DNA of 64,000 bases from NCBI GenBank assembly GCA_004431415.1, contig QPMI01000182.1, positions 1-64,000 of the forward strand, in the 5' to 3' direction. Shown here one piece after another: positions 1 through 64,000 of the stretch; position 1 is the first letter of the stretch; every line of letters begins with the position of its first letter. Source of the DNA: Cyanophora paradoxa CCMP329. Lineage: Eukaryota > Plantae > Glaucophyta. A program made the position numbers and the translations under genes. The notes under the pieces are model-generated. The model worked only from the letters and a program-made list of their open reading frames with translations. It searched no databases and was not told the DNA's origin.

Positions 1-3000
1 CGCTCCGCCCCTTCAGCACCACCTGCAGACCGGTGAGCGGCGCCGATGACCGGGAGCGGGGCGGGGCGGGGCGGGGCGGGGCGGGCCTTGTCGACGAGGC
101 GGGTGAGGAAGCGGTCGCGGACCTCGGGCAGCGTCGCCACGTCCCCGCTCACCAGGATCGAAGTCCCGTACCTGCCCGCCCGCCCCGCGTCAGACGCGGC
201 GGCGCGGAGCAGTCGGGAACGGGGCGGGCCGTTTGTTGAGGGGCTCGAGGCGGGCGGCGATGTTCACACGGTCGCCGAGCACAGTGTAGTTCAGCCTGCG
301 CCGCGCGCGTCGCTACGGAAGGGACGGCGGCCCAACGGGAAGCCCGGCGGGGCGGACCGGGAGGTGGAGCCGAAGTTGCCGATGAGCACCCGGCCGGCTG
401 CGCGCGGGGGGCGCGGAGCCTCCGTCGGGCGCGGGCGGCGGGCGCGCGGACGCGCGGGCCGGGGCCGGGCGCACCGTCGAGCCGATGCGGACCTCGAGCG
501 CCGGCAGGCCGCGGGCGCGCCAGCCGGGGCGGAGCTCGGCGAGGGCGCGCTGGCAGGCGAGGGCGGCCGCGCAGGCGTGCAGCTCGCGCTGCTCGAGCGG
601 CTGCAGCGGCGTCGAGAAGAACGCCATCTGGGGCGGGCGCTCGGCTCGGATCGGGGCGGGGCGGGGCGGCAGATCCACGCAAAGGGGCGCACGACGGCGT
701 CGCCCAGGTACTTGTCGACGGTGCCGCGGGCCTCGGTGATGCGCTGCGAGAGCACCTCCATCGCCTGCGCGCAGGGCCGCTCAGCCCTCGGGCGGGCGGG
801 CGGGCGCTCGCTGCGAACCTCGCCGACGACCTCCACGAGCCGCTCGGGGCCCATCGTCTCCGTCAGCGCCGAGAAGTCCTGCGTGAGGGGGTACCGCTCA
901 GGCCGGCCCCAGGGTGGGGGCCAGCGGGGGGTACCTGGATGTCGGCGAAGAGGACGGCGCAGGAGTGGTGCGAGAGGCCTGCGGGGGGTACCGTCAGAAC
1001 CAAGTTAGGGGGGGACGGGAGGGCAGGGGGGTACCGGGCTTGGCGAGCACGCGGGAGCGCATGAGGGCGTCCATGCAGTCGCCTGGGACGTACTTCTCCT
1101 GCGCGGGCGGGCGGCGGGACGTCAGGCCCGGCGTCAGGGCGGAGGGGTCGGAGGGGCGCACGAAGCTGCGGACGCCGGCCGCCATCGCGCGGAACGCGTC
1201 CTCGATGTCGCCTGCGCCCCGGCGGGTGACCGGGCGCCGGGGCGGCGGGGGCGGGCGGGAGGCGGGCGGGAGGCGGGCGGGGGGAGGGGCGCACGGAACT
1301 CGCTGAGCATCGGCCGCACGCTCCGCCGCCGCTGCCGAAGGCGCAGCGGGGCGACCTGCCGAGGCGGATCAGCCGGGGGGCCGCGCCGGGCCGGGGCCGG
1401 GGCGAGCCGGGGCGGCGCGCCTCTCCGCTGGGCTGGCGGCCGCGCCGAGCCATCCGAATGGCGTCGGCGGCGATGCGGGCGCCCGAGGCCGGGGCCGGGC
1501 CGGGGCGGGGCGGGGGCGACTCCTCGTCAACCTCCACCGGGACCGGGTTCGACTCCCGCGAGATCCGCGAGGCGGCCGAGGAGCTCGAGGCGAAGGAGGC
1601 GCCCCGCGGGGCCCCCGCCCTCGCGCCGGGGCTGGCGCCGGGGCTCGCGCCAGGGCCGGGGGTGGCCCCGCCCTCGTGCTCCGTCTCCTCGGCGGCCGCC
1701 GAGGCGTCCTCCTCCTCCTCCTCGTCCGTGGCGGTCTCGCCGGAGGCGAAGCGGCGGCGGAGGAAGCGGAGGTTCTCGATGCGGCGGGAGAGGGAGCGGA
1801 GCGGGACGACGACGAGGAGGCGGATGGAGACGGCGAGCACGACCGCCAGCGAGCACACCGAGGCCGTCATCAGAACTGTCGCCCGCGTCAGGGCTCCTGC
1901 TTCTGGGGCGCCGGCGGCGGCCGCGCGTGTGCGCGGCCGCTGTGCGCACGGACACACCGACGGTCTGCTTGTTCCGCCGGCCGCTGGTCTTGGAATCGGA
2001 CTGCGCCGGGCGCGAAACTTTCGTCAGCGCGAGCGGGCGCGGGGCGGGCGGGCGGGGCGGCGGGGCGGGGCGGGGCGGGCCTCCTCGACGAGGAAGACGT
2101 AGAGCCAGTCGAGGCCGTCGCGCTGTAAGGGGAAGATCTACGCGTGGCGGGGGTGAGGGGGTCGGGCATAGGAACACTTCGAGTGGGAGGACCTGGGCGA
2201 CCAGCGAAGCGCCCCCCACTGCGATCCGCCGCGTCGCCGTCCCCTCCACCCGCCACAGCGGCCTGCGCGGGCCCGCGCCGTGTCGATGGCGGCGCCGGCG
2301 GGGCGAGGGCGGGGGCAGAGAGCGGCCGGGCACCCGCCGAGGGCGGCCTCGAGCGCGCGGACAATGTCGCGCATCGCTGCGCTGTCGCTCGTCCCGGGGC
2401 TCAGCCGCTCGTCCGGCACCTGCCGCGGGGCGGCGTCAGGGGGCGGCGTGAGAGGCGAGGGCGGCGGCCGGGCGGGCGGGCGGCGGGGCGGGGCAGGGCG
2501 CGCCAGGAGGCCCCCGGGGCCGGGTCCACGTGCCGCGTCGCGCTCCCGAGGCTGCGGGCGGCGCTCAGTGCGGGCCATGCGGGCGGAGGGTGGGGGGCGG
2601 GCGGGGCGGCGCGCGTGGTGAAGAGGAGGAACTGCTCGGGACGGCGCTCGATGGCGAAGGCGAGCGCCGCGGGACCGTAGCGCCCAAGCACCGTCTGCCG
2701 CCCTCGCCGCGTCAGCCGGGGGGGGGCCAAAAGGGGGCTGCCAAACGCACGCGGGCGGCGTCGCCGAAGTCGGCGGCGTGGACTCCGACGCCGGCGACGC
2801 CGAGCAGGGGCGCCCCGGGGCCCGGGCCCCGCAGCGGTTCGCTCCGGAAGAGCGTCAGCGCCCCGTCCGCCCCGAACCTGCGCCCCCTCCAACGTTCGTC
2901 CCGGGGCGGGGCGGCCGGGCGGGCTCGGGCTCGGGGCGGGGCGCACATGGCGGGAGACCAGCGCGGGGCGCTCGCCGCCGCCGCCGTCTCGTAGAAGCTG

Positions 3001-4879
3001 CCGCCGGGGGATCAGCGGCCGGCGCGGGGGTACCGCCGCGCGGGGGGCAGGCTCGGCCGCACAGGTGCCGGCGGACGTCCTGGGGGTGAAGAAGAGGTGA
3101 GGGGCAGGGCGCAGAGGGATCCGGGCGTACGGCAGCGCACGAAGTTCGGGACGGTGAAGACGGGGGCGCCCTCCGGGGTACCGGAGCGGCCCGCGTTGAA
3201 GAGCACGAACTGCGCAAACCCCTCAGAGGAGATCGGGGTCCGGGGGGGGGGGGTACGGGCGCGCGTTCGGGAGGGGCCCGCCGGTGAAGGACTCGGCGAG
3301 CAGGTTCGGGTTCGCGCAGGTCGCGTTCAGCGTCACCTGAGACGGGTACAGGCGCCGTCGGCCGCGCGCGGGCGCCTCCGGTCCGACGGGGCGGCGCGCA
3401 CCGAGTACTGGTACCCCCGGGCGCCCCAGGCCGGGTTCACGGTCTGCGGGCCGTCCGGCCCGTACGCCAGCGCGTACCCGTTCTCGAACCTGCCGCCGGC
3501 CCGCCCCGTCGGCGGAGTGCCGGGCAGCGATTCGAAGGGCGGGGAGAGTGTACCCCAGGGTGACCGAGTAGGCGAAGGGGCGGTTCTTCATCAGGCTCCA
3601 CATGGCGGTTCTGAGGCCGCCCTGGTCGGAGGGGACCAGGCGCCCGTACAGGAACTCGTCCGCGATGCTGCGCCGCCCGCTCGCGTCGGCGACGCGGGAG
3701 GAGGGGACGGGGCGGGGCGGGGGGTACGCACGCGCGGGCGGCGACGGCGGGCCCGTCGACGAAGTCGTCGGAGCGGAGGGAGAGCTGCGCCAGCAGATCC
3801 TGCGCCGCCCGCCCGGGGCTCGGCGCCCGGGCCCAGGCCCGGGATCGAGAGGGGGAAGTGGGGGCACGCGGGCGGGCGCGGACCCGCTCCATGACGCCGC
3901 TGAGGCGCTCGACGTTCTCCGAGTACGAGCGGTAGCCCAGGTACCTGCCGGGCCGCGTCGGCCGCCGCGCGGGGCGGGGGCGGGGCCGGCGCCGGGCCGG
4001 CGGGAGGGCGCGCGGACCACACGAAGATGTTCGAGCCGAGGAGCTGCGGGCGGCGACGGGGAGGTCAGGGCGCGAGGGGCGCCCGGCGGGCGGGCGGGCG
4101 CGGACGGTGAGGAGGGTGGGGACGATGAGGAGGACCCGCACGGAGAGGGCCTGCGGGGTCAAGAGCCGTCGGCCGAGCGGGAGGGGCGGGGCGGGGCGGG
4201 CGCGGGGCTGGCGGCGCACGCGGTGAGCGAAGGGCCCGCGGCGGACGGGGGAGTCGGAGCAGAGGCGGTGGCGGGGCGCGGGGCGCGCGGCGGCCGCCGG
4301 CAGCACGAGCTCGTCCACCGATGTGGAGGCTGAGGAGGACGCCGAGTCGCAGAGGTCGCACGCCCCGGGCGGCTCGCAGGGGTTCGAGGAGAGGGCCGGA
4401 GAGGGCGGCGGCGGCCGCGGGCAGAGCGGGAGGAACCGCGGCGGGTCGGGCGAGTCGCTGACGACGGAGAGGCCGGGGCAGGGCGCGCCGGGGGCCCACG
4501 GCGGGTCGATTTCGTGTTCTCCGGGCGTGTACGCGCGGATGCGAGGCGCCGGGAGCATGCCGGCCCCGAAAGGCCCACGAAGCTCGATGATGGCCGCCGC
4601 CTTGGCGGGAAGTGAAGGGAGGAAGCTTAAGATCCGCGAGCGCTCGGCAGGAGACGCGATGTCAAGGCCGTCCGCTGGAGCTGCGGGAGGCCCGCGCTCC
4701 GCCCCACCCGTCGCTGCGCCCGAGCGACGGTTGAAAGCCGGCGGAGCTCCCGCCGCCGCCGCCACCGCCACCGACCCGTCCTCCAAGCTCACGAGCGCCG
4801 AAATCAAGGCGCTCTCCATGCTGTTCGCCACCGTCGTCCCATCGCCAAACGCGTCCGAGTCTTCTCTGCTCGCTGTCAT
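1..4879 (-). CDS. Multi-exon receptor-type class III adenylyl/guanylyl cyclase (two TM helices, extracellular sensor region, HAMP-like linker, cyclase domain); 3' end lies outside the window
   Basis: Spliced minus-strand exons give CAVLFADIQ|DFSALTETMGPERLVEVVGE|AMEVLSQRITEARGTVDKYLGDAV|MAFFSTP...ACAAALACQRALAELRPGWRARGLPALEVRIG|VLIGNFGSTSR|LNYTVLGDRVNIAARLEPLNK|RYGTSILVS...RLVDK|VVLKGRS. Both metal-binding Asp residues, the ATP-specifying Lys and the NxAAR motif are present. TM segments lie at ~4110-4155 (LSVRVLLIVPTLLT) and ~1800-1875 (VLMTASVCSLAVVLAVSIRLLVVVPL). Start taken as ATG 4879; upstream exon boundaries are approximate. Confidence 0.9.
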
Positions 4880-6237
4880 GGCTGTCCGTACGCGTCGTAC
4901 GCGTGTTTCGCCGCGCGCAGCTGAGCGCGCGTGCTGGATTCAAAACATGCTGCAGCTGTCCTCGTGCGGCAGCTGGCCTACGTGAAAGATGCGCTTAAGG
5001 GGCGAGCGCGGCTTGGCTTGCTTGCCTATGCGCGCGCGTCGCTGTTGCCGAGGAGCGCATTCGGATATATTCGAGCGCTGTAGCGGCCGACTGCTGATAT
5101 CGCTTTCGACGAGCTAGGGACTCGGATCCGGAGGGAGCAAGCTACGGGGACGCGGACGCTGACGCGCTTGCGGCCACACATGTAGGCGACAAGTTCGCGC
5201 CGACAACCGCTTAGCGCCATTGTTCTCCATACGCAGGCCCCTGAGGATTAGGGTTAGCCTTGCTGTTACGTAAGAACCGGGTTACAATCCGCGAAGGGGC
5301 CAGCAAAAAGTTGCCCGTGCCAACTTGCCGCTTAGATACGATCTCGAATTCGACGTCAAGTCTGAGAGAGAGCGTACCCGGGCACCACCGGCCAGCTGTA
5401 CCCGGTTGACACCAGCAAGCGAATGCTGCACCATCGCACAGCTGCAGCTGCAGCGAGCATGCGTCTCCGCGCTTCGCGGTAGGACCGGAGGGGTCGGTCG
5501 ACTCGGCGACGCGCTTCGGACGACGGCGCGAAGGCGGCCAAGCGAGCGTGCATTCGGTCCTGCCCTGTGAGTCCCGCGCCGCCCCGTGCATCTCGAGCTC
5601 AGCCATCGTTCGATAACCTGCTTCGTGCTCTCCCGCGGGGCGAGGGCGGGCGAGTGCTAGTGCTGATCATCGCCGCCGCGCTTGCGAGCCGGCTCCGGTT
5701 AACCTTAGATCGCTCTCTACAACCTTCATCCATCCGCGCCTGCGTGAGAGCCGTCCGGCTCTCCCGTCACCTATAGCTATAGCTAGCTGTACATGTACAG
5801 CCATTGGGCCTGCCCTCGAGCTCGCCGCGCGCTCAAACAGAGCCTGGGCCAACGATCCTGCGCGCCGCTAATCAAAGCTATCAGGCAGCGCTCGATCGGC
5901 TCCTCTCCGTAACCGCGCTCGCCTGGCTCCCCCCAGATCTAGATTACGATGCCTGTTAAACGTTCTCCTCGCTATATAGCTAGCTCGTGCCTCGCCCTGC
6001 GGCAGCTCGAGGCTGTCGTTCGAACCCCCCCGCGCTGTTGCTCATGATCAAGTGGCTCCGCAGCAGCGGTGTGCGGGAGTCGGCACTCTTCTTGCGCCTC
6101 GAATTCGGACATCCAGGCACGACTTGACGACAAAAAGTGCTCGTACCCTCCCGCCCGCTCCCCTGCGTACCCCCGCTATTCCCACTGTTTGATTCTCGCC
6201 AAGTTCCTAACTGCCTTCCTCGATGTCTTCAAGCAAG

Positions 6238-6400
6238 CCTCCCCCTTTCCCTTCCCCCCACGCCCCCCCCCCCCCCCCCCCCGCTCCCGCCCCCCTCCCT
6301 CCCGCCCCCTCCCTCCCCCCTCCCCCCCCTCCCCCCCTCCGCCCCAGCCGCCCCCTCCCTCCCTCCCTCCCCCCCTCCCCCCTCCGCCCAGCTCTCCCCT
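6238..6400. repeat. C-rich polypyrimidine tract (G-quadruplex/i-motif-capable) in the divergent promoter region between the cyclase and SMCHD1-like genes
   Basis: Near-pure runs of C with T/G spacers. Similar tracts occur at 18620-18690, 33230-33440, 35950-36240 and 46066-46102. Confidence 0.7.
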
Positions 6401-6501
6401 ACCGCTCGAATTCTGCCCCGCCCTTCTAAGCATCTCGCGAACGCGCGCGCCGCGCGCCCTGCGCTGACGTCGACGGGCCGCGCCTCAGCCGCGGTGCGGG
6501 G

Positions 6502-9500
6502 ATGGCGGGGGCACCGGTGAAGAGGGTGGAGGTGCTCTCGTTCGCGGTGGAGGGGCCCGTGCAAAGCGTGGTCGAGGGCCTGGACCTGTCTTCGGGCCTC
6601 CCCGGGCCCCTCCTCGACCAGCTCCGCGCCAAGCTGCCCCCCGGGGCCATCCCCGTGCGCCCTGCCCGCCCGCCCGCAGACCCGCCCCGCCCGCCCGCCC
6701 GCGCGATCTTGCCGAGCGGCGGGGCGGGGCGGCGCGCGGGGCAGGAGGGGCGTACCTCGCGGACGAGAACTCGCGCTCGATCGAGCACGAGCTCGACGGG
6801 AGCGACGCCGCCCGCCGCCGCCTCGCCGGCCTCACCTGCATCAACGTCTTCGGCCGCGCCCCGCCCGCCCCGGCCCCGGCCCCCCTCTCCCCGGCCGCCC
6901 CCGCCGCGCCTGCCGCCGGGTCCCCCTCCGCATCGGGGTCCGCACCGGGCCCTGCGGCCTCCTCCGCCGGAGCCTCCTCGGGCGCGGGCCCCGCCGCCTC
7001 TTCCAACTCCCTCGAGTGGTCCGAGGTCATCGGTGCGCACACGCCCGCCCCGCTACCCGCCGCCGTGGCTGAGGGTGCGGGACGGGGGCCGGGGCGGGGG
7101 CGGGCAGACATCTCGCCGGCGACGGACCTGATCAAGAACGTGCGGTGCGAGGGCTCCTTCTACGGCGCCTTCGGCGAGCTCCTCGTGCGCCCCGCGCCGC
7201 CCGCCCCCGCCCCCGCCCCGCCCCACTCGCGCCCCGCTTCCGAGTTCCCGCGCCGCCCCGGCCGACGTCGAGGGGGCCGGGGCCGGGGCCGGGGCAGGAC
7301 AACGCGCTGCAGGCGTGCAAGGAGAACCGGGAGCAGGGGCGGGAGGTGCTCGTGCGGGTCCACATCGACGCCGACCGCCAGGTCCTCACCATCGAGGACA
7401 ACGGCAAGGGCCTCTCCTTCCCCGAAGCGTGCGCCGCCCGCCGCCCCCGGCCGGCCGAGGCCGACGCTGAGCTTCGTGCGCAGGAAGCGGATCGGGAAGC
7501 TGGGCGACTCGATGAACGCGAAGGCGGCCGTGCAGCGCGGCCTGCCCAGGATCGCCCCCCCCAAGACCTACCGGCCGACCCTCGAGGACATCGCCAGCCA
7601 TCTCATGACCAGCAACTACTCCCGGTGCGCCCCGGCGGCGCCCCGGCGCCCCGTCCGCCCTCTCGACCGAGAGCTCACGGCCGCCGGCGCCGCCCGGCGC
7701 GGGGCGGGGCGGGGCGGCAGGTTCGGGTCGGGGATGAAGCGGGCCGGCTTCTACATTGGGGACGACATCGACATCGCCGCGTACGCTGCCGGCGAGAACG
7801 TCGTCATCAAACTCCAGCTGCGCTTCGTGCGCGGCCGCATTCCCCGCCGCCTCCGCCTCCGCCGCCGCCGCCGCCGCCGAGGCCGCCGAGGCCGCCGAGG
7901 CCGACTCTGCGGCTCGCGGGGGCAGACGCGGCTGCTGGCGGGGGGCCCGGAGGGCGCCGGGGCGTGGGAGGCGGTGGCGACCCGGCGGCAGGCGACGCGC
8001 GAGGACGTCGCCCGGGGCCCCTTCTTCCGCATCCAGGCGCGCCCCCGTCGTGTCCGCGGCACCAGGCGTCGCCCTCGTCGTCCTCACGCGCGCGCGCGCG
8101 GCTCTGGCGCAGGTGTCAAAGTGGACGGAGGACTTCAAGAACAAGTGCGATTGAATTTTCTGCAATCGGCAATCAGCGTTCTCGCAGCCAGCCGAACCGC
8201 CGGCCGGGGCGGGGCCGCAGGTACGCGCGGGAGGGGTTCGACTCCGTCCTGTGCCACATGGGCGAGAAGTACACCTTCGCCATCGCCGGCGGTGCGCCCG
8301 CAAGAAGGCCGCGGCGAGCTGCAGGGGGCCCGGGCCCGTGGCGCCGGCGCCCGCTCACCCCGGCCGGTCGGCAGGCATCGGGAGCTGCGAGCTGCCGCAG
8401 GCGCAGCTGATCTTCTCGGAGACGCGCGAGCAGAGGCGCTCGCCCGACGTGAACCTGCACGAGTGTGCCGTCAACCGCGCGGCCGGCTCGCCTGGAGTCG
8501 AAAATCTGCCGCAAGCTGACGCCCTGCCCCGCCCGGCCCCGCGCAGCGTCTTCTTCGAGGTGCTCGCGAGGTACATTTCCAAGGCAGATGGCAATGTCCC
8601 CGCCTGGGCCGAGACCATCGAGGTCCGGGCCGCTGCTCCTTCGCGGTTCCTGCGTTGTGCTCGCTCGCTCGCTCACGGCGCGGCTGGCGGCGCGGGCAGT
8701 CGTGGCGGATGTACGCGACGATGGCGGACGGCCTGCAGAGCGCCCTCCTCCTGCCCGTCTTTGTCCAGGGCGACAGCCTCCTCGGCGTGGTGCCCGCGCC
8801 TCGGCCCCGCCCCCGCGCCCTCCCCCGCCTCTGGTGCGCGCTCACGACCGGCGCGCGCCGCGCTGCGGCGCAGCTCGCGCTCAAGTACTTCCCCCGCACG
8901 AGGGGCCGCAACACGATCCCGGACTGGGACCGGCTCAGCCGGCCGCGTGCGACGCAGCAGCAGGAGGACAGCGAGTCGGGGCAGGCCGAGTCCCGCGTCC
9001 TGGCCGTCTGGAACGGCCTTCTCCTCCGCAGGAGCCCCGTCAACAAGTACACCCGCGAGTGCGCGCCGCCGCCGCCGTGTGTTGCCCGCGCCCCGGCCCC
9101 TCTCAAGGACCGGGCCGGGGCCGCGCAGCCTGCAGAACGTCCTGCCCTTCATGGTGCCCCCGCCGCGCCTGCGGGCGGGGCGGGGCCCGGCCACGCGTCG
9201 CCGCGACGAGGCGGTGACCGGCACCCCCGTCCCCTACCGCTGCTTCGCCCACCGCGTCGCCGGTGCGGTCCGATCCCTGCGCCTCCACCTCCTCCGCGCG
9301 GCTGCGCGCGGAGCTGCTGACGGCGGCCCGTGCCCCCGCCCCCGCCTCCGCCCAGGGTTCTTCTTCCTGAACGAGAACACGGCCGTCAACCCGACCAAGA
9401 CCGAAGTCGACGTGCGTGCGCGCCCCTCCCTCAGCTCCCTCAGCCACCTCCCTCGGCGCCCGCCCGCGACGTGCCAACGTCAACGCGCGCGCGCGCCGGC

Positions 9501-11657
9501 AGCCGGACTCGCCGCTGCTGACGGACGTGATGGCGTCGAGCCCCGACAAGGCGCACCACAAGCAGCTCTGGGGCCTCTACTGCGAGTGGCTCCTCAAGCG
9601 CCACCAGGAGGAGGACAAGGAGGCCCGCCCCCCGGAGCCCCCGCCGCGAGGCCCGGCGCGCGCGCGCTCACCGACGCCTGCCGGGGCGGGCGTGCGCAGG
9701 TCTACTGCGACTTTAAAAAGGCGGTGGTGGTGGGGGAGGGCCCCGCGGTGGAGGCCGCCGCCGTGAAGTACGTCGACGTCGAGTACCGCGCCGGCGAGAT
9801 GGCACGCCCCCGCCCCCGCCCCGCCCCGCCCCGCCCTGCCCAGCCCAGCCCAGCCCAGTCCAGCCCGGATGGGGGCGCCAGCCGCCGCTCCGGATCCCTG
9901 CGCCAGCAACGTTGACGCGGCGCCCGGCCCGTCGCGCAGGTAAAATTCCAGGAGAACGCGGAAGACGACGAGGGGGACGACGCCGACGAGGGCGGGCCGG
10001 GCTCGCAGGGCGCCGGCCCGAGCGCGCTGGCGACGCAGGCGGCGGCGGCGGGGGCGGCGGCGTCGTCCTCCGCCTCCGCCGCGGCGACGCCGCAGAGCGG
10101 CAAGAAGAGGAAGGGCAAGGGCCGCGTGGGCGACGCGTCCCCCGGCCCGGGACCCGGCCCCGGTCCGAGCTCGGCCACCAAAGGCGCTGCGGCCGCCAGG
10201 ACCAAGGCCCCCTTCAGCGTCGGCAAGGTCCTCAAGTGCGCCCGCCCGCCCGCCCGGCCGGCCCGAGGCGCCCTGCGCGCGGATCGACTTCGCCGTTTGG
10301 GTTCAAGCGCTTGATCCGCGCGCGCAGGTTCAAGTTCTCGGACACGATCTCCATGGAGGGGACCGTCGAGGTGCCTTTTCGCCCCCCGACTTCACATCCT
10401 CCGAACCTGCCCTCGCCCTCCTGATCGATCGAGCCCTGCGCCGGCGCCGTCTCGCACGCGGCAGATCGAGCCGCTGCAGGACGAGGAGTGGCCGGAGCTG
10501 GGGGAGGGCCGCGTCGTCGTCGAGAAGGCCATCGAGTGCCTGCGCGGCAAGGCCGCCGAGAAGGACGTCGCCGAGGCGCGCGGCCGCATCCGCCAGCTCG
10601 CCCCCAGCAGGGTCCGCCAGCCCGCCCGTGGCGTCGGGCGGGCAGTCTCGACCGTGCCGCTGACCATGAGCGAACGCGTTTCGTGCACTGTGCAGATCGA
10701 CCTCGCGGGAGAGAGCGCGCTGCCGGGCGATCGGGAGGTGCAGACGAACAGGGCCATCGACATCGCGTGCCGCTTCCTGGACGGGCGCGAGGCGCCCCAG
10801 GTCCGCCCCCGCCTGTCCGCCACGGCCGATGAGCCGCTAAGCGCGGGTTGCGCCGGCGCAGCCCGTGAAGCTGGGGAGGCTCGCACTCGGCGTCTGCGTC
10901 GCGGTCTACGTCGCGAAGGCCGCCGTCGCCGGCACCGACCGGGAGTCGCAGGAAGCCCCCTTCGACGTCCGTCGCTGTCGCCGCTCTCCCTCTGTTGTTT
11001 CACGCTGACCGCCTCGCCCGTCCCGCGGGGCAGGGCGCCGAGCTCGAGGAGCGCGCGAGGGCGGCCCTCAAGAAGCGGCCCAAGATGCAGCTCGTCTTCG
11101 CGGCCGCCGCGGCCGGCCGCAACTCCCACAGCGCCGACGCCTCCGGCGCCAGTACGTTCTACTTCAAGTTCACGTGCGCTCTGGAGCCGCCGCCGCCCGC
11201 GCTGGAAACGCCGCGACGCGTCGACCTGACGCGGCGGCGCTCGGCGCCCCCGCAGGCCGGTGATCGACACGGAGCACCTGATGGTGGCGTGGGCGCTGAA
11301 GCCGGTCAGGGGCGGCGGCGCGTGGGCGCTCGACAACCGCATCGCCCGCCTCGAGCGCCCCATCCGCGTCGCCCCCGGTGCCCGCCCCGCCCCTCACTCG
11401 CTCCTAAAAGATCCCTTCTACACAGAACTCCAAGAAGAGCCCTCGTCCCCATCTGACGGCCCCCGGGCAGGGGCGATCGACGAGATCGAGGCGCGGTGGG
11501 CGGGGGCGGGCGAGCCGACGCTGCCCTTCGGCGTCGTCGCGCCGCCGCTGCTGCTGCACGCCGACGACGACTGCGGCAACGTCCTCCGCGGCGACTGGCG
11601 CGGGCAGGTGCCCCCCATGACCGTCACCTGCGCCTCCAACACGCGCCACTTCAAGGC

Positions 11658-11691
<34 letters not shown>

Positions 11692-14600
11692 ACCCCCCCC
11701 TCCCCCACCTCCCGCCCCTTCCGCTCGCGGAGGACCAGGCTGAGCCTCGGGCCTGGCAGGTGCGGATGCTGGGGGAGTCGCTGGCGGTGAGGGCGGAGGA
11801 GGGGCGCCTGCTCGCGTCAGGCCTCTGGCTCGTGCCCTGCGACGGGGCGCCCCACGCCGGCCTCCGCTCCGGCTCCGACCCCACCGCCGCCGCCGAGCTC
11901 CAGGCGCGCGCGCGCGCTTCGAGCTTGATTCCGGACCGGGCCGTCGTTGTGGAGGGGGGCGAGGGCGCCCTGACGGGGTCGGGCAGGTCTCTATCGCGTT
12001 CGGCGAGCCCGGGCCCGGAAAGCGGGTCCCGAAGATGGTGGAGGCGAATATGCGCCTCCGCTGCCGCGTCACCGCCGGTCCGCCGGCGCCCCCGCGCGCG
12101 CCCGCGCCGCGCCCGCGCGGGGCCCGCTCGAGCGGGCGGGTGGGGAGCAGGGCCGCCGGCGGGGTTCGAGAGGCAGCCGGCGGAGGCGGGCGGGCACCTC
12201 GACGAGGCCGTCCTCTGCCACGACGGCGAGCGCTTCCCCCCCGTCAAGGTCCGCCCCGCGCGTCCGCCCTTTCTGCTCTCTGACGCCTTCCGACGACATC
12301 GATGGCGCGTGGGCGCGCAGCTGCTGCCGCGGGACCGGTTCGGGTACCGCTCAACGGCGGCGTGCGAGGGGTACCGCGTCCAGTTCGACCTCGCGCAGGC
12401 CGGCGGGCTCCTGGAGGGGCCCGCCGACGTCAGCGGCGGCCTCCAGGCCCGCTCCCCTCCCCGCGCCTCCGCCGCCCGCCCCAGCACCGCCTCAGGGTGT
12501 CTGACCTCTTCCGCCCGAGCAGGCGTCGGGCCGCTCGGTCACGGTCGAGCCGCCCTTTGTCGTCCGCGGCGAGAACGGCGCGCCCGCCCCGCCTTGCGCC
12601 CCGCCGGCGCCGCCCTTTGTAACTCCAATCTTTGTAGGGGCGGTGGGGGCGCTGCTGCTCCGGCCCGTGGGCGGCCTCCCGGAGGCCCTGCGCCACGCCG
12701 GACTCGCCCCCGACGCCGCCCAGGCCCCCGCCCCCACCAGCCTCCCCTTCATCGTCCGCCTTTGGAAAAGCCTCTTCGCTCGCCCCGACTGACGGCCGGC
12801 CCGCGGCAGGTCAGCTATCTGATGCTGCGCTGCAGCTACGCGTCCCGCGCCGCGCGGGAGGCCCCCAACGTGCGCCCCACCGCTCCCGCTCGCCCCAGCC
12901 GGAGCCCCGGCCCCGGCCGGCCTCCTCGCTGAGGGCGAGCGCGGCGGCAGAGGCTGGAGGACGGGCCGCCGCTGGCAGGGGACGCGGAGCGGCAGCCGGT
13001 GATGCGGCTGGGCGCCGATGAGTCCGCCAGCGTCGCCGGCATCTTCGTCGAGGCCGTGAAGGAGCTCAACGAGGTCCGCCCTCTGGATTGTTCGCGGCCT
13101 GCGCCGCCGGCACTTCGGCGGGCGTCGCAAAAACGCATTTGACTCTTCTTGCAGGTGCACGCGGGCTACGGGGCGGGCACGCGGCTCACGTACGCGCGGG
13201 CGGCGGGCGACGGGGGCGGGGGCGGGGCGGACGACGAGGACGTCGTGCTCGTCGACGCGGTCGAGGGCGATATCTCCAGGTCCGCACTCTGTCAGCCGGG
13301 CTTAGGGTGTTCTGAGGCTCGAACGTTCTGCGCGTGCGCTCGCGATCGCGCAGCCCGTCGTTCGTGAGGGGCGTGGCGAAGCTGCCGGCGCTGGAGATGC
13401 CGGGGGCGCCGGGCCGCTTGCAGGCGCCGCTCTGCCTCCGCTACACCCTCGCCATCGTCAGCGCCAAGCAGCTCCACACCGTTTTCGACATCATCTGGAT
13501 CCCCGGTCCGCCTTTCTGAGCTTTTATAAATTCGAAAGAGCTCGCCCGCCCACGCCTGAACCGCGCCGCAGCCACGCCGGTGCAGGCGGAGGCGGTGGCG
13601 GAGGCGGAGCCGCTGCGCGTGCAGCCCGGCGAGACCTGCCGCTTCGGCGTCAGGGTGCGGGCAGGCGCCGGAGCTGGGGCCCTCGCCGTTCCAACCGCCC
13701 CGGTGGCGGCAGGTCCTGGCGGCGGGGGGCGAGCCGGTGCGGGGCCGCGCCGTCGAGCTGGCCCTCCGCGCCTCCGGCGACCTTTCGGGCCTCGACGCCA
13801 GCCGCTGCCCCGGCTTCCAGCCCGGTGGGCCCGCCTCATGCTTTCCCCCTCTCCTAGCCGGCGGGCGTCGCTGACCGGCGCAGGGCCGGCCGCCGGCCCG
13901 TCGAGCTCGGGGCGGGGCGGGGCCGCCGGGGGCGCGGCTCGCGCTGCGGACGGACGAGGGCGGCGTGGCGCGCGTCGAGGGCCTCCTCGTCGCCGGCGAG
14001 CCCGGCGCCGCCGGCGGTATCGAGGCCCGCTTACTGCTTCGGGCTCACTGGCTTGCCTTACCGGCTCCGGGGCGGCAGGTGGAGGTCTCCGCCGCCGCTT
14101 TTGGACGGGACGGGGAGGGGTACGCGGCGGAGCTCGATCCCGTCTGCGTACCCTGCCGCATCGCCACCGGTCCGCTCGCTCCCGATCGATCACGAGGGCG
14201 GCCGTGCAGAGGCTGGGCCTGATCATGAGGCGGGCGCGCTCGCGCGCAGGCGTGCCCGAGCGGCTGGAGCTGGAGAAGGCGGAGCTGAAGCTGCAGTACG
14301 GGCGGCCGCTGGGCCTCCGCCTGCTCCTGAGGGACGCGGAGGGACGCGTCGCCGACTTCGGCGGTGCGCGTGAGCGGGGGCGGCCCAGCCGTCCCTCTGC
14401 GGGCGGGCGGGCCGACCCGGTGCCGCAGGGCCCGCGAGGGTGCGGGTGGAGGAGTACACGCGGAAGAGGCGGAGGGACGGGGGCGCGGTGAGCCACGTGG
14501 AGGAGACCGTCGGGCCCTTCCCCGCCGGCCAGCCGCCCGTGGAGCAGGCGAGCCCGCCGAGGGCGCGCCGCAGCCCGCGCCGGCCGACCGCGCCGGGCCC

Positions 14601-17600
14601 CGCCGCAGGTCGATTTCGCTGACGGCGCCGCCGACTACACCGGCCCGCCCGTCCCCCGCCCGCACCAGAGCCGCGTCTACGTCCGCCCCGCTCAGCGGCT
14701 TCGCGCCGCGCCGCGCCGCCCGCCACCCGCGGCCGCCGACCGCGCCGCAGATCCGCGACGCGCGCCTGCGGGTGACCGTGACCGGCCCCGGCGGCGCCTG
14801 GTCGCTCTCGGTGCGCAGGCGCCCGCGCCCGCCCGCCCCTCTCCCGCGGCGGCGCGGCCGCCCCGCCCCGCCCCGTCTCGACGGGCTCCGGCGGGGGCGG
14901 GCCAGGCGGTCTGCATGGCGACGCTGCACGGGGACGCTGGCGTATTCGCCCTGGCCGCCTGCCTGCGCGAGGAGGATCCGGAGCCGGGGCCGGAGCCGGA
15001 GAGCCGGCGGCTCCTGCCCCTCACGGAGCGCGACCCCATCAACTGCCTCGCGGGGCAGCCCTTCCCCCGCCTCTCCGTGCGCCCTTCCCCGCCCAGCGTC
15101 GAAGACCCGCTCACCGGCCGCGCCCGCCCGCGCCGTCGCGCAGTTCAAGCTGCTGAACGAGCTGATGACGGAGTGGCGGCGGCCGGCGGAGACGGCGGTG
15201 ATGCTCTACCTCTGGTCGCCCAGGCACGGGGGCGACGCGGATCCGGTGGAGCTCCCCGCCCCGCAGCGGCGCGCGCCGGGCCCCGAGGACCGCGAGCCCT
15301 TCGACCTCTACTCCACCCCCGAGGGCCTCGCCGCCCCGCGCCGCGCCGGCGTCTACCGCCTCTTCGTCTGCCCCGAGGGCGAGGCCCCCGCCGAGTACAA
15401 GACGGGGCCCCAGGTCTTCGTGAAGCACGGTACCCCCTATCCTTCGCCTCCCCGCCCCCGTTCGCAGCCTAGCGCTTCTGATGCGCGAGGCAGGCGCCCC
15501 GTTCGCCGTACGGCTCATGTCCGCGGAGGCTGAGGCGGCCGCCCCGGCCGAGCAGGAGGGCGCCGGCGAGCCCTCCGGCCCGCCCGCCCCCGGCCCGAGC
15601 CACGCGCCGGCCGCCGGGGCGCACGCAGCCGAGCCGGCGGCCCAGCTGCCCCCTCTGGGCCCGGGGACGCCCTGCCGCCCATCCACGTCGCGCTGGTGCC
15701 CCGCGGACCCGCAGCCGCCCCGCTCGAGCCGCCGCAGCGCCCCTCACTGCGCCCGCCCGCGCGCAGTGCGACGAGCACGACAACGTGTGCGACGGGCCGG
15801 ACGCGCCGGAGGCGGCGGTGGGCCTCGTCCTCGAGCGCGAGCTTGAGGACGGGCGGACCGAGGCGCTCCCGCTCGCCGGCGCCGCCCGCAGCCCCTCCAG
15901 CGCGGCCGCGCACGCTTCGACAACGTCGCCATCGCCGGCGAGGCGCGCCGGCCGCGCCCCCCCCCCCCGCCCGCCCCGCGCCTCGCGCGGCTCATACGGC
16001 GGGGGCGCAGGGCCGGTCGGGCCAGTACCGACTGCGCTTCGTGCTGCAGGGGGCCGGCCTGGAGGGGGCCACGCCCCTCCCCGACCACGCCTCCTCCTCC
16101 CTCACCGTCTTCTTCCGAAGCCGTACGCCCAGCGCTAGCGGCGCGCCTCCGCTCGCTCGAGCGAGCGCCCTGAGCGTGCGGCGGCGGCGGCGCAGCGCAA
16201 GAGAGCGCGGCGGCTGACGCGCACGCCAAGGTCCTCATCGAGGACCTGCAGCGCCTGAGCAGGGAGAAGGTGCCGTGGAGTTAGATTTCGCCCTTGCGCC
16301 TCAGGCTAGAGCACTGACCCCCTCGCGCCTCAGGCGGATGCGGAAGCGAAGCTGAAGCAGGCGCGCACGCTCTTCGGGCGCCGCGGCATCGCTAACGCAG
16401 TTCTCCCATTCCGAGGACCGTCTGACCGCGCGGCGCTGGCGCAGTTCAAGAGGGAACGGGATAAGCTCGAGGAGCAGCTGGCGAAGGTGCGGCCGGCACA
16501 GCCTCCCCCTCTCTGCACCCGCGCCAGGCCACGAGCGCGGGGGCCGACGCGGGGCGCGGGGGGCGGTGCGGGGCGCAGGTGGTGCGGCGGGAGATGCCGC
16601 GAGTGAGGGGCCTGGCAAAGTACCCCACGGCGCACAGCGACCCGAACTACCCCTTCCAGACCGCCATCGACGCCGAGAGGGCCCGCCCGTGCCACCTCCG
16701 CGCTCTGCTTCCGGGCCGGCCCCTTTCTCGAAGCTTAAGCTGTTGCAGGCGGCGCTCGACGCGGCGCGGGGCGGGCGGCTGCGGGAGGCGGTCCTCTTCC
16801 CGCAGGGGCGGCCGCGCTCGCAGGCCGCGCAGCGGCTGCTGGCGGACTCGAGGCGCGGGGCCGTGCCGGGCTTCCTCGGCTTCCTCGGCGAGGCGCGCAC
16901 GCCTTTCCTTCATTCGAGGGCGCCGCGGCCCGCCCCCGCTCCCGCCTTCGAACTAGAGCCGCGGCGCCTTTCCTTCAGCCGTGGCCCGGTCCCGCCTCCG
17001 AACTGAGCCCTCCGAACTCTGCGCAGATGGGGCGCGTGGAGGACGACGCGGACGCGGAGGCCATCGCGCGCTTCGTCGGCCGCAGCATGCAGGCGCGGCT
17101 GCCCCTGCCCCCGCCCCCGCCCGGCTCGGCCCCGCCCTGCGCCCCGGCGACCGGGCCGGGCCGGCAGGGGGCGGTGTTCCGGAGCCAGGACGACGTCGAC
17201 CTGGCCAGGCAGAAGCGCGCGGGCCGGGCCGGGGCGGGGCGGGCCGGGGCGGGCGGGGCTGAGCCGTGGCGCAGGTACCCCGGAATGGGCCTGAGGGCGA
17301 TAGGCGTCGAGAGCCTGGCCGACCGGGACGTCTTCCGCGGGGGCGTGCGGGCGGGGGACGCGCAGGGGCGCCTCGAGCTGCCGGGGCCGCCCATCCCCCA
17401 CGACATCCGCGGCCGCCACATGGTCAACCTCATCCACCTCGTGCGGCCCCGCCCCGCCCTGCGGCCCCGGCGCCCCGCCCCGCCCCGCCGCTGTGAAGCT
17501 GACGTGCGCGCTCGATGGTGATGGCGGCGGGCAGAGCGAGGGGGCGGTGGCGGAGGGCCACCGGAGGACCGTCTGGTGGTGCACGCTGAAGGACGCCATC

Positions 17601-18594
17601 CTCTTCGACAGCGTCCGCCCGCCCCGCCCCGCCCCGCGCCGCGCAGCCTCCTAAGGGCCTCGTGGCGCAGTTCGAGCACCTGCAGAACTACCGGCGGCGC
17701 GTCCTCAACAACAAGCTCTCCACCACCGTGCGAGCGCCGCCGCCCCCGCGCCCCGGCCCTCGCTACAAGCCCCAAACGCGGCGCGCGCCAACACCGACGC
17801 CGACGGCGCCGTCGGGGGCTCAGCTGGTGGCGATGGTGCGGGACGCCGAAGGCCGCCTCTCCGGCATCAGGGTCCGCGGGCCCGCCGCCACGCCCCGCCG
17901 CGCCAGGCCCCGAGTCTCCGCTTCTGACGCGCTTCGGCGCGCCTCAGGTGCAGCGGAGCGGGTGGGAGGAGGACCCGGAGGAGGAGGCGGCGCGCCCCGC
18001 GCCGGCCGTCTTCGCTGGCGTGCCCGTCCACGAGGCCCGTGCCCTCCGCCGGCGCCGCCGGCGCCGCCCCCGCCGCCCCCGCCGCTGACGTCCGCGCAGC
18101 GGCCGCAGACGAGAGAGGCCGAGGAGAGGATCGCGGCCCTCACGCAGATGCAGAGGCTGCGGGTGCGGCCGCTCGCGCAGCCCGGTCCCCTCTCGCTCGC
18201 TCGCCCGCCCGCGCCCTGAGACGCGGGGATTTATAGGCGCAGGAGCGGGAACTGGAGGGGCGGCTCGCGGAGAGGCGCGGGGCGGAGCAGGCGGAGCGGG
18301 GGCGCCTGGAGGGGCTCAGGGCCGAGGCGGCGCGGAGGCAGGCGGAACTCGAGGCGGCCCAGGGCCCCGGGTGCGTGCGCGTGGGCGGCGCCGGCCAGCG
18401 CAGCCGCTGGCGCGCTTCGAATTGGTGGGCGCAACTTCGAGCTCACTGCGGGGCGCAGGGGCGCCGGCGACGGGGAGGGCGGGCGGAAGCGGCGATCGGG
18501 GGCGCGCCCCGTCGCCAACGTTGACGGGGGCGGGGGCGGGGCGGGGCCATCCAACCCGAAACGGCCCCGCGGCAGCGCGGGCGGCGCCTTGTGA
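6502..18594 (+). CDS. SMCHD1: SMCHD1/GMI1-like protein (N-terminal GHKL ATPase, long central region, coiled coil, SMC hinge); multi-exon
   Basis: GHKL motifs: AFGELL|DNALQA (7165-7315), IEDNGKGL (7391-7414) and MTSNYSR|FGSGMKRAGFYIG (cf. SMCHD1 NSDISYFGVGGKQAVFFVG). Transducer region: LKYFPR..., LAVWNGLLL, CFAHRVAG|FFFLNENTAVNPTKTE and YCEWLLKRHQEEDKE (cf. FALWLKDCHEKYDKQ). Hinge at ~16860-17880: GFLGFLGE|MGRVEDDADAEAIARFVGRSMQ...HMVNLIHL...GHRRTVWWCTLKDAILFDS...NYRRRV, flanked by coiled coils. Basic NLS-like C-terminus (KRPR); TGA at 18592-18594. Confidence 0.85.
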
Positions 18595-18852
18595 GAAACC
18601 CGAGTCGCAGGGGTGTTGTCTCCTCCTCCTCCTCCTCCTCCTTCTCCTCCTCCCCCCCCCCTCCCTCCCCTTCCCCCCTCCCCCACCCGGGTGGCCACTT
18701 CCCAGAAGCCCGCCGCATGCATCACGCTCTTATTGTATTTGTACGTGGTGGATGCAATCTCTAAACACCATCACTTTGGCGGTTGCTGTAGGAGCGCAAA
18801 CCAAACTCGTGGCCAGGATACTATCCTTAAGTGTTCATGTATATATTATTTT

Positions 18853-21800
18853 TTACAGCTCGATCGTGTCCACGTACAAGTTCGCGCGAGACGCATGCGC
18901 GACGCGTCTGTTAACGGGATGGCTCGCGCTCGCTCGCCCTATAGCTAGGCCTGTGAGGTCCCGCAGCGAGCCGAACATCGGGGCGGCGCCGACAAATCCG
19001 GCCTCAAAGCCCGCAGTCGCGGGAGGGAGCGGGTCGGGGCACGTCCCCGATTCGGAGGCTCTGCGAGCGTCCTCGAGCTCGGGTCGGGTCGCCGTCTTGG
19101 GCTCCGGCCGATCGCGAGTCGGAGCAGCATGATGGCTGACGGCAGCGGCACGCGCCCGCGTCCGTTGAATTGCGTCCTTCGTTGGCAGCGGCAGCGGGCC
19201 CGGGGAGTGGGTTGATGTTGCGTTCTTCGCAATTGCGTTCGGATTCGGTGTCCGCGGGCTCCAGACCGGGATTCCAGGGCCCTCCATGGACAGCTGCAGG
19301 GGCGACTCGATGTACACGAGCGTGGGCGCAGCTGCAGGCGCGCGCTGCGCTGCAGCTTGCCATGCATATGGCGACTCGACGTCGCTGGATTCATTCTCAA
19401 AGCTGATCGACACGAGCTCGGGCGCCATTGCGACGGCGACATGCCGGGCCCTCAAGCTCGTGATCGCGCTGGTACCGGCGGCTGCTGCTGGCTGCTGCCG
19501 GCAGCCTCCAGTCGCGAGCCGGGGCTTGCCATGCTGGAGTCCCCTGGCCATGGAGCGAGTCCGCTTCGAATTCTCCCCTTCTCTCTTGGCTGTCGCGCTC
19601 GATGCTCAGACTCCCGATGGTTGAGATTTAGTTTACACGCGGAGAGAATTCGAATTTTCCGAACCTTCACGGTCGGAGCGAATCCTCGTCACACAAGGAT
19701 GGCATGTAAGCTGCAAAAAGACATGTGAGGCGCGCTCCAGTAGTGCGTATTTCGAATTCGTGATTATCATGGCATGATCAAATGGAACGGATTCATATAC
19801 GCACATTGTAAATGGCACGCAAGGCGCGGAGCTGGTTGACAAACAAGACGGCCATCGAAAGCGCATACACCACCATCACACCCGTCGCGACCTCGTCCTA
19901 CGGCCGATTGCGATAAGCCATCGGATGCCTCCGGATATATATACTCTCTTTTCGGGGACGCTTACTTCCTTGTAATTGGCGTTGCGCATAAGCATGAATA
20001 TAAGTAGGACGCTCTGGAGCCCGTTTGATATCACTTGCACAACGTTTTCGATGCTGCGCGCCGATTGCAAGGTCGCAATTCATCAGCGGGCAGAGAATAT
20101 TTCCGGACGTGCTCTGGCCATGGCTGCGCGTGCGCTCGCTGCACGGACCGGTCGATGAAGGGGCGGCTGAGAACGAGGTAGCTGAGATACGCGAGGTTCA
20201 CCCCCAGCAGCGCCCCAAGCGTGTTGGAAGAATTAGACGACGCCCCCCGCCCCGCGTGGATGCCTGTCCCGCGCAAGGGTTTGCGAGGGGATGGCCCGAC
20301 GCACACTTGAGCTTGAATTATTTTCGCGTCAGTCTAATGAGTGCTCTCCGGCGCGCGCACCGAGGATCAGCGAGCTCACAGTCTTCTTCAGCGAGTCCAA
20401 CATGGCGGCCATGAAACCCTGCCCCGCGACGTCAGAGATCCGAAGGGAGCGGCTGGACTCGGAGGACTGTTTCATCGGACCAGGCGGGCGTAGGCGAAGG
20501 CGTCGAACAGGGCGGAGTAGCGGTTCATGAAATCGTTCTGGTCGTACTCCGTCTGCGCAGGTAGGTAATTATAATTATAAAGTCCCGAGATGAATCGATA
20601 TATGTTCATGATCATGATTTGTTTGGAGCGGTAACTTGGAGCCGTGGCAAACCTGCTCCCAGAATCCGCGACGGGGGTGCTTGATAGCATTCCAGAAGCG
20701 CTGCCGCCTCGTTGCACGCATGACCTCGAGCGTTTTTGAATCGTTGAACACGTGATCATGATCGTGATCAGTCATATGCATCTCGAGACTTGATTTCTCC
20801 TCAAACTTCTCCGCGAGCCGGTCCTCTCTCTGTACGCGATTGTACATGTGCGCGTGCACGTGAGTTGAAGCGAAGAATGTGTGCGTTCGAGCAACAAGCA
20901 ATGAAGAGGCCAACCGTGAAGACGATCCTCTGGCCCATGAGATTCGTGACGAGCATGAACGAGCACCCAATGAGGAAGAATCCCGGGATGATGACCTGTG
21001 TCCACAATTATATCGATATCTATATTTGTTTCGTTTATTTAATTTATTGATCATGACTTCAACGCACGATCATCACGATGGCGACGGGCGGTCCCCATGA
21101 CGGCCCCGCGTCTCCGACCGCAGCCACGCGCGCCGCGTGCAGCACGAGCCCAGGTGCGCACATCATAATGAAGCAAAGCTCCAGGAACGGAAATCGCTGC
21201 GTAACCGTTAATCGGGGTGCAGATTCGAGTCGCGGACGTGTGCGACGTCCGACGGCCGCGGGTTCGTGACGCACGAAGAGCGGGGGGAGGCGCCCGTCGG
21301 ACCACTTCTTCAGGGCCGACCGGCAGAGGGCTATGGCGATCCAGCGCAGGACCCAGATCCCAAAGAAGGCGATCGAGGTCCAGAAGATGACGGTGCTGAA
21401 TTCGTCGGCGTATTTCTGCGCCGTCGTCCTGCAAGTGCGGATAATTTTCATAAGTACGGATTTTGTGGCGCTATTACGCATTGCCGAAAGTTGCGCGTTC
21501 ACCGGTTTGATGTGCTCTGGACCCAAGGCGCGTTCGCGGGTCGCATCAGCGCCCAGTCTATAACGCAATCGCAGTGAGATGACTGCTTCAACCGGCGAAG
21601 AAGGGCTTGGCGCACTGAGGGAGTCGCCCATTGCCGACTGGGCCTCCGAGGTCGAGTCGCCGCCGACATACGAGGTCGAAGCGAGGAAACTCACATGCTG
21701 CGCAATTGCAACGCGTTCATTATAATTAGCGTGCGCCGATTGTGAGAACACTGCCGCGAAAGAAGCTTATATCTATGATAATAATGACTCGCGCACCCCA

Positions 21801-24800
21801 ATAATTCCCTGTGGAAATTCGGAATGGCCATGGCATGTCAGCACTCGAACGCGATTTCAAGTTTATATCATATTTGATTACAATAACAGGCCGCGCACCA
21901 CGATGCCAGCCCCGCGGGCCTCGAGGCGCTCCAGCTTCGAGGCCTCCACGACATCGAGCCCGTCGAGATCCCCGTCGATATCGTTTGCATCTGATCATGA
22001 GGCGCACGCGGAGGCTCGACACGGGGACGCTTGAAAAAGCACGAAATTAAACTGGATAAAAACAACGCCCACCTCCGACATCGATGGCTTCGACATGCAC
22101 CTCCGCTGACGCGCGCCGAATCGACGTCCGCCGGGAATTCGAAATGCTTGCGCATGCCTCCAAAGTCGAAGCCGGAACCTGAACCAGAGGTTGACAACGA
22201 GCTCCCCAGTTGTAGAAGTGAGACGACGGGATTAAGTGTAGCTCAGAATGAGAGATCCGCCGACTTTCTCCAGAAAATCGAGGTCCGTGATCATGAACAT
22301 GGTGGCCACCTATAGACGTCGACATCCTGTTGACGCTCTCGTTGGCAGAGCGCTCCGCTGCAACGACGGCCGTGGCGGCAGCGGCTGCCGCAGCGTGATC
22401 GGACGTTCCGAGGTTGGCGCTCGAGCGCCTCCGCTGTGCGCGCGGGTGGTTGAGGTAGATGTCGCTCGCGGAGAGCGGCTCGAAGTCCGAAGGACGTCGT
22501 CCCCGCGGAGGGCCGCCGATGTCGGAGGCGCCTGCAATTGCAAGCGATCCGGATCCCCGGCGCCTCGGCGGGCTGCAGCTGAGCGCTCCGCCCTTGGCGA
22601 CCGCACGTGCAGAGCCCGTTGACCGGACGCTGGAACGGCGCTTGTCGCGTCGATCGTCTTCAGACGACTCTGCCCCAACGGAAGCGGTGCTGAACTTGCG
22701 TTGCCTGGATTCTGCCGCGGCCGCCGCACGGGCGGCCTCTGAATTCGCGCTGGATCTTCTGCGCGGCGCAACTCCCGAAGCGTAAACTAATCTGCGGTGG
22801 CCTCGCGATGGCACGGGCGGCACGATCGCCGAGACCGCGCTGAGTGCCGCAGCACCGAGGGCCATTCCCGTCATCGCGGTGCCCATCGCGGCCCCCGATC
22901 CCCCTCCGGATCCGCCTCCGCCGGAACCGGTCCCACCAGCACCTCCCATTCCGCCGACATCGATCTGAGGACGAAGTGCGATAAGTAGTCCGAACCGCCG
23001 GCGCGTAAATAAATTTATTGTTATATATGTAATTAAGTATAATGTGCTACCTCTACGTCGCCAGCTTCGAATCCAGCCTCAGCTGCGAGGTTTGCCTGCA
23101 GCTGGCGCCGCCTCTCTTGCTCGACCGCGTCCTGATCCTCATCCTCGGCACCGATGCCCTCCTCCTCGCGATCGTTCTCCTCTTCCTCGACCGCGTCCGC
23201 GTCGTCGCCATCGACCTCCAGGTCGCCCCCGGCCTCGGCCCCGGCCTCCGCATCGTTCCCCCCGCCGCCTTCATTGCCGCCCGTGTCCCCCTCCGCATCG
23301 CGATCGCCGCCAGTGTCCCCGCCGAAATCGCCCTCGGCGTCTTGATTAGCTGAAGGCGAGGCCCGTTATGACAGAGAGAATGCGTCGATATCGGATCCCA
23401 AGACGGGTATAGATATAGAGCCCACCATTAATATTTGGAGTGGCGCTGCTTGCCGCCGACGATGCAGCCGAAACTCCTACTGCGACAGCGGCTGCCGCCG
23501 TCACCGCAGCACCGACCGCGGCGCCCAGAGCAGATTGCTCTGTCTCTTGATCAGCTCGAGGAGTGATCGCGAATAACGGCAGAATCTTCTCCCGTGGAGG
23601 CCCGCGCTCACCAGCTTTAGAATTCGGAGCCGCGACCGGAGAACTCGCTATCGATGGTGGACTGACGATGAACTCAATTTTGAGCTTCGTCTCGTAGTTA
23701 AACGCGTCGATCACAGTGAGCTCCAGCGTGTACGTTCCGTTCGCAAGCTTAAGGCCCGGCGATAGCGTCGCCGATGCGTAGAGCGCGCTGGCATTGCCGA
23801 AAATCTCTAATGACTGCGCCGGATTTACAGAAGCGAGCTGGGCCGATATATCCTGCGGCCCGCTGATCTGCCGCCACGTGCTTTGCAGTATTGGAGAGCC
23901 TTCGTTGTTCCCCAGCATCGCAACGAATGAGGCCCTGTCATAGACGTACAGGAATGTCGCCCGGGAGACCGTCGGTCGAACTTGGCCGACATCTGAATTC
24001 GAAAGTGAACGTGTATGTTTCGAGGTCAGTGATAATTGAATGCTGCATGCACAACCGGCAGCGGTATTATGCTGCTCAAGCACCTTCCGATGGCGCTTCC
24101 TCGTACGCCTGGACACTTAGAGCTGGGACATTAAAAATCTGCGGGTGCCCAGTAAGCTGCCAGGCTGTACACGTCGTTGCAGCTGATAAGATTTTTCAGT
24201 AGATCGAAGTTAAAGCCCTTGACGGCACCTGGCTGAATAATGAACCGGAGATTCGAACTTGTTGCAAGGCCTCTCTCAGCTGCTCTTCGGTCTGGAACAG
24301 CAATATTATAATCAATGCAGCTGTGAACGTCATGCGCCAGCGCAGCGCGTTCGAATTTAGTAAAGAGACTGCGCGCTCGCCTGATTTGATCCAGCGAGCC
24401 GGAGAATCTTGAAACGGATAAGAACGCTTCCGCGTGTCACCGATAGGCCATAGATTTGACTTCTTTGGAACCAATGTCGCCCTGCTGTCGCCAGTAGATC
24501 GAGAAGGCTGCTGTAGCTATATAAATAGGATTCGTTGGCGTACTTCGCGACAAACGAATTGTAATCGGTGTCGAGTCTAACCGCGATCGTCGTGTCTGCG
24601 GTTCTCGCATCGTTAGTGCGCCGTTGAACATGTACTGCAGTAAAGGAAACTTGGCTGTCAAAAAATACGCACTAAGCGGAGGGGCGACGGTCAAGACATG
24701 CACAAGCGTGGAGGCGCGGCCCGCACTATCGCTCACGGTGAGCGTTAGCTGCCAAGAGCCGAGACGCGGCCTCATCCAGAGTGCCGTGCACTGCAGCTGG

Positions 24801-27775
24801 GCGGTCTGGTCATCGCGCTCTTCGAATTCGGTGCTGAAATCATTGACGTCGATACTAGTACTGATATCATTTCCGAATCCTTTGGGTGCGTTCAAACGAG
24901 TCTGCAATCGACCGATCAGCCGCCAGTTAAGAGATGCATATGCATATGCCTGATCCATGAGCATATACATGCAGGTTGGGAATTGAGCATAGCGACGACA
25001 ACGGGACGAACCAAAGCCCAGTCGCATGCCTTAATCGAGGCGTTTGTCCAGGAGACGACTCCAGTTCGACCAGACACGATCGCAGCACTCGAAGAGCCGA
25101 CGACCAAAGCATGAAGCTTCAAGGAATGCAGAGGGAGCGACACGGACTTCGGGGCAAATAGTACCGCTGATGGCGGGTAGTATGCCGGGCCTGCGCGTGT
25201 GCGTGCGCGGGAGAGTATACGTATGCGGTGTGAGTGAGTTCTAGACGGACTCTGGATCTCGAACGTTAAAGGACATCCGAGCGCGCACTCAGTTTCAGCG
25301 TGATGTTCACGCTTGTGAGTGGCAGCAGGTCGTTTGATGGGCACATACAGAACTTGAAGATAGGCATAGAAATTTGCAGCTCGCGGTCATATCCAGCTGC
25401 AGCGAGCGATAGCTGATCGATCTCCCCCACGAGGCGCGCCGTTAGGGTGAAACGAAATGTCGATCCCGCTCGACCGTCAGCGGCACGCAGAACTTCCAGT
25501 ACTGAAATATCGAAGGCGACGCTGAGGTTCGCACCGCCGCGAAGCCCTACGACCTTCGGTGCCCCAAGCATCCGGAGGAGCGCGTTGGCTTCCGCATCCC
25601 GTATCTGGTCATGATTAATATTGTAAGAACGAGCGCGACTAAACTTCCTATAAAACATCGTTATTCCCGGAGCGCGGAGTCAGTTACCTTTGTGGAGAAT
25701 GTGATCGCGCACGCTGTCGGAATTCCGATGTACGCAGTATTCGGCACACACTCCACCGAAGTTCTGACGGGAGAGTGTCTAATTAGACACCGATGCTATG
25801 CTTCTGTTGCACGCGACGATATCTTTAATTTCTAATGACCGGAGAGATGCGAATTCGAATTCTATATATAGCTTAGCTCATCAATTAATATTTGATTCGC
25901 CGATTGCAAGCACATGCACCTTGGATCGACCTGGACTTGAGGGAGAACAGATACGTTGCGCGAAATGAGTATTGTTGAATTCGATTTGGCCAGGGAGCCG
26001 GAGGAGCTGGTCGCGTCTGAGGGCCCGACAGGAGCCCTTGGCGAGACAGCGATGTTGATCACGCCAGCCGCAGGCTCCTCCAGGCTATGATTGAAAAGCA
26101 CGGCGAACACGAGCTCTTGTGATGTGGAGCAGTTTGCAATCGACCGCAAGCATAGGGATGTTCGGAACGTAGCAACCGCGTCTCCAGAACCGAAAAGAGT
26201 GATGTCTGACAGCGAAGCGGGGTACGGCGCGCCTGAATCAGTGCGCGGGACGAATGTGCAGTTCAGCTCCTCCCCTACAAAAGCAAGTATACTACTATAA
26301 CTAGATGTATTCGATTTGGAGCTGCACTCGATCGAAGACCGCTGCGCGGAAAGTTGTGGTTCGGGAATAGACTCTGCGCGAAAGTGAACATTAAAAAAAC
26401 TTAAAAACAACGCAAAAGCATTCAGACTGCATCTAGACTCAAATATATATCCAGATCTAGAAGAACGGGAAGACGTCGACGTGCGCGTGTGTGTGGTGTG
26501 GGGAGAGGGGGGGGTGGGGGAGGGGGGGGGGGGGGGGGGCGCACGATCGCGAGGCGCTAACGCCACAGGCGTGACATCCCATATCGAGACGTTTCCGGCC
26601 TCGTCTCCAGTGGCAACGAATGCGGCACGCGCACTCTGAGACAGGGCAATAGACCAAATGCTGATCGATTGCGGAGTCGAGGACTGAACGGAGCGAATTT
26701 CGATTGGACGGAATCCTGGTAGCTGAGCGCCATCCTCGACATTCCACGCACGCACGCGACCGTCCTCGCCTAATGATTGCGAATTTGCGATTGCAGTGTT
26801 AGATGAATTTTGCATCGCATTTAGATCTTGATTCATCGATATCGCACCGGCAGTGATGCACATAGACCCGTTGGATGCGGCGGCAACCGAAAGGACTGCA
26901 CCTACGCCTGCGTCCGCAACTCCGGCCCACTGTTGGGCCCCTGTCGACGTCGACCACATGCGGATTCGTTGAGGATCGTTCTTGTTTGCGACGCTGACGA
27001 GCAACGCGGAGTGGGGGATGAACGCGATGCCGTACACCCAGTCCGTGTGGCCCCTGAGCACGCGAAGAACGGACCCTGTGGAGGCGGACCACAAGATGAC
27101 AGACGCATCGAACGACGCTGTCGCGAGAACATCGTTGGAGAAGAAAGCGACCGCCGCGATCCCATTTGTGTGGTTGTTCAGCGACCGCAGCTGCGTGCCA
27201 TTGCTCATGGACCATACATATGCCAGCGCAACACTGGTGCCGGTCACGGCGAGTGCTCCGTCTGGCGAAACGCCGGCAGCCAGCACAGTGACAAAGTCGT
27301 CGTGCTTCAGGGTTCGCTGCACGGTTCCGTCGCTGACTCGCCAGATCCGCGCGACCGAGCCCGGGCCCGCTGCAAGCACGGAGGCGCCGTCGGGAGTGAA
27401 GCAGACCGTCCTGACGCTGCCCGTGCCGTTGCTGAGAGACCGGAACATGGCGCCCCCGGCTGCGGACACGTTCCAGAGCTTCACGGTTCCGTCTCGGCCG
27501 CCCGAAGCCAGCAGGCGGCCTGTGCTGTCGAGAGCGAGGCCCAAGACCGCACCGACGTGCCCGGACAAGCGCACGGGGGGAGGGTAGTCACCGGCGCGGG
27601 CCTGCGGCTGCGCCCACACCGGCCGCGGAAACGACGCCAGGCCTAGGACTGCAACAGCAGGTTACGAAGTTAGGCCATGCACACGGCCGAGATATTCGAC
27701 AGCGGACGCGGAGCAGTCGCAAGTGCTTGCCTGTAAACATGAGGGCAAGAAGCTTAAGCTTAAGCACCTGTACCG
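18853..27775 (-). CDS. Large membrane protein: signal peptide, WD40 beta-propeller, Ig/filamin/PKD-like modules, multi-TM (TRP-like/FLC-type) region, disordered tail; multi-exon
   Basis: About 7 WD40 repeats in ORF 25862-27619 (GHVGAVLGLAL...DGTVKLWNV; NHTNGIAAVAF...SFDASVILWS; GHTDWVYGIAF; DEAGNVSIWDV). Ig-like strands WQLTLTVSDSAG and GTYTLELTVIDAF. TM helices AVGAAVTAAAAVAVGV, VIFWTSIAFFGIWVL, FPFLELCFIMMCAPGL, VIIPGFFLIGCSFMLV, plus an RYSALFDAF motif. Hydrophobic N-terminus LLALMFT|VLGLASFPRPVWA arises via a GC-AG intron. The exact start and single-gene status are uncertain. Confidence 0.65.
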
Positions 27776-27784
27776 TGACATGCA

Positions 27785-27873
27785 CACTCGTGCATGATCG
27801 CTGCACACTCCTGAGGCTCGTGCATGATCGCTGCACACTCGTGCATGATCGCTGCACACTCGTGCATGATCGC
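27785..27873. repeat. 21-bp tandem repeat, ~4 copies
   Basis: Unit CTCGTGCATGATCGCTGCACA; one junction carries a 9-bp insertion (CTCCTGAGG). Confidence 0.85.
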
Positions 27874-27999
27874 GACCCGCGTTGGGTCCGGAGCGGCCGC
27901 AGTACTTGTACGCGTGCACGAAGCTGTGCTCTACAAATATGCATATTCACCAAAGGTGGTCCGCGGCAATCATGATATAGATTGGCGTTCAATGTCTGC

Positions 28000-30900
28000 G
28001 CAAGAGATCTAGACATAAATTATAGTTTGATTCGCCGTCACGGTATTATGATGCATGCGCGCACATGCGCATGCGCCGCGGAGGAGGGAAGCTCACGGGC
28101 CGGAAAGAGATCATCGGATCTAGAGTGCGTCGCGCGACCGTCGGACGCCGCAGCTGCGAACCCGCGACCAGCTTGGGGCAATGACAACTTTGATCATGAC
28201 ATGGCGCCGGCGCCCAGCGGCCGGGCGCTGATCATGATCATGATTCCGAGCTGAACGTTTACGCATCCATGGCCAGATAAACGTTATAATTAACTAGCTA
28301 TATAGTAAGCGTGCGCTGTGGCTGAGAATGGTCATATACATGCAAGGCTCATCGTGGTAAAGGTACCAACCGCGGTCAGTACTACGTAGTACGTATACGC
28401 GTACGGTGCCGGTATGCTGTGAATTCGAATTCGAATTAACGTTCGAAGACCAAGGTTGCGCATGCGCGCACATGTCGACGTCGACGTCACCGTGGCAGTT
28501 ATATACAATTATGCAATCATTGCGACCTCGGAGTCCGACGGTCCGCGGCCGCGCTGCGGCAGCGTGCGCGCGGATCGTCGGACGAAAAAGAGTTGACACA
28601 TGGTCACACATCATGGCATACATGTACATCACAGTACATGCTATACTTCGGCGGCGACTCGCCGGCGAGTCTAGTTGATGCATACTGTGGCAGTCATTGC
28701 CAAGTTAACGTTGCGCATGCATTATAACTTGCATACCGTAGTATATATATACTTATACGTACCCGGTATATACGTACGCCGGGCCAGCCTGGCCCTGCTG
28801 CCTGGGAGGCTGGGACTCTGGCTGGGACTCCTGGGAGACGCATCGTCAAGCCGCGGCATGTGCCACGGTGATACCAGTGATCAATGATCATACCACTGAT
28901 ACGCCGTGACGGTCCATCATACGGACCATCATAAGGTAGACTCGGCGTACTACGGTAGAGTCGGCGTAGACTCCGGATCCGGATCCGGAGTCCGGACTGC
29001 GCATGCCGCCCCAGTGCCAGCCACTGCCAGGCCACTGCCAGCCAGTGCCAGGCTGCCAGCAGGCTGGGCCGTGGCCCGTGGCCCGTGGCCCAGCCGGACC
29101 AGTCCTGCTTTGGCCGGGTTAGCTTGGCCGGACCAATCCTAGCTGGCGGCGCAGATTTTTCTCGACGATTTTTCTCGACAAAAAAGGTTTTTGTGCATAA
29201 AAAATAAAATCGATCGGAAGTTTCGGAACCGGCTGTGCAGCTGCAGCCTGCAGGCTGCAGCTCGTCGACGCGTACGTCCCTCCGCGGCCGCCGCGCCGGG
29301 GCCTCCGGATCCGACTCGGCGAGTGTCATCGATATGACGAGTCATTGACGACGATATCACAGACTCGAGAGACTCGGAGTGCCCCGGAGTGCCCGAGGGC
29401 CGAGGTCCGACACCGTCCGATTCATAAATTAGACTCAAAAATCATGGCATGGGCACGCGCACCGTGGCTGCGGCGTGGCACGGCCGCCCGGCGGCCGGGC
29501 GGTGCACCCCTGCAGCTGCGGCCGGGCTGCCGGGCCAGTGCCGCGCCGTGGCGGCCGGGCCGGCAGCCTTCCGTGCCAGTGGGTCGCAGTCTCGCAGACT
29601 GGCAGTCACCGTTCTGCCGGAGTCCAGCGCTAGCTGCTCGCAGTTGCCGTTAACGTTCGCGATCGATCTCCAGCTGCGGCGGGTGGCCACTGGCCATGCA
29701 TATGGGGAGGGGGGCGATTGCAAGTTCCCGGGCAGCACCCGGCAACAGTGCCGCAACACCCGGCAAGTCGGCGGCAACCCCCTTCTAGCTCAGGGCCCCT
29801 TCCTGCCTGGCCGGACCTATCCGAGCAAAAGTTTTTTTCCATCGCTCTCAGAGTCTAGATCTCGAGCTCCGACTCCGGATCCGCCGTACGCGTCGATCGC
29901 GCGCGACGGCGAGTCCACCCCCCCCCACACCCCCCCACCCCGCCCCCCCCCCCCCCAATAGGCTATAGCCAGGGCTCTACTAGCCGCTCTAGGGCCTAGG
30001 GCCCTAGATTCCGAGTCTCCGAGTCGACTCCAGCTCCGACTCGACTCCGATTTGGCGAGGCTCCGGAATCCGGATTCCGGATCCGTCCGGATCCCCGCCG
30101 GTCCCGGCGAGAGTCGCCGCGAGACACATATGCATGTACCGGTACTATACCCTGTAGGAGTAGTTGAATTGCCGTAGTTTTAAATTGGTTTTAGATTGCC
30201 GGCCTGGCCATGGATGCTCCAGTAGCCTGGGCCCTGGGCCGCGGGCGCGCGCCGGCGCCACGGAATCCGATCATCGGAAGCCCCACGGATCCGATCATCG
30301 GATGTGTCCCTGCTAGGGCACTGGCCGGGGGGGTCTTGCATTGGCCGGCGGCCCAGCCCAAGCCGCCGAAGCTCGGCCGCTGGCCCGGGGCTGGCCGCCA
30401 GCCTCCAGCCAAAACTTGGCCGGCCAGCTGGCGGCCGGGCGCCGGCGCCAGCCTCTAGCTAGGACTCCGGGGCTTGGTCACACACCGGGTCGGCCAGGCT
30501 GGCCAGCCGGCCAGCCTTAAAGCCCGCCCTTGTTTAATGAAAGCCGTGACATAAATTAAACCCGCATTTCTAACTGGTTTATAACACCCGTTAATAACAA
30601 GCGCTGTTGATGTTGTCAAGTCTCACCCTCAAGCCCCACCCCTAGCCTCAAGCCTGCGCCCCAGCCAGTGTCACCGGCCAGCTGGCCGCCCCTTAAAGCC
30701 GAAAAGTGCAGGCCCGGCTGGCCGACGAATCGGGAGGCTGGGCCAGCCCAAAAGCATTAAACCTGCCGGCCAGCTGGTCGGCCTGACCGCCGGCCAGTGC
30801 CCTAGTCCCTGCGCGCAATTGTAATTTAGCCTGGATGTTGGAGCCTGCAGCCTGGCAGTGCGCTTCAAAATTAATATCCATAATGCCGTAGTTCTGTGCC

Positions 30901-31270
30901 GACGTCTCAGATATACATACGATATACATCCTTTTTCAACCAGCTTGCAGTCTGGGACTCTGGGCGGCCCGCGGCCGGGCAGGGCTGAAGCTATAGATAG
31001 CTATAGCGCCGTTTGGCATCATGGCGTGATCATGAGCTCGAGCTCGAGCACCTGCAGCTGCACGCGCGCCTGGAGAAAGGCCCATATGCATATGCATGTC
31101 CATGAGTTCGATCGCGATCGCGAGGTCGAAGCACACGTGCGCATGCGCATGCGCATGCACGATCCTCGCGATCGCGCGCGAGGCCGCAGCCTGCAATTGC
31201 GAAGAATTCGAAGCTTAAGGCCGCGGCCGGTATCGATATCGAGCGCTAGCGCTAGTGCTCGCCCTAGGCC
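28000..31270. other. Non-coding intergenic DNA rich in iterated and overlapping short palindromes, with possible degraded DNA-transposon ends
   Basis: No spliceable coding signal. Examples: GAATTCGAATTCGAATT (28421), GTCGACGTCGACGTC (28474), TCCGGATCCGGATCCGGA (28972), GCGCATGCGCATGCGCATGC (31139). Confidence 0.6.
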
Positions 31271-31845
31271 TCATGCACTTGACGAGCAGTGATTTTGACC
31301 TGTAAGCGCACGACGCCGTGAATCCCGTGACGCCGGCCGCGGTGCGCACGTGCACGGGCGCCGGCGCCGCCGGCTAGCGCTAGCGCTGGCGCCGGCGCCG
31401 GCGCCGGGCCGAGTGTTCGCGTTAACGTTAACGTTCAACGTTTTCAAAAGCCGGCCGCGGGTACGCCCAGCGCTTGAACTGCGGCTGTACCCCCCACGTT
31501 GCGACGCAGCCGACGCGCTAGCTATTATAGCCAGCAGCTGCAGGCCGCAGGCCGCACACCGGCTCCGAGCGCTAGCGCTCGCCCTACCGTAGTAGTACAC
31601 GCACTTGACGAGCAGTGATTTTGACACCTGTGCATGCGCATCAGTGGCTCGCTCCGCATCGCGTCAATTTCGCCGCCGGCTAGCGCTAGCGCTGGCGCCG
31701 GGCAGAGTGTACGCGTTAACGTTAACGTTCAACGTTTTCAAACCGGCCGCGGGTACGCCCAGCGCTTGAACTGCGGCTGTACCCCCACGTTGCGACGCTC
31801 GCAGCTGCAGCAGCCGGCAGGCCGCACGTCGGCACTCCGAGCGCC
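31241..31845. repeat. Imperfect tandem duplication, ~326-bp period, upstream of the surface-protein gene
   Basis: GCACTTGACGAGCAGTGATTTTGAC occurs at 31275 and 31601. The block CGCGTTAACGTTAACGTTCAACGTTTTCAAA...CCGGCCGCGGGTACGCCCAGCGCTTGAACTGCGGCTGTACCCCC is present twice. Confidence 0.85.
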
Positions 31846-32333
31846 TATATCGACGCCGGAAGCCGCTGGCTGTAGTTCGCCCTCCGCACTGGTCAACCTC
31901 CGAGCCAACTGTCAACCTCCGCATCGCAGGTGCGCTCCAGCGAGCGCCGCGTCAGCCTCGTATGGTTGTGCGGGTCGGTCGACGCCTTCTTCGCCCGACC
32001 GCTTACGAGCGCGCTACGTGGCGCTGGCTGGATAACGTGTCTCGGTCCGGATAAGCCTAGGCCTGGGTCTAGCGAGGCCTGCCAAAGGCCCGAAGCTCGC
32101 ATACGCGATCCGATGGCTCTGCATAAACGGAAATCTTTCACACAACTCGGCCTCACGCCGGGCCTGCGGCACCGCACCGCGGCCGGTGAAGATGTTTGAA
32201 CTCACCCTCCACCGGCGCAGGCTCCGGGCAAAGGACGCGTCGGACGCGTTCACCGAGGTCGTAGTTGAGTGAGGAGGTCGGCCCAGTCGCGATCGCTCCG
32301 GGGGAGCCTCCGCCTGCCAGTGTTCGGGCCGGC

Positions 32334-35300
32334 ATGGCTCCGACTCCAGTCGACGTCGTCCGCCGCCGCGCCCGGCCTGGCTCGGCGACGTCTCGCGGCT
32401 TCCTCGTGTCATTCGCAGGTGCGCGCATCCGCCGGCGCGGTCGGGCGCCGGCGCCCGACCGCCGCGCAGCGCTGGCGGCGCTCGCGCTGGCGGCGGCGCT
32501 GCTGCCGGCGGCGGCGGCGGCGGACGCGGAGTGGGGCTGGGGCTCGGGCAGCTGGAGTGGCTCCGGAGACACCCCCGTGCGGGTACGCCAGCTCTCCACC
32601 CGCCCCGCACCCCCCCCCCCCCCCCCCTCCGGCCCGGCGCCGCGCCGCTCGAGCTCACGCTCGCCGCTCGCGGCTAACAGGGCGCGCGCGTGGTGGCGAT
32701 GCCGGCCCGCGAGGCCCTCGACGCCTGCCTCGCCACCGGCCGCATCAGGCCCGCCCCGCCCCGCCTCGCGTCCCGCCGCCCGCTGGCTACATCCCGGGCC
32801 GATTCCCGGCTCACGCCCGGGGCAGGATCGACTGCCCGGCAGCGGTCAACCTCGCCCTGCGCAACCCCACCCTCGTCGTGCGCCCTCCCCCTCGCCTCGC
32901 GGCGCTCCCCGTCAGCCTTCGCCTCTAGTTCTGATCCCGCGGCCGCCGCGCCCTCCCCCGCAGATCCCGGCCTCGCCCACGTACCCCCCGGTGCGCCGCG
33001 CGTATACCGCCCCACCCCTCTATCCGGCCTTGATCGCAGGGTACACTTTCAGGGTTCGACGCCGGCCGCGAGCTTCTTCAAGGCGAGCTCTGCGACCCGC
33101 CTATCCCCCCCCCCCGCCCGCCCTCATTGCCGTACCCCAGGCCAAGTACAACGTCTCGTCGGGCCTCTCGAAGGACCCCGAGGCCGACGCCTTCACCATG
33201 GCCGTCATGGTCTCCGACGTGCGTACCCCCTCCTGACCTATCCCCCCCCGCATTTCCCCCCTCCCCCTTCCTTCTGCCCGCTCCCCCTTCCTTCTGCCCG
33301 CTTCCCCTTCCCCGCGCCCTACCCCCTCCCCAGTGGTAGCCCCCTCGCGCCCTTCGCCCTCCACGCCTCTTCCCCCCCCCCCCCCCCCCCGCCCTTCTTC
33401 CCATCCCCCATCTCTGCCCTTCGCCGACCCTCCACCCCCCGCAGGGCCCGGACGGGACGGCGGTGATGCAGATCGGGGGTACCGGAAAGGAGGTGGACCC
33501 GGCGACGGGGGCGATGAAGGGCGCGCAGCGGATCACGCTCCAGGGCTCCAACTTCGAAAGGATCGTCGCCGGCGGCCCGATCCGCGGCGCCGGCGGGGGC
33601 GTGCCCCTCACGGTCATCGGCGCCTCGTTCGAGCCGCGGGTGAGCCCCGCGGCCGGCCCCGACGACGACTGCGACGGCGTGGCTGCCCTCGCGGCCGACG
33701 GGCGGGACAACGACTGCGACGGGCTCGCCGCCTCCACCGACGGGCGGGACAACGACTGCGACGGGCTGCTGGCCGCGGCCGCCGCCGGCGGGGGCGACAA
33801 CGACTGCGACGGCCTCGACCCGAGCCGCGCCGCCGCCTGCCGGGCGACCGCCTGCCGCGCCCGGGCCTGCCGCGCCGCCGCCTGCCGGGCCGCCGCCGCC
33901 TCGCCCGCGCCGCCGAAACCCACGGGCACCATCATCATCACCGTCGTCGGGACCCAGTTCGGCATCCACCCCGCCGTCGACCACAACGGGCGCTCGGCGC
34001 GCGGAGGCTTCGCGCTGACGCTCACGGGCACCGCCTTCGGGGCCGTGTCGGAGGGGAGCCTGCCCAAGGCCGGCACGGTGCTCAACGTCACCGGCGCGGC
34101 CTTCGTCGCCCCGCGGGCGCGCCCGGGCCGCGACAACGACTGCGACGGCAAGGACGACGACTGCGATGGCCTCGCCGCCGCCGCCTCTGCCGGCCCCGAC
34201 GACGACTGCGACGGCGTGGCGGCCTCGCTTGACGGGCGGGACAACGACTGCGACGGGGTGGCGGCGGCGGGCGAGTACTCGCGCAGCGGGATGCCCCTCG
34301 TGTGGAGCCCGCGGAGCAACCTCTTGCGGGAGGTGGTCACGCCCGTCCGGCCGGCGCAGGGCCCCATGGCGGGCGGCACGCTCTTCGCCCTCACCATCCA
34401 CGGCGACCCCTTTGCCTTCCCGTCCGCTCTGCTCTCCTCCTAAACCTTCGCCGAGTTGCGATTGTGACTCTGACCCGCGGCAGGGTCGGGGACCGGGGGG
34501 CGGCGGAGGCGGGGCAGCGGGCGGCCTTCGCGGCGGGCGGCCTGCCCCTCAACGTCTCCGGCTGCGTCTACGTCGAGGGCCCCGCGCCCCTCCTAGTGAC
34601 CGCCGTGGACGGCACCGCCGTCGCCCTGTACCCCCTCCCCGACGAGGTCCCCCACGCCGAGGCCTTCCTGGCCTCCGCCGACCTCTTCGGGGGCACGCCG
34701 GGCCGGATCGCCTCGGGCACGCTCTGCGGGGGCGACCGCGGGCTGGCGCCCACGGACGCCGGGGCGGCGATCAGCGGGGCGTCCGTGGCGGGGCGGGCGC
34801 CGAACGCGCTGGGGCCGGCGGGGGCGGCGACGGCGTGGCCGCCCGTCCTCTACGACGCGGCCGTCTTCTTCCGCGACGGCCGCGCCAGCCTCGCCACCCG
34901 GTGCGCCCGCCCCGCCCCGCCTCCCCCCGATCACGAGGCCCCGCGGCGCCGGCTCTCAGCAGCACCCCGGCTGACTCGTACGCGGCGCGGCCAGGGTCTC
35001 CCGCGGCAAGGGCATGGGCGGCGGCGCCAGCGGGTGCGCGCGGAGCCCGCTTCGACCGCCTCCTCCCCCTCGCCCCGCGTTGAGCCCTCGGCGGGGGCAG
35101 GGACCAGAGCGGGAGCTCGATCCTGCGGGCCGGCAGCAGCGCCAAGATCGTCACCGACCGCGACACGTGCGCCCCGCCCCGCCCCGCCCCGCCCCTCTAC
35201 CGCCCCGCCCGCCCCTCCCCGCCCCTCCCCGCCCCACCTTGAGCGAGGCTCCGCAGGGGTCGGAGCAAGGGCTTCGGGCGGCACCTGCTCGAGACCGCCC

Positions 35301-38300
35301 CGGCCGCGGGGGCCTGCCGCGACAACAACATCGGGTGCGCCCATCCCCCGCCTCGCCCGGCCCCACCCCGCCCCGCGGCTTCTCACTCGGGGCGGGGCGG
35401 CGGCAGAGGGGCCTTCTTCTGCGCCGAGCGCCTCGACGCCGAGTCCCTCGACGCCGCCCGCGCCGTCCGCCCCGCCCCTCTCCTCTCCTCTGCTTTCTTT
35501 CTTTCTTTCCGCTTTCTGAGGAGCGTGCGTGCAGGTGGAGGCGGCGAGCGGGGGCCTCTCGACGCTCCTCGTGCCCCCCGAGCGCCTCGACGTCTCCGTC
35601 CTCGCGCCCCGCAAGGGCGCTCCCGCACCCGCCGACGTGCGCGCGCCCGCGCCTCCACAGCTCCCTTTCTCGTAGGGGCCGACTTGTCGGACCGGGTCCG
35701 TGCAGGGCGGGGCGCGGGAGGTGACGGACGCGAACTTCGAGGAGCTCGTGATGGCCCGCGACTCGCCCCGCGTCGCCAACGACACCGAGGCCCGCCCGCC
35801 CCGCCCGCCCCTTCTTCTTTCCTTTCGCATTAAATTTTGATCCGGCTGCGCCCGGCGAGCAGGGCGTGGTGCAGACGTCGACCTTCGCCTTCACGCCGGC
35901 CGACGGCGCCTTCGGCTACGCCCGCGCCGCCTACTACGAGGAGGTCCAGCCCCCCCAACCCCTCTCCCCTCCCCCCCTCCCCCCTTCCCCCTTCCCCCCC
36001 TCCCCCCCTCCCCCCCCTCCCCCCTCCCCCCTCCCCTCCCCGCCCCCCCCCCTCACCCCACCCCGCGATACCCTCTAACCCCTCCCGCCCCCCCCCCTCC
36101 CCCCCGCCCCGCCCCCTTCTCCTTTCCCTTCTCCGCTCCCTCTCGTCCCCCGTCCCCATTCGTTTTTCCCTTTCTCCTCTTCCCCCCCCTTCCCCTTTTC
36201 CCCTTCTCTACCCCTCCTTCCTCCCCCCCCCCCCCCCCCCTAAAGTCGCGACTGACGATCGCCCGGAAGGACGACGAGGACATCTTGCTGGAGGCGGTCT
36301 ACTACAACAACTCCCGCCCCGCCACCTGCTCCACCACCCTCGTCCGCCCCGCCCCGCCCCGCCCCGCCCCGCCCCGCCCCGCCCCGCCCCGCCCCGCCCG
36401 TCTCACTTGGGGGCAGCTGCGGGAGGGGACGGTGCTGGAGGCGTGCGCGGCGCCCTTCGGGCCCCTCTCCCCCGGCGGCAGCTGGGACGGCGACGCCGTC
36501 ATCCGCCTCACCACCAGGGTCCGCTCCCCGACGCTTTCATTGTTTGTTCGTTCTATTCGAGGCACGACGTCTGATCTCGGATGGACGTCAGACGCTGGCG
36601 GGGGAGCCGACGGCCCGCTGCTTCCGCTACGCCGGCGGGGCCCCGCTCGGCGTCTCGGTGGTCGCCGGCTCGGGCGGCGGCGCCGCGTCCGCCGCGTACG
36701 CGGCGACGGGGCGCATCATGGCCGGCTCGAGCGGCGGCGCGTCGACCGCCGCGTACGCCGGGACGGGGCGCATGGCCAGCGCGGGCGGGACGGGGAGCAA
36801 CCCGCTCTACTCCGAGTCCGGGCGCGAGGTCCGGAGCCCGCTCTACAACGGGCAGGGCGGCCAGACGCGGGCCCGCCTCCGCCACCTCCTCCAGGCGAGC
36901 CCCCGCCGCCGCCGCCGCCGGTTGCCCCCTCCGCCTCGCCCGCTGATGCGCCGCGGTCCCGCCAGACGTACGTGAACGGGACGGACGTGCTGCTCAAGTG
37001 CCGCGCCCTCGGGGCGAGCATGGGCCTCCTCCAGCAGTACTACAAGGCGAGCGCGCCGCCGCCCCGCACTCGTCATCCCTTAACCCGACCCGATCCGATC
37101 CGATGCGCCTCCGCCATCAGCCGTGCTGCGGGGACGTGGACGGGGACGGGGTCGGGGACGGCGCCATCGACTTCGCGAAGGTCAAAGTCGCACGCGCCGT
37201 CTGCCGCGCCTCCATCGTGCGCCCCGGCCCCGCCACACCACGCCCATCCTCCGCCCATCGAATTAAACGAACGGGGGGCAGGACGCGGCGACGGGGGCCT
37301 CCTACGAGACCTGCTCGGGCCTCGCCGTGCGCCCCCCCCCCCCCCGCCCCGCCCCGCCCCGCCCCGCCCCGGCCGCTCGGACTCGATCCCGTCTCATCTG
37401 AGGCCGGGGCCGGCGCCGGCGCGCGGGCCCTCAGACGGCGGAGGGCGGCCTGGTCTCCCGCCTCACCGTCACGGTGCCGGGCCCCGCCCCGCGCCGGGGC
37501 TCGAGCTCCACGGCAGCCGACCCTGCCTGACCCAGCTGACCTTGCAGGACGAGCACGGGGGGGCGACGGAGCGGTACATGAACGTGACGGTCCCCAAGCA
37601 GACGCAGGGCGCCACCTTTGGCGAGCGCGTCAACTCTGGCCTCGCCTCCGCCGTGCGCCCGCGCCCTTCCCACCCGACTCCAGCGGCGCCCGAGAAGGAG
37701 CTTCGAGCGTGGGGCGCATGCGCAGGGGGGCGGGGGCCGGCGGGAGTGGCCTTGGGGCCCCGCCTGGTCCTTCGGCGGGCGCCTTCTCATGGCCGGCCCC
37801 GTGCGCCCCGCCGCCCGCCCGCCGCCCGCCCTTTGCCCCCGCCCCGCGACCCTTGAGCCGGGGCGGCAGAGCGGGGCGGGGAGCTCGGGCTCGGGCGGTG
37901 GGCGGCTGGGCGGGAGGGCCCTATTCGTGGACGGCCCGCGGGGCGGGCTCCACATCCGCCGCGTCAAGTGCGAGATGTACTGCGAGCGCATCGTGCGCGC
38001 CCCGCCCGCCCTCCCACGCCCTCCCGCCCCGCCTTCTCTCTCTCTCTCTCCTTCCTGGGCTTGACGTCGGGGCAGAGGAGCGTGCGGATCGGGGACGAAG
38101 TCTGCTTCTACGAGGGGACGGGCTCCGCGTCCGCCCCGCCCGCCGCCCTCCGCGTCGTCCGCCACCCCGCCCCCCTCCGCGCCGCCCCGCGCCTTGGCAT
38201 TGACTCCTGCGCCAGAAAACGAAGCACGACACGGCGAAGAACTCGGTGGGCAACATCCGCGCCCGGGGCCGCCGCGGCGCCCTCGCCGCCGGCGCCGAAG

Positions 38301-41300
38301 TTGAAGAACTGGCCCCCGCCGACGCCCGCCCCGTCTTCGTAACCGTCTACCCGGCGCGCCGCCCCCCCTCCGCCTAAGCCTCTCGCGTCCTCTCTGACCG
38401 CGGCGCGCCCCGGCTCGGCCTGGGCAGGAGGGGGACGGGGGCGGCTGCACGCTGCCCGTGCCCCGCGCCCTCTTCGACAAGCTCGGCCTCGACGCCGTCC
38501 GCCCCGCCCGCCCCGTCCCGCCCCTTCCTCTTGACTCTGCGCTCAAAACTTCGAATTCGCCACAGGCGACTTCGGACGCGCCGGCGACGGCGGCGTGCAA
38601 GCCCTCCGCGACGGAGGCCTTCGCGTGCTCCCTCCCGTACCCCGCCGAGGGCATCTCCGTCGTGCGCCCCGCCCCGCCCCGCCTCCCCGCCTCCCCGCCC
38701 GCCCTCCCTCCCGCCCGCCCGGTCGCCCGCCCGACGCCCGGGGGCGCGCAGGAGACGGTGAAGCCGCCCTCCTTCATCTCCATCGAGCTGGTCCGTACGC
38801 GTGTCTGTCTGTCTGTCTGCGCGCGCTGCGCGCTCTCCGGGACGGCTAGTTCTAGAGGGGACACCGCCCGCCCACCCGCCTCCGCGGGCGCCTCCCAGCT
38901 CCCGGCCGTCAGCCCCGGCGGTCGGCGCCGCCTGACCGGTCCCGACCCGCAGGACATGGCCGAGGGGCGCGCCCTCATCCCGGAGCCGCCCGGCGGCGTC
39001 AACCTCACCGGCTACATCCGCCTCGTCCGCCCCCTCCTTCCCCTTCGCGCCCCTTTCCCCCTCGCGGCCGGCTGACGCCGCGGCCGCTGGCCGGACAGGA
39101 CGCCATGGAGCAAGCCTACGCGCTCCACGTGGTTCGTACCCCCCCCCCCTTCGTCCCCTCCCCCCCCTCTCCCGTCCCCGCCCTCTCCTGCGGCCCGACG
39201 CGCGGCGGGCAGCTCGGGCTGGGTGGCGTGGCGTACGTCCCGCGCGCGGCGGTCGCGACAAAGCCGCGCAAGGTCAGAACCCACGTCGTGCCGCACGTCC
39301 TCCGCACCGCCACCGGCTCCCCGGTGCGCCCCGACCCGGCCCCACCCGGCCCCGCCCGGCCCCGTCCGACCTAGATACGATGTGAGCTGGGGGGCGCCCC
39401 GCGCAGCAGCCGAGCGCGAACGCCATCCCCCACGCCTTCGAGGCCGTCCCGATGCGCGACATGGTCCGCCCCTCCCGCCGCGCCCGCGCCCGCGTTTCGC
39501 TTCCTGTTCCGACGCTCGCTCGCTCGCGTGCTCGCAGGAGGCCGGCGAGTCGGTGTACATCACCATGACCCAGCGCGACCTCTCCGGCCGGCCCATCGCC
39601 GTGCGTTCGGCCTCTCCCTTTAGGGCACTCCCCCCTGCGTGGCTTAGGCGTGACTCGCTCGGGCCGAAGGCGGCGGAGGAGCCGCTGGTGCCGTGGCACA
39701 AGGCCCAGCTCGACGTGGACGCCCGCTCCTACTCCTGCCTCTCCGGGCCCTCCGCCAAGACCATTGAGAAAGCCTGCCATGCGCGCCTCCTCTTCCTCCT
39801 CCCCAGCCTGGCCCGCGCTCGGCCCGGCCTCCCGGCTGACTTGCGGCCGCGCAGGGCCTGAAGGACACGATCAAGACGCAGGTGCGGGGCCTGAGGGGCA
39901 CGGGCAGCTTCACGAGCTGGCTGGACGCCCTCCTCAAGTTCGCGGGGCGTCCCGCCGGCGCCAAGGACGCCGCCGTCGCCGCCGCCTCCGCCGCCAACGC
40001 GCTCCTCGAGGCGCGCCTCGTGTGCGGGACGGTGACCGACGCGGCGGGCGCGACGACCGAAGAGTGCGCGGCGGGGGAGGTCTTCCTGACCGAGGGCGAG
40101 AGGCCGGCGGCGGCCTCGCCCTCGCCGGCGCCGCCCCGCCACACGCCCGACCCCTACTCCGAGGACCTCCTCCGCATGTTCAACCGGGCAGCCGCCGTGC
40201 GCTCCTATCCGACTCTCCGCTGCTCCGCTCCGCCCCGCGTCCTTTCTTAGTGTGAGTGCAGGGCACGGGCGGCGGGTCGGGGCCGTCGGTGTCGCGGGTG
40301 ACAAAACGGGACGCGGCGGGGCACGTGACGAGCCTCTGCTTCGTGGAGCGCGACGAGAAGGGCGCCGTCGCCGGCGAGCTCTGCCGCTCCCCCGCCGTGC
40401 GTCGGGGCGGGGGCCTAGGCCTCTTTAGTCGTGCTTCCTTCCTCGCTTTGATCTTCTGGGGCGGCAGGAGGCGGACGCGGCCGCGCACGCGACCTTCTAC
40501 ACCGTGCGCCGCTCCTCCCTGCAGAAGGCGTCAACATTCTCTTGTCTGAGCCACGGGGCCCGTTCGATCGCATCGCAGGGCCTGGCAACGGCGGAGGTCG
40601 GCACGTGGGCCTCCCAGTACGAGTGCCACGCCCGCCCCGTCCGCCCCCGCCCCGCCCCCCCGCCCGCCCCCCCGCAAACTCCGCCGACACGGCCCGCGCG
40701 GCCCTGGCGATCGCAGTCGGCGGGGGGCCCCTCGCCGTCCTACAGCTCCTTCCCGCGGGGCGCCAAGCCCAGGGCCCCCTACCTCAGTGCGCCCTCGCCC
40801 TCCCTCGCGCGCCGCGCCCTTCACTTTCTGGTCTGAGCTTACCTGAGCCGCGCCGCGCCGGACCAGCCGGAGCGGAGAGCGCGCTGCCGGTGCACGAGGC
40901 GTGCTACCGGCTGCCGGCCGCGGCGGTGGACGGGCAGGCCACCGTCTCCGAGCGCCTCTCCGTCATCGTCCGCCCCCCGCCCCGCCCCGCCCCGCCCCGC
41001 CCCCTCCTCCCCTTTGCTTCGCTCTGCTCAGCTTCGGGGGCGCAGTACCCGCAGGACCGCATCGTCCTCGAGCGCACCCGGTCCGCCCTGAAGCCTTCCC
41101 CTCCTCGGCGCTGGATCCGACGCGGGGGCCGCCTCTGGCAGGTCGTACCTGGCGACGCGGGGCATCGACGCGCTGAAGAACCCCGTCTTCGACTTCGACC
41201 GCGCGCCCCGCCCGCCATGCCCCGCCCCGAGCCGATCCGAGCCGATCCAGAGGGCTCTTTAGAGAGAGCGGAACGTTAGGAAGGAGGCGCTCCTTAGGAC

Positions 41301-44300
41301 GAATCCTTCTCTGACCGCCCCGCCCCGCCCCGCCCCGCCCCGCCCCGCCAAGCTTGGCTCTGCTCGGCGGCGCTTCTCCTCCTTCTTCTGAGGGGCGGGG
41401 GCGCAGCGCTGGAGGGGCCCGGGGCGAGGACGACAGCGGCGCGGGCCGTCCCCAAGTGGGACCCCGTCTACCACCGCGCCGACTCCGACCTCGTGCGCCG
41501 CTTCTTGTTATCGGCGCCTCGAGCTTTTCGTGACTGACCTTCGGGCGGCCGCGGGGCAGCACGCGGTGCGGCAGCGGTACGGGGCGTGGCCGCGGGACGT
41601 GCAGTCGGGCCTGCCGACGGGCAAGCGCGGGCTGGCGCTCCTCAACACGACGACGGGCGCCACGGAGCCGGCCTCGCAGGCCGACATCGAGGCCGCCGCT
41701 GCCGAGGCCGCCAAAGCGGCCCGCCCGCTTTCCTATACTTTTAAGCCTCCTTTCCCGCCTGATCGCGAGGGCCCCGGGGCGCGCAGGACGCCGTCAGCAG
41801 CGGGACGATCGACGCAACTCGCCCCGGCACGATCGACGCGTCTCGCACCGGTACGGAGCCGCGCGCCGGCCCCGCCGTCCCCGCCGAGCCCCGCGCCGCC
41901 GCCGCCGCAGGGACCGACGGGACGTACTCGCGCGAGGCCGGCAGCGGCCTCGCCACCGGCCGGCGCATGCCGGTCTACCAGGCCCGCCGCCCCTGCAGCT
42001 CGCCCCGCCCGCACGTACAGCCCCCAACAGCCTCTGACCGGCGCCACGCGGGCGGGCGCAGGGGACGCCGCCGGGGCCGCGGGAGGCCGGGTCGGGCCTG
42101 GCGAACGGGGCCGTGGCCTTCTCGCCCCCCGCGTCCCTCTACGAGCCCGTCCTCGCCGCCGCCTCCGAGGTCCTCGTCATCAAGGGCCGCTCCATCCCCG
42201 AGGCGCGCACACCCCCCGCCCCCTACCACCGCGTACCCCTGCCGGCCCCTCTGACCGCCCTCGCTTCAGAACTCGATCGAGCGAGCCGCCCCGACGACAA
42301 CGACCCTCGTGAGCCCCCGCTCCGCCTCCACCCAAGCGCGTCCCCTCTCACTCCCACTCGCCCCCGCACGCAGGCCGGCCTGCCGGAGTGCGCGGTGGAC
42401 CCGCAGGAGGCCTGCGCCGAGGAGGCCGTCGTGTCCGTCTCCAAGCCCGGCGAGGCCCCGACCCTCACGCCCCTCGACAAGGCACGCTTCCTTCTTTCGC
42501 TCGAGCCGGCCCGGCCCCAAGGGCTGAGGGCTGACGTTTGCGGTGGCATGCGCAGGTCTGCAAGCTGTGCAGGCGGCCGCTCGTGCGCCGCGCCAAGCTC
42601 TCCAAGGCCGACGCCGGCCGCTCCTGCCCCGCCCCGCGTCCGCCCCGCCCCGCCCCCAGCCCCTCGTCCCCTGAACCGGAACCGAGTATCGACGTTTGCT
42701 CCGCTTTATTTCGGCAGCGGCGACGGCGTTCCGCGCGGCGTGGCCCCGCATCGAGGACTGTGCGCCCTTCCGTCCCGCAATCCCCGCCCCTGCGCCCTCG
42801 AGCTCGAGCGCGCCGCAGGCCTGCCGTTCACGGTGGACCCCGCGACGGGCGTCGCCTACCTCAGCCTCCTCCCCGAGAACCGCAACCCCCTGCCCCTCGC
42901 CCTCAAGGTACGCCCCCTCCCCCCTTCCCTCCCCTCCTTCCTTCGAACGCGTGGGCGCCCGGCGGGGCGGCAGGAGGCGAAGAGCGACCAGCAGAGCGTG
43001 CGGGCGCTGGACGGGAACCCATCCATCCGCCGCGCGCTCCGCCAGTCCGCCGGCACCGGCGCCGGCGCCGGCCCCGCGGTCACCGACGCGCACCTGCGCG
43101 TCACGCTTTTCTCCCTCGGCCTCAACCACGACCTCCACGACTTCCTGGTACCCCCGCCCTTCTTTCCCCCCCCCCCTCTCTCCGCTCCGCGCCCCTAACC
43201 GAACCGCCAAAGCCCGACGTCACGCTGGAGTCGGCGAAGCTCGTGGGGGCGGTCCCCAAGGCCCAGCGTGCGCTGTTCTCCTGTACCCCCCGGACCTGGC
43301 GGCGTCCGCTGCTGAAACGTTATCTGGGCCGCCGCAGTGACGACGAAGCTGCGGGTCGTCGCGGGCGCCCCCCCGCCCGTACTCAACGCCTCCGTGATCA
43401 GGTACCCCTCCCGCGCCCCTTCGAAGTCCCTTCGAGACCCCTTCTGAGGGGCGGGTCCGGGGCGCAGCGGGGAGTACCCGCTGGGGACGGTGTTCCAGCA
43501 CCGGGCGCCGTGGGACCCGCGGGCGGCGTCGTACAACTGGACTGACGGCTGCGCGGCGGCCTGCGCCGCCTGCGCCGACGAGGCCTTCGTCACCGTCGTC
43601 CTCAACCAGTGCGCACTCCGCTTGATTTATTTTGATTCTCGAAGTGAAGGTCTTGTTCCTTCGAACTGGATTCTGATTATTTGCGCGCAGGACGCTGGTA
43701 AATGAGGCGGTGCCGGCGCGGGCGGCGAGCGCGCGGGTGCGGCGGACCGTCGACGCCGGCCCCGGGCGCGGCCTCCAGCTGCGCCTCCTCGCGGAGGACC
43801 GCTGCGGCCCGGCGCTCAAGGCGGCCCCGCGGGGACCCTCCCCAAGGACTGCCGCCCCTCCCGCCGCCTCTCCTTTGCCGCCCTCGCCGCCGCCGAGGCG
43901 CGCCGGCGGCCGCCGGCCGTCGCCGACCCGCCGCGGCGCCTGCGGGAGCCGAGCCCCGTCGACTTCCCGACGCGCCTCGACGGGAACTGGACGGCCGGCG
44001 CCAGGAGCGCCGCGCCGCTGGACGGGACCTCCCGCGAGCAAATCTCCGTGCAGATCACCGACCCGACCCTGCAGACCCGCGAGATCGCGAGCCCGGGCTC
44101 GCCCCGCCGCCGCCTCGCCTCCGCCACGGACGACGGCGCCGCGCGGCCGCCCCTGCGGTACGGGTACATCCTCTGGGCCGACATGAGCCGCCGCGGCGCC
44201 CTCGACTTCGGCGCCTGCGACGCGCCCCCGGCCCCGGCCCCGGCCCCCGTCCGCCGCGCCGCCCCGAGGCCCACGCCGGCGCCCACGCCCACGCCCGCGC

Positions 44301-45357
44301 CGGCGCCCACGCCCACGCCCGGCCCCCGCATCGTGCGCCAGCCCCCTGCTCCTCCTCCCCCTCCTCCCCCTCCTCACCCAGCGGGCTTCGCGGGGGCAGG
44401 TGGGGCGGGTGCGGATCCAGTACGCGGGGGAGGGCCTCTCGGATATCGCGATCGACGAGGCCGGCCTGCCCCGCGGCAGGGGCAGGAAGCCCGCCGCCCG
44501 CATCACCCAGGTCCTCCCGGCCCCTCCCGCCCGCCCGTACTCAAGGTGTACCCCTAGCTCAAGGCGTACCCCTATCCGCAGCTCGGGGGCGAGGTGACAA
44601 TCTTCGGGGAGGGGTTCCCGTACCCCGAGCCCATCCGGGGCTTCCTGGAGGCGGGCAACGCGAGCGTCGAGGCGAACAACACGCGCTTCGACTCCGACAC
44701 CCGCCTCGTCTTCCGTGCGCGCTTTCGCGCCCCGCCAGCCTCCACCTGCTCCTTCTCCTCTAACCCAGCGCCGCCCGGCGCGCCCCTCCTTGACTTCGTC
44801 GTTTCGCAGAGCCCGTCCTGCCCGCCAGCGCGCGCAAGCGGCTCCTCCTCGGCGCGGTGCGAGCGAGCGAGCGAGCGAGCGGGGCCCCCCGCCCCGCCCC
44901 GCCCCACCCTTCTCCGCCCCCCCCCCCCCCCCCCCCCCCCCTCCACCCTCGAATAATCCGGGGCGGGCGGGGGCAGGCGCTGGCGCCGGGCTCGGTGAGC
45001 GACCTCCGCATCGTCAGCGTCAACGGCGCCTTCGAGAGCTTCCTCATCGAGAACGCGCGCCCCGGCCCCGGACCCGGCCCCCTCCCTCCTTCCTCCTCTC
45101 CCGGCCTGACTCGAGCCTCGGGCAGGCGCTCGCGTGGGACTACCCCTCGAACGGCGCCCCCTGGTGCGCGCGCGCCCTCCCCGCCTTAAACCTTCGGACC
45201 TTCCGCGCCGACCGCGGGCTCTCTCGTGTGCAGGACCACGCTGGCCTCAGCGGGCGCCCCCGCCGCCTCCCCGGCCGCTCTCGGCGCGCACCTCGCCGCG
45301 GCCCTCCTCGCCGCCCTCCTCGCCGCCTGCGCCGCCGCCGGCCCCCGCGCCCGCTAG
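32334..45357 (+). CDS. Giant secreted, probably GPI-anchored surface protein built from short motifs of unrelated families, with a C-terminal IPT/TIG domain; roughly 50 exons
   Basis: Signal-peptide-like RRAALAALALAAALLPAAAAADA at ~32458-32528. A continuous series of exons with host-type splice sites and GC3-rich codons follows. IPT/TIG-like domain ITQVLP|LGGEVTIFGEGF...FDSDTRLVF near 44495-44715. The last exon encodes TTLASAGAPAASPAALGAHLAAALLAALLAACAAAGPRAR then TAG (45355-45357), a small-residue site plus hydrophobic tail typical of GPI signals. The start codon and a few junctions are uncertain. Confidence 0.8.
33661..34257 (+). repeat. Eight coding D[N/D]DCDG repeats (MopE-type putative metal-binding motif core) in two clusters of four
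   Basis: GAC(A/G)ACGACTGCGA(C/T)GG x8 within ORF 33463-34443, interleaved with AACR repeats and IPT/TIG-like [IL]TxxGxxF strands. Confidence 0.85.
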
Positions 45358-45744
45358 CGGCCCCCCGCTCACAGCACAAAACCCACCATAGATGTTTCGA
45401 ACTTGCATGGATGTTTTATCCGCATAAATGATTTTGCATAGCCTAGTATAGGAGCTTACGTTCAAGTATTTTAACACAATTGGTTTACACTCGCATAAAA
45501 ACTTTCGTTTGTAGTAGAGGAGCTTAAATCCCGAGGAGATTGGAGTCTTGCATTTAATCTTGCATTTATTCTTAGTGTAGTTTTGTGCTCCACCTAGAAA
45601 ATACGCGTGAGTTTACTTGCAACTGCAATTATCTTCTCTCCCCATTTCGCTTGTACCTTCAAAACAATCCCTAAGCTTGTACCTGATAGTTTGCATGATG
45701 AGTATTCGAGAGTTGAGTTTCACACTACGATCAGTGCGGTATTC

Positions 45745-46066
45745 TTATACTTGCTTATACGCAGCTCCGTCGCAGCTTGCTGCGCTCCGGCGGGCCCTCG
45801 AGCTCACATCTCGTAGATGCTGCGCCGCGCGCTCGACCGCGCCGCCCGGAGGTGCGGTCGCTCCCCAGGCCGCTGCGCACCCGCGTTCAGACGTCGAGCC
45901 TCAACCCATGGCCACGTGCACCGCCGGAGACGAACCGCCGGGGAGGGCGTGCCGGTGCTTCCTCCGTTGGGGGCGGGTGGGGGTCGGGGGCCGCCGCGGG
46001 CGCCGTGGTACGCGTTCTCGATGGCCTGCGCATGCGGGGAGTACGGGCTTCAGCGAGGGAGCGGAA

Positions 46067-46102
<36 letters not shown>

Positions 46103-46218
46103 CGACCTGCTCGAGGTTCATCACCATCTGCGCAGGTCGAGGGTCAGAGGGCGGGGCGGGGCGGGGGAAGCGTGAAAGGCAGCGGGGAGACGGGGCGGAC
46201 GAGGGTGGCGGCGTAGGC
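45745..46218 (-). pseudogene. 3' relic of a host intron-containing gene, truncated upstream by mobile-element DNA
   Basis: The minus strand shows host-type introns (GTCCGC...CTGAC...GCGCAG; GTCGCC...GCGCAG). They join AYAATL|MVMNLEQ|AIENAYH| to a final exon ending YKQV-TAA. No upstream exons were found. Confidence 0.4.
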
Positions 46219-46400
46219 CTATATTGCCGGCTGTCCGGCGCTCTTATTAATCTCGGAAAATCAAACCTTCTTCCGCTCCGTGATATTCCTGCGGACTCGT
46301 GGCCTAGCGTCGAGGACTGTCCCTGGCGGCGTCTCCAGGTGACAGATCTCCCTCCCGCTGAGAAAATTCGCAAGTACCTGGGCTTTCCACTTGAGCCCGA
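46219..46400 (+). mobile_element. Fragment of a non-LTR retrotransposon (L1/Tx1-like) reverse transcriptase, C-terminal part
   Basis: LYCRLSGALINLGKSNLLPL...IRKYLGFPL matches the LINE RT pattern YxxASGxxINxxKS...KYLG. Confidence 0.7.
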
Positions 46401-46767
46401 TCTGTCCTTTCGCGTCTTCCTGCTTCGCCTCAGCCTCCACGTCGTCTTGTTGTTCCTCTTACCTGTCTGCTTCCTGTGATTTATCTTTCTCAATTTTGTC
46501 CTCCGCTTGCTAGTGATGTGGTTCCCTCCTTTTTTGATGGTATTTCTAGCTCTCGCGCTAGCTCTTCTTCGTGTCTGTCATCCTCGAGCTCTGTCCCGTG
46601 CTCTGCTCGGTCCGATTTACTTCTCGTCTCTTCTCGATCTGTCTTGCGCTCTGTGTCTTTCCTTGTTTATTGTCGATTTTGGCTCTTTGTCTTATCTTTC
46701 TTCGTGCTCTTGTCTTAGTTACCGTAGTACTTTGCTTTTTGTCTCTGTGCCCCCTGGCCATGTGCAG

Positions 46768-46813
46768 GCTCCAGGGCAGCCCCCGCAATGCTCCAGGGCA
46801 GCCCCTGCAATGC
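46768..46813. repeat. 22-bp tandem duplication
   Basis: GCTCCAGGGCAGCCCC(C/T)GCAAT x2. Confidence 0.75.
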
Positions 46814-46934
46814 CGGTAATTCATCGGTAGTCTTAATTATTTTAGGCGTACTAAACCGGCAAAACCCCGGAATTGATTATGTGATTTGTGATAGTTTGCT
46901 GTATCTTTGATTTGTGATTCTCCTTAATATTACT

Positions 46935-47366
46935 TGTCGCGTGCCGCGATTCCCTCGGATTAGGCTAGCCGGTTGTCTATGCGTAGCCGCTAGCCCTAGT
47001 CTAGTGCTATCGAGCAGCTAGCTCTAGCACTCTCTGTATTCTGACTTAGCGCCGGGCGCGACTCCGTTTGGGGGTACGCGATCCCTGGACGGGTACACTT
47101 GTGAATAGACCACTTGTGCTCCCAGCTACAGCCCCAGCCCGTGCGTGACCGCACGGACGCTGCACCGGGTGGGAATCCTCTCATCCGACAGGCGCCATCT
47201 GCTCACGGAGCCAGAACCCCGATCATCAGCGACCCGTCATTAGCAACCGACCCAGCTCGGCGACCGCGGCTCAGCCGGCGCGCAGGTAGACCTCGGTAGA
47301 GGTCGTGGGTCGCTTCTCGCGCCCCGCCTGCGCCGCTCCGGGCTGACCCGCAGTTGGCGACCGAAC
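46935..47366 (+). repeat. Candidate 5' LTR (TG...CA) followed by a primer-binding site
   Basis: TGTCGCG at 46935. CA at 47351-47352, then 2 nt, then TGGCGACCG at 47355 (complementary to a tRNA ...GGUCGCCA 3' end). An alternative LTR end is CCGACA at 47190 (5-bp inverted repeat with TGTCG). The 3' LTR is outside the window, so neither end is confirmed. Confidence 0.5.
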
Positions 47367-47736
47367 ATTCTGGAAAGAACCAGAACTTAGTCCTGCGGAT
47401 CCAGGAACGCGCGCGAATACCGAGGGATCCCCGTCCCGATCGGATCGTCGCCGTTTCCTGAGCGAGCTGCGTGCGAGCCCGTGGGAGCATTCCCGATCGG
47501 TCGCTAGTCACTCGCCGCGACGCCAGCCTTCTCCGGCTGTTGCGATCGTGCTGGACAAGTACGGAGAGCGATCGGATCGACGGCTGAGGCGTGCGCGCCC
47601 GAGCTGTCTCCGGAATCGCCGCAGCCGAGCTAGTGAGCTTGCTCGCCGCTGCTGTGGACCACGACGGCCTCGGATCTCGAGCGAGGCACATTCTCTCACG
47701 GAATAGCGTGGCATTACGTCGCCGCTTGACCTGAGA

Positions 47737-50700
47737 ATGTCCTCGGGGACCGGAGCCTCCGCGGAGTTCGTCGTCCGGGCCGCGCACGCGCGTGGCGCCG
47801 CCGACATGGACTCTATGAGCGGATCAAATGTTTTGCAATGGATCCAGAGCCTGCCGAAGCTGCCGCCGGGCAGCGATCAGCGCACGGTCCAGGATCACCT
47901 CCGCCAGTTCGAGAGCTGCGCGAGCATGAGCAAGGACCTGCTCAGCGTCTCGCCGACTGCACACATCGAAGTGCAGAAGCGAACTGGGTGGGCTCTTCTC
48001 GGCACGCTAGATCACGGGCACCCCGTGCGCCAGAACATCTCGCTGTTCCAGAGCGCCGAGCAGATCGACACGCGCGAGCTCGAGAAGCTGAAGGCGTACC
48101 GGGCCGAGCGTGCGCGCACGAGCACAGCGGACCCGCGAGACGTCGCGATCCTCGAGACGCTCGACGAAAAGATCGCGCAAGCCGAGGAGGGCTTGCAGCG
48201 GACCGCCCTCACGGTCACGTACACCGCGATCAGGCGCCGTCTCGAAGATGACGCCGAGATGCGGAACCCTGACCGGTACAAGGCGCTCCTCGACCTGCCG
48301 CACGTGGGCGAGGCGCCGGAGGCGTTCTACCGCCGAATCCTCGACTTGAGCATCATCCCGGAGTGCCGCGAGGCGCACGAGACGCCGCTCATGGCACTCA
48401 TGCGCCACTCGGGCCAAATGCTCAAGCGCCGCACTCGCAATCAGTGCCGCGACTTCGAAGACTCCGAGATTTCGGACACCGATCGCCGGCACATGATGAC
48501 GAACTTCTCCACAGCTCGGAAGATCTATGATGAGCTGTCGCAGAAGATCGCGGACCGCGAGATCACGGGACCCTCTGCGGTCATCGACCTGGTAACCAAG
48601 CGCACCAATGAACTGGGCGCCTGGGACGTCGATATCTCTAAAGTCCCCGGCTCGGCCCTCGTGCTGGGCTCGCGCGGGACGCCGCTGCAGGCGCCCACGG
48701 CTGCCTCGCGCACGCCGCAGAGCGCGCCGCCGATCACGCACACGCCAGCTGTCCCCGTCGTCCCCTCGCGCTCGAACGCGGGCGCCGGCGCGGGCACGCG
48801 CATCATGTTCGCGACGACGGTGTCGGCAGCCGAGCTTGCAGAGCTCGAGGCCCACGGGTGGGACGCAGACGACGGCGAGGATCAGAACGCCGAGGTTATC
48901 TCGTTCCTGCAGCTCATTGCTCAGGACGATCCCCTCGTCGTAGTCCGCGCGCTCTACCCGTCGGCGTCCGCACCGCCGCCCCGCCTCGACGACCCGGTCT
49001 ATCAGCAAAAGATCAAAGACTTTCTGAAGGCCCGGGGCCTCCCCGAGAAGCCCCGGCGGCCGTGCCACTGCGGCGAGTCGCACTACTCGTTTGAGTGTCG
49101 GACCAACCCGCGGCCCCTGCCCGAGTGGTCGGCGATCAGTCCGACCAAGCGCCGCGGGCCGATGGGCGCGGTAGCCGGCGATCCGAAGCGCCGGTTCTAC
49201 CCCGCCCCGGGCGCGAACGGGCGCACGAGCCCCGCTCCCCCGGGCACCGTCAACGGCAACTGCTACAACTGCGGGAAGCCCGGCCACCGCGCGTCGGTCT
49301 GCCCCGCGGTTGAGGAGCGGATCCAGGCCTCAGTTCGCCGCGCCCTCGCCGAGCAGACGGGGGGGCAGGCCAACGACCCCGCGACGATTCAGATCGCGCG
49401 CGCCCTCCTTGAGCAAGTCGTTCGCGCCGCGCCGGCAGCGTCGGGCGCCCTCCTGGGGACGCCGCCCGCACCCACGGGGTCTGGCCCCGTTGCCGCGCCA
49501 TCCCCGGCCGAGCTCCGGAATGCGAAGCACGTGTACCGCGTACGCATTGTGCGCAGCGATGAGGCGACCCTGGAGGACACCCTGCGGGTCTTCATCGCGG
49601 CCGCCGTGGCAAACGCCGCCGCGCTGAAGACCCCCCAGGAGGGACCCGCGCTCGACACGGTCGCCGCCGCTGCCACCGCCTTCGCGGTCGCGGTGGCGCA
49701 GCTGACGGCGGAGAACCGCCCCGACCTGTGCCCCCCGGGCCTCGCGCTCGAGGAGCCGGCCCCGTGCGAGGCGCAGGATCTGTCGCCGACCCGCCCGGAG
49801 TCGGGTCTGGACGCGGGGGAGAAGACGGTCGCGTTCGACGCAGTGGACGCCGCCCTTGAGGAAATCGCACTCCTCTTGGCGGCCGCCCCGGACCCAACGG
49901 AGGTCGAGGGCGCTGACGCAGAAGCGAAGGGTCCCGCGCCGACGCCCGCGCCGACTTCTTGCCCCGCCGAGCTCGCCGCCGGCATCGTGGACGCCGCCCT
50001 TGAGGAGGTCGCACTCCTCTTGGCGGCCGCCCCGGACCCAACGGAGGTCGAGGGCGCTGACGCAGAAGCGAAGGGTCCCGAGCCTGCGCCGGAGCTCGCT
50101 CCCGCCGAGTCGGCCCCCGAGGCCACCGCCGCTGAGGCTCCGGCGGACCCAGCCGCCGGCGTGGGCTGCTGCCTGGAGTACTCTTCGGGGGCCGAGACTG
50201 TAGCGAGCCTCGAGGTGACCGACGACGGCGCCTCCCTCGCCGACGAGGATGCGACCGTAGCGGCTAAGGAGACCCTGCGCCTCAACCGCGCTCGCCTCCT
50301 CAGCGCTAGCCCCGGCCTAGACCTCACTCACTTCGGAGCCGTTGAGCTAGAGCCGGTGAAGGGCCGCGAGCACGAGCTGGGGCCCGTCCCTCTCTGGAAC
50401 GTGGACGCGCACAAGCTGAAGGGCGCCGCGTCGGTCCCGCTCGACCGCGCGGCGTTCCTGTACCCAGCGCCGTGCGAGACTCACTGCGGCTGCACTGCGA
50501 GCGAGGGGCTGATCGAGGTCCGGGACGAGCAGTGGTATGCCACTGCGTTCCGCTGCCCGGCCCGCACCCGCCAGACGCTCTCCTTCTTGCTCGCGGCGTT
50601 CTCTCAGCCGCTCGCCACCGAGAGCACGTACCTCGACTCCCGGACCCTCCCCACTGCGTTTCTGCAGATGCTGGGGCATGACCCGCTGTCCCAGGACGCG

Positions 50701-53700
50701 CTGGCCCACGCCTGGCCGACGCACTACTATGAGGTCATGAGCCTCGTGCACCAGACCTCTCGCGTCGCCGCGAAGTGGTCCGGGGGCCACGCGTGGCCGC
50801 ACGCCGAGGGCCTCACGCCCGAGGGTCGCCCCGCGGTCGAGCCCGACGTTCGCAAGCTCGCAAAGCTTGGGGACGAGTGCGTCGCCACCGCCGGCTGGCT
50901 GGAGCCGTACCGCCGCCACTGGAGCATCGGCCAGCACTCGCCCGTGGCGGCCTCTCTCGAGCCGCACGAGATGACGGTATCGGGCCGCCGCCAGCTGATC
51001 GAGCTGAGCGAGCTGTTGCCGGCACGGGACCGCCTCCGCCTTGCGTGCGCCTCGACCGTTGCGGGCTATTTCCTGCACCGCGTCGACTACGGTGCCCCGG
51101 GCACCGCCGGCGCCGTCGAGAAGATTCTCGGCCGCTTCTTTAAGTTCGCCGAGCCGCTCATGGTGGACGCGCGGGTCGACGCCTATGGCTTCGCCCTGCT
51201 GGCCCTCGAGCACGCGATCCAGTGGAAGACCGTGGCTTGCATCGGCGGTCGCGCCGGTCCCCACGACGCCCACAAGAGCGCCGTCGCTCCGGCCGACGGG
51301 AACCCTCTTGTCCCCTCGGACTCGGAGTTCACGGAAGCCGTTCACTCGCTTGCCGTCCTGGCTGCCTCCGTTGAGGTTCCGATCCCGGGGCGGGCACGTC
51401 TCCGCTCGGATCGGGACGCCGAGGGATGGCTGCGGGCAGCGCTCGCGGAGCGTCTGACTGCGTACCGCGACGGCCGTGCCCCCGCCTTCCCGGTCGTGAG
51501 CGAGGGCGAGTCCTGCACGGTTGAACGCGTTCCGGTGGAGCCCCGCGTCGCCGCCGCCCGCGTTCTGCACCTCCGGGACCTGCACTTGTGCGACACCTGG
51601 CTGCACTGGCCGCGCCTGCACGGGGCAGAGCCTGGCACGTGGAGGGTCGGCCGCGTGCGCCCGATCACGCGCACCACGCAGTTGCCCCTGCACGGCACGA
51701 CGCGAGGCGGGCAGCTGCCCACGATCGTGCCTGAGGAGCTCTACGTGCTGAGCCAGCTCGGCCCGCGCCCGCCGCTCACCGCCCTGTGCGATGCAGCCTG
51801 GGCCCGCACGGTTCCCGGATCCGCCGGGGCCGCGGAGCTGCTCCGGTACATCGAGGGGCCAAGGCGGGCGACCGGGCCCACCTCGTCATTCTATTCCGTA
51901 GGCTGCTGAAGAAGCGGGCCGGTTTCAATGACGAGGCTGTCAAGGACATGATCGCGCTCGTGGAGAAGTGGCGCACGGATGCGGGCAGCCGCACCCCCAC
52001 TCCTCTCCACGACCTGCCCACCACGCCGAAGCCGGCGTCGGACACGACGGGCGCCTACACGGCGAAGGCCGTCAGCGCGACGATCAAGGAGGCTAAGGCC
52101 TGCCTGCCGCCGCGCCCGCCTGTGAAGGCGCTCTCGCCGAGGGACCCGCCAGCGCCGGCGCGGCCGGCGCCCGTTCCTGTCCCGCCGCCTGCACCGACGG
52201 CGAAGCTCGTGACCTTGCACGCCGCGGCAACATGGCCGCCGCTTGCGAGCCCGACGGCGCCGCGGCCCACCGCCGCTCCGACGCCGCCCGCCACTGAGCC
52301 CGCGCCTGTCGAGCCTCGCCTGAGCGAGCCGCTACTCGACGTCGCGCGCGCGACCGCGCCGGCTCCCCGGCAGGCCGCCCGTCGCGGCGAGCGTGGCCGC
52401 GGGGACGGGGTCGTGCGCGTCAGCACCCGTGGGCGCGGCTCGCAGGGGCCACGAACCCGCAGCGCCCGCCGTGGGCAGGCTGAGGGGAAGACGCCGAGAT
52501 GGGCGAGCGGGGCGACGGCGATGAGGCGCCCGAGGAAGCGCCGCCGCCGCCGCCGCCGTCGGCTATCGATGAGAACCTGAGCCAGCGGGCCCTGTACGAG
52601 GCTATGGGCGTGATGAGCGGCGTCCTCGCAGTGCCGGGGTGCCCGCCTCGGCTCTGTGAGGGGAAACAGATCACCGAGTGGCCCATGACGGCCCGGTCTG
52701 ATCTCGCCCACCGCTGGAGCATCCCCTTCGACGCACTGAAGGGCACGTTCGAGGACCTGCGGGTCCCGCACCTCAAGGCGTTTCTCGCCAGCGAGAGGAG
52801 CACGCCAATCCAGAACCGCCTGGATGGGCCGCCCGTGCCGCACGAGGAGCCGCCGGAGGGCCGCGTCGCGCTCAGAGCCGATCGCACCGTTCGCCTCGCG
52901 CGGCTCAACGCGGCCGCGTTCGAGCTCTTCATGATCGCGCTGGGGCTCCGTGGCCCCGTCACGCCCCACTCCCACGATCTCCCGTTCCACCTGCATGAGT
53001 GGACGGAGCAGCAGTTGGAGCACTTCCTGACTCTGCGTTGGACGATCCCTGCCACGCGCCTGCCGCGGTGGACGCACGGGGGCCGCTTCAACCCGAGCGC
53101 GGCCGTCATCCCGCCGCAGTGGGCCCAGTACCTCTTGCGTGCTCACACCATGTTCCGCGCCGAGGCGGTTGGGACCACCGTTCCCTCCGCGGAACGCGCC
53201 GGCCTGGAGTTCCCGTACGGGGTTCGCTGGCTGCGCCGCCACCTGCAGCTAGGGACGCGCGCGCAGGAGGAAGCCGCCGAGAGCGACCCGCACAGGGGCT
53301 TGGCCCTAACCGCCCAGCGCGCGGCCTTCCAGGAGAAGGTCTTGCATGCCCTCGAGCGTCACGCTGCACGGCAGTCGTTCACGTTCGACGATGCGCTTGT
53401 GGGCACCTACATCGCCGATGAGCCTGAGCCCCGCCTCGAGCCGCTCGACATTGACCATGTCGAGAGCGAAGAGGAAGAGGGCGAGGAGGAAGAGGCGCCG
53501 GCTGCCATCCCTGCGGCGGCGCACAGGCCGTTCGAGCCGCACAAGGACTGGCAGCCGCGGCCGCTGTTCTCGTTGGCGGACCCGACGTACGCCAACGATC
53601 ACAAGCTCTTGCGCGAGTACATGGACCGGAAACACGCGTTTTTCCGGCCCCTGGAATGCTATGAGCCAGGGTTCACTGAATGGGCAACGCTGCCCGCGAT

Positions 53701-56700
53701 CAGCTACCCCTTGCGCTGGCAGCACGCCGGCGACGTTGACGAGTACAACGTCGACGTGCTCACGCTGCAGGACCAGCACATGGGCGAGCTGTGCTCAACT
53801 ATGCTCAAGCGCGTCGGCCCCGCCGCGCGCGGCATAGTGAACTGGTTCTCGCTCGTAGGCCCGCCTCAGCGGCCGTTCGACGAGGATCCGGAGCTCTTCG
53901 ACCTGCAGGGGCTTGCATTCCCGCACGCCGCCTGCGGCGTCAGCTTGGATATCGTGCAGTACCTCGCGGTCGGGACCCGTACCGCACAGTCTGCCGTCCC
54001 GACGTACACGGGCGCCTGGGATCTCACGCACGAGGGCACAGCCCACGCACCCGTGTGTTCGACCCTGGGCCAGGTCTCGCGGGTGCTGTATACCGCCTTC
54101 TTCCACGAAGGCGGCGGCGCGCGGAACGCCCCGCCGCCGTACATGCCGCACCCCGAGCGCCCCACCCTGCACACCTCAGTCTTGGGCGGTAACATCGCCG
54201 ACCCGAACGAGGAGGACGCCAGGACGCCGTTCGCGACCCGCTTCGCGCGCGACGTCGCCGTGCTGGCCCTGCTGCGCCCGCTCGCCGACAAGCGCGTCGA
54301 GAACGTTGAGGGTCGCCTGCAGACGCGGCGCATCTACGCGCCCCGCCTCGTGGCAGGCACGGCCACGCCCGCGCCGAACGCTGCCTGCGACAAGGACGTC
54401 GCAGGGGGCGCGCCGCACCAGCGCGAGAACAAGAAGCTGTGGCTCGCAGTGACGGTCGCCCAGCTTGCGAGCCAGCCCAAGAAGAGCCACGCGAACCCGC
54501 GGCTCGTCACCGCGTTCGGTTACGAGCTGCCGCCTTTCCCGAACTCACCTCCGGGGACGTGCCCTTGGGCGCCGATCCCGGCGGAAGAGGAAATCCTCGC
54601 GACGGCCATCGGTTTTACGCTGGCCTGGCACGCGCGCTTCTTCCAGCGTCACGCGCCGGGCAAGCACCTCCGCAGCCAGCACTGGGCTGATGACTTTCTG
54701 TCGGCTGCGGCCATGGACGTCGAGTCGGAACGCCCGGCTGACTACGTCCCCGAGATCGCTCGGGCGGTCGCCGATCACATGGATGACTTCAACAAGGTGT
54801 TGAACTCGTTCCGCTGCGTGGTGCCGGACGGTCTGATGGTGTTCATTCACGAGGCCTTCCTGACTAAGCCGACGGCCAAGCCGGACCGCGGGTCCGACGT
54901 CTTGCCTCAGGGCAAGAAGGTCTTCGACGCGGACGCGAGGCCGACGTACCCGGACGGTCATCCCACGCTTGCGTGGAAGTTTGCCCCGAACAATGCGGTC
55001 GTGCCGGACCACGAGGGTCGTGCGGCGATCTGTGGGCGGATCCTGCTCGCGATGCTGCCCCCGATGGCCGGCGCCGAGGACGCGTGGCCCGCCGGCGATG
55101 ACCTTGGCGCCGGGGGCAAGAGTGGGATACAGCGCCACCTTGAGGCCGCCCGCGCCGCCGAGGAGCTGGAGAACTGTCCCGGGAACTTCCCGCTGGGGCT
55201 CATCTTTACCGATGAGGCTATACCCCTGCGGCCTCAGTTCGAGACGATGCTCCGTTCGCTCTACGCCGATCTGAATGTCGCGATCCGCCTCGCGCGCCCG
55301 ATCGACTGGGAGACGGACGACCCCGTGCTCCCCGACTGGGACGTTGAGGCTCTGCGCCCGGCGCTGATGTGGGACGCGGTCCAGAACAAGGGCGCCGCGC
55401 CCTCGGCCCGGCGCAGCCTGACTGCGACGGCGGCTGTCGATAAGGAGGCCGAAAGCCTTCTGGTTCGCACGCCGTACCAGCCGATCTACGAAGGAGCGGT
55501 CCGCGCGACGTGGGCGGGCGTGCGGTTCCAGCCGCCCTCAACCATCGTCGGCGGGCTCGCGGACGACCCCGCCGAGGCGGCGCCATCCGCCACCCCGTCG
55601 GCGCCCGCGCCGGCGCAGGCCGCTGCGCAGACCGCCGCGCCGCCGACGGCGCCGCAGCAGGCGCGGCCCCGGCGCAACGCGGGCCAGGCCGTTGGCCGAG
55701 GTGGCCGCGGGCAGGGTCACCAGCGGGGCGGCCGGCACCGCGGTCGCGACGGCCGAGGCCACCGTGACCGTGGCGGCGACCGCGGCGGTGGCCAGGCGCA
55801 ACCCGCACAACCCGCTGTCGACCCGAACGACCCGTTCGGGCTGGATGCGTTCCTCGCGCGGCAGCAGGGTATGACCCCAAGACCATGCGCGTAACCGTCT
55901 CGGACGGGAAGGTGAAGGTCGAGCGGATCGCCGAGAGCGCTCCGCCAGACCAAGCCCCGCCGGCTGAGACTCCCTCCCGGACCTTGATGCCGCCGCCCAG
56001 CTCGAGCCGCCAGGCCGAGGCAAGCTCGAGCCGCAGGGACGACACGGCCAGTCGCGCGTCGCAGGCCCGCCGGACCCCTGAGCGGGCCTCGTCTCAGCGC
56101 CGCTCGCGCACACCCGAGCCGCGCCGAGCCCCGTCCAGTCGCCGCTCTCGCACCCCAGACAGGCGCGAGACGCGGGGCCCTCCACGCGCCGCGAGCGCTC
56201 CCCGGAGCCCCACCGGCAATCCCGGGCGCCGCCGCCGTCCCGCCGTTCGTTGGAACGCCGCGATCGCGAGGGCTCCCGACGCCCTTCGCCGGACCGCCGG
56301 GACCGCGAGGCCTCCCGCCGCCGCTCCCCGGACCGCCGTGATCGCTCGCCGCCGCGCCGCGACCGCAGCCCGCCGAGCCGACGGTCCACGGCTCGCGACA
56401 CTCGCGACAGGCGGAGCCCTCGCCGAGGCTCGCGGGAACGCCGCCGGAGCCGAACACCGTCCCGCTCTAGCTCCCGCTCGCGCTCGCGCGATCGGAGCCC
56501 GAGCCGGAGCCCCCGCCATGACGATAAGCGGCGCAAGAGCTCGAAGAAGGGCTCGCGCGACCGCGCCTCGCCGCGAGACCGCCGCAGCCCTCGCAGCAGC
56601 CAGTCCTCTCGCCGCCCGCCGGACCCGCCGCGCGGTGCCGTAGACGCTGCGTACAAGCGGCACGAGAACGACGCCCGCCTGCGAGGCTGCTCGCCCACAT

Positions 56701-57917
56701 TGCGCGAGCTCTTCGACATGGTCTGGAAGGCGCAGTACGCTGAGATGCCAGACTCGCTCTCGGCGTCCGCGCGAGCTGAGCAGGCCACCGCGCTGGTCCT
56801 GATCAAGCTCCAGAACCAGATGGACGCTCAGTCCGCGTCGTCCTCGGCCCGCGCCGCCGCGCCACCATCGGGTGGGCAGCCGCCGACGGGCGGACGCAAC
56901 GAGCGCCAGCAGCCCTTTCTAGAGGGGCCTGAGGGGCAGAGCGAGGCCGGTCCGCAGTCGGCGGCGCCGTCCAAGCCTGCGGAGGGTCGCGCCTCCATCT
57001 CTCAGGCCCAGGAGCGGTCATCGCGTGCGAGCCAGGCCGAGCCGCCGCGCGCGATCATTTACCCCGAAGGCCTGACCTCCGACGAGGAAGCTCTCATGCC
57101 CGCGGGCCACGCCCTGGGCTCCAAAAACCGCCCGTCCCTCGCCGTGCCCCGCCCGGCCGAGGAGACGCCGCTGGGAACGCGCGCCGGCTATGACCCGCCC
57201 AGCGACGAGTTGCTCTACGCCAACCGCCACGGCCCGGGCCCGCGCAAGCGGACCAAGCCCTCGCCGTTGGCCGACCAGGCAGAGCAGCGCCGAGTCGCCG
57301 AGCGAGCCGCGGCTCGCCAGTCCCGGCCCCCATCCCCACCCGCGAGCGCGACGGACCTGTCGGGTCCACCCGCGCCGCCGGAACCAGAATTCCACGTCCG
57401 CCGCGCCCGACCTAGCTTCCCGCGCGACCGGGCCCTGGAATTCTTCCGGCCAAAGACACTGCACATTCACGGCAGCATTGCTATGCGCCTGCCGAACGGC
57501 CGCTCCGGCGCTGAACGGCCCGCTCGCATTGTTGTCGACACGGGCGCCCAGGGAACTGTAGTTCCCCAGGAAGTCCTCGACCGCCTGCCGCCCGACGAAG
57601 TCAATTACGTCGAGGGCCACACGATAGTCCGCGGTTTCATGGACCGGGACAAAATTCGTTGTCGCCGCGCCGACGTAGTCTTCGTCCTGGGCTCGCTCCG
57701 CTTCTGCCGCCGCGTCTTCGTCGTCCCGCGCGGCGCCATGGGCGTTGAGCCGGACATTCTGCTCGGCCTGGACGCGATCCAGGCCGTCCACGGCCAGATC
57801 GACACGACGCTGTCCGGGTGGTGCCTCCGGGCCCGTGACCACCTGCACCGCGAAGTCGTCGTCCCTTTTCGGCTCCGGACCAGCTTGGGATCCTGGTCCG
57901 AGTCCTGGGACCAGTAA
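47737..57917 (+). CDS. gag: Gag-(unknown domains)-RS-rich-aspartic protease polyprotein, ~3390 aa if four single-base homopolymer deletions are corrected
   Basis: Overlapping ORFs 47737-51909, 51786-52580, 52499-55894, 55885-56643 and 56250-57917 join by restoring one base in GGGG 51855, GGGG 52484, CCCC 55875 and GGGGCCC ~56175. Motifs: CYNCGKPGHRASVC (CX2CX4HX4C), a variant knuckle CHCGESHYSFEC, and protease IVVDTGAQGTVV...DILLGLDAI. Confidence 0.75.
49843..50080 (+). repeat. Internal 93-bp direct repeat in gag (144-bp period)
   Basis: VDAALEE(I/V)ALLLAAAPDPTEVEGADAEAKGP is encoded at 49843 and 49987. Confidence 0.9.
57863..57900 (+). promoter_or_regulatory. Candidate -1 programmed ribosomal frameshift signal
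   Basis: In-frame slippery heptamer C CCT TTT (57863-57869), 6-nt spacer, 8-bp stem CGGACCAG/CTGGTCCG (57876-57900). The 0 frame stops at 57917; the -1 frame stays open into pol. Confidence 0.6.
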
Positions 57918-60900
57918 AGCTCCCCGTCGGAGAGGCCCTTGTCCCATGCACGCTCAATGGGCAGGGCCCGGCAACGCGTGAGTTGCCGCACCTCTACGTC
58001 GAGCCGTCGCCGGAGTCCCCGCAAGCCTTGGGCGTACTCTGCCCTTACCAGCTGCATAATCACCCGGGAGACAAAATGTTTCACGTGCGGTTGTGCAATC
58101 CTGGCCGGCAGCCGGTAACCCTGCCGCTAGGATCGGTAGTAGCGGTCGCTTCGGCGGTCGCCCTACCGCCTGGTGATTTTGAGTACGAACCTGAGCAAAT
58201 GCCTTGTAGTGCAAGTGCATTGACAGACCTCTTGATTCGCCGGCTGCGAATCGTGCCTGCCAAACGCCGCACTGGGCTCCGCCACTTTAATAGAAAAGCA
58301 CGCATGCTTGGCGCGGCATATGAGCCCGCCAAAGACGTTGAGAAAATAATCTCCACCCTACGTTCTGTCGTAGATGAGGCGGAAAAGCAGCGCGCACTGT
58401 CTAGCGCAGCGCCTGCTGAGCCCGCCGACCCACCCCGCGCACCGCCCTACGACGTCGACGATATAGTCGTCACGTTTGGCGAGCTGCCCTTCGACACAGC
58501 CGACCGGCCGTTGCAGGACCTTGATGCTATGAGCATCATTAGCCTCGACGACGATGCTATGAGCACGTCGTCACGAAGCGCGTCCCCAACGCCGGCCCCG
58601 ATCACAGGCCCCTCGGTCGACGAGTTCGTCGCCGCAGTCGAGGCAGTGTCCGTCCCCAGAGACGCCACCCTGCGCTCGACCTTCCCCGGTCTCTCCGAAA
58701 AAGCGGAGCGCGACTTGCTCGATGCAGTCCGCGCCATGCGCGGCGACGTTACGGTCCGCAAGGCCGCACCGGTCGCCGACGCCGAGGCCCCACGCTTTCG
58801 GCCCGGCCCGATGCCCCACCCCCTACGACTGCAGCACCCGACGCGAAGCCCGCTGAGGCACCGCGGCCGGTGCCTAATGCAGAGGAGGAGTGGCAAGAGC
58901 TGCTGAAGAAGATTCCTGAGCTCGGCTCTCACCCGTCAATCACGACGGCGCAGAAAGCCGAACTTCACGCGCTCCTGCGGCGCTACAAGGATGTCTTCGC
59001 AGACAAGGTCGAGGCCAAAGAGGGCACCAGCAACCTGCTCTATTACGAGCACGTGATCAAACTCACGACTCGCCTTCCGGTGTTCACGCCTCCGCGGCGT
59101 ATGAACCCGCACGCCGAGGAACACGCCCGCAAGGAAATTCAGAAACTCCTTGAGCTTGGGCTGATCGAGCCCTCCCAAGCGGCATATGGCTCGCCGGTAG
59201 TGCTGGCCCCAAAAAGGACGGCACTTGGCGTTTCTGTGTCGACTATCGGAGGCTGAATCAGATCACCGAGCGGGACGTGTTTCCCCTACCCCGCATAGAC
59301 GACCAGCTCGAGCGCCTCCGCGGCTCGATGGTCTTCTCGACTGCTGACGCGACTGCCGGCTTCTGGCAGCTGCCTCTGCACCCCGGCTCCCGAGCCTACA
59401 CTGCATTTGTGGTCCCCTGGGGTCACTTTCAGTGGAAGGTTACGCCGTTTGGGGTCACGAACGGGCCCGCGGCATTCTCCCGCGCGATCACTGCGATCCT
59501 GGGCCCCTTGCTGACCACCTGCGTCGTCGCGTACATCGACGATATCACGGTCTTCTCACCGTCCATCGATCAGCACCTTCTAGACTTGAAGGCGCTCTTC
59601 GAGACGATCTCTAAGGCGAACACAGCCTCGCTTTCGGCCCGGCCCGATGCCCCACCCCCTACGACTGCAGCACCCGACGCGAAGCCCGCTGAGGCACCGC
59701 GGCCGGTGCCTAATGCAGAGGAGGAGTGGCAAGAGCTGCTGAAGAAGATTCCTGAGCTCGGCTCTCACCCGTCAATCACGACGGCGCAGAAAGCCGAACT
59801 TCACGCGCTCCTGCGGCGCTACAAGGATGTCTTCGCAGACAAGGTCGAGGCCAAAGAGGGCACCAGCAACCTGCTCTATTACGAGCACGTGATCAAACTC
59901 ACGACTCGCCTTCCGGTGTTCACGCCTCCGCGGCGTATGAACCCGCACGCCGAGGAACACGCCCGCAAGGAAATTCAGAAACTCCTTGAGCTTGGGCTGA
60001 TCGAGCCCTCCCAAGCGGCATATGGCTCGCCGGTAGTGCTGGCCCCCAAAAAGGACGGCACTTGGCGTTTCTGTGTCGACTATCGGAGGCTGAATCAGAT
60101 CACCGAGCGGGACGTGTTTCCCCTACCCCGCATAGACGACCAGCTCGAGCGCCTCCGCGGCTCGATGGTCTTCTCGACTGCTGACGCGACTGCCGGCTTC
60201 TGGCAGCTGCCTCTGCACCCCGGCTCCCGAGCCTACACTGCATTTGTGGTCCCCTGGGGTCACTTTCAGTGGAAGGTTACGCCGTTTGGGGTCACGAACG
60301 GGCCCGCGGCATTCTCCCGCGCGATCACTGCGATCCTGGGCCCCTTGCTGACCACCTGCGTCGTCGCGTACATCGACGATATCACGGTCTTCTCACCGTC
60401 CATCGATCAGCACCTTCTAGACTTGAAGGCGCTCTTCGAGACGATCTCTAAGGCGAACCTGCGCCTGAAGCCGTCGAAGTGCCGCTTCTGCGTGCCTGAA
60501 ATCGACCTTCTCGGCCACCGCATCTCCGCCGAAGGGATCCGCCAGGACCCTGCGAAGACCAAGGTGATCACGGACTGGCAGACGCCGAAGAACGCGGACG
60601 AGCTCCGCTCGTTCCTCGGCCTCGCCGGCTACTACCGCCGCTTTGTCGAGAACTTCTCCAAAGTGGTGCGCGCCATGCAGCGCCTTCTATTGAAGGACGC
60701 CGTCTGGAGTTGGCCAGAGGACGGCCCCGCCGACCGTGCCTTTAAGGAGCTGAAAGAACTCCTGGGCCGCGATATTATATTGCGGTTCCCGGACTTCTCG
60801 AAGCCCTTCATTCTCCAGACGGACGCCAGCACCTACGCTATCGGCGCGATTCTGAGCCAGGCCGACGACAAAGGCGTCGAGCGGCCGCTCGCGTTCATCA

Positions 60901-63900
60901 GCCGCACGCTGCTGCCGGCCGAAATGAACTACTCCGCCACGGAGCTGGAGTGCCTCGCGGTAGTCTGGGCCATTAAATATTGGCGCCACTACCTGCTGGG
61001 CGGCCCCCAGTTCCTGGTGCGGACTGACCACCACGCCCTCCAGTGGCTGAAGACGCTGGACCCGACGACGGGTCGCCTCGGTCGCTGGTCCCTGCTCTTG
61101 CAGGCCTACGACTTTGAGATCGTCTACCGCCCCGGCAAGCAGAATGGGGGTCCTGACGCGTGTTCGCGTCTCCCCAAGGACCACCCCGTCTGGCAGCCGG
61201 GCGGCGCTGACGGTTCCTCATCCAAACCTGCGGCCTACAAGGGCGCCGAGGGCTTCGGCATCCCGCAGCATGCTGTAGGGGCTGAACCTGAGGACCCTGA
61301 TGTGCCGTTGGGCATCTTCCGGATGCAGCTGGGCCCCACCGAGCGAGCCCTGCGCCAGCTCGCCAACTCCGCTGGCTTCCGCGCGGAAGCCCCGGCCGAG
61401 GGTGGACGGGCCGCCCGGCGCCGCGCGCCCCCGGCGGCGCCCGCGAGCGCTCCCTCTTCCCCGGCGGGCCGCTCCTCTTATGCAGAGGAGGAGTCGCGGC
61501 CCCCCGCGCCGACCAGCGCCCTCGAGGCGGAGCCCGGCGCCAGCGTCACTGAGGCGCCCGCACCTGAGCCGGGTAGTGAGGCTGGCGATGCCGCGGAAAC
61601 TGACTCCGACGCCGAGCCCCCGCCGCCAGGGCGCGCGCCGCGACGCCTGCCTCGCGAGCTCGCCAAGCTTGCTGCGTCGGCTGGGTTTGCTGAGGCCAAG
61701 TCCTCCGCCTCGGCTACCGACGCCGCCACGCGCAAACGAGCGCGTGCCGCCCCGGAGCGCTTCGCGCCTCCCGCGCCGGAGTCGGCCTCGCCGCCTCCGA
61801 AGCGACGGGGGCCGGGCCCAGCGCCCGCCGTCGAAGAGCGCGAGGCCCTCTCGGACGTGGAGATGCCTGAAGCCCCCGAGGGCGACCCGGGCGCCCCGGC
61901 CGCGCTGCTAGAGAGCGCCCACGCGGAGGCCGAGGCCTCGGTTGAGACCGATGACGAGCCGCCGTCAGAAGGGCCGGGCCCCTCTGACGCCTGCGACGCC
62001 GACGGCTTCCCCCTCGCTCTTGCGGAGCGAGTTCCGAAGCGTGCGGAGACCGGGCCCCGTCGGTGGGGCGCTAAGGGATTTGCTGAGCCGCGGCCCCTGC
62101 ACCCCGACGCGCTCTTCCCTCGCGGCCCCGCCTTGAGGCGGCAGCCCCGAGACGAGTACAACACGCGCCACTGGCGTTCCCCGGTCGACCCCTCGGATCG
62201 GCCGGTGCCGGTCCATATCGAGTGGGAGCCGGAGGACCCCGAGGGCGAGCCGCCTCCCGGGCCTCCGCGCCGGCGCTCACTCTCCCCAGAGACTGCCCGC
62301 CACCAGATCCGCGTCCGACCGGTCCCTCCGGACCCCAAGCCAGCGCCGCGGGCTCGGGGTCGACCCTCTGCCCACGGGCCGGCTTCCGACGACGCCGTCC
62401 CGCTCGAGCCCGAGACGGTTGCCGCCGAGACCGCTGCCCCACAGCGGTGGGTAGAACTCGACCCTAGAGGTCGGGACGTTCGCCCGCCATGCAAGCCGGT
62501 CTTCGTGGACACCGTCCTCGACGCGTGGGCCTGCGGACCCTCGCCAGCCGTCGACGGGGCGCTCCCCGACGCGCTGCGCCGTATGTTCCCCACCGAGAGG
62601 CGCGAGCGTCTGCTCGCTGCTCAGAAGGAGGATTCCTTCTGCAAGAAGCTTCTCGCCTTCCACGCAGAGGGCGAGAACCCAACCGTCTGCACCCGCGGCT
62701 TGAGGCGCGATGCAGACCCCTGCTCGCCCAGCTGCGCTCACTGCCTGCGGGCCAAGGAGCGCTTCGCACGCCTGGCCGGCGAGTTCAGCCTGGCCGACGA
62801 CGGCGTCATCGAGCGCAACCCCTTGGTCCCTGCCGGCCGGTTCCTGCCCGTCTTGCCGGACGCCTGGATCGACAGGGTACTCTACGCCTATCACGAGGGC
62901 TGGGCCCATCGAGGCGCGCCCGTGATAGCCCGTCGAGTCGCCCTGCGCTTCTGGTGGCCTGGCATGTACGCCTCCATCGCCCGCTTTGTGCGGTCGTGCC
63001 CGCACTGCCAGTTCGCGAAGGCTGCGAAGCCCCGCCGTACCGCCATTCAGGTGATACAGCCTTCGGGCAAAGGAGACCTATGGCAGGTGGATATCTTCCA
63101 CTTGGATATGCACGAAGACGGCTCGCGATACATCATCGCGTACGTCGACGCATACACCAAGTTCTGCTATATCTACCCGCTCTCCCGTATCTCCGGCGAG
63201 GCCTTGCTCGCCACCGCGATCGACTTCTATACGCACGAGGGCGTGCCCGCGCGCATCCTGACGGACCGCGGGTCCCAACTCGTTGGGGGCGCGTGGAACG
63301 CGTTCTTCAAGGAGAAGGGTACCCGGTTCGTGCACGCGGCCGCCTACCACCACGCCTCGAACGGCGGCGCCGAGCGCCTGGGCGGAGTCTACAAGACTCT
63401 CGCTTACGCCATGTGCCGTGAGCACAAGCGGCCGCTCTCTGACTGGCCTCTCTACAACGCCGATATCGTTCTCGCGTTGCGGACCACCGTGCACTCCGCC
63501 ACCGGGTTCTCCCCGATGGTCTTGCACCGCGGTTCTGAAGTGCACCTGCCCTGCGAAGTGCGCTTTGGAGCCGGCGTCCGCTTCGTGAACCCCGACCACA
63601 CGCACCCAGCCGACTACCTTCTCGCGATGACGCGAGCCGCCGCGAGCGCTGATGCCGCCTCGCGCGAGTACCGTCGGTTCTATCGGAACCGCATGGTTGC
63701 TCGCACCGGCAACCCGCCTCATCGTCGCCGCTTTGAGGTTGGCGACAAGGTATTGTGCTGGATGGGCGAACACAACAAAGGGCTGTACAATTCGTGGGTC
63801 GGGCCCTACACCGTGACTGGCGTTAACCCTGGCGGTTACACCTACACGGTCAAGGGATCGGCTAAGCCCTACTCCGCCAAGGACGACGCCCGTACCCGTC

Positions 63901-64000
63901 CCTTGCGCGAGACCGTTGCCCACATCGACTGCATGCTTCCGTTCCGCACGCGTCTCTCCGAGTCTCAAGCCCGCCCTCGCGTTGGTCGGCCTCGGAAGAC
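57864..64000 (+). CDS. pol: Pol polyprotein: RT (duplicated core), RNase H, long linker, integrase; open to the window end
   Basis: RT: YGSPVVLAPKKDGTWRFCVDYRRLN, TPFGVTNGPAAF, AYIDDITV, LRSFLGLAGYYRRF. RNase H: LQTDASTYAIGAIL, NYSATELECLAVVWA, VRTDHHAL, PDACSR. Integrase: HEGWAH...FWWPGM...CPHCQ, WQVD, ILTDRGSQL, SNGGAERL, WVGPYTV. Two single-C deletions at 58788-58791 and 59207-59210. The long frame from ~59.2 kb is missing from the ORF track because it has no stop in the window. Confidence 0.92.
58793..60458 (+). repeat. Tandem duplication of 830 bp covering the RT N-terminus through YIDD
   Basis: Copy 1 is 58793-59621, filler ACAGCCT is 59622-59628, copy 2 is 59629-60458. The only difference seen is one C (GGCCCCAAAAAGG vs GGCCCCCAAAAAGG). 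Confidence 0.95.

Follow-up and report, generated by a model that had tools for sequence, protein, structure and literature searches.

A glaucophyte protein with short peptides in common with secreted bacterial mosaic proteins: a candidate mimicry array against microbial predators

Alpha-2-macroglobulins, animal and bacterial, are large secreted proteins that present exposed linear peptides to foreign proteins. The integrated decoys of plant NLRs (RRS1-WRKY, RGA5-HMA) are whole host domains, intracellular and wired to the NLR, and the NAIP ligands are the needle and rod of type III secretion systems. The MAMP epitopes csp22 and elf18 belong to the cold-shock protein and EF-Tu, respectively (PMC11161748), and a literature search turned up no concatemer other than an engineered one (PMC12977627). 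The T3SS* of Myxococcus (MXAN_2434-2464) is required for prey lysis and assembles at contacts with prey, not with kin (PMC10433427, PMC12075869).

Here we analyze a gene in a 64,000-nucleotide stretch of DNA from the freshwater alga Cyanophora paradoxa (the window), which a preliminary description had read as encoding a surface-displayed collage of signature peptides from unrelated families. About 13% of the residues of the protein are short copies of a vocabulary common to secreted bacterial mosaic proteins, and the pattern points to an undescribed, cross-kingdom, anti-predator mimicry.

Gene, transcript and protein architecture

The gene (32334-45357, + strand, as are all features below; C. 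paradoxa tig00000788_g4069) comprises 66 exons and encodes ~2,530 aa, and the peptides listed in the preliminary description all lie where it placed them, in the frame of this one continuous model. The spliced model contains 49 GT and 16 GC donors, acceptors that are all AG, and introns with a median length of 73 nt, and the GC3 of its coding sequence is 0.97. Three RNA-like runs yielded spliced contigs that confirm the exons between 36592 and 42270 and to which five exons of the hand-made model were adjusted. The public model (EukProt Cyanophora paradoxa tig00000788_g4069; P0001) has 2,234 of its 2,263 residues in common with ours; it lacks the N-terminal 175 aa, including the signal, and the block containing a thioredoxin-like peptide, both of which lie outside the RNA-supported span. 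The start codon and exons 1-6, absent from P0001 and outside the same span, are inferred.

After a long basic N-region, a signal-peptide-like hydrophobic segment occupies positions 32466-32522 (hydropathy 2.15); a Pro/Thr/Ala-rich stretch at 44224-44332 resembles a stalk; and the last exon (45234-45357) encodes a small-residue spacer, a 19-aa hydrophobic tail (hydropathy 2.09) and the stop. Judged by hydropathy alone, both hydrophobic segments of a GPI-type architecture are present, the tail being GPI-like or a putative tail anchor, and the protein is probably located at the cell surface. The algal protein has no cytoplasmic tail.

No homologue of the scaffold was detected in Pfam, NCBIfam, PDB, the ESM Atlas or searches of 1.8 and 5.8 billion proteins, with single exons or P0001 as queries, and the same searches found no single folded family behind the peptides. 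The C-terminal TIG-like stretch has no profile match. The neighbouring gene encodes a WD40/Ig-like membrane protein.

A peptide vocabulary in common with bacterial mosaic proteins

The algal protein carries about 15 kinds of copied peptides of 9-22 aa (hereafter, quotes), far above chance. As the preliminary description had suggested for uncharacterised secreted bacterial proteins, ~200 secreted proteins with unrelated scaffolds, encoded by Bacteroidota, CPR, Verrucomicrobia, Proteobacteria and others, as well as archaea, use this vocabulary in other orders. This set was gathered via the needle motif, so that a myxobacterial bias is partly built in; the rod quote played no part in the selection. 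In a chance test that masked the motif used for selection, 109 bacterial mosaic proteins gave scores of at least 42 with 11 algal segments, whereas local shuffles yielded 0.25 (maximum 1) and neighbour proteins 2; a second set of 16 proteins, from outside the searched region, gave scores of at least 40 with 15 segments, compared with 0.3. All 11 scored motif classes are found in the alga, in an order that matches no bacterial member. The algal protein qualifies as a peptide mosaic like those of bacteria, a class defined here by a secreted scaffold, itself unrelated, on which a number of vocabulary peptides are freely arranged. Four quotes begin an exon, a marginal excess over the 1.3 expected.

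Across phyla, the peptides are 83-95% identical, 58-63% of the identical residues sit on different codons, and the GC3 of the motifs follows that of the host (r=0.83-0.95). The peptides are held constant while the codons drift, and the algal gene is expressed and spliced. A recent DNA capture or assembly chimera is excluded by this codon amelioration, the introns within two quotes, the RNA support and the cultured isolates among the carriers; phage origin was rejected, given that two motif patterns had no match in viral contigs, and a plasmid search with one exon likewise found no match.

The mosaics are built on at least five unrelated scaffolds (outer-membrane-barrel-like with CarboxypepD_reg, PKD, Rhs shell, phage-tube and helical), and 62 of 74 have a hydrophobic N-end, whereas the proportion is 1 of 11 among donors and 40% among neighbours. 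Up to ~80 residues of one donor are copied in the bacterial versions, which include further quotes from EF-Tu, cold-shock protein, VgrG, eCIS, tyrosine kinases and integrin tails, several of them belonging to classes already known as ligands of pattern receptors (PMC11161748). The mosaics have neither a conserved partner nor an immunity gene beside them, and an operon-partner reading was dropped. In some mosaics with a full YD shell, quotes take the tip position and also lie in shell loops; in the one Rhs-type locus read (L121), there is neither a toxin domain at the tip nor a downstream immunity gene. AlphaFold models of a bacterial mosaic and a donor have low confidence (pLDDT 43 and 50), and fold searches were uninformative.

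Sources of the quotes

Four peptides left unassigned in the preliminary description trace to a single myxobacterial type III operon and, within it, to two subunits. The needle-like subunit contributes two copies of its Gly/Ala-rich middle piece (36673-36771; partly RNA-covered), an N-terminal quote that begins five residues before the previously listed 37593 (37578-37643; 18/19 identical to L043) and its C-terminal 15 aa, which begin an exon (38216-38260; 15/15 with L043 and L040; RNA-confirmed). The rod-like subunit, at the SctI position of the same operon, contributes its C-terminal 10 aa, again at the start of an exon (39855-39884; RNA-confirmed; 9/10 identical to L002 and 8/10 to L243); EF-Tu, suggested as the source by an alignment extension, was dropped once the exact rod-like C-terminus was found. 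The needle-like protein L043 reaches E=0.058 with the SctF profile PF09392, a 138-aa gene before sctJ scoring more strongly, and has no match in PDB or Foldseek. Its gene occupies the place expected for sctF: it is flanked by a small gene of chaperone size and by one for a TPR chaperone, and it precedes sctI-J-K-L, an order like that of yscE-F-G-H-I-J-K-L. The needle-like and rod-like genes, both for exported subunits, are the only ones quoted among the 13 of the operon; no quote comes from the ATPase or the remaining core genes. With sctQ, MXAN_2445, as the anchor (PMC10196010), counting genes in Archangium-like contigs, rather than in the M. xanthus genome, assigns the donors to MXAN_2434 and MXAN_2438 of T3SS*.

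The fifth unassigned peptide (41931-41966) is an exact copy (12/12) of residues 44-55 of Myxococcus xanthus Hcp (PDB 5URW), with a shorter second copy at 42080-42109 that is new to the list. An Hcp-loop-type quote at 41590-41628, common to seven mosaics, is presumably of Hcp origin as previously labelled, the mosaics matching T6SS_HCP in Pfam. The RRM and thioredoxin assignments likewise stand: the RNP1-loop quote (35141-35278), split by an intron, is near-identical in mosaic P0016, and 118 of 120 matches to the pattern of the N-terminal quote at 35718-35750 are bacterial thioredoxins; the latter quote was not seen in bacterial mosaics, and its exon is outside the RNA-supported span and absent from P0001. 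A newly recognized SiaC-family quote (42179-42281), split by an RNA-confirmed intron, is identical (11/11) in the CPR mosaic L013. The traced donors, that is, the needle-like and rod-like subunits, M. xanthus Hcp, thioredoxin, RRM and SiaC, are exported subunits of myxobacterial attack machines and abundant cytoplasmic proteins.

Other quotes are defined mainly by the mosaics. An 11-aa peptide (34297-34329), which may be amidohydrolase-like, as previously labelled, is common to bacterial mosaics and identical in the Rhs-type P0009; one at 42592-42621, putatively HU-like, is 9/9 identical in P0013; and another, previously unlisted (39276-39305), occurs in Bacteroidota and Rhs mosaics too. Twenty mosaics have in common a double NPxY-like piece resembling the integrin-beta tail (36799-36846; E=0.24, and 0.059 for a bacterial copy), and 20 an FG-GAP/EF-hand-like Asp-Gly loop (37130-37150). 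A short quote at 44445-44471 is common to eight; its 7/7 match in proteins that we take to be EF-Ts is borderline. The IPT label holds for isolated first strands (33532-33555 and 34015-34038; Pfam TIG E=2.7e-4), only positions 5-26 of the 84 in the profile matching, once, with no tandem full-length TIG domains. The eight Asp/Cys hexapeptides (33661-34257) were aptly called MopE-like, with a PF11617 score of 17.5 bits that is below the cut-off of 27; they have the mosaic-type form, in which the canonical upstream Cys at -4 is absent (all 70 mosaic copies and 7 of the 8 algal ones). No support emerged for six further labels (tubulin, OmpA, FIVAR, cadherin, DUF326 and VgrG): the sites at 39234, 41146, 41671, 42827, 43550 and 44400 have no Pfam match, are no better than shuffles and, in 220 mosaics, find only a loose VgrG-type match.

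Possible functions and comparison with known systems

We give an even chance to the explanation that the protein is tethered to the membrane and serves as a mimicry (decoy) array against microbial predators. The alga would have taken the pieces from bacterial mosaic genes, rather than directly from the donors, and early enough that introns have since entered two quotes, and the protein would display them outside the cell, where a peptide-reading partner of the attacker might bind them. This partner could be a self/kin or damage sensor gating the myxobacterial type III/Tad killing machinery or, alternatively, a pattern receptor of a grazing protist; the attacker would take the cell for kin, armed or dangerous, and would not engage or would release it. 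Counting for mimicry are the restriction of the operon quotes to exported subunits, the exact M. xanthus Hcp copy, peptide identity on host codons, the at least five unrelated scaffolds, the hydrophobic N-ends, the lack of a partner or immunity gene, the placement of the donors in a system required for prey lysis and the pattern-receptor ligand classes among the bacterial quotes. Counting against it are the housekeeping quotes, which are not predator-specific, the needle-motif sampling bias, the gene-count basis of the T3SS* assignment, the hydropathy-only surface and GPI reading, and the lack in the alga of the free C-terminus kept by bacterial copies.

The vocabulary amounts to a peptide list held fixed by selection across phyla and kingdoms, outside the parent proteins. 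Somewhat short of an even chance, taken as a whole, is the broader proposal of a recombining cross-kingdom library of peptide 'passwords', drawn from the exported machinery of predators and from proteins leaking on lysis, by which prey from CPR bacteria to an alga would switch off or divert predation, and which would reveal ligands of the discriminator by which myxobacteria tell kin from prey, as well as a needle-like subunit of T3SS* that has been overlooked. The first gene of the T3SS* operon becomes a candidate for a needle subunit, in a system that has been described as needleless. If the quotes act on predators, they would name ligands for how myxobacteria withhold Kil/T3SS* attack from kin, a question that synthetic peptides and the M. 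xanthus reporters already available could address, and would represent a prey defence by molecular mimicry in freshwater bacteria and a eukaryote; in the literature, we found no description of such a system and no paper with the motif strings.

Of the alternatives, the best is that the quotes poison assembly, as subunit interfaces that bind and cap or jam filaments growing where the two cells touch (type III needle and rod, Hcp/eCIS tubes, pili), and we consider it unlikely. It fits the copying of only filament-type operon subunits, the free donor C-terminus kept in 115 of 120 bacterial loci, and the many non-myxobacterial genomes that encode a signal peptide together with the complete C-terminal helix of the needle-like subunit; this helix is the better-predicted part of the donor model. 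However, the thioredoxin, RRM, SiaC, EF-Tu, cold-shock, kinase and integrin quotes would be unexplained, the alga has internal copies of just 10-22 aa, and T6SS and eCIS tubes assemble within the attacker. Quite unlikely, too, is an inert remnant of horizontally acquired mosaic DNA, serving as a linker in an ordinary adhesin or as calcium-binding or self-assembling structural vocabulary: the Asp-rich loops may bind calcium and 87% of the protein is orphan scaffold, but identities of 15/15, 12/12, 11/11 and 18/19 persist in a fully GC-ameliorated, intron-split gene, and the flanking scaffold matches nothing, insertion into unrelated scaffolds being repeated.

Whereas the mimicry offered in the preliminary description is the favoured reading, its bait of the alpha-2-macroglobulin type, where cutting by secreted proteases or modifying enzymes would shed or activate the protein or consume the enzyme, is improbable. 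Exposed linear peptides, many of them Lys/Arg-rich, on a secreted scaffold would suit it; the weak bMG3 matches in eight bacterial mosaics are attributable to a shared beta-sandwich clan. The reading is weakened by the lack of trap, macroglobulin, thioester, inhibitor and signalling domains in the algal protein and the top families of the bacterial set and by the length, with a free C-terminus, of the bacterial copies, 15-80 residues of identity with the attacker's structural proteins being unnecessary for protease sites. Least probable is a ligand for pattern receptors of the owner or its kin, giving alarm or tonic priming (cf. plant phytocytokines resembling microbial peptides), for which the overlap with receptor ligand classes and a tethered, sheddable precursor would be compatible, but no receptor gene adjoins any mosaic or the algal gene, and CPR bacteria, archaea and the alga would all need the same receptors.

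Unlike alpha-2-macroglobulin, the algal protein has dispersed, attacker-derived quotes that cross kingdoms, and Pfam and NCBIfam scans of P0001 found no family member and no MG, thioester or receptor-binding domain. NLR integrated decoys also fuse borrowed pieces of unrelated proteins into a defence protein, but here these are foreign peptides of 9-22 aa, extracellular, with no STAND, TIR or kinase module in P0001 and a neighbour that is not an NLR. The donor classes of csp22 and elf18 recur among the quotes, as do the C-termini of needle and rod; MAMP and NAIP epitopes sit in native proteins, whereas here they are excised and concatenated on purpose-built carriers. Some mosaics have the full YD shell of Rhs polymorphic toxins, without toxin or immunity gene in L121. 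Other parts of the Myxococcus machines are absent from the window; T3SS* and the T6SS Hcp are models, not relatives, and the donors of five kinds of algal quote.

Gene model and scaffold of the algal protein

The gene at 32334-45357 (+) is expressed and spliced. Parsing of codons and splice signals yields a single open reading across this interval, and the corrected model comprises 66 exons encoding 2,530 aa. RNA was compared over 36400-42350 (5,951 nt); three RNA-like runs gave spliced contigs, and a fourth contains unspliced DNA. Ten exon joints, from 40196/40262 to 42200/42268, are listed directly in 3/3 RNA-like runs, the other exon lengths from 36592 onward are fixed by contig offsets, and one 4,114-nt contig spans ~36770 to ~44150, judged by length. 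Between 36592 and 42270, the RNA-like contigs bear out the preliminary reading of one spliced gene. The algal database protein P0001 (Cyanophora paradoxa tig00000788_g4069) agrees with the model at 2,234/2,263 residues; it begins at 33466 and omits model residues 714-801, so that the exons with the signal and the exon with the thioredoxin quote are predictions of the codon and splice parse. Tandem acceptor choice at 39404-39409 separates two public isoforms by one Gln, and five tandem Ala/Cys/Arg pentamer repeats (33817-33897) lie between two Asp/Cys clusters.

Pfam matches are limited to a partial TIG strand and PF11617 below threshold, and searches across sets of 1.8 and 5.8 billion proteins, with individual exons or P0001 as query, returned the algal protein itself and otherwise only proteins with short pieces in common. 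Full-length homology to one known folded family does not explain the protein, and its scaffold is an orphan.

The divergent neighbour at 20000-27650 (-), in a lower-GC stretch, encodes a WD40 propeller and, after it, Ig-like segments and transmembrane-like helices; it is a surface protein, not an NLR. The stretches 47737-55894 (+) and 58790-60343 contain two long intronless frames, of which the first carries a gag-like CCHC zinc knuckle, and a tandem duplication of ~837 nt. At 31271-31800, ~550-1050 nt upstream of the algal gene, lies a duplicated block (spacing 294 nt) with many short palindromes.

A peptide vocabulary shared with bacterial proteins

The algal protein carries short peptides copying pieces of other proteins (quotes). 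The bacterial set was gathered with a degenerate DNA pattern that covers nine residues at 38216; it matches in at least 120 genomes vs ~0.5 estimated by chance, the carriers being Bacteroidota, Patescibacteria, Acidobacteriota, Proteobacteria, Verrucomicrobia, Actinomycetota, Bacillota, Myxococcota and archaea. Open frames at the matches mostly encode secreted proteins that also bear other algal peptides (mosaics). When the motif used for selection is masked, 11 segments of the algal protein score at least 42, vs 0.25 in shuffles and 2 in neighbour proteins. A further 16 long proteins, for the most part YD/Rhs shells of 2,000 aa, and 86 of middle size came from protein searches; among them the RRM, HU-like, 34297 and SiaC quotes have partners that match exactly or almost exactly. 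Motif order varies among members, and no vocabulary peptides were found elsewhere in the window, outside the algal gene. The masked-motif enrichment over shuffled controls and the differing order uphold the initial claim that several of the peptides recur together in bacterial secreted proteins, and the vocabulary is real.

The mosaics are solitary among housekeeping genes, at times in tandem with other mosaics, and no recurrent partner family was found beside them beyond genus-level synteny; 62/74 have a hydrophobic N-end. The Asp/Cys repeat has an identical stripped form in alga and mosaics, and a 652-aa metagenomic protein (P0002) carries clusters of this form. In a ~2,000-aa YD/Rhs shell family (proteins P0005, P0007-P0016, P0018; loci L109, L111, L121), quotes occupy loops and the tip, replacing the toxin; no immunity gene was found at L121, the single Rhs-type locus read. 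A Symbiobacteriaceae protein (L050:1836-3128, -) has a phage-tail-tube (T4 gp19-like) domain with vocabulary peptides on both sides, including a second needle-type C-terminal variant. Eight CPR mosaics (L007, L013, L016, L019, L025, L036, L082, L102), several with PKD domains, carry Hcp-, VgrG- and tail-tube-like quotes ahead of a conserved helical C-terminal module.

Donors of the quotes

Several donors were traced. The 41931 quote is identical to M. xanthus Hcp 44-55, its sole PDB match, and that at 42179 resembles SiaC (E=0.003). Among the family labels first proposed, that of the thioredoxin N-terminus at 35718 holds (118/120 matches are the start of bacterial thioredoxin), as does an RRM origin at 35141; tubulin, OmpA, FIVAR, cadherin, DUF326 and VgrG labels for six other algal peptides are unsupported. 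Quotes of EF-Tu, cold-shock protein, HU, VgrG, eCIS core and tube, tyrosine kinase and an integrin tail occur in the bacterial mosaics as well.

Native Myxococcota genes of ~180 aa, with three algal quotes in one fixed order, occupy ~10/120 loci. As the bacterial set was gathered via a needle motif, the share of myxobacterial donors is biased upward. These genes stand at the head of an operon that reads 93 aa, 181-aa gene, TPR protein, 132 aa, FliA-like sigma, 138-aa gene, SctJ, FliG-like, SctL, SctN, SctO, SctP, SctQ. The 138-aa gene matches T3SS_needle_F, and the C-terminal end of its product is the algal 39855 quote. Counting genes back from sctQ, which is MXAN_2445 (PMC10196010), would make the donors MXAN_2434 and MXAN_2438, at the start of T3SS*, a system required for prey lysis and termed needleless (PMC12075869, PMC3459982). 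Only 2/13 operon genes, the 181-aa and 138-aa ones, are quoted, by the alga and by up to 196 and 59 mosaics, respectively. The pair lies at L243:10001-10546 and 12323-12739, and the operon recurs in L040, L043, L056 and L002. The 181-aa gene, flanked by a small gene and then a TPR gene, stands in the yscF position; its C-terminal helix is long, its needle match weak, and it is a candidate for an overlooked needle subunit. Small non-myxobacterial proteins at ten loci (L010, L028, L038, L051, L087, L089, L101, L012, L094, L118) end in its whole C-terminal helix, most with a signal peptide; type III genes are absent from these 8-kb loci.

Selection and possible function

Three motifs, compared across all carriers, are 83-95% identical in amino acids; different codons encode 58-63% of the residues that agree, and motif GC3 tracks host GC (r 0.83-0.95), a pattern indicating that selection acts on the peptides. 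Introns interrupt two algal quotes. Together with the stripped Asp/Cys repeat that alga and mosaics share, this suggests that the alga took its quotes from mosaic genes rather than donors, and long ago.

Within the operon, the quotes come from exported filament subunits, not from more conserved core genes, which argues for targeting rather than mere conservation. M. xanthus assembles Kil/T3SS* at contacts with prey, not kin, on an unknown cue; one proposal is an exclusion signal (PMC10433427). Prey that displays peptides which the predator exports or releases on lysis could be taken by the attacker for kin or danger; grazing protists with pattern receptors would be a second possible receiver. 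We infer that the algal protein is displayed at the surface and that a partner in an attacker reads its peptides, and give this mimicry, one of two functions suggested initially, roughly an even chance. That quotes from filament subunits poison assembly is unlikely; slightly less likely, in this order, are an inert or structural role, enzyme bait (the other initial suggestion) and a self-signal. Mimicry is our preferred reading. No description of such a system was found in the literature; by family tests, the algal protein stands apart from A2M, TIG-repeat, PF11617-repeat and integrated-decoy proteins, and the Rhs-type mosaics, judged by L121, from the Rhs-toxin family.
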